Shown one piece after another: positions 1 through 64,000 of a DNA stretch of 64,000 nucleotides (positions are counted from its first letter, which is position 1; the number at the start of each line of letters is the position of its first letter). The stretch is taken from contig NIVC01000366.1 in NCBI GenBank assembly GCA_002269645.1, positions 1-64,000 of the forward strand, written 5' to 3'. Origin of the DNA: Macrostomum lignano (Eukaryota). Made by a program: the position numbers and the translations under genes. The notes under the pieces are model-generated. The model had not been told where the DNA came from, did no database searches, and saw only the letters and a program-made list of their open reading frames with translations.

Positions 1-400
1 CTAGATTTTCTGAGATCTACCGTCCGTGAGATTTTTCTGAGATCTAGCGTGAGATTTTCTTATATCTACGTGAGATTTTGTGAGATCTGCTGTGAGATTT
101 TGTGAGATCTGCTGTGAGATTTTCTAAGATCTAGTGTGAGATTGTCTAAGATCTATTGTGAGCTTTTCTTGGATCCAGTGTGAGATTTTTCGAGATGCTG
201 TGAGATTTTCTGAGATCTACTGTGAGATTTTCTTGGATCCAGTGTGAGATTTTTTAAAATGCTGTGAGATTTTCTGAGAAATGCCGTCTGTAAGATTTTC
301 TAAGATCCAATGTGAGATCGTCTGAGATGTAGCGTGAGATTTTCTGAGATCTACTGTGAGATTTTTCTCTGTGAGATTTTTCTTGTGCGGTGAAGTCTTA
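1..400. repeat. Degenerate ~21-bp tandem repeat (TGTGAGATTTTCTGAGATCTAC-like) in the intron upstream of the UBE2S exon
   Basis: GTGAGATT core recurs throughout 1-400. Confidence 0.9.
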
Positions 401-563
401 GAAAGTTGTCGCACAACGAATCTAACGAATTATCTTAGTAACGATGAACAGTGTGCAATAAAAATATAACCCCTGTGTCTACTCATAGCAAGTACTATAA
501 ATCTGCAATCTCAAACATTAGAATTTAGAATTTCAACCATTTTTCTCTGCCTGTTTCGCGCAG

Positions 564-1314
564 GAGGCTGGCCGGCTTCTGCTAGAAGACTACGCTGAGT
601 ACTTTTCCAGGGCGCGCCTGTTCACAGAGGTTCATGCCTTGCAGAATCCCGCTGTTGCCGCTGGGTTCGAGCCGATGGAGGCCGGCGACAATGCCGTGTA
701 ATTGAACGTTCTTGTTTCGTCTTTTTCTGATTCCTATTATCCTGGATCTATCGGGGATGAGTGATAATTGATCCCATTCTTATTTATTTAAGATCAGAAT
801 TCAGAATCCCCATTTCCATATGGATCAGAATCCCCTATTCTATATGGGTTCAGAATTCCCATTTCTATATGGGATCAGAATCCCCATTTTTATATGGGAT
901 CAGAATCCCCTATTCTATATGGGTTCAGAATTCCCATTTCTATATGGGATCAGAATCCCCATTTTTATATGGGATCAGAATCCCCATTTTTATATGGGAT
1001 CAGAATCCCCATTTCTATATGGTATCAGAATCCCCATTTTTATATGGGATCAGAATCCCCTATTCTATATGGGTTCAGAATTCCCATTTCTATATGGGAT
1101 CAGAATCCTCATTTCTATTTTGTATCAGAATCCTCATTTGATTTCTTAATTCACTCGAAAATCCTGCAGACTTCGTGACGCCAACGACAATGCCATTGCC
1201 TCAGTTGCCGCCTCTTCCACAGCAGCCGGCACATCCGGCTTGGCCAAGCGACCCCTGGCTCAGCCTGCAGGACCTGCGGCTAAAAAGTCTAAAAAAGCTT
1301 TGAAACGTCTTTGA
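564..1314 (+). CDS. UBE2S: Ubiquitin-conjugating enzyme E2 S, last two exons (564-697, 1170-1314); 5' exons lie outside the window
   Basis: EAGRLLLEDYAEYFSRARLFTEVH matches the UBC C-terminal helix of UBE2S. The basic tail PAAKKSKKALKRL* matches the UBE2S C-terminal peptide. Acceptors at 563 and 1169 and donor GTAATT at 698 keep the frame. Confidence 0.9.
790..1140. repeat. 25-bp minisatellite with three variants (75-bp higher-order repeat) in the last UBE2S intron
   Basis: GGGATCAGAATCCCCATTTTTATAT and variants at 871, 896, 921. Confidence 0.9.
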
Positions 1315-2126
1315 AAGACAGGCATTTTGTTGCCTGTCTGTCCGTCAGTCAACGTATCTGCCGTATCCTAAATTGTGTTTGCAAACCTGTTTGAAAAATG
1401 GAAAACATTAAACAAAAATGATGAGCAAAATCCTTATTTGTCAATCTGCTAATTCATGTTTCATGTGATTTGATGCTGTTGCTTTATTTCTTGACTTCTT
1501 GTTAAGTTCTGTAGCTTAAGAATGCTTTCGCTAAAAAATTCTCGTCCTTTACCTGCTACTTCTACAAGTATTATTTGTGCAGATATTGATTGCGCAATAA
1601 GTCTGAGTTTTTTGAGTTGGGGTTGGAGAGAAAAATCGCTTGTTGGTTTTCTTGCCTTTACTCTCATTCTGTTCTGCGACAATGAATTGCAGTAACACAG
1701 CCTATGCTCTACTATTAATAAAATAGCTATTGAATGCAAACATTGCGTTCATTCTGACAGAACTGCATTAAAAAGGCATTAAAAATATTTTTCAATTTTA
1801 TTTTCCGCTACTTTAAGTAGCCAATATTCAGTAAGAAAAAGAAAAAAATGCCGATATGTTGAGTAAATAACATTGTAGAGGAGTCATTTTTAGTACAGAG
1901 GAAATAGCTTAACTACTAAACTACTACCTATTAAGTAGTAAGTACGAGTAAATACAATAGTTTACGTTATAGAACTAATTAGATGACGAGGTAATTGCGT
2001 TATAAAATGCTGTAATATTTACTCCGGCTTTTTACCTATGTTAATAATTATTTTAACCGTTTGCGTATATACTACTAGAGAATCCATAGTAGTTGAAAAG
2101 CACATTGTTATCCGATTTCAGCGGCC

Positions 2127-3444
2127 ATGTCTACGTCGCCAGCCAATCCCGACGAAGATCCGCTCCTGCAGCAGTTGAACCGCCTGCTGGACATTCAGCA
2201 GAGCGCAGGCCTGCTAGCTCAGCTGGCCAACGCTAAAACCGACGCTGAGAAGGAGCGAATCCTCTTTGCCAGGGTGCTCCGGCCGCAGCTGGCCTTGCCG
2301 CCTTCCTTTACTTCGCCCACATGCCGCCATTGAGTCCGAGGAGCGTCGGGTTCGCGTAGTGATGGATAGTTGCGCTTTCAAAGCCTGTCTGTCCTGTGTA
2401 GCCGGCGGTGCTCTGGGCGCCTTCTTTGGCCTGTTCACGGCCAGCATTGATCCCATGTCCACTGTGGTGCCCGGCGCCGAGACTCCCAGCACTAGACAGG
2501 TGCGTTGCCTGATAACTGCTGTATTTTTTATTCCTAATGATCCTTTATGACCCTTCATAATTCTTTATGACCCTTTATGATCATTTTTAACCCTTTATAG
2601 TCCTATATGGCCCTTTATGATCATATTATGTCCCTTCATGATCATTTATGACCCTTTAGGATCCTGTATGACCCTTTTTGATCCTTTATTACCCTTTTTT
2701 GATCCTTTTATGACCCGTTATGACCTTTCATGATCTTTTATGAAGCTTAATGATCCTCTATGACCCTACATAATCCTTTATGACCATTATGATCCTTTAT
2801 GGCTCTTAATGATCTTTGATGATCATGAATGATCCCTAGTGACCCTTCATCATGCTTTATGACCCTTTTTGATCCTCTATGACTTTACATGATTCTTTAT
2901 GGCCCTCCATCATCGTTTATGACCTTTTTGATCCGTTATGACTTTATGATCCTTTATGACCCTTTATGATCTGTTATGATCCTTAATTATCGTTATGACC
3001 CCTCATGATCCTTTATGACCCTTCATGACCTTTTATAATCCGTATTGATTCTTTATGACTATTTTTTGATTCTTTATAACCCTTCATTTCATGATTATCT
3101 AATACTGTTCTTGTTTAATTTAATGATTTTAGATCTTTAATTACACGCACTATCGTACCTATTCACGATCCTAATTTAACAAATAACGCGCAGGTACTAC
3201 GCGAAATGGGCAGCCGAATGGTGTCCTATGGCAAGAATTTCGCAGTACTAGGCATCATGTTCGCTTCCACGGAATGCGCTCTAGAGGTGGTGCGCGCTAA
3301 AACGATTTGCTCAATGGCACTGGCGCCGGCGCCATCGTTGGCGGCGTGCTGGGATTTCGCGCCGGTTTGAAAGCCGCAGGCGCAGGGGCCGCCGGTTTTG
3401 CCGCCTTCTCTACGGCGATTGACTGGTATATGAAGCATAGGTAG
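2127..3444 (+). CDS. TIMM22: Mitochondrial inner-membrane translocase Tim22 (exons 2127-2499, 3194-3444) with two apparent 1-nt frameshifts (~2290-2340 and A-run at 3299-3302)
   Basis: [57 protein letters not shown] and [27 protein letters not shown] are Tim22 motifs. Donor GTGCGT at 2500, acceptor CAG at 3193. Confidence 0.88.
2540..3085. repeat. Degenerate 10-11 bp repeat (TTTATGACCC/TTATGATC) filling the TIM22 intron
   Basis: Visible short-period TTATGA units. Confidence 0.85.
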
Positions 3445-3564
3445 AGCCTGTAGTGTGGCCTGCGCTGTGTTTGATTTGTATTGCTTAGTGTTCGATTGGG
3501 GAATTCCCCAGTGATTTTCTTGATTGCCTTGCTGATTCAAATGTTTTGGAATTCCTTTGGTGAA

Positions 3565-3995
3565 GGTTAGGGAATTCCCTTGGTGATTTTTAATTAGGGA
3601 ATTCCCTTGGTGATTTCCTATTAGGGAATTCCCTTGGTGATTTCCCATTAGGGAATTCCCTTGGTGATTTCTGATTAGGGAATTCCGTTGGTGATTTCTC
3701 ATTAGGGAATTCCCTTGGTGACAATTGTAGACAATCTCCCTTGGTGATTTCTCATTAGGGAATTCCCTTGGTGACAATTGTAGACAATCTCCCTTGGTGA
3801 TTTCTCATTAGGGAATTCCCTTGGTGACAATTGTAGACAATCTCCCTTGGTGATTTCTCATTAGGGAATTCCCTTGGTGACAATTGTAGACAATCTCCCT
3901 TGGTGATTTCTCATTAGGGAATTCCCTTGGTGACAATTGTAGACAATCTCCCTTGGTGATTTCTCATTAGGGAATTCCCTTGGTGACAATTGTAG
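3565..3995. repeat. 27-bp monomer array turning into a 53-bp dimer array downstream of the TIM22 stop
   Basis: TTAGGGAATTCCCTTGGTGATTT at 27-bp period, then ACAATTGTAGACAATC at 53-bp period (3721, 3774, 3827). Confidence 0.9.
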
Positions 3996-4479
3996 ACAAA
4001 TTGTAGTCGTAATTTCCTGTTGGGGAATTTTCATTCTGGAGGTGCTTTGTTAGGGAATTCTTTTTGTAGCTTCCTGTTTGAGAAATTCCATAGGTTTCCA
4101 TTAGGGAATCCCTAAATTTCTCATTATGAGAGAATCATGGATAGAAGTGCACCAGCTTAATGAATGCACTTACACTTAATTCATGTTCAATGTAAATGCT
4201 ATGAGTAATAGACATCCGTACTTTTCGCTGCAACTTGTTAATACGTATAAAAAGCGTGCATTTTTTATTTCTAGAATTGTTTGTCGCTATATATCAGTTT
4301 TAACAGTACAATATACGAATATTTTACGAGCGTTATTGTCATTCTTTAATTACCTGTGCATCGGTTGGATATGCGATAAGTACCGATGCCTCCGTGCATT
4401 CATTCATTGGAAATATCTCTAGTTGAAATCGTTCTAAATATTTTATTTGTTTATTTTTACTTGAAAAAAGATTGTAGAC

Positions 4480-5365
4480 AATCTCCCTCCTGACCCCCCT
4501 AGAGAATCGCCCTCCTGACCCGCTAGAGAATCGCCCTCCTGACCCCCTTTAGAGAATCGCCCTCCTGACCCCCTTTAGAGAATCGCCCTCCTGACCCGCT
4601 AGAGAATCGCCCTCCTGACCCCCTTTAGAGAATCGCCCTCCTGACCCGCTAGAGAATCGCCCTCCTGACCCCCCTATAGAATCGCCCTTCTGACCCCTTT
4701 AGAGAATCGCCCTCCTGACCCGCTAGAGAATCGCCCTCCTGACCCCCTTTTGAGAATCGCCCTCCCGACCCCTTTAGAGAATCGCCCTCCTGACCCCCTT
4801 TAGAGAATCGCCCTCCTGACCCCTTTAGAGAATCGCCCTCCTGACCCCTTTAGAGAATCGCCCTCCTAACCCCGTTTAGAGAATCGCCCTCCTGACCCCC
4901 CTATAGAATCGCCCTCCTGACCCCCTTTAGAGAATCGCCCTCCTGACCCCTTTAGAGAATCGCCCTCCTGACCCCCTTTAGAGAATCGCCCTCCTGACCC
5001 GCGAGAGAATCGCTCTCCTGACCCGCTAGAGAATCGCCCTCCTGACCCCCTTTAGAGAATCGCCCTCCTGACCCCTTAAGAGAATCGCCCTCCTGACCCC
5101 CTTTAGAGAATCGCCCTCCTGACCCGCTAGAGAATCGCCCTCCTGACCCGCTAGAGAATCGCCCTCCTGACCCCCTTTAGAGAATCGCCCTCCTGACCCG
5201 CTAGAGAATCGCCCTCCCGACCCCCTTTAGAGAATCGCCCTCCTGACCTCCTTTAGAGAATCGCTCTCCTGACCCCCTTTAGAGAATCGCCCTCCTGACC
5301 CCTTTAGAGAATCGCCCTCCTGACCCCCTAGAGAGTCGCCCTCCTGACCCCCTAGAGAATCGCCT
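4480..5365. repeat. 22-24 bp minisatellite AGAGAATCGCCCTCCTGACCC(CTTT/GCT) upstream of CUL4
   Basis: About 38 near-identical units. Confidence 0.95.
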
Positions 5366-5450
5366 CTCTCATAAAAACCCAACCTCTTGTTGCATGCAGC
5401 CCACGGTACACAACAGCAGCATTCAGTGATCAAACCTGGCCACCACCACA

Positions 5451-8400
5451 ATGTCAAACAGCGGCGGTAGCAGATCAATGTTGCATCAGCAGCAGCAGAA
5501 GCCTCCCACCAGCGCTGGTGACTCGAGCAGTTCAGTAGCCAATTCCAGCGCTCCCAGTTCATCCTCAAGGAAATTAGCAATAAAAAATCTGTCGTTAGTT
5601 GGCTCGTCTACTATTGATTATTCGAGCGAGTGGAGCAAGCTCAAGGAGGCTGTGGATGCTGTGTATCAGAGCACCAGTGTGCAGTACACTCTGGAAGATT
5701 TACTCAAAGCTGTTGAAACTGTTTGCAATCATTACTTAGCCGATACTCTTTATAAAGATTTGCAAATGGTTTTTGATCAGTTTGTCCAATCTAATTTGCA
5801 TAAGTGAGTGCTTTTTTGCAGATTAATTGTCTCAGGTGGGTAAGGGGTTCGAATCCGAAGGAATTTTATGAGATTCTCATGTGTGAGAATATTCTGACAT
5901 ATTCTCAGGTGTGAGAGAATATTCTAAGACAGATTCTCAGGTGTGAGAATATTCTGGGAGATTCTCAGGTATGAGAATATTCTAATAGATTCTCAGGTGT
6001 GAGAATATTTTGAGAAAGATTCTCAGCTGTGATATTGTATATTCTGACTAAATATGATGCCGTTATTCCTCGGCCTCTCCCCAGATTCCTAACGGACAGT
6101 CCGGACACAGTGAGCTACCTGCGCACTCTGGCCAGTTTCTGGGACAACTACTGTTGCCAGATCCTCATGATTCGCTGCATATTTTTATTCCTTGATCGGC
6201 AGCACGTACTGTTCAATCCTGAGATGCGCTCCCTGTGGGATCTGGGCTTGAACACATTCAGCAGAAGAATACTGGACAATCGCGAGGTTCAACGCCGCTG
6301 CATTGGCGGCCTGTTGGAGCTTATCGAGCTGGAACGAGGCGGCGATGCTGTCGATCGGCAGTTGCTGCGCACCCTGCTTCGAATGCTATTCGATCTGGGC
6401 CAGTATCGCACCGTGTTCGAGCCCGAGTTCCTGGCTGCCACCGAGCGGCTGTACAGGTGAGACTCTTCTGTGCCCCAGTCCCTGAAGCTGGGAGTTCCAG
6501 TCCCTGAAGCTGGGAACCCCAGTCCCTGAAGCTGGAAATCCCAGTCCGTGAAGCTGGGAACCCCAGTCCCTGAAGTTGGGAATCCTAGTCCCGGAAGCTG
6601 GGGGAATCACAGTCCCTGAAGCTGGGGGAATCCCAGTCCCTGAAGCTGGGGGAATCCCAGTCCCTGAAGTTGGGGGAATCCCAGTCCCTGAAGCTGGGAA
6701 CCCCAGTCCCTGAAGTTGGGAATCCCAGTCCCGGAAGCTGGGGGAATCCCAGTCCCTGAAGCTGAGGGAATCCCAGTCCCTGAAGCTGGGGGAATCCCAG
6801 TCTCTGAAGTTGGGGGAATCCCAGTCCCTGAAGCTGGGAACCCCAGTCCCTGAAGTTGGGAATCCCAGTCCCGGAAGCTGGGGGAATCCCAGTCCCTGAA
6901 GCTGAGGGAATCCCAGTCCCTGAAGCTGGGGGAATCCCAGTCTCTGAAGCTGGGGGAACCCGAGTCCCTGAAGCTGGGAATTCCAATCCCTGAGGCTGGG
7001 AATCCCAGTCAATGAAGGTGGGGGAATCCCGGTCCTTAAAGCTTGGAATCCCAGTCCATGAAGGTTGGGGAATTCCAGTCCCTGAAGGTTGGGGAATCCC
7101 AGTTCCTGAAGCTGAGAATCCCAGTCCCTGAAGGTGGGGGAATCCCAGTCCATGAAGGTGGGGGAATCCCAGTCCATGAAGGTGGGGGAATCCCAGTCCA
7201 TAAAAATAGGAATCCCAGTCCCTGAAACTGGGAATCCCAGTCCCTGAAACTGGGAATCCCAGTCACTGAAACTGAGAATCCCATTCCCTGAAGTTGAGAA
7301 TTCCATTCCCTGAAGCTGAGAATCCCCAACATAGGATCTAAGAAACTGCAACCTGAGAGTTACAAATTTGGCCGAATCCCCCTCTGACGTACGCAGAATC
7401 GAAGGCCAGCAGCGCCTTGCGGCCCTGGAGGTGGCGGACTACCTGAGCCACGTTGAGACTCGGCTAGCAGAAGAGAACGACCGGCTGAGCCACTACCTGA
7501 ACCAGTGCAGCCGGACTCAGTTATTCGCCGTGCTTCTCCAGCAGCTGCTCACTGCCCACCTGCCAGTTATTATTGAACGGGGCCTTCGACCTCTGATTGT
7601 ACCGACTGTCCGGCGAGATGATCTGAGCCGGTTGTACGGACTTTTGGCCAGGTATGTACATTAAGATTCTGTTGATGTGTGTCCTTTGTACCACAGATTT
7701 GATCCGTTAGTGTCCGAGATTTCAGGTCCGTCAGTGTCCGAGATTTTAGATCCGTTTGTGTCCGAGATCTTAGATCCTTTTGTATCCAAGATCTTAGATC
7801 CGTTTGTGTCCGAGATCTTAGATCCTTTTGTGTCCAAGATCTTATATCCGTTTTTGTCCGAGGTTTTAGATCCGTTAGTGTCCGAGATTTCAGATCAGTT
7901 AGTGTGCGAGATTTCAGGTCCGTTAGTGTCCGAGATTTTAGAGCCGTTTATGTCCTAGATTTTAGAATCGTTTGTATCCGAGATTTAGATCCGTTTGTGT
8001 CCGAGACTTGTTTATTCATTAGTGTCAGAGGTTTCACGTTCCATAGTGTCCGATATTTTGGGTGATTGGTGTCCGAAATCACACACTTTTTGTGTCCGAG
8101 GTTTTGATTAGTTAGTGTCCAGGATTAGATTCGCTAGTGTCCGAGATTTAAGACTGGTTAGTGTCCGAGGTTTTATTTATAATATAGTAAATTTATATAG
8201 TATCTAAAACGCCTTTCTTCGGTGTCTAAGATGTCTTCTTTTTAGCTCCAGAGTGTCCGAGATTCTTTCTTGAACTGCTAAAGTGTCCGAGATTTACATG
8301 CGCTATATCCTGAAATCCCTTGTATTCGAATAAAAATCCTCTTGATTCTGTATGCTGAGTAGAGATCACGTGACCAACATATTAACAACTCATCCCCGCC

Positions 8401-11199
8401 CAGAATCGAGGGCGGACACTCGCAGCTGTGCGACGCGTTCAAGTCGCTCATCAAGCAGGAGGGCTGCTCAATCGTGCAAAACCCCAGCTGCGACCCGGAG
8501 AAGGACCGCGCCATGGTGCAGCAGCTGCTGGACTTCAAGGACAAAGTGGACGAGATTCAGGCCAACTGCTTCGATTCCAATGAGAAATTCCAGCACGCCA
8601 TCGTGCACTCGTTTGAGGCCGTGTGCAACTGCCGGCCCAACAAGCCCGCAGAGTACATCGCTAAGTACATCGACTCCAAGCTGAAGTCAGGGAATAAATC
8701 CGCTTCAGATGAGGAATTGGAGCGGCTGCTGGACAAGATTATGGTGCTGTTCAGATTCGTGCAGGTAAGTCTAAGCCTCTTCTTGTTCGCCAGCCTCCCA
8801 GATCCTCAGTTGCTGAGGCACCTACCAGATCTTCAGTTGCTGAGCCAGCCTCCCAGATCCTCAGTTGCTGAGCCAGCCTCCCAGATCCTCAGTTGCTGGG
8901 CCACCAGCCTCCCAGATCCTCAGTTGCTGGGCCAGCCTCTCAAATCCTCAGTTTCTGGGCCAGCCTCTCAAATCCTCAGTTGTTGGGCCAGCCTCCCAGA
9001 TCCTCAGTTGCTTGACCAGCCTCCCAGAGTGTCAGTTGCTGGGCCAGCCTCTCAAATCCTCAGTTGCTGGGCCAGCCTCCCAGATCCTCAGTTGCTGGGC
9101 CAGCCTCTCAAATCCTCAGTTGCTGGGCCAGCCTCCCAGATCCTCAGTTGACAATAGCGTCTAATTAGCCACCGCATCCCGCCGGCAGGGCAAAGACGTA
9201 TTCGAGGCTTTCTACAAGAAAGACCTGGCCAAACGCCTGCTAATCGGCCGGAGCGCCAGCTCGGACGCCGAGAAGTCGATGCTGTCCAAGCTGAAGCAGG
9301 AGTGCGGCGCCGGGTACACCAACAAGCTCGAGGGCATGTTCAAGGATATCGAGCTCAGCCACGACATCAATAGCGCGTTCCGACAGCATCTGGCTCAGCA
9401 GCCGCAACCGCCCAGCATTGACATGTCAGTTAACGTGTTGACCATGGGCTTCTGGCCAACTTATCAGCCTGGCGAGGTCCGCCTGCCGCCGGAGATGATC
9501 AGCCTGCAGGAGCTGTTCAGACGGTTCTATCTGGGCAAGCACACAGGCAGGCGGCTGCTGTTCCAGCACAGTCTGGGTTGCTGCAATTTGAAGGCGCAGT
9601 TCTCTGGCGGCCAGCGCAAAGAGCTGCTGGTTAGTGGAATTTCGCTTGTGCTCTCTATAATAAGCCTTTATTTGCTCATAGTTGTCTTGAGCTTCTATCT
9701 AATTGGTCATAATAGACCTATGATCCTCTACTTGGTCATGATGGGGCCTATGAGTCTCTATCTAATTAGTCATAGTACGGCTTATGAGCCTCTATCTAAT
9801 TAGTCATAGTACGGCTTATGAGCCTCTATCTAATTAGTCATAGTACGGCTTATGAGCCTCTATCTAATTAGTCATAGTACGGCTTATGAGCCTCTATTTA
9901 ATTAGTCATAGTACGGCTTATGAACCTCTATCTAATTAGTCATAGTACGGCTTATGAGCCTCTATCTAATTAGTCATAGTACGGCTTATGAGCCTCTATC
10001 TAATTAGTCATAGTACGGCTTATGAGCCTCTATCTAATTAGTCATAGTACGGCTTATAAGCCTCTATCTAATTAGTCATAGTACGGCTTATGAACCTCTA
10101 TCTAATTAGTCATAGTACGGCTTATGAGTCTCTATCTAATTAGTCACAGTATGCCTTATGAGCCTCTATCTAATTAGTCACAGTATGCCTTATGAGCCTC
10201 TATCTAATTAGTCACAGTATGCCTTATGAGCCTCTATCTAATTAGTCACAGTATGCCTTATGAGCCTCTATCTAATTAGTCATAGTACGGCTTTTGAGCC
10301 TCTATCTAATTAGTCATAGTACGGCTTATGAGCCTCTATCTAATTAGTCATAGTACGGCTTATGAACCTCCATCTTATTGGTCATAGTAGGCTTATGAAC
10401 CTCTATAAAACTTGTCATGGTAGGTTTATGAGCCTCTGTCTAATTGGTCAAAGAGGTTAATTTGATCACAGTAGGTTTATGAGCCCAAACTTACTTGGTC
10501 ATAGTGTGGCTTATGAGCCTATAATGAGCCTCTGAATTTGGTCATTCTGACTTGATATGTTGATCTGTTTGTTTTATCTAGGTTTTTAAGCTTTTATTTG
10601 CTCATAGAGGTTGCTTCTAAAATTCACTTATGAGCTACATTTAGTTGTGTATTTACGAGTCATGAGTCATATCTACTCTCCATCCGCAGGTGTCCGAATT
10701 TCAAACCCTAGTTCTGCTGCTATTCAACGATTCGGACAGTCTCACCCTGATCGAGATCGCCGACCGCACCGGCATAGAGGAGAGCGAGCTGAAGCGGACC
10801 CTGCTGAGCCTGTGTGTCCAGAAGCAGCGGGTGCTGATCAAGAACCCCTCTAGCAAAGATGTACTGCCCACTGACACGTTTCAATACAACGCCGAGTTCC
10901 GGCACAAACTCATCAAGGTGAAGTTCAACCAGCTCCAGCTGAAGGAGACAGACAAAGAGCAGAAGCTCACGGAGGAGCGCGTGTTCGCCGACCGTCAGTT
11001 CCAAGTTGACGCAGCAATTGTTCGAATTATGAAAATGCGCAAAACTCTCGAGCACAATCCGCTGATTGCCGAACTACTCGAACAGCTCAAATTTCCTTGC
11101 AAAGCGTCCGACTTGAAGAAACGAATCGAGAGTCTTATTGATAGGGACTATATTCGCAGGGACAGCGACAAGCAGAACCTCTACCACTATGTGGCTTGA
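5451..11199 (+). CDS. CUL4: Cullin-4 (exons 5451-5803, 6085-6456, 7397-7651, 8404-8764, 9189-9629, 10690-11199)
   Basis: RKLAIKNL N-terminus; [10 protein letters not shown]; [17 protein letters not shown]; [18 protein letters not shown]; [22 protein letters not shown]; neddylation motif [18 protein letters not shown]; terminus YHYVA*. All five introns are GT-AG and phase-consistent. Confidence 0.97.
5870..6030. repeat. ~29-bp repeat in CUL4 intron 1
   Basis: ATTCTCAGGTGTGAGAATATTCT units. Confidence 0.8.
6475..7330. repeat. 21-24 bp minisatellite in CUL4 intron 2
   Basis: CCCAGTCCCTGAAGCTGGG(GG)AAT units, each with CCCAG...CTGGG inverted arms. Confidence 0.95.
7695..8295. repeat. 24-bp minisatellite in CUL4 intron 3
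   Basis: GTGTCCGAGATTTTAGATCCGTTA units decaying 3'-ward. Confidence 0.9.
8790..9150. repeat. 28-bp minisatellite in CUL4 intron 4
   Basis: GCCAGCCTCCCAGATCCTCAGTTGCTGG units (8844, 8872...). Confidence 0.95.
9700..10510. repeat. 34-bp minisatellite in CUL4 intron 5
   Basis: CTTATGAGCCTCTATCTAATTAGTCATAGTACGG units (9781, 9815...), degenerate at both ends. Confidence 0.95.
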
Positions 11200-11254
11200 G
11201 CCCCCTTCTGCACCCTGCGCCTGCGCCCTCTGCATCCACTCTATGTGCCAGCTT

Positions 11255-12210
11255 TCTTCAACTGTATACCCTCTGCCAGTCCTTCAGACTATACCCTCTG
11301 CCAGTCCTTCAGACTATACCCTCTGTCAGTCCTTCAGACTATACCCTCTGCCAGTCCTTCAGACTATACCCTCTGCCAGTCCTTCAGACTATACCCTCTG
11401 CCAGTCCTTCAGACTATACCCTCTGCCAGTCCTTCAGACTATACCCTCTGCCAGTCCTTCAGACTATACCATCCGCCAGTCTCAGACTATACCCTCCGCC
11501 AGTCTCAGACTATACCCTCTGCCAGTCCTTCAGACTATACCCTCTGCCAGTCCTTCAGACTATACCCTCTGCCAGTCTCAGACTATACCCTCTGCCAGTC
11601 CTTCAGACTATACCATCCGCCAGTCTCAGACTATACCCTCTGCCAGTCCTTCAGACTATACCCTCTGTCAGTCCTTCAGACTATATTCTCCGCCAGTCCT
11701 TCAAACTATACCATCCGCCAGTCTCGGACTATACCCTCCGCTAGTCTCAGACTATACCCTCCGCCAGTCCTTCAAACTATACCATCCGCCAGTCTCGGAT
11801 TATACCCTCCGCCAGTCTCAGACTATACCCTCCGCCAGTCTCAGACTATACCCTCCGCTAGTCTCAGACTATACCCTCCGCCAGTCCTTCAGACTATACC
11901 CTCTGTCAGTCCTTCAGACTATATTCTCCGCCAGTCTCGGATTATACCCTCCGCCAGTCTCAGACTATACCCTCCGCCAGTCTCAGACTATACCCTCCGC
12001 TAGTCTCAGACTATACCCTCCGCCAGTCCTTCAGACTATACCCTCTGTCAGTCCTTCAGACTATATTCTCCGCCAGTCTCAGACTATACCCTCCGCCAGT
12101 CCTTCAGACTATACCCTCTGCCAGTCTCAGACTATACCCTCCGCCAGTCCTTCAGACTATACCCTCTGCCAGTCCTTCAGACTATACCCTCCGCCAGTCT
12201 CAGACTACAC
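11255..12210. repeat. 23/25-bp minisatellite starting ~55 bp after the CUL4 stop
   Basis: CAGACTATACCCTCTGCCAGTCCTT and CAGACTATACCCTCCGCCAGTCT units. Confidence 0.95.
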
Positions 12211-13094
12211 CTTCCACCAGTTGTGGAATATACTTTCCTCCAATCTCGTGTGTCCCTTCACTCAAGTAATTTGTCAGCATACTCTCCTGCTCTGATAAAA
12301 TGACAGTTTACTGTACTGTCTGTTAGCCATTGTACTACAAACTGCATATCTGTAGTTAGTAAGCTAGGTGTGAAGTTAACATGGTCCTCCTGTTTAGTAA
12401 CAGGGTTATTGGTTTAATAAGCACTCTGTAGTGTTTCATTTTATTAATCATATTTTCTTTATTTGTTCTTTTTTATTGTTGCCCTTTCGTTTTACTGTTA
12501 CTACTTTATCTGCAGTATAAGTAGTTGAGTGCGCGCAGGCACACATTTCAGAACAGCACCTTCAATCATTTTGTAAACATAAATATATACATTTAGCATA
12601 CCTGGTAAATTATAAATAGTTAAGAGAACAGTTATTTGTTTCTTCTGTCAGGCAGTTACTGGGTACAAGTAGTTTAAACTCTTTTTAAATTCCCCCAAAG
12701 TGTTAATCACCGCCCTTAAGAAGAGTTATTTGTTATACTTTCGTATAAATCACTTCATTCTGTAGAGTTTATTCTGCTACAAACATACATTTATGTACAT
12801 CACGCATACGATTTTTGCTACAATATTTTGCCTGTTAGGGATTAGTTATAATTGGTTTGAATAAATCTGAAGAAATAATAACTCTTTCCCTGCCCGCTCC
12901 CACCTACCTGATTCCCATGTTGATCTGCTTGTACAATTTCGCTAAAATTAATAAACATATGTCTGTTTTAATAAATTTTTTGCTGTTGGCCCCGTGCTCA
13001 GAGGTATTACTGACAAATACTGGGATTTTAAATATTTCATAAAATTATTTATACTGCACAAGTAATAAGTAGCTTATCTTTACGGCTAATCTCT

Positions 13095-13800
13095 TTGATC
13101 TTCTTAGGCGCCGCCGCAACAACTCTCTTTGATCTTTTACGATGTCGCCACTACTCTCTGATCTTTTACGATACCGCCAATACTTCCTTTGATCTTCTTA
13201 GGTGCCGCCGCTACTCTCTTCGGTCTTTTACGATTCCGCCACTACTCTTTGATCTTTACAATGCGGCCGTGACTCTCTTTGATCTTTTACAGTGCCGCCG
13301 CTACTCTCTTCGGTCTTTTACGATGCCGCCACTACTCTGATCTTTTACGATGCCGCCACTACTCTGATCTTTTACGATACCGCCAATACTTCCTTTGATC
13401 TTCTTAGGTGCCGCCGCTACTCTCTTTGATCTTTACAATGCGGCCGTGACTCTCTTTGATCTTTTACAGTGCCGCCGCTACTCTCTTCGGTCTTTTACGA
13501 TGCCGCCACTACTCTCTGATCTTTTACGATACCGCCAATACTTCCTTTGATCTTCTTAGGTGCCGCCGCTACTCTCTTCGGTCTTTTACGATTCCGCCAC
13601 TACTCTTTGATCTTTACAATGCGGCCGTGACTCTCTTTGATCTTTTACAGTGCCGCCGCTACTCTCTTCGGTCTTTTACGATGCCGCCACTACTCTGATC
13701 TTTTACGATGCCGCCACTACTCTGATCTTTTACGATGCCGCCACTACTCTGATCTTTTACGATGCCGCCAATACTCTCTTTGATCTTCTTAGGTGCCTCC
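13095..13800. repeat. ~29-31 bp repeat with ~361-bp higher-order duplication
   Basis: TGATCTTTTACGATGCCGCCACTACTC units; ORF-track peptides at 13095 and 13456 are near-identical. Confidence 0.9.
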
Positions 13801-14235
13801 GCTACCCCAGAAAATTTCATAGATATTTTATTAGAGCTCTACCTTCGTCCAGTCACCTCTATTTGAAACGAAGAAAAGCGAGAAGTTTAGAAGTGCGCAA
13901 TGATTTATTTTTTAAATACTTATTCTGAACATTGATATATTTAGTGACATTTGGCATCTTTGAAGAGATTTATGAGAAAATTAATAAGAAACGTCTTTTG
14001 AGATTTTTAATAAGTAAACCTGAAAATTAAGCAAAATTAGGCAGTGAAATATCAATTCTCAGTATCATACCGGGGAACCTTACACCTTTTTTTCTCCAAT
14101 AAAATAATCTAGACATATAAAATTCTTGAACATATGGCTATGTACACTCTATGCTGGCTGTGGTAACAAACTTTAAACACAAGAAACCGTCCCTAAACTT
14201 TCTTGGTCCAGTCGGAATATGGGCTTAATTAGAGT

Positions 14236-17200
14236 TTAGCTGTCATTCTTTCGTATCGTAATCTCCGATAGCGTGCTGCTGAACAGACCCCGACGGTACC
14301 GGTCCCAGGCCATTTGTCTGTAATAGTTGTTTTCGAATACGCCCTCCTCTAGATAGGGTCTGGCCAGCTCTTTCACGTGCTTTTTCAACAGCTCGTTGGC
14401 GTGCTGTACGAAGAAGGTCTTTTGGAAGAGGAGACACTCAGAACCGTTGCTGATCTGCCAAGGGAGATGATGATGTGATGGTCGTGGCCTTAACACTCCT
14501 GGCAAAGGCTGTCTATAATATCCACAACTCTCTCTCTCTACAACAACTTAAGAATCGTCTCTAAACTACCATGAGAATCGTCTCCAAAATACATTGAGAA
14601 TCGTCTCCAAACTACATTGAGAATCGTCTGTAAACTACCCTGAAAATTGTCTCCAAACTACCCTGAGAATCGTCTCTAAATTACCCTGAAAATCGTCTCC
14701 AAACTACATTGAGAATCGTCTCTAAATTACCCTGAAAATCGTCTCCAAACTACATTGAGAATTGTCTCTAAACTACCTTTAGAATCGTCTCTAAACTACC
14801 CTGAGAATCGTCTCTAAATTACCCTGAAAATCGTCTCCAAACTACATTGAGAATCGTCTCCAAACTACCTTTAGAATCGTCTCTAAACTACCCTGAGAAT
14901 CGTCTCTAAACTACCCTGAGAATCGTCTCTAAACTACATTGAGAATCGTCTCTAAATTACCCTGAAAATCGTCTCTAAACTACCCTGAGAATCGTCTCTA
15001 AACTACCCTGAGAATCGTCTCTAAACTACCCTGAGAATCGTCTCTAAACTACATTGAGAATCGTCTCTAAACTACCCTGAGAATCGTCTCTAAACTACCC
15101 TGAGAATCGTCTCCAAACTACATTGAGAATCGTCTCTAAATTACCCTGAAAATCGTCTCCAAACTACATTGAGAATCGTCTCTAAATTACCCTGAAAATC
15201 GTCTCCAAACTACATTGAGAATCGTCTCTAAACTACCTTTAGAATCGTCTCTAAACTACCCTGAGAATCGTCTCTAAACTACCCTGAGAATCGTCTCTAA
15301 ACTACATTGAGAATCGTCTCTAAATTACCCTGAAAATCGTCTCCAAACTACATTGAGAATTGTCTCTAAACTACCTTTAGAATCGTCTCTAAACTACCCT
15401 GAGAATCGTCTCTAAACTACCCTGAGAATCGTCTCTAAACTACCCTGAGAATCGTCTCTAAACTACCCTGAGAATCGTCTCTAAACTACCCTGAGAATCG
15501 TCTCCAAACTACAATGAGAATCGCAATACTTACCAAAGATACACTGGCGCTTTCCTCAATTTCGAGATTTTTCTCTCCTTTGAAGACCACGTTGGACAGA
15601 CCCTGAAGCAGGAAAAATCTATAATATAGAGGCGATGCGATCGTACACTTGTGCAAGTGTCACGTGACGCTTACGAATGCATGTAAAAAGTCACGTGTTT
15701 TCAAATAATTTTCACCCAACTCACAAACACGTCGCCCGGCTTTAGAGTGCTAATCTGCACCGCCACAGACTTCTTGACCTGCTCCACCGGCTCCTGTTGC
15801 TTCTTTGCGATAGCGTCAAAATCTGGCGCTGTCTGCTGCCGGGTCACCTCAACCACGCGGCTGTTGTTGCCGAGAGCCGAGTTCAAAGCGAGCCGCTTCT
15901 TGCTGACGGATACATCAAACAGCTGCTGGTTGGGCGTCTGCACTTGCTGCTTCTCGGAGCCGCTAGCGGCTGTTTTCCTTAATCCGGTATTTACCTTTGG
16001 CTCTGCGAGTTTGTTGGCGTGAATCGTCTTTTAACCATATACATGTATCAATTTAGTTCATCTTGACATGGAATGTACTGTAACTTTTTTCTTGACGTCT
16101 AAGGTTTGGTACGGGTGTACCAGGGGCGTCGCCATAGATTTTATGGTGGGAGGGACAAAATCTACATGTACATGAATCATTTTGGCGCCGCAGCCACTCA
16201 TTTTAGCGCCGCGGGCACTCATTTTGGCGCCGCAGGCACTCATTTTGGCGCCGCAGGCACTCATTTTGGCGCCGCAAGCACTCATTTTGGAGCCGCAGGC
16301 ACTCATTTTGGCGCCGCAGGCACTCATTTTGGTGCTGCAGGCGCTATTTTTTGTCGCCCTGAAGCAAAATTATTGATTTCCATAACGGGCCTTGGTTTGC
16401 GTAGGTGGGTTTGGGGGGGAAAGCATCGGCATTTCCCCACCATAGCTTTACTTGGGGGACATGTACCCCTGTTCCCCGGTGGCCACCCATCTAGGGTGTA
16501 CAGTAACAAGCACTTCAACACTCATTTCGAATAGTTTATGAAACTCGTTTAGTAAAACAAATTTTGATGATCTATACGGCTTCCTATGTAGAGAATTGGC
16601 AGTGAAAAAAGCTTTGTTGCTAAGATTTGCGTTCTAAGAATCTAAACTATAATTTTGGCAGAGCATGCAGCTCCGCTGGAAAAGCGCCCGGCTCTCGGTC
16701 TAGCGACCCCTGTTTCGATTCCTTGCGCGGCCACAATCATATAATGTAGGGCTTGTGTACGAAATTTAGAAAGTCAGGGCCGCTGTGCACTTCTGTGTAA
16801 GCTTGTGATGAGTGCGTGTCGGCTTACAGTATTGGCGCGCTTGTGTGTGTTCAGAGGAGTCAGCGGAATGAGTTGTGGGACGATGTCGCCGAAGGCTCAG
16901 CGCAAGAATGCCCCCAGCCAAATTTTCAGAAATTTATATAAAAAAATTGCCGGTTAAATCAGATCTCAAAAGCCCAAGCCAGCTCACCATTCCTGCCAAT
17001 GTTGAGCTTATTCTGAAAGTCGCTCCTCTCCTTCACAACCGTCGGCTCGTCGGTGTCATTGACCTCCAATCGTTTGAGCACTTTGCACGAACCCGATTTG
17101 ACCACGACGATGTATTCGCTGGCTTTGCTGTCAGGCACCACGATGGCATTACGTCTATAGAAAGTCAGCAGGCAGGCGTTCGGCTGTTTCAAAAGCTGCT

Positions 17201-20200
17201 CCTCCGGGAAGTGGCGCATGAACTCGCAGCTGAGCAGGAATTCGATGTGCGCCGGTCGGCGGCCCGGCTGGGCGCGCATGAAAATGTCGTGAAAATCGTC
17301 TCGGCCGATGGCCAGCAGCTGCATTGGGGTCTGGCTTACTATGCTGGCCGTGCGGGTCACCTGGTGCAGCAGGGCGATCTCGCCGAACGATTGGCCCTTT
17401 TGGCGACGCCATGTTCGAAGCGATGAGATTATAGATGCAGCTTATTCTTGGCGGTGATCCCAAAAAAATACTTCGAAGTACGTCTACTTTAAGCTGATAA
17501 TCTTACGATATTTCCGAAAAGTACTTACTACTTACTGCTTACTACTTAAAAGGCTACAAGTCTCAAGACACTGCAACAACTTGATCTTTGAAGTCACTTG
17601 GCTACAAGTCTCAAGACACTTCACCGACTTGACCTTTAAAGTCACTTGGCTACAAGTCTCAAGACACTTCACCGACTTGACCTTTGAAGTCACTTGGCTA
17701 CAAGTCTCAAGACACTTGACCGACTTGACCTTTGAAGTCACTTGGCTACAAGTCTCAAGACACTTCACCGACTTGACCTTTGAAGTCACTTGGCTACAAG
17801 TCTCAAGACACTGCAACAACTTGATCTTTGAAGTCACTTGGCTACAAGTCTCAAGACACTTCACCGACTTGACCTTTGAAGTCACTTGGCTACAAGTCTC
17901 AAGACACTTCACCGACTTGACCTTTGAAGTCACTTGGCTACAAGTCTCAAGACACTTGACCGACTTGACCTTTGAAGTCACTTGGCTACAAGTCTCAAGA
18001 CACTTCACCGACTTGACCTTTGAAGTCACTTGGCTACAAGTCTCAAGACACTTCACCGACTTGACCTTTGAAGTCACTTGGCTACAAGTCTCAAGACACT
18101 TCACCGACTTGACCTTTGAAGTCACTTGGCTACAAGTCTCAAGACACTTCACCGACTTGACCTTTGAAGTCACTTGGCTACAAGTCTCAAGACACTTGAC
18201 CGACTTGACCTTTGAAGTCACTTGGCTACAAGTCTCAAGACACTGCAACAACTTGATCTTTGAAGTCACTTGGCTACAAGTCTCAAGACACTTCACCGAC
18301 TTGACCTTTGAAGTCACTTGGCTACAAGTCTCAAGACACTTCACCGACTTGACCTTTGAAGTCACTTGGCTACAAGTCTCAAGACACTTGACCGACTTGA
18401 CCTTTGAAGTCACTTGGCTACAAGTCTCAAGACACTGCAACAACTTGATCTTTGAAGTCACTTGGCTACAAGTCTCAAGACACTTCACCGACTTGACCTT
18501 TGAAGTCACTTGGCTACAAGTCTCAAGACACTTGACCGACTTGACCTTTGAAGTCACTTGGCTACAAGTCTCAAGACACTTCACCGACTTGACCTTTGAA
18601 GTCACTTGGCTACAAGTCTCAAGACACTTCACCGAATTGACCTTTGAAGTCACTTGGCTACAAGTCTCAAGACACTGTACAACAACTTGACCTTTGAAGT
18701 CACTTGGCTACAAGTCTCAAGACACTTCACCGACTTGACCTTTGAAGTCACTTGGCTACAAGTCTCAAGACACTTCACCGACTTGACCTTTGAAGTCACT
18801 TGGGTACAAGTCTCAAGACACTTCACCGACTTGACCTTTGAAGTCATGATGTAACCACGCTCTGGTCGCGGGATAGGGCATGGGAACTTTTTCGTAAGTG
18901 CCTCCTATCCCATGTACCCCCCTGCACAGAGCTGTCGAGACTCGGCCAGGTCTCCGACCAGGCCTGGAGACTCCCGCTCTGCTGCACCCTCCTGCTGCCT
19001 TGGTTCCGTCTCCCCTGCCGCCACACCTGCCTTTCCGGAGCTCCCTATCCCTCTCTGTACCTCCCCCCTCCACCCTATCTCTTCTGTTTTCCGCCCTAGT
19101 CTTCTTGTACTCTTCCTGTCCCCTCTCTTTTTGTCTCTCTCTGCACTTTTTTCCTGCGCTATCCCCCTTTTTTGCGTCTACTTACAGTATTTTGTGTGCT
19201 CACCGTCTCCCCATCCCTTCTCAAACTCCCAACGGTGACGCAAGTCGTGTGACCCCTTCTTTCCCTCGATGACTCATCGATGACTCATCTCCCTCTCTTG
19301 CGCAACCTTTTCTCACGCCATTGTTCTCCTCCCCAAATTTCTCATGCGACACCCACCCCACCTCCGCTTCTATTGTTCTCGTTTTTGATTCTTTTGTTCT
19401 CTTTACCCCCACCAATTATCACATTTTCTCCGATTTTCTCTTTCTTTTGTTCTCGTTTTCGCACCTAATTATCACCTTTTCTCCAATGTTTGCTTTTCTA
19501 TTGTTCTCGATTCTCCCCAATTATCCCCGATTTCCAATTCCTTTGTTCTCGACCCCAGCCCTATTGTTCTCAATGTTTGCTTGCGCAACACTTTCGCGAC
19601 CACCCGCTGCGCCAATTATCCCCCCACCCCACCTCCGGATTGCGCAATTTCCCTTTTTCTCATGTTGCTATGCCGGTCTCATGTTTCTCATCATGACTCA
19701 TTCTGACGTCATTCGGCCGGCAGCCAATCAGAGAGAGGGAGTCATGGAAACGACCTTGGAGCGGCGGCTGGGAAGGCTATAAAAGGAGGCGGTTTTCGGC
19801 GTGAGAAGACACAACTTTTGCCCACCTTCGGGCTCCTAGTCTTTCTTTAGACTTGCCGTCAGACTGAGTTCTGACCCATTCGTCTATAAGACGAATCCCT
19901 GCCGGTCCGCGGTCTGATGCCGCCAAGTTATCTTCAGCTCCCCAAGTGAGCTCGCCTATTGGCCAGCGGTCTGACACCGCCCAGCATCATCAGCTTCGCC
20001 TGATCTACACCAGCGCCTCGTCGCTTCAGCGCATCGCCGCTTCACTGTCCGCCTGACTGCAGCCTACAGCCGCCCTCGGTCACTCCGCCTCTCTCTCTCT
20101 CTCTCTGTGCAGCTGCCGGTAAGTTCCTGTTACTGATATGTGCTCTAATTGCCTTTGCTTATCCGGAGTTTGCCTATTTTTCCATTGTCTGATTAGAGAG

Positions 20201-23200
20201 CTGAGCCAGTTGTGATACCGTACCTTTTGCTGTATTTTTACTCAATAGTGAAGCCGCCTAATTGCCTGATTATTTGCCTAAGGGCCTAATTATTAACTAT
20301 TAACTAACCTCATCATTATTCACTCTTTCACCATCATTTCACTCATGGCTTGCTAAGCTTTTCTCCCGGGGTGGCAAAGCATAGGGAAGTTTGGGTAAGC
20401 TAATGGCCTCTCCCCGTGCAAAGCTCGCCTGTGAGTGCGTGCTGCGGGGCCGTGTGTGCGTGCAGTAGAGGGATTAGCGAGTCTTGGCACAGAATGGCAG
20501 TAGGAAGGTTGCAACCCCATGCTGACGCGTCCCTTCGCCCTGAGCAATCTAAACTAGAGACAGTACATGTTCGCCTCATACTACTCTTAGTAATCAAAGT
20601 CGCAAGTCAGCCTCGCTCACAGCCACAAAGGATCCCCTGCTGAGAAATCCTCCAGGATTGAGCCCAGAGTTCCCGATCATGCCCCAAGCAGAGTCCCTGT
20701 ACTCGGCTGCATGTGTCTCCCCTGTTAGCCTAAATCTCCTGGTAACCATCCCAGGCGGGGCTCTAGCCTCGAGAGGTCTGGTAGAAAGATCCAGGTGCGC
20801 CAGGTCACATAGAGTGGTGGCAGCCACTCGGTCATACTATGACCGAGTGACCAACTATTGCACCTTGGCTACAGGTGGGGTCCATGTGGGTCCTTGGCCC
20901 TCTGGTCACAAAGCGCTACCAAAGCTATCAATCATGTGGGCGGGACAGTCTGGTGCTGGAGGTCCGTCAGGTCATTGCCCGGTCATAGGCAGCCTACGGT
21001 CATTGCCCCCTCTAGCCAAGCGTTCGTCTCTCAATAGGAGCGGACCGGCGACAAGGGCGGTTACATCAGTCACTTGGCTACAAGTCTCAAGACACTTCAC
21101 CGACTTGACCTTTGAAGTCACTTGGCTACAAGTCTGAAGACACTGCAACAACTTGATCTTTGAAGTCACTTGGCTACAAGTTTCAAGACACTTCACCGAC
21201 TTGACCTTTGAAGTCACTTGGCTACAAGTCTCAAGACACTTCACCGACTTGACCTTTGAAGTCACTTGGCTACAAGTCTCAACACACTGCAACAACTTGA
21301 TCTTTGAAGTCACTTGGCTACAAGTCTCAAGACACTGCAACAACTTGATCTTTGAAGTCACTTGGCTACAAGTCTCAAGACACTGCAACAACTTGATCTT
21401 TGATGTCACTTGGCTACAAGTCTCAAGACACTGCAACAACTTGATCTTGAAAGTCACTTGGCTACAAGTCTCAACACACTGCAACAACTTGATCTTTGAA
21501 GTCACTTGGCTACAAGTCTGAAGACACTGCAACAACTTGATCTTTGAAGTCACTTGGCTACAAGTCTCAACACACTGCAACAACTTGATCTTTGAAGTCA
21601 CTTGGCTAAAAGTCTCAACACACTGCAACAACTTGATCTTTGAAGTCACTTGGCTACAAGTCTCAAGACACTGCAACAACTTGATCTTTGAAGTCACTTG
21701 GCTACAAGTCTCAAGACACTGCAACAACTTGATCTTTGAAGTCACTTGGCTACAAGTCTCAAGACACTGCAACAACTTGATCTTTGAAGTCACTTGGCTA
21801 CAAGTTTCAAGACACTTCACCGACTTGACCTTTAAAATGACGACAGCTTGCTCAAGACGTACACTTTACACTTTAGACGGACATTTGGACCTTTAAAGTC
21901 AACAATTTCTTCTTTCAGTATTATGTTCTCCAACGCTCAATGCATACGCAAATACACAACTCGAAGTTACTCACCTGTCCAAGCCGTGCTACAATACTCG
22001 ACCGAGTCTCGCCGCTTTCGCGGTCCTCCTTCATCACGTTGACCAGCGCTTTGCCGCTGATGATGATGTAAAAGTTGATGCCGGTGTGGCCCTGACGAAT
22101 AATGAGACGCCCAGCTGGCACAGAGTAGTAGAAGGCCACACGAGACAGCTTCTCCTGAATGCTCAACGGGTACTCATTGAATGTTGGCAGATTCTGCAGG
22201 CCGTACATCAGCGTCTGCACCTGCTCGTCGCTTCGATCCTGCGGTTCCATCCGCAGGATGTACTTCATCTCGCCTGTTAGATCGATCTGTAATTTAGTAA
22301 TAAATAATAATTGCAGGAGGGCTACGCGGCACCCTGGTGCATGCCTTCGGCGACATCGTCACACAAACAGCGCTGACGGAAATTCTATCAAATCCGCTGA
22401 CTCATAAGCACATAATAATAGCAATAATATTAATAATGGTTATTACTTGTATTACTAGTAGTATTATTACTATTGATATTGTTTACACCTGACCTAATAA
22501 GCACAGATGTGCAACCGACAGCTCAGCCGCAGCTATTGCGCGGCGCATCTGAAGGCTGCGTACGGCTGCTCAGTCCAAAGGACTGGGGGGTCGCCACACA
22601 CGCCCTCAATTACCCCAGCTAATGTTGGCACCCATTTTACAGCTGGGTGAACTCAAGCAATGCAGAGTTAAGTGTTTTGCTCAAGGACACAAATTTTTCT
22701 GAGTGGGTCGAGAATCAAACCCCCGACCTTTCAGTCGTGAGTTCGACGCTCTGACCACTAGGCTACAACCTCCACACACACATGAGCACATGCAAGCAAG
22801 CTAATACTGTACGCAGGCACACACTCGTACACACGCTTTACAGAGGCTGTACAGCAGCCCCGCAGCCCCGACTTTCTACATTAATCCTGTCAGGCACTTG
22901 ATAGCTATATACAGTGGTCCTTGCTTTAACATGCGACCAAATTTCTAAAACACCTACTGCGATTAATATAGTAAATCAGGTTCTTGTCAGGTCGGAATTC
23001 TGCGAACGGTGCGACCTTGAACTGTGCCTCTGTTTGAGTCAGTACTACCTATTCAAAGCACCTAGGCTAGCTCTCTATCTCTACGTCAGGATGAGACCGG
23101 ATATCCGCGTGAACTAACTGCACTGACTTGTATTGAAAAATCTTCTCTGTACAGTTCACCGTATGCACGCATTGTCTGTGCCGTCAAAGGACATTAACTT

Positions 23201-26200
23201 CCGGCAGGTACTGCATGCGGTATGGTCTACGTTTTTTGCCCTCTTTTCATCTCTCGTTTCCGGGTTCAGGTAGTCCAAACTGGACGCTTTCAAAAGTCAA
23301 TAGTCTGATGCTATAATTCACGAGCAATTTTCGAACCTCTTTCTTAGCCCGAAAGTAGGACAAATCGAAACTCAATCCGGAATCGTCCGTCTCGAAGCCT
23401 TTCAGCGTGTCGGCTACGCGGATATTCTCGTCCTCTTTGTAGTCGGTTCTGGAATGATTACAGGTAAGTTAATTAATCTGCTAATTTTCAATCGCGAACA
23501 GGTTTCAGTCAATCCCATTCGCTTTAGGAATGCCGGAAATACACGTAATTGGCACTAATGCGAGTCAAGAAATGCGAAAGACGGTGTTTTAAAACAAAAA
23601 ATTGTTAAAATGAAGCTCTGAAATTAGGCTTAGGTGACACCAAAATTTGGAGTCAGGAGACACTGAAAAGTGGAGTCAGAAGATAGCTAAAAAGTGGGTC
23701 AGGAGAGATCCATAAAGTGGGTCAGGAGACACCCATAAAGTGGGTCAGAAGATACCTAAAAGTGGAGTCAGGAAACACCTAAAAAGTGGAGTCTGGAGTT
23801 AGCTAAAAAGTGGGTCAGGAGAGATCCATAAAGTGGGTCAGGAGACACCCATAAAGTGGGTCAGGAGACACCCATAAAGTGGGTCAGGAGACATTCATAA
23901 AGTGGGTCAGGAGACAAAATAATGTATGTCATAAGCCACCCAGACAATATTACGAGTATTCCTCAATAGTGCTCACCTTTTGAGCACAGCGTGAATCCAG
24001 TTGATCATTACGATGACAATTCTTGACATTTTCTTGAACCGGGCCAGGGCCTGTGAACGAAGTCAGGTTGAAGTCTTGAAAACTTCTGACTATGGCCCTC
24101 ATTTTAGCAAGCGATGAACGGCTGTGCCAGCTGAATAATTGATTAAATCGCCTCATTTTCTGCTCAATTGCGAGCAGGGTTTGCCTTCATTATCTATAAA
24201 AACTGCCTTAGACTTTTAATTTCAACTGAAGTCTACAAAATACATAAAATCTGTGGATAAACTACTGAATAAAGAGCTTTTGACGATTACTTATTCATAA
24301 GCCGGGGTAATTTAGATAAGTCAACGAATCCATGGCAACTAACTCATGATGGAGAACAACTAAGGATAGAAGGTAGATATTTTCCGGATCCGAGCTTGAA
24401 GATCAAGGATTGGACAGAGGTAATAATGAAAATTATGGAGTAGAGACATAGGTAAAGAGATCTATGAGAAGAGAGTAGAGAACTAGGAGGGGAGAGTAGA
24501 GAACTAGTGAATGAAGACGCTGTCGTCTTCAAAGGTGGGACGATGGGTATATATTGTGTCCATTATTGTTTATGGCTATGACATCTATTTATTTAACCTA
24601 AATTGAGAGCTAAAAAGCCCCCCACGCCCCTGGCATTAGTTAGTCTAGTGGTATAGTGGGGGACTGGCCGCCCCCCACGCCCCTGGCATTAGTTAGTCTA
24701 GTGGTATAGTGGGGGACTGGCCGCCCCCACGCCCCTGGCATTAGTTAGTCTAGTGGTATAGTGGGGGACTGGCCGCCCCCCACGCCCCTGGCATTAGTTA
24801 GTCTAGTGGTATAGTGGGGGGCTGGCCGCCCCCCACGCCCCTGGCATTAGTTAGTCTAGTGGTATAGTGGTAGTGGGGGGCTAGCCGCCCCCCACGCCCC
24901 TGGCCTTAGTTAGTCTAGTGGTATAGTGGTATAGTGGGGGGCTGGCCGCCCCCCACGCCCCTGGCATTAGTTAGTCTAAGTGGTATAGTGGGGGCTGGCC
25001 GCCCCCCACGCCCCTGGCATTAGTTAGTCTAGTGGTATAGTGGTATAGTGGGGGGCTAGCCGCCCCCACGCCCCTGGCATTAGTTAGTCTAGTGGTATAG
25101 TGGGGGGCTGGCCGCCCCCCACGCCCCTGGCATTAGTTAGTCTAGTGGTATAGTGGGGGGCTGGCCGCCCCCCATGCCCCTGGCATTAGTTAGTCTAAGT
25201 GGTATAGTGGGGGGCTGGCCGCCCCCCACGCCCCTGGCATTAGTTAGTCTAGTGGTATAGTGGTATAGTGGGGGGCTAGCCGCCCCCACGCCCCTGGCAT
25301 TAGTTAGTCTAGTGGTATAGTGGGGGGCTGGCCGCCCCCCACGCCCCTGGCATTAGTTAGTCTAGTGGTATAGTGGGGGGCTGGCCGCCCCGCACGCCCC
25401 TGGCATTAGTTAGTCTAAGTGGTATAGTGGGGGGCTGGCCGCCCCCACGCCCCTGGCATTAGTTAGTCTAGTGGTATAGTGGTATAGTGGGGGCTAGCCG
25501 CCCCCACGCCCCTGGCATTAGTTAGTCTAGTGGTATAGTAGGGGGCTGGCCGCCCCCACGCCCCTGGCATTAGTTAGTCTAGTGGTATAGTGGGGGGCTG
25601 GCCGCCCCCCACGCCCCTGGCATTAGTTAGTCTAGTGGTATAGTAGGGGGCTCGCCGCCCCCACGCCCCTGGCATTAGTTATTCTAGTGGTATAGTGGGG
25701 GCTGGCCGCCCCCCACGCCCTGGCATTTATTAGTCTAGTGGTATAGTGGGGGCTCGCCGCACCCCACGCCCCTGGCATTAGTTAGTCTAGTAGTATAGTG
25801 GGGGCTAGCCGCCCCCCACGCCCCTGGCATTAGTTAGTCTAGTGGTATAGTGGGGGGCTGGCCGCCCCCACGCCCCTGGCATTAGTTAGTCTAGTGGTAT
25901 AGTGGGGGCTGGCCGCCCCCATGCCCCTGGCATTAGTTAGTCTAAGTGGTATAGTGGGGGCTGGCCGCCCCCCACGCCCCTGGCATTAGTTAGTCTAGTG
26001 GTATAGTGGTATAGTGGGGGGCTAGCCGCCCCCCACGCCCCTGCTTAGTTAGTCTAGTGGTATAGTGGGGGGCTGGCCGCCCCCCACGCCCCTGGCATTA
26101 GTTAGTCTAGTGGTATAGTGGGGGGCTGGCCGCCCCGCACGCCCCTGGCATTAGTTAGTCTAAGTGGTATAGTGGGGGGCTGGCCGCCCCCCACGCCCCT

Positions 26201-29200
26201 GGCATTAGTTAGTCTAGTGGTAAAGGGGGGCTGGCTCCCCCACCGCTCCACCACCCCTCGAGAACTTTTCCCACATCTAAACACGTCTTTGTAGTATGTT
26301 ACAACTATATTCTAGCCTTCAAACGACCAGACATCAAATACTTGCTTGCCGACATGTATCGTAATATACTTTTTGCACTAACAATCATACGTGCCGCACT
26401 AAAAGATTCTCTGTTACTCTTTAAATACGTATAAAAAGAAAAATAAATTTAAATAAATGTAATTTAATTGTATAAAAAACATAATAGTTAGAGAAATAAA
26501 AATACTAAAAATCTGTTTGCTCTAAAAGAACTTTAAACTAAAAATTTTTCGGATCTCTTGGGAATCGAACCCTGCAGCACTCAATTATATGGAAACTAAC
26601 TCTGCCACTGAGTCACAAATTGCTTACTAAGTTGGCCTATAGTACACGTATTTTATATCGAATATCGCTAATAGCAGCCATTTCTACCATTTTTGCTGCT
26701 TTTTCATACATTTCTGCTCGTTGCATCGCAACGCTTCTACCTAAAAATACGAGTCGCATGTCGTTACAGAGATAACATCAAGGCGCATTCATCCAATGCA
26801 TTTTCAAATTATGTCAACAAATTTTTCGTCTGCTAGGCGCCAAAATATTAATTTTCACCTGTTCTGACAGGTAATCAAACAGGTATTAAGACCTGTTAAC
26901 CTAAGAATCAGTTTTCAAAACTGATTTAGCTGCATAATGCATCCATAGTGCTGTTTTTAGACACCAAACTTAAGTCTCTAGGTCTCGCCAATGCAGAGTT
27001 ATTAGCAAAAGTATGCTCAAAATTTGCCCGAAAATGGCCTACTCAAAATTCGGAGCCAATTTTCTCAAAAATACGAATTTTCCAGCCATATTGGCGTATG
27101 ACCGGTGAAACTTTAGCTATTCGACTAAACAATATTGAAAATGCAGAAAAATCGGTGCGCAAAATTTCTTATTTTTCCACTCCAAAGTTTGTACCCCCAA
27201 ATGGGCCGTTTTTCACTTAACAGGTAAAAAGTACCTGTTAACAGGGGTTTTTTCAGGAGTGTCTTATGTCATTCAAAAGGGCATCCGATGGGCTACAATT
27301 TGACACTACACTCGAAAAAATTCGCCCCATTTTAAAAATTTTTTCTTAACAACGTCTGATTTTCTGCAGAGCCCCCGGCCTCTTTTTTCCCCGGTTTCCG
27401 GGTCACTGCTCCGCACAGGTAGGTCCAAATGCTTAGAAAATTCAGGAAAACAAATTTCCATATGTTTGACACGTTGTGTTAAAGTCTCAACACCGTAGCA
27501 TAAAACACTTTCTTATTTTTTGGGACTACTTTTTAAAAACGTGACCCAATTTTTCGAAAATGTCGTTTTTAGGCACTCTTTGGCACCTGGGCAGGTTATT
27601 GATGGCCCAATCGGCCAAATCTCGATGTTTCCGATTAAAAGACATCTATTTGAGTTATTTGGTATGCAAAACAGCAAAAATAAAGTTTTCCATCTCGACG
27701 CCATAGGCCTCACAAAAGTGCACTAAAAATTTGTACTTTTAAACAGCAGATAGGCAGCCATGTGAAAAGTACATTTTAGCCCTAAAAACTATAGCGCATC
27801 AAACAGCCCCAGGTGTTATTGACGCTATGAGGCAGCTCAAAGGCCGCGCTATCGCGCGTCCTTTTCGCTGCGGTGAGGCAAAGTTGAAAAAAATGCCAAA
27901 TTTTCGACCTCAAAAAACACGTTTTTTGTACTTTTACCTGTGAAGTAAAAGTACAATCAAAAAATCCATTTCGGATCATTGTAGCGTTTTAATGCCCGCG
28001 TCTTTTGAGCACACTCACTAAGCGCTGCCATAATTTCCTGCCGCTGTAATTGAGATCAAATTTTTTGACAATGTCGAAAAAACGCAGTTTTTGGTTGCCA
28101 TGGCAACCAAAACGCATTGCCATGGCAACCAAACACTGCGGCTCTGGTAGCCCTAAGTCTTTGACACATTTTGGCAAAAACTGTTTGCAAATCGGTCGTA
28201 CCGTTTTTTATTGGCAGCGTTTCAAAGTTGAAAAACGTCATTTTCCTATGTGACACCGTTGCTACATCTTATCAGGGACGATTTCGCAAAAGTAAGCAGT
28301 ATAGAAAAAAATTCTCGCTTCGCTCGCCTTTTTTTCTATACTACTTACTGGCTCATCGTCCCACAACTAGGAGGGGAGAGTAGAGAACTAGGAGGGGAGA
28401 GTAGAGAACTAGGAGGGGAGAGTAGAGAACTAGGAGGGGAGAGTAGAGAACTAGGAGGGGAGAGTAGAGAACTTGGGGGGGAGAGTAGAGACTTAGGAGG
28501 GGAGAGTAGAGTACTCGGAGGAGAGAGTAGAGAACTTGGGGGAGTAGAGAACTCGGAGGGGAGAGTAGAGAACTCGGGGGGAGAGTAGAGAACTCGGGGG
28601 AGAGTAAAGACTTAGGAGGGGAGAGTAGAGAACTTGGGGGGGGGAGTAGAGACTTAGGAGGGGAGAATAGAGTACTCGGAGGAGAGAGTAGAGAACTTGG
28701 GGGGAGAGTAGAGACTTAGGAGGGGAGAATAGAGTACTCGGAGGAGAGAGTAGAGAACTTGGGGGGAGAGTAGAGACTTAGGAGTGGAGAATAGAGTACT
28801 CGGAGGAGAAAGTAGAGAACTTGGGGGAGAGAGAAAAATCTAAATTTAGGAGAGCAGTAGGAGAAGATTAATTATGTCTACAGAAGTAAGAATAGAATAG
28901 AAATATGAAAGCAAACATGAACAAGAAAGCTTAGAAATCTTCCAACACACGCGACTCAACCGACGGAACGGTGCCTCAGTTGGCTGTCTGTTCAATATTC
29001 TCAGCTGTCTTGGCGAAGTGGCAGTCGGCGAAGCCAGCAGGAGGTCCGCAGTCGGCTGTCTATGGCCCAACTCCAATGGCCAGTTGGTTCGCGCGCTGCC
29101 CAATAGCAAGCGCTGAGAAGCCATTCTAGGCTTCTGAATAAGTTTGGTACTGAAAGCACTGCACTACAGAGGTATTTATAGGAAATTTTAATGAGCATTC

Positions 29201-30041
29201 TTGCAGCCAATGAGGAACATGGGCCGGGACTCTCAAGAGATTCAAGGAAACAGACTGCGTTGACTTATCGCTGAGTACAGAGAGTGTCCTGTATCTTTTA
29301 TCCCTTTGGGTTTTCTTAATTCCGTTTTTTATTTCCTCTCTCACGGAATGTAATAGGCTAACAATAATTCTCCAATGTAAAAAGAGGTTATCCCACTACA
29401 TAAATCATCAAGTCTAACAGGAACTCCCCAATCTAACAGGGATTCCCCAATCTAACAGGGATTCCCCAATCTAACAGTGATTCCCCAATCTAACAGGGAT
29501 TCCCCAATCGAGCAGGGATTCCCCAATCTAACAGGAATTACCCAATCTAACAGGAATTCCCCAATCTTGCAGGAATTCTCCAATCTTATAGGAATTCTCC
29601 AATCTAACAGGAATTTCCCAATCTAACAGGAATTTCCAAATCTCACAAGAATTCCCAAAATACAACAAGAATTCACCAGTTAAACAGGAATTCCCCAATC
29701 AAAGTACAAAATATTTCGAATTCCCCAAATATCTAACAAGCCAAGCAACACCTCTAAACGCCAGTTTCCCCCCTCACCACCGCGCGTCGTTGCTCTTTGA
29801 TTGACAGCCGCCTCTGGCTGGACTTCCGACTCAGGCTGAGCCCAGTCGTCGAGGAACTGCGAACCAGCCGCTGCTCCTGCTGTTCCTGCTGTCCCATCGC
29901 TGAATGTCCCGCATCTGCAGCTGTCTGATCTCGGCGCAGTTGCAGAGGCTGCAACTCGTCATCAACTTCATCTTCGATGCCTTCTTCTTTTTGTTGTTCT
30001 TCTGAATCGGAGAAATCTTCATCGTTAGAAGCCGTGTCCAT
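14236..30041 (-). CDS. Cyclic nucleotide-binding domain protein, CNBD2-like (exons 30041-29778, 24050-23977, 23448-23337, 22286-21975, 17396-16988, 16002-15725, 15602-15534, 14454-14236)
   Basis: Spliced, phase-consistent model: ...KEQRRAV/ALARFKKMSRIVIVMINW/...FDLSYFRAKKE/...IIRQGHTGINFYIIISG...RLGQ/GQSFGEIALLHQVTRTASIVS (phosphate-binding cassette) ...SEYIVVVKSGSCKVLK.../PGDVF/GL...VSL/ISNGSECLL... Two cNMP-binding domains. The acceptors at 17397 and 16003 and the donor at 23336 are weaker. Confidence 0.85.
14550..15525. repeat. 23-bp minisatellite in the last intron of the CNBD gene
   Basis: CTGAGAATCGTCTCTAAACTACC units. Confidence 0.95.
16121..16493. mobile_element. hAT-type MITE (373 bp) with an internal 21-bp repeat
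   Basis: 8-bp direct repeat GGGTGTAC at 16113-16120 and 16494-16501; imperfect TIR CAGGGGCGTCGCCA / TAGATGGGTGGCCA; CACTCATTTTGGCGCCGCAGG repeats at ~16190-16340. Confidence 0.8.
17552..21833. repeat. 48-bp minisatellite (~27 units at 17552-18846, ~16 units at 21069-21833) split by an insertion
   Basis: GAAGTCACTTGGCTACAAGTCTCAAGACAC-(TTCACCGACTTGACC or TGCAACAACTTGATC)-TTT units. Confidence 0.97.
18847..21068 (+). mobile_element. 2.2-kb solo-LTR-like (Ty3/Gypsy-type) or Ginger-like non-autonomous insertion
   Basis: TGATGTAACC...GGTTACATCA inverted termini; 4-bp TSD GTCA (18843-18846, 21069-21072); TATA-like CTATAAAAG at ~19777; no recognisable protein. Confidence 0.8.
22510..22773 (-). mobile_element. 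tRNA-derived SINE with CORE-like central domain
   Basis: Minus strand shows A/B-box head (TAGCCTAGTGG...GGTTTGATTCT), then GTGTCCTTGAGCAAAACACTTAACTC...CCCAGCTGTAAAATGGG. A second copy is at 45247. Confidence 0.8.
23640..23920. repeat. 23-bp minisatellite in CNBD intron 2
   Basis: AAGTGGGTCAGGAGACACCCATA units. Confidence 0.9.
24615..26240. repeat. 53-bp satellite (~30 units) inside the Helentron
   Basis: CCCCCACGCCCCTGGCATTAGTTAGTCTAGTGGTATAGTGGGGG(G/A)CTGGCCG units (24624, 24677...). Confidence 0.97.
28089..28130. promoter_or_regulatory. Two RFX X-box-like palindromes (GTTGCCATGGCAAC)
   Basis: Perfect 24-bp palindrome at 28089-28112 and TTGCCATGGCAA at 28117-28128; function untested. Confidence 0.4.
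28365..28830. repeat. 21-bp purine-rich minisatellite
   Basis: GGAGGGGAGAGTAGAGAACTA units; two further units at ~24470-24507. Confidence 0.95.
29410..29700. repeat. ~20-bp repeat near the CNBD first donor
   Basis: AACAGGGATTCCCCAATCT units. Confidence 0.85.
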
Positions 30042-30589
30042 GCCGGCTCTCGCGAAAGCGGTTCGAGTGTAAAAATGCTACTATGCTTTTTTCTAAGCCA
30101 GCTCGCAGCTCAGGTCCATCTGGGGTTTCGGGGGCTGTAGCCATAGCTTGAGCTGATTTATAATAACACTCTTGAGCACATCATCTTGAGCACATTTTCT
30201 ATTTCTGCTTCCATTCTCACATCTCGGCTTGTGATGAAGATAGGTAGATAGCAATGCAAATGAGGTACAGAGATTCGTTAGCCATTTCTGTATGAATAGA
30301 AGACAGGCATTAAGTATGCTGCTCACTCTGTCCAGAGGTAAAGCCTATTTTATTGTTGGCTACAGCACACTAAAGTGAAAGAATGAAATTCAGAAAGTGT
30401 TATTGAGTTCGTTGCTTAACGGGCAAGCTGTGTTCAACTCTGCAAACACGAGATTAATAGCGTTCTCCTGTTTGCGAATTTTGTTTGCAGATTTCTGTGA
30501 TGAAATGTACTTTTATTGGGGTTTCTTAGGAGCTAAATTAGTTTTGACCTTTAAGTAAACAAAATACTATATCTTAAGCCGCTCCATCA

Positions 30590-31500
30590 CAGGTGAACAT
30601 CTGGCTACTGTAGCAGGTGAAAATCTGGCTACTGTAACAGGTGAACATCTGGCTACTGTAACAGGTGAACATCTGGCTACTGTAACAGGTGAACATCTAC
30701 TGTAACAGGTGAACACCTGCTGTAACAGGTGAACACCTACTGTAACAGGTGAGCTCCTACTGTAACAGGTGAACACCTGCTGTAACAGGTGAACACCTAC
30801 TGTAACAGGTGAACACCTGCTGTAACAGGTGAACACCTACTGTAACAGGTGGACACCTGCTGTAACAGGTGAACACCTACTGTGACAGGTGGACACCTAC
30901 TGTAACAGGTGAGCTCCTACTGTAACAGGTGAGCTCCTACTGTAACAGGTGAACACCTACTGTAACAGGTGAACACCTACTGTAACAGGTGAACACCTAC
31001 TGTGACAGGTGAACACCTGCTGTAACAGGTGAGCTCCTACTGTAACAGGTGAACTCCTATAGCTACAGGTGAACACCTACTGTAACAGGTGGACACCTGC
31101 TGTAACAGGTGAGCTCCTACTGTAACAGGTGAGCTCCTACTGTAACTGGTGAACACCTACTGTAACAGGTGGACACCTACTGTAACAGGTGAACACCTAC
31201 TGTAACAGGTGAACACCTGCTGTAACTGGTGAACACCTACTGTGACAGGTGAACACCTACTGTAACAGGTGAGCTCCTACTGTAACAGGTGAACACCTAC
31301 TGTAACAGGTGAACACCTGCTGTAACTGGTGAACACCTACTGTAACAGGTGAACACCTACTGTGACAGGTGGACACCTGCTGTAACAGGTGAGCTCCTAC
31401 TGTAACAGGTGAGCTCCTACTGTAACTGGTGAACACCTACTGTAACAGGTGAGCTCCTACTGTAACAGGTGAGCTCCTACTGCAACTGGTGAACACCAAG
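30590..31500. repeat. 20-bp minisatellite upstream of the CNBD gene
   Basis: TACTGTAACAGGTGAACACC units (~45). Confidence 0.95.
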
Positions 31501-32249
31501 CAACTGTAGAAGCTACGAGTACTTTGCTGAACGCCATTCTATTCCCAGGTGAGAGCCATTCTATCCCTAGATAAGCGCCATTCTATCTTTTAAGCAATTT
31601 ACAAAAGAAAAAGGACATGGGCCATTCCTTCGATACCATATTTGTTCACATAACATATCAAACTAATATACAACTCACAAAATATTGAGAAGCCGAAATC
31701 AGATTATTTTTTTTAAACTTATATGTCCCTCAACAGTATGAATTAAAGGGCTTTACAGTAGAGGGATGCTACTGAGAAGTATTACTGTAAGTAGTAAAGT
31801 CAAGTAAAGTAAAGAATTATAGATGTACAATATTATAATTGTATATCCCACCCGATTCTTTTTTAATTGTTTGTTGGTTTGTCTTGGTCTCACTTTGTTT
31901 AAACTGGTACTCCTTAGTTCATAAATATTAATTAGCCAGGTTTTGTATTACACAGGTACAATCCTATTATTCAGCGAGCTAAGACCCGTGCTCTATCACC
32001 AACGCAACGCCTCGCTGCTTGCAACGAAAGTATCCGATATTTGAATAAGAATAAATGTCATTGATCACAGTTAGTACATGTGCGAGTTCGTATATAAGTT
32101 TACAATTGATCCATGCATTCCGTTCAATCCATTGACTGTCTAGTAGTCTCCTCCAAAAGTGGAGTGGCAAGCTTTAGCTCGTACTAATGGATTTATACCA
32201 GCTACCAACTTCGTCAAGAAGCCAACCATTTAACCATTTAAAAGCTCGT

Positions 32250-33590
32250 ACTACTGGCTAGAGTACAGTGTCGCCAGCACGAGCTCTTGAATGTGTGTGT
32301 GCAGTAACCTATACGGCCGGGGTTTCAGCCCGCCGAGGGCGGCCGACTCCAGAAAGGTATACGCCTCGATCGGCTTGGTCCACAAGTCACATGGGCTTAA
32401 CTGAGTCGGATTAGCAGGGCAATTGAAGAGATGGGCCACAGTTTGAGGCACTAGGCGGTGAATCTCGCGTCGTTGGTCCAGCGGTTTGGAGGCAGGCTGT
32501 CCAGCATCACCTGACTGCAAGCATGTGCTGGGCACGCCTGGCGCGATCCCAGGCCGCAGCGTCGAGGACGTCCGGGGCCGGAGCCGGCGCCCATTCAGCG
32601 TTAAAATGCTCCGCGGTGAAAATGGGGGCTTTCATGAACCTGCGCGGAGGCGGGAGGCTAGCTAGGTGGTGGCACGGATGTTCCGGGCGCCTAGTGCGGA
32701 GCTTGAACTGGAGCGCAAGGAGGCGGTTGTGCTGGCGGACGGTGAGCAGCTGGACTTCACTGTGGAGGTCAGCTTCTGAAGTAAGGACCGTGTAACCAGT
32801 GATGCAACGGATCGCCGCGTTCTGAGCCGACTGAAGCAGGGTCCAGGATGACGTCGAGATAATAGGGCCCCAGACCGGCGCAGCGTAGTCGAGTAAACTT
32901 CGGCCAAGCGCTTTGAAGGTAGGTCAGAAGGAGAGTTTAGGGTCGAAAATCACGCCCAGAATTTTAGGACAGAGGGCCTGCGGCAGCTGGGAGCCATTGA
33001 TGAAGACGCGCAGTTGGCGGGAGTATTCGCGCTGATCTGGACTGAACAGAGTGGCCGTACATTTAGTGGTTGAACTCTGGAGCTTGCGCGACTCAAGGAA
33101 GGGAGCGAGATCGGCCAGGTAGCTTTTAAGCTGCTGTTCAATGGAGTTGCAACTTGGGGACGAGGCGGCAACGGTAAGGTCGTCTGCGTAGCCGATCAAG
33201 TTAGTAGCCGGATTGGCAAGCACAGGAGCTTTGGCCAGATAGAAGGCGAAAAGTAGCGGGCTGATGGTGCTGCCTTGAGGTACTCCCATGCGGACCTGCC
33301 GCCACTTCGACTTAATGTCCGGCATGATGGTATAGTTGGCGAGCCAGGCCTTAATAGCAAATCTGTTCGACCAGCTGGCAAAGGGCAGTTGTGGTTGAGT
33401 GATGTGGGCGGAAGCCATGTTGCCAGGCTGGAAGCTGTAGGTGGTCGGTCAGAAGCGATAACAGGAACTTCTCCAGAGTTTTAACGAGCGGTGAGAGAAA
33501 GGAAATCGGGCGGTACGAGGCACCATCGTCCTGCGGTTTCCCTCTTTCAGAAGTGGACAGATTAACGACTTTTCCAGACCGCCGGGATCT
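32250..33590 (-). mobile_element. 5'-truncated, internally deleted non-LTR retrotransposon (I/Jockey-supergroup-like) RT and C-terminal fragment
   Basis: YRPISFLSPLVKTLEK, QHGFRPHHSTTTAL, GVPQGSTISPLLF, YADD, LGVIFDPKLSF and C-terminal HLFNCPANPTQLSPCDLW; frameshifts present; RT subdomain 3 missing. Confidence 0.9.
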
Positions 33591-34254
33591 CGTTATACGT
33601 GTTCGTATAAGATCGTATAGCTCTTGAATGTCAACAACGTGTACGTCTTCCCGCTCGGCGACATCCTATATTCAGCGTTGAGCGTCTTCTAGGCTGACAG
33701 CCAGCTCAAGCTGCAGACATTGAAAAAGTGCGTCAATGTTTACAAAGTAATTGCCGCTGTAGTCTTCCATCTGAAGTGGAAAACACTTGGATAGCAGTCT
33801 GGGTAGAAACAGAAAAGCCAAGGCAGAATTTCCATGCCGAGTCAGAGTTGCGAAGCCAGACAAAATCCTTTGCTGCTTCGATAGAGACGGGCCTCTTCTC
33901 CTGGCCAAACGATTTTCCTTATATTTTTACTGTCAGTAGATTATCAAACAAAGGTTCAGTATAATTTATGCTAGGTGTTTTTGTTTTACGCTCGGATTTT
34001 AATTTATCCAATTGTCATTTTTACAAATGGTATTTCGTGGCAGTCCAGCCAAGTACATATGTACTGGAGCAGTCCGTAGCTCACCTACTTTCTTCTCAAC
34101 TGAAAACTGCAATGCTCAACACAAAAATTGAGCGTATTTTATTCGCTCAATTTATTGTAGAGACGGGGATTGAGGATCTCGGTCTGACCTCCGTGACCAG
34201 ACTTGTGTACGGACCCTGACTGCGGCTGCGGGAGCGCAGAGGAAGTAACACAGT

Positions 34255-34505
34255 AGATGAATGATGCAGGTGAATGACGCAAAAGACGCAGGTGAATGAC
34301 GCAAAAGACGCAGCGGTGAATGACGCAAAAGACGCAGGTGAATGACGCAAAAGACGCAGGTGAATGACGCAAAAGACGCAGGTGAATGATGCAAAAGACG
34401 CAGGTGAATGATGCAAGCGACGCAGGTGAATGACGCAAAAGACGCAGGTGAATGACGCAAAAGACGGAGGTGAATGACGCAAACGACGCAGATAAATGAC
34501 GCAAA
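34255..34505. repeat. 22-bp minisatellite
   Basis: GCAGGTGAATGACGCAAAAGAC units. Confidence 0.9.
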
Positions 34506-35029
34506 TGAATAACGCTGGGGGTTTGTGGTAGACCGGAGCGGCCGTCGCATGCAAAAAAAACAGGCTCACAGGGGGTCCAAATAAATATGCGCGGGCGCCC
34601 GGGGTGCAAGGCAGAAAGTATATTTGATAAACACACGGCTTAGAGCAGCTGTTCAAAACATAGTTGCAAAACTTAGCCCTGGCAATCGCAGGCCTGCCAA
34701 CGGAGAAAAAAGCAGAAACAGAAAGTAACAAAAGGATAGACCAAAGCCTTGCTTAAAGCCAAACCCACCACCGAACGCAATGTACTAAGTCAGAACATTC
34801 CCCTGACGTCAGTTAGTTTTTGTGAACATAAAGCGAAAGAGGTTATATAAAGAAAGAAATAATAACCAAATTGGACTCAACTAAATGATACATAAATTGT
34901 TTAACAGATGGGTCGATCTATAATGAAAGAGAGGGAGGACCAATATCATATTGCTTTTTTGTGTAGAAAAAAAATTTACAATCGTAAAGAACATTCTAAA
35001 CCAAGCATATCATTAAAGTGTTACAATTC

Positions 35030-35413
35030 TATAGAAAGTTTTCCTTTTTAATGAGATAATAATATTTTTTTCCTTTCAAGCCGCAATCGGTCATATAAAT
35101 CTCAAGCCACGACCTGCAAATCGATCGCTTAGCGACCAGGCGAAAGAAAATCGTCCATTTCGGCATCGAAGCTGTCGCGCTAAGGCTGAGCGGCAGTTGC
35201 GGCGACAAGAGGAGTCGCGCAGGCGCCGCCTGCACGGCTGCGCATGGCGTAGAGGCAGGTCGGGTGCTCGCTGCACCACTGGCTGCACACCAGCAATGAC
35301 CGGCTGTCGGGGAACTCCGCCAGTTGCGGCGGAGCAATCTTTGAGAAGTTTGGTTGAGTTCCCAGGAATCGGTGAGCGGTAGACTTCACGACTGGTTTTT
35401 TGAATGGGCGCAA
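35030..35413 (-). pseudogene. Possible decayed hAT transposase dimerisation-domain remnant
   Basis: W...H...LYAM...CATP...RDSF...FLSPGR loosely resembles the hAT C-terminal consensus; stops present. Confidence 0.3.
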
Positions 35414-35504
35414 GTTGTTAAAGTATATCTGTGTCAGGACATTTATTGCTGAGCTAAGGATTGTATAGCTACAGCATATACCTTATATATATGTATATAC
35501 CTAA

Positions 35505-37131
35505 GCCATATACCTTAGAATAGACATCAGGAACATTCTTTAACAGTAGAAAGACCACGCTATTTTTCCCCATGGGGAAAGACCACAGGGGGTGCATTTC
35601 AAATACATACGAGCCATTTCACGATAGCTCGCAAACCGAAATACCGATTTTCGTAAAATTCCACCATATAAATCAAAATTTTCCGCCCTTTCCGACGAAC
35701 TAACTTTCAAAGTCATCCGACGTCAGCATCCTCGAGATATTCAACGATTCTTGTCGAGGACACTGGTGACAAGGACAACCAACACTACACTGTATAAACC
35801 TTTATGGTGAATCCATATTGGCTCAATAATCTGGGTCCATCTGTCGGAGAGGCCTTTGTTCTCAGCATCCCAGGCACCAGGGTCCCCTTCATCACCGTCT
35901 GGAGCAACGGCGGCGACCGTCGGGACCTTCAAAAAAGCACCCGATCGGCATCTCTGAGACGGCTGTGTTCCCAAAACTGAAATGGAAAAATCCTCTTCTG
36001 CATGCATTCAGTAGACATAATCAGCGAATGAAATAGACGATGGCGACTCTCTAAACTGACCTGTAGACATACAGGCGACCTTCGGGACCTTCAACGGAGT
36101 GCCACCACGCGGCCCCGACGAGCTGACACTGCCAAAATCGTGATTTTTCTATCAAGGCACCAAACCAGGCATGTCTGCATATTATACAATGGTCCTGCAC
36201 TATTTTCACTGCGATGGAAGGGACAGTGAGTCATCATTACTGCGCACGTTGTGCACCAATTAAATAGTGACAATTGACTCCGCTTTTGTGTCTATGTGTC
36301 GGTGTTCAGATCCTTCTGCTCTGAATTTGCTGTAATATCATTTTTGACAAATTAAATATACTTTATATTTTTCAGTCGCCAGTTAAATCTGTAACTCTCC
36401 AATTTAACATGGTGCAGGACCATTGTATAATATGCAGACATGCCTGGTTTAGTGCCTTGATAGAAAAAACACGATTTTGGCAGTGCCAGCTCGTCGGGGC
36501 CGCATGGTGGCACTCCGTTGAAGGTCCCGAAGGTCGCTTGTATGTATACAGGTCAGCCTAAAGGGTCGCCGTTGTCCATTTCATTCACCGATTATGTCTA
36601 ATGTTTGAATGCTGCATGCAGAAGAGGATTTTTCCATTTCAGTTTTGGGAACGCAGCCGTCTCTGAGACGCCGATCGGGTGCTTTCGTTGAAGGTCCCGA
36701 CGGTCGCCGCCGATGCTCCAGACGGAGATGAAAGGGACCCTGGTGCCTGGGATGCTGAAAACAAAGGCCTCTACGACTGATATGCATAGTTTGTCGAGCC
36801 GACGTCGTTTCATGATGAGATTTTGTGAGCAGAAAATTTTTTCCAATGTTGATGGTTTTTGCCACCAGACACCCCGAGGAAAATCGTTGAATATCTCGAC
36901 GATGCCGATTTTTTGTGATTCTCGAAGTTGCTTCATCGAATAGAGCGGAAAATTTTAGCCCATATTCTGGATTTTCATGGCAATTGGTTGAATATTTTTG
37001 GAGATCCAGACAAAGGAAAAATGTGTGTATTTGAAATACACCCCATACTCTTGCTACTGTTAACAAGCTAGGAGTCTTATTTGGACAGAAAAGTGTCCAT
37101 GTATCCTACCTAACATAGAAATGTCTATGGC
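35505..37131. mobile_element. Two ~700-bp related elements in inverted orientation (35505-36200 and 36412-37131) forming a foldback
   Basis: 35835-36200 is the reverse complement of 36412-36780 with scattered substitutions; patchier homology continues to the outer ends. Confidence 0.85.
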
Positions 37132-37661
37132 AAAATCTCCTTTAGGTCTAATGTATCATAGGTGCAGGATTAAAATTTAATTTAATTTTTAGAAATCTCC
37201 TTTCCCTGTTCCCTCACCCCTTCCACTCACCCGTTCCAGCATGCAGGATTTATTTTGCCTATGGGTTGAACTACACGGTCTTATGATTAAAATCGAATCA
37301 GTTAAGAATGAGATTCATGAATGCTAAAGAGTGCGTGCGTCATGAGCGTCTGCAGTGCATCGTATGAAAAGGATACCAAGATGAGTTTTGAAACTGCGAA
37401 TGAAAAAGTGATCTTTTCGTCGTACGTCGTGGCAGAAGAAGCAATTACTTAAAAGCAGCATGAATCCCGAGACTGAATTTCCCTTGGTTCAATTTGCGTC
37501 TGAAACTCTGCTAAATTCTGTTAAATGTGACTAACTCTTTAATTCTTACAAAGTTCACTTCAAACTCATGCGGTTGAGGTTGATAAGTGCCTCAAAAAAT
37601 TGGCAAAAAGATTAAATTGTTTGCCTCGTCTCCGTCTAGAGAACTTTTTGGGGAACAATCG

Positions 37662-38945
37662 CTAAAAGTTACACAAGCTTCCTTCAGTGCTGTATTGTAT
37701 TACTTTCTGCATTCCAGTGCCGTCAATAAGGCCTATACATTCATTGAACAGCCCAAGCCAAACGAGCAACGCACCGACAAAGACGTCGATCTCGCAGAAG
37801 TGAAAGTACACAGACGACGCAGGCGTTCGCAGCACGGTCAAGTACCGACCAGCCACCAGCCTCGAGCAGGTGAAGTTAAGCGGGTTTGTCGTTGCATCTG
37901 GCACGCCAGTGTAGTAGTAGCACTGCTCGATCAGTGAACTGTTGAAGTTGCTCCACATTGACTCAAAAGTGCTCACCCCTAGAAAGAGGATTATACTCGT
38001 AGAAGTTCCAATAGTTTGACCCTCCAAACGTGATTTTTTATTTGTGGCCTAATTTCTTCTTGTCTCCTTCCAAAGAATCACCTTGCATAGAGCGACTTAA
38101 CGAAGCAAAAAGCACCAAACCTCCGTTGGTCATTATTTGCCTCCCCAAATAACATCTTTAGCATCTCAATTGCTAAAGAATTTGGAGATGGTTTGACTAA
38201 AACAGCTGAAGTATTGTGAAACTTGCCTCGGAGATCAGTAAAGGTGTGTAGCAAATTTTGATCTCAATTTAAGATGCTGATTGAAGCCAAGAGATTTTTT
38301 TCGAGTGTCTTAATAGACCATTACACGTGTACTAAATTAGTACATTTGAAATATGCTCCATTTTCAACAGATCGAGTTGAAAATAACAAATGTCAAAAAT
38401 CAATTGGTAGCCTAAAAACTATCACATCCCATGCTTCCATGCTTATGCATAAGTATGGCTGCTCTCATACCGATAAGGACGTTGGTGAACTTTTCGCTGC
38501 AGCACTCGATCCGGTTCCAGATCCTCACGCCGCTGATGATGCGCGCGGTGCCCATGTCCAGCATCCACCAGGGCTCTCTGTCAGTAGTTGCGGCGTGAAT
38601 GCATCTCGTAGCTCTTTCGTAACTGCCCAATGTGTCACCGTTGTTTCCCACGACAGATTTGTCAACGGTGGCCCACTTGGAGGACTGCTTTGCCTGCAGG
38701 TTCTTGGGTAGCTGCTCCACGTGCAGGTCTGCGACGGAATTCAGGATTGGTAGACAGGTATACCATACTCAGTGACAGTCAGTTTATAGGTTTTTAGTTC
38801 AAGCAGCTGACTGAGAGGTAGAAAATTTGTTTAAACATGACTTATAACAGGCCTGTTTTAAAATTTCAACGTTCTTCATCTTACCTGCCAAGGTGACACC
38901 CAAGCCAATGATGAAAAAAGACACGATGGAAGAGCAGATTGACAT
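37662..38945 (-). CDS. Secreted F-type lectin (fucolectin/FTP domain) protein (exons 38945-38885, 38728-38471, 37978-37662; an extra intron after ...EIDVFV is possible)
   Basis: Signal peptide MSICSSIVSFFIIGLGVTLA; AKQSS, CIHAATTDREPWWMLDMG, VRIWNRIECCSEKF, TCSRLVAGRYLTV, HFCEIDVF are FTP motifs; phases consistent. Confidence 0.88.
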
Positions 38946-39254
38946 GCTTAGCAGCAGTGGCGAATTCCGAGCCTGGGTTCAGCGGGAGATTAATTTTCAA
39001 GTTTGCCGGCCAATTTCTAGCAATCAAAACTATCAGATATGGTTTCCAGCAACTATGGCTGAAGAGTAACCGCGTTGATGCTTATTGGTCACCCGCTGCT
39101 ACTTCTCTCTCCCCAACTCAGAACCAGATGCGGTGCAGCAATTTGTGATGGATTTTTATTAGAATTTTCCATCTCACGGAATCGCTCAACATTTTTGGTG
39201 ACCCTATTTGTTGCCCCGTGAAGCAATCAGTCACCAGAGGCTTCCATCTTTCTG

Positions 39255-39895
39255 ACAGAGCTGACTATCTGTCACGTGACTAAAAAGCATCGCACCTAAC
39301 GACTGAGCTGACGATCTGTCACCTGACTAAAAAGCATCGCACCTAACGACTGAGCTGACGATCTGTCACCTGACTAAAAAGCATCGCACCTCATAATTGA
39401 GCTGACGATCTGTCACCTGACTAGAAAGCATCACACCTCATGATTGAGCAGACGATCTGTCACCTGACTAAAAAGCATCACACCGCGTGATTGAGCTGAC
39501 GATCTGTCACCTGACTAAAAAGCATCACACCGTGTGATTGAGCTGACGATCTGTCACCTGATAAAAAGCACCACACCGTGTGATTGAGCTGACGATCTGT
39601 CACCTGACTAAAGCATCACACCTCATGATTGAGCTGACGATCTGTCACCTGACTAAAAAGCATCACACCTCATGATTGAGCTGACGATCTGTCACCTGAC
39701 TAGAAAGCATCACACCTCATGATTGAGCTGACGATCTGTCACCTGACTAGAAAGCATCGCATTCACGATTGAGCTGACGATCTGCCACCTGACTAGAAAG
39801 CATCGCATTCACGATTGAGCTGACGATCTGTCACCTGACTAGAAAGCATCGCATTCACGATTGAGCTGACGATCTGTCACCTGACTAGAAAGCAC
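39255..39895. repeat. 47-bp minisatellite upstream of the lectin gene
   Basis: TGAGCTGACGATCTGTCACCTGACTAAAAAGCATC.. units (39304, 39351...). Confidence 0.95.
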
Positions 39896-40965
39896 CACTA
39901 AGGCTGGAAGTTATCAATTCCGCTTCAGTAGCCATCAAAGCGAGCAATAAAAAAATGAGTGTGCCGACCAAATTGATTTGGACAATTTAAGTTTGTTCTG
40001 TGACCTGAGCCTTGCTATACAGTAGGGCTCACCCCACCAGTGAAGCAATTAGAGAAAAAAACATTTATGCATATATGGCTTTTGGGTCGCGCAATGCCCA
40101 GAGGGGACCATGTTATCATTTGCCTAGCGTCAATAATTTTACCCTAATCAATAAAACTGTATATTTTCCTGGGAATTGCAGGAAGCTCAGAAGCAAGAGT
40201 TAAAATTCCTTCTAAAACACGTGAATGCCAATTAAAGGAATGCCCTAGCTTACCAAACAGACTGATAGGATAGCTGCATTTCCATCTGTCGAAAACAGAT
40301 AGGGAGGCTTAAAATGCAGGTTCTATACAAATGAACCTATAGATTAACTTCAGGGGCGCTAGCCGCGACACGACAAGCCAATGCTCGAATCCTTTCCGTT
40401 GTAATAATTTAGGGCACGTAGATAAAAATTGGCCGTAGACTATAGACAGAAACGGAGTGAGTGGATTAGCACGTGACTGGCGCCCATGAAAGCCAACCCA
40501 GAATGCACCGATTGTGTAAATGTCTGACAAAATTGTGTTTGCAGCTGCTTCCGTGTTTGCCCTGGGATTGAAAGTGCCAGAACTTTTCGTACACGCCTTG
40601 TAATGCAATGTACCTTGCGTTTTCATCGTTCTCCAGGTAAATTAAAAATAACGGCGTAGTGCGCGTAAAAATAAAGAATAACCAATTTTTATTAGATACG
40701 AGTACTCTACTTAGAGTAGAAATACAGACAAAAATACGTTGAATGTTAAAACCAACGCAAATTAGAATCAAGTGCTCTACTGCTGCTCGATCATAAAAAT
40801 TAACACTCAAGACCATTTTTCAGTTGCATGGCATCGTATACATTGAGGCTCAATGTTTTGGGCTATTCAGAATAACGAATTGGATACCAGTGTGATAAAT
40901 ATTCTGTGATGTCGTAAAATCGCAGAATGTCGTTCTGAGCATAGCTCATCTGGCTGCAGAGCAGC

Positions 40966-41485
40966 TCAGAGTTTACCTAAGCCGAGCAGACAGGCCACCA
41001 ACAGGCAGTAAGCCGTCAGGAGCAGAGTGGGGCCCGACAACCGACCGACCGAGTTGCACAGCTCCGTGTCGCAGCAGTAGGTGGTAGATGTCCTGATGCA
41101 ACGGTCCAATGGAACCCTAATGATGACATCATCCTTGACTACTTTCTGTTGGTTAGAATTGGTTTAGAAAATTATTTTGTGGTATGAAATTTTAGCAGCT
41201 TTTTTATTTGGGACAATTTGTGTAGAATCCCGACATGTTGTGTAGAACACCTTTAGTAGCATGAATTCGAATGTGAAATAAGTTCCTAGAATCCCTGCAA
41301 GCTCTTACCTGGCAGAATTTACCGGATCCAATAGATGTTTTGCCATCAACAGTTTTGCATCTCATGCAAGAATAACATTTCACGGCAAGGCAGCCGGCTA
41401 AAATACTAAAAATATAAAGTTATTAAAATATGAATTTTGCACCTGCCAGTGTGAAGCTGATTAGTAAAATTCGTAATCCGGACAT
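40966..41485 (-). CDS. Short Ly6/uPAR (three-finger, CD59-like) GPI-anchored protein A (exons 41485-41443, 41397-41309, 41145-40966)
   Basis: MSGLRILLISFTLA AGCLAVKCYSCMRCKTVDGKTSIGSGKFCQ KVVKDDVIIRVPLDRCIRTSTTYCCDTELCN SVGRLSGPTLLLTAYCLLVACLLGLGKL*; CCx4CN motif; hydrophobic GPI signal. Confidence 0.88.
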
Positions 41486-41739
41486 GATAGCAACTCTAGT
41501 GCAAGAAGCCGCTGATCTGTAAACACAATTTAAAAAATTCTCTGCAGCACATCAAATGGAACATTTACGTCGGATCTAGCGCACAAGATTTAGACTCATG
41601 TTGGTCCACTGTTACATTCCTGCACTACTAATTGCGCCCCGGTGGTCAAGTTTGCGTATAGCCCGTTTCTGCCAATTTGGACAGGTTCGTGCCCGACTCT
41701 CTACAAACTAGCAGCTTATAACTGAGCTGTGAGCTCAAA

Positions 41740-42275
41740 CACTGGTCACAGATAACTGCAAGGTATATATGCATTGATACACTGGTCACAGATAAGCAAT
41801 GCATTGATACACTGGTCACAGATAAGCAATGCATTGATACACTGGTCACAGATAAGCAATGCATTGATACACTGGTCACAGATAAGCAATGCATTGATAT
41901 ACTGGTCATAGATAAGCAATGCATTGATACACTGGTCATAGATAAGCAATGCATTGATACACTGGTCATAGATAAGCAATGCATTGATACACTGGTCATA
42001 GATAAGCAATGCATTGATACACTGGTCATAGATAAGCAATGCATTGATACACTGGTCATAGATAAGCAATGCATTGATACACTGATCATAGATAAGCAAT
42101 GCATTGATACACTGGTCATAGATAAGCAATGCATTGATACACTGGTCACAGATAAACAATGCATTGATACACGAGTCATAGATAAGCGATGCATTGATAC
42201 ACTGGTCACAGATAAGCAATGCATTGATACACTGGTCATAGATAAGCAATGCATTGATACACTGGTCACAGACAG
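41740..42275. repeat. 30-bp minisatellite (~17 units)
   Basis: CACTGGTCACAGATAAGCAATGCATTGATA units. Confidence 0.97.
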
Positions 42276-42550
42276 TCCATGAATGAATCGATAAACTTAA
42301 GTATGCAGTTTGCTGTTATATCATTTTGCTCCATTTCTGAGAATAAATACGAACTATTATTGAGCATTGGCAAGTGAAGTATCACTAAATGTATTTTTAT
42401 TCATCTAAAATGAATATTATACGCAACAATAAACAAAATATAAGCAGACATCAATTTTTGCAACAACGAGACCTTGAGTTGAGAAAGTCAAAGCGAGCGA
42501 GTTGGCCGAGTGAGCTAAAGCGTCTTGAAATGAACAATTAGCACACACAC

Positions 42551-42602
42551 CTGGCAGTAGACACCAGAAACTGTTAGACATGGCATGTCACGGCAAAGCA
42601 GT
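42551..42602 (-). pseudogene. Ly6 exon-2 pseudo-exon with a frameshifting internal deletion
   Basis: cag|AC TGC TTT GCC GTG ACA TGC CAT GT..CTA ACA GTT TCT GGT GTC TAC TGC CAG|gtgtgt (DCFAVTCH..LTVSGVYCQ); 52 nt versus 89-98 nt in paralogs. Confidence 0.7.
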
Positions 42603-43493
42603 CTGTGAAAAATATTCTTGACAATAATCAATAATTAAGTAACTAATTTGGTCATCGGGTGCTCCTGGAATTCAAACCGACTGTTACCGGAGTCAAATCA
42701 AAACCTGATGCCTGACAATTAAAAAGTCAGGACAGCTGTATACACTCTGCCTGAGCTCAGGAGTCTGCGGAATGGGCACAGTCGCGCTTTCAGAGCTGGT
42801 TGATGGGATGTTGATCTCGCCGAAGGGTGCCCGTACCCATCCTGCAACTGTAGTTATATTATTATCGTGTAATTATACGAGCGTATGGTGGCAGAGGGTA
42901 AGTTAGTTTTTCGTTATTTTTAAACCCACGAAGGCTTCTACGAGTATTTTAAAAGATAAGAGACAGTACATACACAGCTTGATGAAGTCTTCTCAATGTT
43001 TTGATTAGTGCCTTTATAATTCAACATTTATGCTCTACAAAAAATCATGTCTATATTGTTGAGTCACTGTATATAACCTATAAAATTCAAGAAAATTTCG
43101 TGTAACAATGTAGAAAACTTGCTGGCTTAATGTTACAGACTGATTATTTGTTAGAGTTGAGCAGAATATCTATCGTAGAAGTGTGTTGTTCTGATTCGTT
43201 GATGAGATAAGAATTGAGCCATAGACTAAATTTGAGGAAGGATGCGCTCAACGAGCTTAGAGAGAGTGTTGTAACTACGAGCATAGAAGCAGTTCCGGAG
43301 TCGTTTAGGAGAACAGAAGTCTCAAGACGCTACTACGCCTTCAATTGTCGCGAACTAACTCAATGTGACGTTTCAAAATTGCATATTCTTGCATATTCTT
43401 TTGCAGTCGGGATGCGTGATATTGATTTAATAAGCGAGCGCCATTATCATATAGACTATCGTTTTTTAATGCATTTTTAATGAAGCTGTTAAG

Positions 43494-44006
43494 TCACGAT
43501 AAATTGCCATAGATTATGAGCGAGAAATTTGTTTGACGCTTCAGCACGAGAGTCAAGTACCTCTGCACTCCAGCACGAATGCAGACCAACGTAGCTGGCG
43601 AATAGCAACTGCCGTCAGATTTTTTTAGACAGAAGTAAAAGAACCTTAAAAATTCGGCCAAGCGAATGTCACTGATCACGCTCACATCCACAGCACCATG
43701 CTTCTTTAAAAACTCCACGAACATTTTGCCATACAGAAACATGTGTTCTCGTGTAGTGCTCGGCAGTGACTCCAGTTCGACAACATCCATCGCACTGGGT
43801 AAATCAGATAGTTCTGGAAGCTCGACACTAGAAACCGCAGCGGCCTCATCAGCCGTCTCGATTTTAGACAGGTAGTCGATAAAATCTCCAAGAATTTCAT
43901 CGGAACTGTGGTTCACGGCGCTCAGTTCACTCAGAAAATCTAGTTCAGTAGACGAGACGCCATCTGAACTGTCGACCGGTAGATTTTTCCAGTTGATAAG
44001 AGGCAT
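43494..44006 (-). mobile_element. Crypton (DUF3504-type tyrosine recombinase) relic 1, N-terminal portion
   Basis: LAEFLRFFYFCLKKSDGSCYSPATLVCIRAGVQRYL matches the CryptonA/ZMYM-QRICH1-type region; downstream sequence is degenerate. Confidence 0.75.
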
Positions 44007-44185
44007 TTTTAATTCGATTTCTCTCGCTTCTTGCTTCTAGTTCTTAACTTCCTAACAGACTCATGGTCAACTCATGGTCGAGCTCATGGTCGAGCTTTTC
44101 TTTTAGAGAACTGTATTCTAAAAAATTGTCTATGGTCCGATTATTGCTTCGCCACTCGTGACTGTGATCATTATCCAAGTCTGAA

Positions 44186-44359
44186 ACCATAGACTTAATC
44201 TACCATTACGTGTTGGGAACAAGTTAAAGGCAGGCTAGGAAGATAATTTAAGAGAGAGAGAGAGAGACCAATGATGCGGCATTTAAGTGTTAAGTCAACA
44301 TCACGCACCCATAGCTGCAGATGAGTACACTGACTAGTGTTTCCTCTATAGTCTATGGT
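44186..44359. mobile_element. 174-bp non-autonomous mini-element with 10-bp inverted termini
   Basis: ACCATAGACT (44186-44195) / AGTCTATGGT (44350-44359), flanked by CTGAA direct repeats (TCTGAA if the terminal T is shared). Confidence 0.7.
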
Positions 44360-44966
44360 CTGAAAGACCTGATGTCAATGGTTTAAAAGGACAATAATAT
44401 GTTGCGGACAGTTTAAAGACAGTTTAATCAAATTGGTAAAAGAGCGATTAAGATTTTCAAAAACTAAGCTGTCACCCTCTACTGAACTATTCTGCTCTGT
44501 CTTGGTGTGACTTCATTGCTATCAAGTTAGAGTCATTACTGCGAGAATGGACTTTCCAGCGAAAGTCTCTGATCAGCTAGACAATTTTGTGTATTTCGGC
44601 AGAATACATTTGCTACATGCAGTTTTGACATTAGTATCATCTTATTTCATGTAAATAAAAGTATCATAAAAGAAACGATTGCCGATAAATAATACGCATT
44701 CCACGAGCGAGTTAATGGCTACAGTGAAACCAGCGCTTGCTAATGTACTCTATTGTATACCAGTGGTATGCGAATCGATATCTAATATAACAGCAGTGGG
44801 AATAGCGTTGCCTTAATTAAAGCAGAATACTCAGAATCAGGTTGTCTTTGTGCTGTTGACCTACATGCACTCATTTGGAAACAAACACTCGTGGTAGAAA
44901 GTCCTCGATAAATTCCCAGTGACGGTGCTCAACCGGATTCTGAGCATTCATCCTCTGCAGATCTGC

Positions 44967-47150
44967 TCAGAGGTTGCTCAAGCTGAGCAGACAGCCCGCG
45001 AGCAGACCGGCAGCCGTCAGGAGGCCCGACAGAGGCGGACCCGACATCCGACCGACCGAGTTGCACAGGTCCGTATCGCAACAGAACGAGTAGGAAGACT
45101 TGACGCAAAGCATCACCGGACCACGAACAGTCTTACCAGCAGCGACTATTTTCTGTTGATTGGTTGAATTAGCATAACTTGCCAAAATGTACCAGCGTCG
45201 TGTAAAACACTTTATAAAGCACGAATTCAAATGCTCGTAAGTTAAAGGGGGTTGTAGCTTAAAATGGTTAGAGCGTCGGACTCCCGACTGAAAGGTCGAG
45301 GGTTCGATTCCCGATCCACTCTGAAAAATTCGGATAAACTCGGAAGAAACTTAATTCTGCATTGCTTCAGTTCACCCAGCTGTAAAATGGGTGCTAGCAT
45401 TAACTGGGGTAATTTAGGGTGTATGTCGCGATCCTCCAGTCCTTGGACTGGAGCCTCCAGATGCGCCGCGCAATAGCTGTGGCTGAGCTATCGGTTGAAA
45501 ATCTGCCCATTCGGACAGGCTTAATCAATGTAACAGTAAAGAACGGATACAAGTGCACCAATGTTTTGACTGAGGGCGCTGTGCACGAGTAGCCGTTCTT
45601 CACCGATATTGTATGATTTTGAAGGCGTTTGCACCATAGATATTTGAAGCGTGCAACAATCAGTTTGGGACAGCGTGCACCAATTATACATGGCTGAACG
45701 CTCGAAATACGCTCGTATCTATGGTCCAAAAATGAAAGTGTAGACATGAAGTTGTAGGTCAAATAGCAAAGGTTCATAGCTAGCTATACAAAGTAGCCTG
45801 CTAAAGCTCAACGCGCGACTGCGACCGAAGGCAAATAAATGGCTTTCATTTTGGATTCAACAACCGGCAGTCGTATCGGACTATTGCACATTTCGCAAGG
45901 TGACGTTGTTGGAGCTTCAAGTTCCCAGTTGGGCGAACGGGTTGAGCAAGAGTCCGCAATGCGATGCATGCTTGACGATCTCATTCAATTGGACGCCGAT
46001 GAAGTTGAAGCGCTATTAAATGGTGGCGATTCGGAGCAATCCCTTTTAAACGAGATGGATGAAATTCAACTGGACAGCACACCGAGGTCTATTCGAATTC
46101 AGGAAAACTGGGCTGTACGCAAGTTCAATGAAGTGCTCATTAGTAAGAAGTACGCGTGCAACTTGGAGACGGCTGACATAGTGCAGTTAGTAACTGGTCT
46201 GCGAGTATTCTATGCGTTCTTGCGTAAAATTGACGGAGGGTTATACGCCCCTGCGTCTCTAGTTACTGTTCGTGCTGGATTATTTCGATATCTACTCGGG
46301 ACACGCGGGCTGAACATTTTTGAAGACCCATAACGCTTCGCTAAAGCCAATTTGCAACTGAAAGCCACTGCAGCCATGTTCGTCAAGACAGAAGTGACCC
46401 GACGAAAGTGCAACAAGAGTCGTATACTACGTGATGGCAATTTGGACTGTGTGGACGCGAGTGGTTCCGAAAGTTGAAAACGAAATCGTTTATAAGATCC
46501 ACTGTAGATGGCAAGCGCGCTTTTAAGTTGACTCCAATGGAGACGAAGAATGTCCGGGGAAGTTTGGAGACGCCGACTGCAGAAGACAGAAAGCAGAGCA
46601 TGATTTTCGCAACTGGTGAGCGTGGGTGTCCGTATGAATGCGTCGATCTCTATCTGAGGAAGGTTGAAGAAGCAAAGAGAAAGGAAGGTGTAAAAAGCTC
46701 TGTTGTGTTTCTACGTCCCTGGGTACGTGAGCTACAACAGTCGTGGTACTCCAAAATGATACAATAATTTTTATTATTTTATTTTCAAATAAGTACCTCT
46801 ATAGATAAGGAAAAACTTATGCGAGATCGGAAACAGCTAGAGTCGGAGGGGGAGACATGAGTAGAATACAAAGCAAAGAAGGAGAGCCTACTGCAAAGAT
46901 TAGCGCTACAAACACTCACCTGGCAGTAGGTACCTGAAGCTGTGAGTGTGTTGCTGCCAACAGTTTCGCAGTCAGCGCAGACGTAACAAAGCACCGCAAG
47001 GCAGTCAGTGAGAGAAGCTAAAAGTTTCGTAACACAATCGGAATGAATTTCGGATTTTACCAGGTATGCCGAGAAATATGAAATAAAAAATTATTTAACT
47101 AACACACCTGACAATGTAAGAATAATTAGCAGAGTTCGAATGCCAGACAT
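44967..47150 (-). CDS. Short Ly6/three-finger GPI-anchored protein B (exons 47150-47108, 47017-46920, 45152-44967)
   Basis: MSGIRTLLIILTLS ASLTDCLAVLCYVCADCETVGSNTLTASGTYCQ KIVAAGKTVRGPVMLCVKSSYSFCCDTDLCN SVGRMSGPPLSGLLTAAGLLAGCLLSLSNL*; same exon phases as protein A. Confidence 0.9.
45247..45497 (+). mobile_element. tRNA-derived SINE, same family as 22510-22773, in Ly6-B intron 2
   Basis: GGTTCGATTCC B-box; shared TTCACCCAGCTGTAAAATGGGTG and CAGATGCGCCGCGCAATAGCTG segments. Confidence 0.82.
45839..46767 (+). mobile_element. Crypton (DUF3504-type tyrosine recombinase) relic 2, antisense inside Ly6-B intron 2
   Basis: LRVFYAFLRKIDGGLYAPASLVTVRAGLFRYL, then after a stop and frameshift ETKNVRG..SMIFATGERGCPYECVDLYLRK..FLRP..WY; catalytic C-terminus absent. 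Confidence 0.82.
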
Positions 47151-48109
47151 GATAGCGATTGAGGTGCAATTTGCAGCTGGTCTGCATTTATGGATTTCTG
47201 AGACAGAATTTGAACTGACGCTGCCGACAAATCCTATATACTAAAAATGAGTTGTCTGTGGGTAGGTAGGTAGGTATGCGATAGATTTCAGAAAAATCCA
47301 ATATACTAAAAATCAAAACTATGTACCTACCTATCTATCTATCTATAGGAACCTTCGTTTAACTTGACTTTGCGTGGTCGGAATTTTCTGGGGTTTTCTG
47401 CATTCGATGCGTATTGATGATGCGCTGGTACACAACATCTTCTTCTTCTAATATACTAAAAATGGTCTGTTTGTGTGTGCGTGTGTGTGTGATCGATTTT
47501 AGCAAAAACGGCTCAACCGATTTTCTTCGAATTTGCACCATTCGATCAGAAATTTTTCCGTGACGGTACATGCATCGTTGCTAAGAAATTGCTCGATGCT
47601 AAAGGGATTAAATATTCGAAAAACATGCTTTTTTGCAAAGGTCAAGCAAAACTTTTCGACTTGAAACGCACTGTAAAAATGCTAGAGAAAAAACTGACTG
47701 GTTGAATTCTGATTCTGAAATAGATTGCATCACAATACACTTTATTTATCGTCTGTGTACTGGCTGAATTTGACACTCAATTGAATTGCGTCACAGCTTT
47801 GAGTGTGAAAGCATAGTGCAGTACTGAATTTATATTACGTAACCATATTGTTAGCTTTCATAGACACTGGTACTGACTTGCCTAAGAAATTGATTATGTC
47901 ATAACTGCTTCGTGAGACTTTTTACTCTACCTGACTTGGTGTGAGTGTTGAATTATATAAGTGGTACAAATTCACTGATAACTTCGATGAGAGCTAGCCT
48001 AGAGCTGAACAGACCAGACTGCTAATGCAGCGACCTAGGTTCGAATCTAAGTAGTAGTGTAAAATTTTTTATTAAAAGCTTTTATTAAAGGACTAAATAA
48101 AAACACTTA

Positions 48110-50240
48110 GATTACTGCACTCGATAAGCTAAGGATTATTGCTCTTGGCAAACCAAGGAATACTGCACTCGATAAGCCAAGGATTATTGCTATTAATAAA
48201 CCAAGGATTACTGCACTCAATAAACCAAGGACTATTGCTATTAATAAACCAAGGATTACTGCACTCAATAAACCAAGGACTATTGCTCTTGGCAAACCAA
48301 GGATTACTGCACTCGATAAGCCATGGATTATTGCTATTAATAAACCTGCAAGGATTACTGCACTCGATAAGCCAAGGATTATTGCTATTAATAAACCAAG
48401 GATTACTGCACTCGATAAGCCAAGGATTATTGTAAACCAAGGATTACTGCACTCGATAAACCAAGGATTATTGCTATTAATAAACCAAGGATTATGCACT
48501 TGGCAAACCAAGGATTACTGCACTCGATAAGCCAAGGATTATTGCTATTAATAAACCAAGGATTACTGCACTCAATAAGGCATGGATTATTGCTATTAAT
48601 AAACCAAGGATTACTGCACTCGATAAGCCAAGGATTATTGCTATTAATAAACCAAGGATTACTGCACTCGATAAGCCAAGGATTATTGCTATTAATAAAC
48701 CAAGGATTACTGCACTTGGCAAACCAAGGATTACTGCACTCGATAAGCCAAGGATTATTGCTATTAATAAACCATGAATTACTGCACTCAATAAACCAAG
48801 GACTATTGCTCTTGGCAAACAAAGGATTACTGCACTTGATTTATCAAGGATTATTGCTATAAATAAACCAAGGATTACTGCACTCGATAAGCCAAGGATT
48901 ATTGCTATTATTAAACCAAGGATTACTGCACTCGATAAGCCATGGATTATTGCTATTAATAAACCAAGGATTACTTACTGCACTTGGCAAACCAAGAATT
49001 ACTGCACTTGATAAGCCATGGATTATTGCTATTAATAAACCAAGGATTACTGCACTCGATAGCCAAGGATTACTGCGCTTGATAAGCTTGGCTACATGTA
49101 TAGGATTATTTCTATCCAGGGATGCTTGCTATTTAGGGATTCTTGCTATGTGCAGGATGCTTGCTATCTGGAAGGATGCTTCTACATTATTTGGGGTATG
49201 CTTGCTATCTGCAAGATGCTTGCTATCTGCAAGATGCTTGCTATCTGCAAGATGCTTGCTATCTGCAGATGCTTGCTATCTGGGTGGATGCTTGCTAGGA
49301 GTATTAGGGGATGCTTGCTACTGGGGGATGCTTGCTGTCTTGGGAATATTTTCTATTTAGGGGTAATGACTAAAATTCATGAGAGCTAGCCTAGAGGTAA
49401 ACAGACTAAACTGCTAAATGCAGGGACGATGGTTCGAATTTTTAGAGAGTAGAGTTTTTTTAATTAAAGCTTTTTAACGCCAAGACAAAAAAAATTATGG
49501 AAGCGTCATGTAAACAATCATACAAGCGTCATGTAAACAATCATAGAAGCGTCATGTAAACAATCATAGAAGCGTCATGTAAAAATCATAGAAGCGTCAT
49601 GTAAACAATCATAGAAGCGTAATGTAAACAATCATAGAAGCGTCATGTTAAAATCATAAAAGCGTCATGTAAACAATCATAGAAGCGTCATGTAAACAAT
49701 CATAGAAGCGTCATGTAAACAATCATAGAAGCGTCATGTTAAAATCATAAAAGCGTCATAAAAAATCATAGAAGCGTCATGTAAAAATCATAGAAGCGTA
49801 ATGTAAACAATCATAGAAGCGTCATGTTAAAATCATACAAGCGTCATGTAAACAATCATACAAGCGTCATGTAAAAAATCATAGAAGCGTCATGTAAAAA
49901 AATCATAGAAGCGTCATGTTAAAATCATAAAAGCGTCATAAAAAATCATAGAAGCGTATGTAAAAATCATAGAAGCGTCATGTAAAAATCATAGAAGCGT
50001 CATGTAAACAATCATAGAAGCGTCATGTAAACAATCATAGAAGCGTCATGTAAACAATCATAGAAGCGTCATGTAAAAAATCATAGAAGCGTCATGTAAA
50101 AATCATAGAAGCGTCATGTAAAAATCATAGAAGCGTCATGTAAAAAATCATAGAAGCGTCATGTAAACAATCATACAAGCGTCATGTAAACAATCATAGA
50201 AGCGTCATGTTAACATAGAAGCGTCATGAAAAAATTATAG
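48110..50240. repeat. Arrays inside Helitron 1: 48-bp CCAAGGATT dimer (48110-49070), 18-bp GATGCTTGCTATCT (49130-49340), 23-bp GAAGCGTCATGTAAA (49500-50240)
   Basis: Visible tandem periodicity. Confidence 0.95.
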
Positions 50241-51191
50241 AAGCCTCATATAAAAACTAATGGAAGTGTCATTTAAAAAATAAATAAGCATCATGGAAGA
50301 ATAAAAGAAGCGTAACGTATAAATCAAAAGAAGCGTCATGTCAGACATGAAAGAAGTGTCATGTAAAATTTAAATGAACCTATTGTGCTGTGCTGGGGAG
50401 AATCACTGAGACGTCAAGGCTCACAGAGAATAACTGAGATTACAGGGGGGTTTCTGAGATGTTAAAGCAAAAGTCAGAAGCTACTTCAAAGTACATGTAC
50501 TTTACTTAAGTTTTTTTATTGCATTCTTTGTTGGCTTGCCACGGTGGGGGGGGGCGCTGATAGAAGAAGAGTCATGTAAAAATAAAAGGAGCACTATGTA
50601 TACATAAAATAAAAGTCATGTCAAAGTTAAAAGATTCATTTGGGAATTGCTACGATGTCAAAGCTTGGAGGGAATCGTTATAGTGCTGTGATTCTTAAAG
50701 AAGGAATCACTTAAATGCCAAGGCTTAGGGAAGAAGAATTGCTGTGATTTCAAGGCTTTAGGTTGGGTGAAAGTTAGGTTTACGTCAGGTTTGGGTTGAG
50801 GGTTAGATTTTAGCGCGTTTCAAGGTTAACAGGGGATTTTTTAGATTTCAAGGTTTATGGGGGGCATCGCTGACATGTCAAGGCTTACGAGGGGAATCTA
50901 TCTATCTATCTATCTATAGCTGAGATGTCAAGGCTCACGGGGAATAAATGAGATGTCAAGGCTAATGTCAGAAGCTACATGTAGTTTATTGGAAAAAAGT
51001 TATTACATTATTTGTTGGCTCCTCACGGGAGGGATCGCTGATAGAAAAAGCGTAATGTAAAAAAAGAAGCTTCATGTCAAAGTTAAGAGATTCATTTGGG
51101 AATCCCTACGATGTCGAGGCTTGCAGGGAATCGCTATAATGCTGTAGTAGTGCTATAGACTCTTAGAGAGAATTACTGAAATTTCAATGCT

Positions 51192-51227
51192 TTAGGGTTA
51201 GGGTTAGGGTTAGGGTTAGGGTTAGGG
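51192..51227 (+). repeat. Interstitial telomeric repeat (TTAGGG)6
   Basis: Six perfect units followed by TTAAGG TTAG. Confidence 0.9.
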
Positions 51228-51590
51228 TTAAGGTTAGAAAGTAGACAGATTTTTTAAGATTTCAAGGCTTATGGGAGCATTGCTGAGATGTCAAGGGGGG
51301 AGTTGATATGTTATGGCTTGTGGGGGGGGGGATTGCTGACATGTCAAGGCTTACAAGGGTACTGGTAGCGTACTGAAGCATACTGGTAGAAGTAGCTCTG
51401 AAAGAAGGCAAGTATGGTTGAATTTCAATGTCTGTTATAAAATTCTGCACAAACATGTTTTATTGGTACATAAGCCTGGAATTAAAATGAGAATTCGATT
51501 CCTAGCCCCCCTCCCTAAGAATTTTTTTTCACTTTAAAGGATTCGTCCCTTGCTTATTGGCCACCCCGAAGGGGGGCGCTAGATTGCTAG

Positions 51591-54500
51591 TCCTATATAC
51601 TAAAAATGAGTTGTCTGTATGTGGGTAGGTAGGTAGGTAGGTATGCGATAGATTTCAGAAAAAATGGCTCAACCGATTTTCTTCAAACTTGCACCATTCG
51701 ATCAGAAATTTTCCTGGGACGGTACATGCATCTTGGCTAAGAAATTTCTCAATGTTAAAGGGATTAAATATTCGAAAAACATGCTTTTTTGCGAAGGTCA
51801 AGCAAACTTTTCGACTTGAAATGCATTGTAAGAATGCTAGATAAAAACCTGACTGACTGAATTTCAATTCTGATAAAGATTGCATCACAACAAATTGAAA
51901 ACAGTGCCGAAGAAATGCACACACAACTTGATTGAAATTGCGTAACAATATTGCTAACTTAAATTGACACTGATACTGGCTGACTGAGAAATTGATTATG
52001 TCATAATTTGCTATATTTGCTATATTGCTATTTGCTATATTTGCTATAAGAATTTAATTATAAGGGCCACAATTCATGTTCTCCAATTGACAAGAGATAG
52101 CATAGATGCGAACAGACTGGACTGCTAATGTAGGGACCTGGGTTCGAGTCTTAGTAGTGCAAAAAGATTCTTTTATTAAAACACCTTAAAAACACGAAAT
52201 GCTGAACACAAAAAAGCATAAGGTCAAACATTATAGAGCCACCATGTCGAACATATATGTGACTTCATGTCGAACATATATGTGACTCCATGTCGAACAT
52301 TAAAGAGCCGTCATGTCAAACATTAAAGAGCCACCGTGTCTAACATTAAAGAGCCACCATGTCAAACAAAAAAGAGCCACCATGTCTAACATTAAAGAGC
52401 CACCATGTCGAACACTAAAGAGCCACCATGTCGAACATTAAAGAGCCATCATGTCAAACATTAAAGAGCCACGGTGTCTAAAATTAAAGAGCCACCATGT
52501 CAAACAAAAAAGGCCATCATGTCTAACATTAAAGAGCCACCATGTCGAACATTAAAGAGCCACCATGTCGAACATTAAAGAGCCACCATGTCAAACATCA
52601 AAGAGCCACAATGTCAAACATTAAAGAGCCACAATGTCAAACATTAAAGAGCCATCATGTCTAACATTAAAGAGCCAACATGTCAAACACTAAAGAGCCA
52701 CCATGTCGTGTCTAACATTAAAGAGCCACCATGTCAAACATTAGAGAGCCACCATGTCAAACAATAAAGAGCCACCATGTCGAACATACAAGAGCCACCA
52801 TGTCAAACAAAAAAAAGCCACCATGTCGAACATTAAAGAGCCACCATGTCGAACATACAAGAGCCACCATGTCAAACATAAAAGAGCCACCACGTCAAAC
52901 ATAGAAGAGCCACCATGTCAAACATTAAAGAGCCACCTTGTCAAACATTAAAGAGCCACCATTTCAAACCTAAAAGAGCCACCTTATCAAACATCATAGA
53001 GCCACCATGTCGAACATTAAAGAGCCACCATGTAGAACATAAAAGAGTCACCATGTAAAACATAAAAAAGCCACCATGTAAAACATAAAAGAGCCACCAT
53101 GAAGAACTTTAAGAGCAACCATGTCGAACATTAAAGAGCCACCATGTCGAACATTAAAAAGCCACCATGTCAAACATTAAAGAGCCACCATTTCAAATCT
53201 AAAAGAGCCACCATGTCGACCATTAAAGCCACCATGTCAAACATAACAGAGCCACCATGTCAAACATAAAAGAGTCATCATGTCAAATATTAAAGAGCCA
53301 CCTTGTCAAACATAAAAGAGCCACCATGTCAAACATATATGTGACTCTATGTCAAACAGTAAAGAGCCACCATGTCAAACGTAAAAGAGCCACCATGTCC
53401 AACATAAAAGAACCACTATGTCGAACATAGAAGAGCCACCATGTCGAACACTAAAGAGCCATAATGTCGAACTTTAAAGAGCCATCATGTCAAACATTAA
53501 AGAGCCACGGTGTCTAAAATTAAAGAGCCACCATGTCAAACAAAAAACGCCATCATGTCTAACATTAAAGAGCCACCATGTCGAACATTAAAGAGACACC
53601 ATGTCAGACATAAAAAACCCGAATCAAACATAAAAGAGCTACCATGTAGAACATCAAAGAGCCACGATGTCAACATTAAAGAGCCACCATGTCAAACATT
53701 AGAGAGCCACCATGTCAAACAATAAAGAGCCACCATGTCGAACATACAAGAGCCACCATGTCAAACATAAAAGAGCCACCATGTCTAACATTAAAGAGCC
53801 ACCATGTCGAACATAAAAGATACACAATTTCAAACGTAAAAGTAAGCGTCATGCCAATTTTAAAGGAGTCACTACAGAGCTAAGGAAATTGTTGCACTAG
53901 CTACTTATTGTCTGGTGGATGCTTACTATTTGGGGATGCTTGCTATCTGGGGGATGCTTGCTATCTGGGGGATGCTTGCTATCTGGGGAAATATTAAAGA
54001 GCCACTATGTCGAACATTAAAGAGCCACCATGTCGAACATAAAAGAGCCACCATGCCAAACATAAAAGAGCCACCATGTCGAACATTAAAGAGCCAGCAT
54101 GCCAAACATAGAAGAGCCAGCATGCCAAACATAGAAGAGCCACCATGTCGAACATAAAAGAGCCACCATGCCAAACATAAAAGAGCCACCCTGTCGAACA
54201 TAAAAGAGCCACCATGCCAAACGTAAAAGAGCCACCATGTAGAACATAAATGAGCCACCATGTCAAACATTAAAGATACACAATTTCAAATGTATAAGTA
54301 AGCGTCATGCCAATTTTAATGGAGCCACTATAGAGCTAAGGAAATTGTTGCACTAGCTACTTATTGTCTGGTGGATGCTTACTATTTGGGGATGCTTGCT
54401 ATCTAGGAGTGGGGATGCTTGCTATCTGGGGGATGCTTGCTATCTGGGGGATGCTTGCTATCTGGGGGATGCTTGCTATCTGGGGAAATATTAAAGAGCC

Positions 54501-55682
54501 ACTATGTCGAACATTAAAGAGCCACCATGTCGAACATTAAAGAGACACCATTTCAGACATAAAAAAACCCGAATCAAACATAAATTAGCTACCATGTAGA
54601 ACATAAAAGAGCCACGATGTCAACATTAAAGAGCCACCATGTCCAACATAAAAGAGCCACCATGTCAAACATTAAAGAGCCACCATGTCAAACATTAAAG
54701 AGCCACTATGTCAAACATTAAAGAGCCACCATGTCGAACATTAAAGAGTCATCATGTCAAACATAAAAGATACACAATTTCAAACGTAAAAGTAAGCGTC
54801 ATGCCAATTTTAAAGGAGCCACTATAGAGCTAAGGAAATTGTTGCACTAGCTACTTATTGTCTGGTGGATGCTTACTATTTGGGGATGCTTGCTATCTAG
54901 GAGTGGGGATGCTTGCTATCTGGGGGATGCTTGCTATCTGGGGAAATATTAAAGAGCCACTATGTCGAACATTAAAGAGCCACCATGTCGAACATAAAAG
55001 AGCCACCATGCCAAACATAAAAGAGCCACCATGTCGAACATTAAAGAGCCACCATGCTAAACATTAAAGAGCCACCATGTGAAACATATACATGACTCCA
55101 TGTCGAACATTAAAGAGCCACCATGTTAAACATAAAAGAGACACCATTTCAAATGTAAAAAGCAGCTTCATGCGAAACATAAAGGGGCCACTATAAAGCG
55201 AAGGATATTATTGCACTAGCTACTTGTTGTCTTTTTGGATGCTTGCTATTTAAGGATAGATTACTGCTATCAGGGGGATGCTTGCTATTGGAAGGATGCT
55301 TGCTATCTGGGGGGGGGGATTCTTGCTATCTGGGGGATGCTTGCATGCTGTCTGGGGATGCTTGATATTAGGGAGGCAAGAGGCTTGCTCTTGGGGGGGT
55401 ACTTGCTATCTTGGGGGGAGGGGTTGCCATCTGGATGATGCTTGCTATCTGGAAGATGCTTTTTGCTATTGTATTTGGGGGAGCTTGCTATCTGGGGGAT
55501 GCTTGCTATCTGGGGGGATGCTTGCTATGGGGGAGATGCTTGCATGCTGTCTGGGGATGCTTGCTGTCTTGGGATGTTTTCTTTTTAGAGGAAATGTCTG
55601 CTGTTTTTTCGTTGTCTATTTGTTACTTGTAAAGAACAAAGATTCTATCCAGATGTCCCCCATCGGGGGCGAAGATTGCTAG
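51591..55682 (+). mobile_element. Non-autonomous Helitron copy 2 (~4.09 kb), head-to-tail with copy 1
   Basis: Starts TCCTATATACTAAAAATGAG directly after the CTAG of copy 1; ends with hairpin GTCCCC-ATC-GGGGGC and CTAG|T at 55682. Confidence 0.85.
52230..55150. repeat. 22-23 bp AAAGAGCCACCATGTC(G/A)AACATT array with interleaved duplicated blocks, inside Helitron 2
   Basis: Visible periodicity; recurring block at ~53817, 54273, 54767. Confidence 0.95.
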
Positions 55683-56455
55683 TATCCACTATAAATACGA
55701 GTATTTGTTTATACCAAGATTTACTATCAATGCAAACTGACCGCACAGGCAGAAATCGTAAAACAATATTAACGGTATAGTCGCTATTTTAGTCAGCACA
55801 GCTTTATACCGACGCAAAAGTGTTAATTGTAAATTGGAAAAATAAAACTCGAGTGGGCTTACAGCAAGATGCCTCTGTTTTAGTCCAGAAGATCTGTACT
55901 GGTGGAGTTTCCTAGTCTAATTTACATTGCGGCCAGCAGTTCAAGCTCGGCAAGGATGGGGATCGAGGGGCAGCCGGGGGGGGGGGAAGGAAGTTTGGCA
56001 GACTCTACCGAGTACAATTGTACGAATTGGGATAGATGGAGCACGAGTACTTGAGAAAGAGACGATTGGGAAAGGAGGGCAGACAAGGCCACAGCCTATA
56101 CTGTATGTGGCATGCAGTTCATCCGTGTACAAGCGTAGCCTAAAATGAATCTACATCCATTAAGTGCACACGCTCTGCTGCTTTGCCTCTAAAAGCAGAT
56201 CAGGCATGGTACGAGTAACAGTACTGAAAAATAATATCTGATTCTGGTAGCTTGCACGGCATTTCCTGTCTTTTAGAATCGCACAGCACTGCACATACCG
56301 AATAGGACAGCAATTTAGAAAAAAAAATTACTATATTACGCTCGCATAAACTATCAAGAAATGCCTCGCTTCTAGAAGCAAAATAGGAACGAATTCGTCT
56401 CCCTCCAGCCGATTCTTCTATTCGAAGAATTGTCAGGTCGCCTCTGTTTTTCAAC

Positions 56456-58038
56456 ATGGCCATTTTAAAAGATTCGGTAAACTTAATTTTTGTCACGCTT
56501 TTTAGCATAGCAAATTTGACCAGTGGTCAAACAGTCAGTAGTGACAGCAGCGCAAACTCCTCGGCACTTTTAATCACCTGTTATAGCTGTCAGAATTGTC
56601 CAACTGTTAATCATAATTCGACACCACAGGCTACAGGACGATACTGCGTTGTAAGTTTATTTGGAAAACTGCATGAGTTTAAAGAAGTTGAAACTAGTTT
56701 TTTATGTATTGTGTTGCTTCATTGGCTGAATAATAAATTACATATAGGAATTGGTACAGGCTTTAATTTGAATGTCTTCTCGAGTTTGTGTCAAACAGAA
56801 TAAATAACTCCTTTGTGTCGACGCCAATTGTGACGAATCTGAATTAGAAACCCAATATGACGTCTAAAACACCCAATGTGACGCTCTCAAGATCGACACC
56901 CAATGTAATGTCTCTCCAGTCACCCAATGTGACGTCTCTCTAGTCACCCAATGTGACATCTCTCAAGACACCCAATGTGACGTCTCTCAAGACACCCAAT
57001 GTGACGTCTCTCCAGTCACCCAATATGACGTCTCTCCAGTCACCCAATGTAATGTCTCTCCAGTCACCCAATGTGACGTCTCTCTAGTCACCCAATGTGA
57101 CATCTCTCAAGACACCCAATGTGACGTCTCTCAAGACACCCAATGTGACGTCTCTCCAGTCACCCAATATGACGTCTCTCCAGTCACCCAATGTGACGTC
57201 TCTCTAGTCACCCAATGTGACATCTCTCAAGACACCCAATGTGACGTCTCTCCAGTCACCCAATGTGACGTCTCTCAAGACACCCAATGTGACTACTCTC
57301 AAGACACCCAATATGACGTCTCTCCAGTCACCCAATGTGACGTCTCTCAAGACACCCAATGTGACTACTCTCAAGACACCCAATATGACGTCTCTCCAGT
57401 CACCCAATGTGACGTCTCTCAAGACACCCAATATGACGTCTCTCCAGTCACCCAATGTGACGTCTCTCCAGTCACCCAATGTTACGTCTCTCAAGACACC
57501 CAATGTGACGTCTCTCAAGACACCCAATGTGACGTCTCTCAGACACCCTATGTGACGTCGCTCCAGTCATCTAATTGGACGTCTCTCTAATCACAGTGAG
57601 CCATCTCTCGAGTAAACCCAATGTAACGTCTCTTAAGGCACCCATATCATGACTTTTAAGTCCCAACAGGTGTAAGGTATCCTACAGGTATCCTATAAGA
57701 TGAATTCATTTATTTTAGATACATTTATGTCCATGTAGTAAGAAATGTACTCACTTATCCTACTTATGTACTTAAACCTACATGCAATTAAATTCTCAAC
57801 ACAAATCCAGAAACGAGTGTCCAAAACCGGGGACATCATCAGACTGGCTATCAACGGTGTCTGCTATGAGAACGACTCCACATTCTGCTGTCAGGAGAGT
57901 CTCTGCAACAGTTCGTCGCCCAAAGTCTTGTCTAGTTACCATGGTAACTGTTCCTGCAAGCTGAGGCGCTTCTTGTGGAATTTTTCCGGAATTTTGCCGC
58001 TTTCGTTGGTGTATTTTATTAAGCAGTGTGAACTCTAA
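56456..58038 (+). CDS. Short Ly6/three-finger protein C (exons 56456-56650, 57811-58038)
   Basis: Signal MAILKDSVNLIFVTLFSIANLTSG; ITCYSCQNCPTVNHNSTPQATGRYCV|KRVSKTGDIIRLAINGVCYENDSTFCCQESLCN; hydrophobic tail; phase-0 intron at the same position as in A and B. Confidence 0.88.
56855..57640. repeat. 24-bp minisatellite in the Ly6-C intron
   Basis: CACCCAATGTGACGTCTCTC(AAGA/CAGT) units. Confidence 0.95.
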
Positions 58039-59765
58039 TTTTAATTCATTTTTAAGTTTGTAAGTGTTTCAGTTGACACGTTTTTTTTAAATTTCATTCA
58101 ATGCTCAGCTAATGTTTATCTGCTGCAGAAAAAACTTCCAAATGCAATATACGAGCTCCGTACTACCTGCACTTTCGTAATCCTATGGGAAATTACTTTG
58201 GTACTTTGGCTGCAGGGGAGCGCCGGGAATTGGGTTGAGTTTGTCCCGACTAAATGTGGGGCCAGTAGCTGGTGAAGTGTGCTCCGCATTCTCAACACCA
58301 GAGAGGCAGAATGGGCCAGCATTTCTCACTGCGGATTTTCCCCTGAATAAGGTACAGGTAGAGCGATGACTTGAGAGAGGGGCATGGTGGTGACCGCCCT
58401 TAGATGTCTTGCGTTTGAGATCACCAAGCAGGGCCCTACGAGACTATGGAGAGGGACTGGGGATAGACGTGCAGGACTGGCCGGAACTCCCAGTCGGGGG
58501 AAGGGGCTCTGGGAAGTCTACCCGAATATACGCGACATGCAGCAGATTAATCTGCCTGATTTATAATCTCCCGCTGCGTTTTAATAGATGTATATTGGCC
58601 TCTCCGAATAGCTGCATAAGAATGCTATTTATATATTTCGTCGTACTATTCTGAGCAGATCTCCGAAGAATAATAACTTTGTCCTGAAATTGATGTACAG
58701 TATTATGTATAGACCTCTCTCAATACAAATAATTTAATTTGTACTTCTACATTCAAATATCTTTACCAATACACCATTTAGTAGGTTTAATCTGTAGTAC
58801 GTTAAAGTACTGCAGTGTGTAATAGATCATGTGAAATTTTAATTTCAATTGTGTTAGCCATGCATATGTGCATGCATCTTTGTGATTGACATGGAATTTC
58901 TCGATTATTAATCTTCAATGTACACGTTATAAAGTAGCTATATAACTGTAGTTTAAGCACACGGATGCATCTGTCACAATCCACGAATTTGTACAGCATC
59001 CAAAGCATGTATAGGAGCTATTATTCATGAGGAGATACACGAATGCCTGCAGAGAGATAGGACATAGACAAAAGCGAAACTTAAGGAAACGAGAGAGAGG
59101 CTTTGGCAAACAGTCAATGGGAGAATTGAATTGATAGTAGTACATCAATGCGTTGATAAGTGGTTTGTGTGTGCATTCTCTCAATGCACAACACATAGCT
59201 CGTACAGTGTACATTACAAGGGAATGTGATATATTATTGCACCTTTCTTATACAGAGAGTAGCTCTATTGGTATTCTTAAAAGCTCTTCGTTCAGAAAAT
59301 TAGTGTTCTATATTATACATGATCGTGTACAAGTGGTCGTAAAGTAAAATAAAAAATTGTTATTTAATGATAAAGTTATATATAAGTTATAAATTATAAT
59401 TGCTTACGATATTATCCGTAATCAGTGATATCGGTATCATAATCAGTAACAAGGTACTGAACATAAAAAGAGCAGAAAATGAAAGATAAAAAGAATACGT
59501 AGTATGTGTATCGCAAACGTGAGGATGTACGAGCTTCATTATTATTATTATTAGAGGCAGGGGGGTTGTGTGCACCCTGGTGCACTTTAAGCGACATAGG
59601 CACACAACCAGCGAGAGGCATTACTGCCCAGGGCCATTCCGCCGACTCCCCTGAGCAGGCAGGTACAAGCGCGCGGATACGTACGCAGGCACACACTCAC
59701 ACATGCAGGAGTGTACTACAGCGGCCCCAACTTTATATTATCTTTATATTCAGCCCCAAATTAAC

Positions 59766-59839
59766 GTGACTGCACTTGGAATCGAGCCTGGGTCGCTGGC
59801 ACACCAGAGCAGCTGCGCTACCGCTGGGCTACGGCCTCC
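59766..59839 (-). mobile_element. tRNA-like SINE head or tRNA pseudogene
   Basis: Minus strand has A-box TAGCCCAGCGG and B-box GGCTCGATTCC; no convincing full cloverleaf. Confidence 0.5.
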
Positions 59840-60949
59840 TTACGAGCTACATACATGTATGTATATGTATAACAATTACTTTTTTCAAGCAAATTTAATT
59901 TCATTGCGTAATATTAATAGACTAAGATAAGTCCCACATTTGAGTTGCCAGCCGTCTAGTAGGGGGCTTTTCATATTGCTTGTTCTGGTTCGAGAACCAG
60001 ATCCAAGTTTTACATTAAAAACTTTACTTTGTCTCCTAATCTAGCATGTATAGATCAGGGATACTAATGTACGTCTGTACGTGCTATAAAGTTGTAATTA
60101 TTACATGGCAGTAAGTAAACCAAGGAAAAAGAAAAAAATGTGCAAATTGAGGCTGCTAGCAGTCAAAAATAAGAAAGTTAAATTGTTTTACTGTTTTTTA
60201 GAAGATCGGGTTCAGATTTTGTGTCGTGAAAAGCTGCCTAGGAGATGTAGAGGCTCGAATTTCATTAAAAGGAATTTTTATTGGCTTTTTGATTTAAGGT
60301 TTTAGAGATTGTGACTAGTTAAAATATCAAATGTACTCGTAAATGAACCATTTGATGTAAGGCAATTTTTTAAAATAATTATTTTGTTTAATTTAACTAA
60401 ACGGAAAATAATTTAAAATTCGCTTATCTAGGATATTGAATTAAGGTTTACTAAATTTCGCGTTCTTTCTGTCGATCTTACTAGCGGAAAAAGGTTTGTT
60501 AGAAAATTTTATAGTTGGTTAAATCATGTGTACTAAAAATATTTGCTCCAGTATCCAAATTTTAACAACATTAGCTACACACTAACACGATTTCTTCTTA
60601 AAAAGTACAATTGATTTGCTATTATTCCCGACCCGAAGCCCGAAGGTATTACAGCTTGGTATCTATTAGGCCTAACTGTGGAATTATTTTAGAAGACAGA
60701 ACTAATACCTCTGTTGTATTTGTTTCAAATTTAGTGTCAAAGTAATTTAACGTTGGAAACTTAGGATTATGCCAAAATAATCCTACTTAGGCCTATCTTA
60801 GGCCCTACTAGTTATGTACTTTTTTGCATGTATTTCTACTAGTAGTGTATTTTTACATTAGGCCCACATTACATTACAACAATGCTAGGGTCAGGAGGCG
60901 CTAGCGTGCACACGATTGCGGAAAGGAGGGGCAAGGCAGGTTGCAGCAG

Positions 60950-61900
60950 TCTGGGGGGTCAGTTTAATTGCCTCTTGGTTGGCAACAAGTGTCTCTTGGA
61001 GCATCTGGGTTCACCCTTGGTTGCAGCGGAACTGTTTGGTTGGTGGGTGCAGAATGGCCAGTCTGAGTAGGTTGTTGTTGCCACGTGCAAACTGCTACAG
61101 GCAGTGTCCTAGCTGGGCCTGGCAACGCTGGTGGAGGGTGGCGCTGCACTGAGGGATGGTGATTTTGATCTTGCCATCAGCTGGGCCATCAGGAGGATGG
61201 CTGGGTAGCATACACCCAGCGCCTTGCGCAGCAAGTTGCAGTGTATCGCATCCAGGGCCCACTCTCGCATGGTTGTCATCAGGACAGCCTCTATGCAGTA
61301 GAGAAGGATTGGCTCTATGGCGGCGCCGAACAGGTAGATCCTCAAGTCATCCTACACTCCGGAGATGAAGATTGGCCTGATGTAGTGCATGGCATGCCAG
61401 GCCTGGGTCCTCCTGTCCACAATGATCGCCTCTGGGCTCATCACAAGGATGCCTAGGTACTGGAAGTCGCTGCACTTTGAGATGGCCTCGCCATTGAGCA
61501 GGGTCAGCAGTGGGGCATTGTCAGCACCCACGTGCAGCACCTCCATCTTGCCTGCATTAATCTGCAGGCCGATCCAAGTGCCTTCCTTGGAGAGTCAAGT
61601 AAGAGCGTGCTGGGCTGCTATAGGGTCTTGGCTGTCGGCACAGCAGCGCAATGTCATCAGTTTAGATGAGGGCTATGAGTATCATGGCAGTGTAGCTGGA
61701 GCTACGCTGAGGTGCGAGGACAAAGCTGTTATTGTCTCGAAGGCAGCGGCGTAGGATGTAGTCAACAGCCAGAATGAAAAGCGGTATCAAATGGAAGTAG
61801 TATTAAACTCGTCTATAGAGCCATTGCTGGAGTCAAAAAATGCCTTGGAGTTGTGGTACAGGTCTATAACTGCCATCACCAGGATGTCAGGGTGTCATAT
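60950..61900 (-). mobile_element. Degenerate non-LTR (RTE-like) reverse-transcriptase fragment, copy 1
   Basis: DFQYLGILV, AAIEPILLYCIEA, LDAIHCNLLRKALG; multiple stops. Confidence 0.8.
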
Positions 61901-62072
61901 GTAATTTAAAATACCTTACCACCCCATTATTGATCTGGCTTGGGGAGGGCATTATATTTATATATACATATATATAAATATATAGCGACATAGAGAGTAG
62001 CACAGACAAAAAAAGATCTAGCTAGACTTTGTGTGGACACATTCACAGAACAACCAAGAGGGGCAAGTCATG

Positions 62073-62604
62073 GCAAGGGGGGGTTTCACAAACTCAAATT
62101 TTCACAATGTTGAAAGCACCTGCCTTTATAAGGTCAAAATTTCAAAATGTAGAAAACTCAAATAACAGCCACTTTCACAAGGTCAAAACTTCATAAGGTC
62201 GAACTTTCACAACATTGAAAACTTTAGCAAGGGACTTCATAAGGTCAAAATTTCACAAGGTTGAAATTTCATAACATCAAAAACTCAAATAGCAGCCACT
62301 TTCACAAGGTCAAAACTCCATAAGGTCAAAATTTCACAACATAGAAAATTATTGCATAGTTCTTGTTATATTAAGTTTTTGACATTGTGAAATTTTGAGC
62401 TTATGAAGTTTCAACCTTATGAATGTGGCTGCTATTTAAGTTTTTGATGTTATGAAATTTTGACCTTGTGAAATTTTGACCTTATGAAGTCTCTTGATAA
62501 AGTTTTCGGTGTTGTGAAATTTTGACCTTGTAAAGTTTTGACCTTGTGAAATAATTTACTTTTTGACATTGTGAAATTTCAACCTTTGTGTTAAAGCACC
62601 CCTC
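62073..62604. mobile_element. Foldback (Mutator-like) MITE built of short internal repeats
   Basis: Left arm AAGGTCAAAATTTCACAA repeats mirrored by TTGTGAAATTTTGACCTT in the right arm; G-rich/C-rich ends. Confidence 0.75.
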
Positions 62605-62649
62605 ATAGTGGACTAGGGGCTGAGCCCAATGGCCTGCAAGTCAATCAGA

Positions 62650-63570
62650 AATGTATCATTTAGCATCACAGTTTGGCCTTAGCCATGGCGCAGGCACTCA
62701 GTGGGCTGATGCAGGAGAGCCAGTGCCAGAAGATTTTGCTTGCTCCGGCCATGGCTTCTTAGGCAATGGCCAAGTAACATCTGACAATGTTTATGGATAG
62801 TGCAGCTTAGCGCCAGAACACTAATGCGAGTCATCAGGTCCCTAGTTGGCAGTATCAGGGTAGTGCACACCCAGGGCATAGTGGATCTGCAACCTATAGT
62901 GAGCATCCAGGGCTTGCTGTTGCGTCACAGTCATTGGCAAAGCCTCTATGCCATATAGGAGAATCAGCTCAATGGCAATGCAGAAAAGGCACATCTTTAG
63001 GTCGTCACAAGTGGTTAAATTGAAGATGCTCCTGAGCATATGTGCCGCATGCCAGACCTGAGTCTTCCTGTCAAAGACAATGGTGTTGAGGCTCAAGACA
63101 AGGGAGCCGAGGTAGCGGAAGTCCTTGCACACCTTGTCAACTTCTCCATTTGGAAGAGCTAGCGCAGGGGTAGTTGTAATGCCCACGTGGAGCACCTTAG
63201 TCTTGGATGCATTGATCACCAAGCCAACTTGGGTGCCCTCTTCATAGAGTCTAGACAGAGCCCATTGCCCATTGGGCAGTAGCCGGATTGCAACACAGAA
63301 GGGCAATGTCGTCAGCATAGGCAAGAGCAGATAGCAAGATGGCGAGATGTCAGGAGCTTTGGTGTAAGACTAGCACATAGCCATCATCTTCATGCAGGCA
63401 TTGGCGAAGAACATAGTCTACCATAACAATGAAGAGTAGTGGAGCCAGCGTGTCACCCTGAAGGATGCCGGAAGTTGTGTTAAATTCTTCAGTGGGGCCG
63501 TCACTTGACTGAACAAATGCTCTTGAATCGCTGTGAATCGCTCTTGAATTAATTTTAATTACTGGTAGCA
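62650..63570 (-). mobile_element. Degenerate non-LTR (RTE-like) reverse-transcriptase fragment, copy 2
   Basis: GILQGDTLAPLLFIVMVDYVL, AYADD region, GLVINASKTKV, DFRYLGS, ILLYGIEA; frameshifted. Confidence 0.85.
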
Positions 63571-64000
63571 CATGGATTTATCTACTAGTAATGTATATAA
63601 TTATTTACTGGCCTGAGTGGTCCTATGGCATTGTCTACTCTATTATCCCTTATTCTATTCTTCTAAGGGGTTTTCTTTCAGTCATATGCATTCCTAGGAT
63701 CAAAGGGTCACAGGCTCATAGCTTACTTGCTGGGTGTTTTACCCTGAGGTAGGTTTCTTAGACTCTAAGTATGGATTCTCTTAGATTCTCTTAGATTCTA
63801 AATCTAAGAGTTCTCGTTCTCTAAAAATGGATCAAATCCTCCCAATTTGGGGCTCTTTCTAATTTGCTATCTTTTACTCAAAAGAAGTAATGCAAGAGAT
63901 CCCTGAGGCTGATTGAATTTTGTCTCCAAATAGAACAACTGAAGAGATGCTTAGCATGCTTAAAAGAACTGCAATTTATAAGAACAGTTATTGTTTAATA

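Follow-up and report, generated by a model that had tools for sequence, protein, structure and literature searches.

Three Macrostomum lignano genes encode minimal eight-cysteine proteins of apparent Ly6/uPAR descent that seem to have lost the Cys4-Cys6 pair

Here we describe three genes (G1, G2 and G3) in 64,000 nucleotides of M. lignano contig NIVC01000366.1 (the window), each of which encodes a signal peptide, a domain with eight Cys and a hydrophobic C-terminal tail. We consider it likely that the three genes are paralogues, clustered at this locus, for minimal Ly6/uPAR (LU) proteins, which would descend from a 10-Cys ancestor by loss of Cys4 and Cys6, hold four disulfides and serve as a surface module. 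The eight-Cys subfamily reaches beyond this locus and beyond flatworms, and is expanded both in M. lignano and in bdelloid rotifers.

The initial annotation had claimed three genes with an eight-Cys C-x2-C-x2-C...CC-x4-CN pattern, and all three were found intact (Table 1), with GT..AG at every splice junction. The pattern is not a product of chance: a six-frame scan of the window detected CC-x4-CN only three times, on each occasion with an N-terminal motif located 5' to it on that strand, and tblastn found no copy in the window beyond G1, G2 and G3. The tRNA and Rfam scans of the window were empty. In an exact look-up the exact products of the three genes were absent from the protein collection, and the models are thus without transcript support. 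G1 exon 1 resembles G2 exon 1 and its 5' flank, and the third exons of G1 and G2 showed 77% DNA identity. The DNA similarity of these two genes is limited to exons and short adjoining flanks, their introns sharing none, and their dN/dS was 0.52 overall and 0.12 in the signal peptide. The region is rich in minisatellites and transposon fragments; the 1.77 kb intron upstream of G2 exon 3 contains transposon-like ORFs, the intron of G3 is filled by a 24-bp minisatellite (56870-57644), and repeat DNA of the window showed 86-94% identity to M. lignano contigs. Together with best hits that were all from Macrostomum, these repeats assign the window to this genus or its vicinity, without finer resolution; for a cullin C-terminal exon the best match was only 64%, among short fragments, and gave no guide to the species.

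Table 1. Gene models of the three eight-Cys genes in the window
Feature	Coordinates	Strand	Content
G1	40966-41485	-	Three exons
G1 exon 1	41443-41485	-	Start codon plus the bulk of the signal peptide (MSGLRILLISFTLA); then phase-1 intron with GT donor
G1 exon 2	41309-41397	-	End of signal peptide and N-terminal LU half (CLAV/KCYSCMRCKTVDGKTSIGSGKFCQ) with Cys1, 2, 3 and 5; followed by phase-0 intron (gtaaga)
G1 exon 3	40966-41145	-	C-terminal LU half (KVVKDDVIIRVPLDRCIRTSTTYCCDTELCN) with Cys7-10; putative omega site (SVG); hydrophobic tail resembling a GPI signal; stop codon
G2	44967-47150	-	Three exons
G2 exon 1	47108-47150	-	Start of signal peptide (MSGIRTLLIILTLS); followed by phase-1 intron
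G2 exon 2	46920-47017	-	N-terminal LU half (…CLAVLCYVCADCETVGSNTLTASGTYCQ); followed by phase-0 intron (gtgagt)
G2 exon 3	44967-45152	-	KIVAAGKTVRGPVMLCVKSSYSFCCDTDLCN; GPI-signal-like tail; stop codon
G3	56456-58038	+	Two exons
G3 exon 1	56456-56650	+	Signal peptide, Ser/Asn-rich linker and N-terminal LU half (…ITCYSCQNCPTVNHNSTPQATGRYCV); followed by phase-0 intron (gtaagt)
G3 exon 2	57811-58038	+	KRVSKTGDIIRLAINGVCYENDSTFCCQESLCN; atypical long, Cys-containing, weakly hydrophobic tail; stop codon

The domains of G1-G3 follow the arrangement C-x2-C-x2-C-x14/15-(F/Y)C-x16/18-C-x7-CC-x4-CN, with exactly eight Cys in each and a span from Cys1 to Asn of 54, 54 and 57 aa, respectively. The N-terminal Cys1-x-x-Cys2 motif, a criterion for LU domains (PMC4492491), reads CYSC, CYVC and CYSC, and the C-terminal CC-x4-C-N motif, the sole strictly conserved motif of three-finger proteins (TFPs) (PMC8904931), reads CCDTELCN, CCDTDLCN and CCQESLCN. 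In G1-G3 and 24 relatives, the Cys for bonds 1-5, 2-3, 7-8 and 9-10 are kept and both Cys for bond 4-6 (B2) are missing; exactly eight Cys were counted in every one of the 27 domains examined. The same 27 domains share K at +2 of Cys5 (26/27), R/K at -6 of Cys7 (26/27) and Y/F before Cys5 (23/27), and their Cys2-Cys3 spacing varies (x2, x5 or x7). A strict LU signature calls for the core cystines 1-5, 4-6 and 9-10 (B1, B2 and B4), with ten Cys or with eight after loss of 2-3; since both 4-6 Cys are missing, the window domains are by this signature not canonical LU domains.

Judged from the alignments, the lost pair is plesiotypic Cys4-Cys6, the C19-C39 pair of CD59, as the initial annotation had it. 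Profile alignment with a 10-Cys flatworm LU protein matched Cys4 with the G in 'SGKFC' and Cys6 with the P in 'RVPLDRC', and when solved SLURP-1 and PSCA were aligned to the family, their Cys6 fell on a non-Cys column. The conserved phase-0 intron agrees with this, because it identifies the fourth Cys as plesiotypic Cys5. The lost positions lie within existing exons, at -3 of Cys5 and -4 of Cys7, and are taken by G/N and by P/A/hydrophobic residues, respectively; the 'RGC' position reads RVP, RGP and RLA in G1, G2 and G3, as had been noted. The LU-internal intron itself is of phase 0 in all three genes, as claimed, and its exact site is one codon past the fourth Cys (FCQ/K, YCQ/K and YCV/K) rather than directly after it. 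Window, Adineta, Rotaria and 10-Cys Trichobilharzia genes have the same structure, with a phase-1 intron ahead of the LU domain and a phase-0 one a single codon past Cys5. The three-exon plan of G1 and G2, with its phase-1 first intron, fits the LU archetype (PMC6600238), and in G3 the signal peptide is fused to the first LU exon. In the window and Trichobilharzia genes the LU-internal intron is at the base of loop 2, whereas in vertebrate, including human, LU genes it is at the tip of that loop (PMC6600238).

On the evidence of their sequences, the G1-G3 domains are derived from LU domains. First-pass relatives were all from Macrostomum (E 3.9e-33 to 1e-13), two of them being named 'UPAR/Ly6 domain-containing' by UniRef, and an exhaustive HMM search added eight-Cys proteins of the same pattern from bdelloid rotifers as well as one 10-Cys schistosomatid LU protein. 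Comparison of the family with this last protein by hhalign gave a probability of 96.8% (E 2.6e-10), and G3 exon 1 showed 36% identity with the 10-Cys Trichobilharzia LU protein (BLASTP E 4e-9). Against PDB, the family profile matched the three-finger protein 3hh7 (E 3.8e-5), SLURP-1 (0.018) and PSCA (0.021), and nearly all the other weak matches were three-finger proteins as well. The curated models considered were Pfam UPAR_LY6, Toxin_TOLIP, QVR, CD59 and Toxin_cobra-type. The Pfam scan of the G1-G3 products reached no LU-clan threshold, the best model being CD59 (E 0.51); neither UPAR_LY6 nor QVR, to which the initial annotation had pointed, was matched significantly. In the wider family, rotifer P0040 passed the Pfam three-finger model PF21947 (26.5 bits vs a cut-off of 25.3), and P0015 was 0.2 bit short on Toxin_TOLIP (PF00087; 21.0 vs 21.2 bits).

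Two functional assignments were not supported, and one candidate relative was discarded. A QVR/Sleepless reading is unsupported, as no window protein matched QVR (PF17064), for which rotifer P0041 was the best of the wider family (E 0.079). The label 'Protein quiver' on P0039 is an automatic UniRef name. Comparison with the functional residues of CD59 (D24, W40, R53, E56 and the C39-W40-L54 groove) spoke against a CD59-like complement inhibitor: the equivalent of C39 is missing and no Trp follows it (RVPLD, RGPVM and RLAIN), so that the C39-W40 part of the CD59 functional site is impossible in the window proteins. The 10-Cys flatworm relatives are likewise devoid of these functional residues and did not inhibit complement (PMC3812095). 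P0009 (1402 aa) was discarded as a translated tandem repeat.

Members of the subfamily include several M. lignano genes and many in Adineta and Rotaria, with common intron positions. In four M. lignano paralogues the same eight Cys are encoded by a contiguous ORF without introns, and one frameshifted copy is present in an M. lignano cluster. The bdelloid proteins (Adineta vaga, A. ricciae, A. steineri and Rotaria spp.), all uncharacterised, resemble those of the window in having eight Cys without Cys4 and Cys6, a 16-residue Cys5-Cys7 spacing, the K and R framework residues, a hydrophobic tail, and both intron positions and phases. They belong to a different phylum, however, and differ in that fingers 1 and 3 are longer (domains of 60-72 aa) and that Cys3 is followed by a conserved 'C-N-D-P-F'. 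Two domains occur in tandem in one of these proteins, and the tail is missing from one. Because M. lignano and bdelloid rotifers each have an expanded set of this variant, with introns at the same sites, the subfamily is probably old and maintained by selection rather than a local accident. Literature searches on Macrostomum or rotifer Ly6, M. lignano gene IDs and eight-Cys Ly6 variants returned nothing relevant.

We infer a three-finger fold and the canonical pairing of the remaining Cys in the window proteins. AlphaFold gave pLDDT values of 45.7 (7-sequence alignment) and 53.3 (21-sequence alignment), which are too low for disulfide geometry to be read from the models. In the low-confidence model, the predicted strands (3-5, 19-21, 24-30, 33-39 and 48-51) match the five-strand TFP plan. 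Foldseek against PDB gave no significant match, the top ones being three-finger proteins (TM <= 0.54, E >= 0.6). To go by the tails, the products are probably lipid-anchored (GPI), less clearly so for G3. In G1 and G2, the stretch 'N-S-V-G-R-x-S-G-P' leads into a hydrophobic end of 17-19 aa, and Kyte-Doolittle hydropathy of the tail, following small residues, was 2.47 and 2.15, respectively; the G3 tail, with extra Cys and KLRR, is weakly hydrophobic (1.39). The initially proposed distinct, compact, GPI-anchored subfamily thus stands as a subfamily, although one that extends beyond the locus and flatworms, with the anchor read from tails. The accompanying description of its loops as highly divergent agrees with 44% identity between the mature parts of G1 and G2, as against about 70% in signal peptide and tail, but a dN/dS of 0.61 shows no positive selection.

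The sequences show the domain to be a descendant of the flatworm-type 10-Cys LU domain, C-x2-C-x2-C…C-x2-C…RGC-x3-C…CC-x4-CN, with both partners of Cys4-Cys6 lost. On entry into the ER, four disulfides would form, 1-5 and 2-3 within the half that comes from the first LU exon, and 7-8 and 9-10 within the half from the second. Given this distribution, the lost 4-6 bond would have been the only covalent link between the halves, which would now be connected by the loop-2 hairpin alone. The conserved aromatic before Cys5 and the small/hydrophobic residue at the former Cys6 site probably substitute for the lost cystine by packing. In G1 and G2, the C-terminal signal would be exchanged for a GPI anchor near 'CN-S-V-G', so that the domain, a small putative binding module, would sit at the outer surface of the cell. 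By analogy with Lynx1/QVR-type receptor/channel modulators or schistosome tegumental Ly6, the fast-diverging fingers would bind a membrane or extracellular partner.

It is unlikely that the eight Cys have instead re-paired into a new connectivity or topology, as in the salamander pheromone plethodontid modulating factor (PMF). PMF and SPF provide the precedent (PMC8904931), PMF (2mhy) is among the weak PDB matches, and AlphaFold leaves the fold unsettled. Nevertheless, the missing Cys are exactly both partners of one canonical bond, so that every other canonical pair is complete; the 10-Cys relatives share the spacings, the framework K/R and CC-x4-CN; the variable Cys2-Cys3 spacing is expected for a local loop-1 bond; and the predicted strands suit the five-strand plan. 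Like the window proteins, PMF is a small, fast-evolving, eight-Cys TFP descendant, with non-canonical disulfides (PMC8904931). It is a secreted vertebrate pheromone that keeps eight 'core' Cys in re-paired form, whereas the window proteins are without two core Cys and retain the loop-1 pair.

We regard as very unlikely that one or more of the genes, G3 above all, are unexpressed or decaying copies that yield no functional protein. The repeat-rich surroundings, the odd tail of G3, the frameshifted copy in an M. lignano cluster and the lack of an exact transcript or annotated-protein match for G1-G3 would fit such decay; the intact reading frames, start codons, splice sites and eight Cys, the confinement of G1/G2 similarity to exons and short flanks with dN/dS below 1, and the maintenance of the pattern in two phyla do not. 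That small exons have been overlooked, which would add two Cys and restore ordinary 10-Cys LU domains, is effectively refuted. There are introns that could harbour them, those of G2 and G3 being 1.2-1.8 kb, but the 163 bp intron of G1 has no candidate exon, no family-like micro-exon was found in the 1.77 kb intron of G2, eight Cys are likewise encoded by rotifer genes whose introns are 52-53 bp long, and the missing sites are inside existing exons. The intronless M. lignano paralogues are colinear across the junction without a gap and carry the same eight Cys, which leaves no room for a micro-exon as the source of the missing ones, in keeping with the initial annotation.

Loss of Cys4-Cys6 from a 10-Cys ancestor, as we prefer to read the cluster, sets it apart from known LU systems. 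Platyhelminth Ly6/CD59-like proteins (SmCD59.1-7 / SmLy6A-K), represented here by 10-Cys P0020 of Trichobilharzia szidati, share with the window proteins the C-x2-C-x2-C start, K two after Cys5, R-G-x before x3-Cys7 and CC-x4-CN (PMC3812095), together with the signal peptide, the hydrophobic tail, and phase-1 and phase-0 introns at matching positions. Unlike these, the window proteins have no Cys4 or Cys6 and a very short finger 3 (7 residues between Cys7 and Cys8). Described flatworm Ly6 proteins keep 10 Cys (PMC3812095, PMC4492491), save domain 1 of SmLy6D, which is without 7-8 (PMC4492491). Human CD59, Lynx1, SLURP-1 and PSCA follow the same general plan: a single LU domain behind a signal peptide, in most cases a GPI signal, and three exons in the gene. 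They have Cys1-x2-Cys2 and CC-x4-CN in common with the window proteins and gave weak in-register profile matches (SLURP-1 and PSCA), but all five plesiotypic disulfides are present. Short snake three-finger toxins are without 2-3, and the N-terminal domains of uPAR, C4.4A and Haldisin without 7-8; each shed one plesiotypic bond and is still functional (PMC6600238), whereas the window proteins lost a different bond. The 4-6 bond is counted among the bridges conserved superfamily-wide (PMC3812095), and its loss is unmentioned in the LU review. Reviews of LU/three-finger proteins treat 1-5, 4-6 and 9-10 as the invariant core and record natural loss only of 2-3 and, rarely, of 7-8; the loss pattern is thus unusual, as first suggested.

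It is quite possible, if somewhat short of probable, that an ancient spiralian LU branch, present in macrostomid flatworms and bdelloid rotifers, has been without Cys4-Cys6 for hundreds of millions of years; either the fold would be stable without the inter-half disulfide and make a minimal, hinged scaffold of 54 aa, or re-pairing of the eight Cys would have produced an unseen topology. A multi-gene subfamily maintained in two phyla without 4-6 means that the core-cystine rule is not absolute, and with 54 residues it provides a minimal natural scaffold on which to study how the LU fold is kept together. It also suggests that invertebrate LU gene counts may be underestimates. In one genome survey of flatworm Ly6 genes a minimum of 10 Cys was set, a threshold that would hide an eight-Cys group. 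Macrostomum is a laboratory model for regeneration and sexual selection, and the proteins described here are candidate surface molecules for it.

Direct reading of the DNA, with exon borders set by script, revealed three short split genes (G1, G2 and G3) with GT..AG at every junction, encoding products of 103, 108 and 140 aa, respectively. Exon 1 of G1 and G2 is 43 nt long, encodes MSG(L/I)R… and ends in a phase-1 intron within the signal peptide; in G3, the signal peptide and the first half of the domain lie on one exon. Each domain contains exactly eight Cys (C-x2-C-x2-C-x14/15-(F/Y)C-x16/18-C-x7-CC-x4-CN), with 54-57 aa from the first Cys to the Asn. A six-frame scan of the window found CC-x4-CN only at the three gene loci, and tblastn detected no extra copy or fragment of G1-G3 in the window, introns included. 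Therefore, the three-gene, eight-Cys pattern seen in the initial annotation is real and not a chance pattern. The phase-0 intron which that annotation placed after the fourth Cys is indeed common to all three genes, but interrupts the domain one codon later (FCQ|K, YCQ|K and YCV|K). None of the three protein models of G1-G3 was present in a 15-billion-protein collection.

Pfam recognised no domain in the three products. Their close relatives were M. lignano proteins only (E 3.9e-33 to 1e-13), two of the clusters looked up bearing the UniRef name 'UPAR/Ly6 domain-containing protein'. Four independent lines of evidence support homology of G1-G3 to the Ly6/uPAR (LU, three-finger) family. P0020, a canonical 10-Cys LU protein of Trichobilharzia szidati, was matched with 96.8% probability by a profile built from 21 family members (hhalign, E 2.6e-10), and by G3 on its own in BLASTP (E 4e-9). 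Against solved structures, the same profile gave E values of 3.8e-5 for one three-finger protein, 0.018 for SLURP-1 and 0.021 for PSCA, and the lower-scoring matches were almost all three-finger proteins too. Among rotifer relatives, P0040 scored above the threshold of PF21947, a Pfam model for three-finger proteins, and P0015 fell 0.2 bit short of Toxin_TOLIP. Finally, the LU archetype has three exons with a phase-1 intron preceding the domain (PMC6600238), and the introns of the 10-Cys Trichobilharzia gene sit exactly where those of the window genes do, in phase 1 ahead of the domain and in phase 0 one codon past Cys5 (CAACG|K).

The plesiotypic LU disulfide network is 1-5, 2-3, 4-6, 7-8 and 9-10 (PMC6600238), and flatworm LU proteins follow C-x2-C-x2-C…C-x2-C…C-x3-C…CC-x4-CN (PMC3812095). 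hhalign places Cys4 of P0020 on the G of 'SGKFC' and Cys6 on the P of 'RVPLDRC', with 'RGPVMLC' of G2 opposite 'RGCLPSC'. HMMER alignments likewise put Cys6 of SLURP-1 ('TRSCSSSC') and of PSCA ('SKGCSLNC') on a non-Cys family column. Since the intron is common to the window genes and the 10-Cys gene, their fourth Cys corresponds to plesiotypic Cys5. Thus, as judged from alignments and intron together, the lost pair is Cys4-Cys6, equivalent to CD59 C19-C39, the very pair originally proposed to be missing. The leftover Cys would make up complete canonical pairs. By homology, bonds 1-5 and 2-3 would both form within the part encoded by the first LU exon, and 7-8 and 9-10 within that encoded by the second; thus Cys4-Cys6 would have been the sole cystine bridging the two exon-encoded halves.

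Hidden micro-exons could in principle supply the two Cys. This was ruled out by four M. lignano paralogues (P0002, P0003, P0010 and P0012), which are contiguous intronless ORFs in GCA_002269645.1 with the same eight Cys, and are colinear in alignment over the exon junction of the window genes. Rotifer genes with introns of 52-53 bp also encode eight Cys, and the G1 domain intron is only 163 bp. The eight-Cys pattern therefore survived this check. Another reading, that the eight Cys have re-paired into a different topology, like that of the salamander pheromone PMF (PMC8904931), appears improbable to us. The predicted strands (3-5, 19-21, 24-30, 33-39 and 48-51) follow the order of the five-strand three-finger plan, in low-confidence AlphaFold models (pLDDT 45.7 and 53.3), and the best Foldseek matches, none of them significant, were three-finger proteins (TM at most 0.54). 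The three-finger fold and canonical connectivity of the window proteins are therefore putative.

The subfamily turned out to be wider than first described. When 1.84 billion representative proteins were searched exhaustively with an HMM, 15 matched below E 1e-3. Apart from a repeat artefact and a single 10-Cys schistosomatid LU protein, these were more M. lignano genes and bdelloid rotifer proteins from Adineta vaga, A. ricciae, A. steineri and Rotaria socialis. A second search added further Adineta and Rotaria members. All 27 domains compared have exactly eight Cys. Spacing from Cys5 to Cys7 is 16 residues in 22 of the 27; K stands at +2 of Cys5 and R or K at -6 of Cys7 in 26 each, and Y or F directly precedes Cys5 in 23. 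The column of former Cys4 holds G, N, S or D, and that of former Cys6 A, I, L, Y or P. In two rotifer members, x5 and x7 replace the x2 between Cys2 and Cys3, the kind of variation expected of a local loop-1 bond. Both intron positions and phases are alike in rotifer and window genes. With a Macrostomum-only profile, rotifer eight-Cys proteins outranked nearly all flatworm 10-Cys proteins, a ranking suggestive, though no proof, of a single old loss of Cys4-Cys6 rather than two.

M. lignano also carries tandem clusters, such as three intronless copies within 5 kb on contig L002, where copy 2 is missing from the called genes and copy 3 is frameshifted past 'YCVKAD'. The absence of introns from these copies points to retroposition as the origin of part of the expansion in M. 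lignano, the window genes keeping the ancestral introns. P0013 (Adineta vaga UJR32359.1) has two tandem domains, both devoid of Cys4 and Cys6. P0042 (Rotaria sp.) has no hydrophobic tail and may be secreted. A 90% cluster groups the 108-aa LU protein P0001 with A0A1I8HDV2, an M. lignano 'reverse transcriptase domain-containing protein' of 1850 aa; the latter probably reflects a gene model that fuses an LU gene to an adjacent retroelement.

Detectable similarity between G1 and G2 is confined to exons and short adjoining flanks; none was found between their introns. The dN/dS ratio and amino-acid identity were 0.12 and 70% for the signal peptide, 0.61 and 44% for the mature domain, and 0.78 and 68% for the tail. 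The loops are fast-diverging while the framework is kept, as is typical for LU families; the G1/G2 dN/dS values gave no evidence of positive selection.

The signal peptide would direct entry into the ER, where the four disulfides would form. G1 and G2 end in 'CN-S-V-G-R-x-S-G-P' followed by a hydrophobic end of 17-19 residues (hydropathy 2.2-2.5), resembling a GPI-attachment signal. The domain would then sit on the outer membrane face as a small binding module. Anchoring of G3 is uncertain, since its long tail includes Cys and KLRR and has only weak hydrophobicity (1.39). That the proteins modulate receptors or channels, or belong to the surface coat, is no more than a reasoned guess. They are unlikely to act on complement as CD59 does, since no C39-W40 site is possible and 10-Cys flatworm relatives failed to inhibit complement (PMC3812095). 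Membership of the QVR family was unsupported by Pfam scans of the window proteins and the wider family.

Minisatellite arrays lie between and inside the LU genes; the one at 56870-57644 takes up the bulk of the G3 intron, and another, of 23-bp units, spans ~3 kb between G2 and G3. Minisatellites also fill the introns of the cullin gene, the last exon of which is only 64% identical to its best database match. The plus-strand QRICH1-like ORF, within G2 intron 2, is probably a transposon remnant. The tRNA-like stretch 'ggaatcgaaccc…' looks like a tRNA-derived SINE; ARAGORN and Rfam made no call there. Repeat DNA of the window is 86-94% identical to M. lignano contigs.

Features of the window and of contig L002
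Feature	Position	Strand	Remarks
G1	41485-40966	-	LU gene
G2	47150-44967	-	LU gene
G3	56456-58038	+	LU gene
Cullin gene exons	6029-11199	+	Pfam Cullin and Cullin_Nedd8; best matches cullin-4-like
Cyclic-nucleotide-binding domain exon	16959-17360	-	E 2.9e-5, under Pfam cut-off
Presumed transposable element	19228-21068		L003 (M. lignano contig) 16345-18224, 86% identity
Reverse-transcriptase fragment	32924-33418	-	RVT_1, E 3.5e-13
Two mutually similar ORFs	43494-44006; 45839-46333	-; +	Weak QRICH1/Crypton-type N-terminal domain, Pfam QRICH1 E 0.08-0.15
tRNA-like stretch	45242-45320	-	Directly upstream of G2 exon 3 acceptor
Large minisatellite arrays	41769-42272; 48110-49085; 49489-50368; 52223-55191; 56870-57644		23-30 bp units
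Presumed transposable element	62603-63512		L005 (M. lignano contig) 12353-13257, 86% identity
Eight-Cys LU trio, intronless, tandem	10001-10327; 11668-12024; 14446-14877		L002 (NIVC01001655.1), M. lignano

In LU domains, bond 2-3 is often lost and 7-8 rarely, and the LU review makes no mention of 4-6 loss (PMC6600238). The schistosome paper names B1, B2 (= 4-6) and B4 as the bridges kept superfamily-wide, and reports ten Cys for every platyhelminth member (PMC3812095); the eight-Cys pattern is thus not already common in described flatworm Ly6 proteins. The SmLy6 survey used ten Cys as its inclusion rule (PMC4492491) and would therefore overlook an eight-Cys group. Literature searches found nothing on Macrostomum or rotifer Ly6. 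Some members had already been flagged as LU-like by automatic UniProt names, and therefore the novelty lies not in the family assignment but in LU proteins that lack the core cystine 4-6 and are spread over two phyla.
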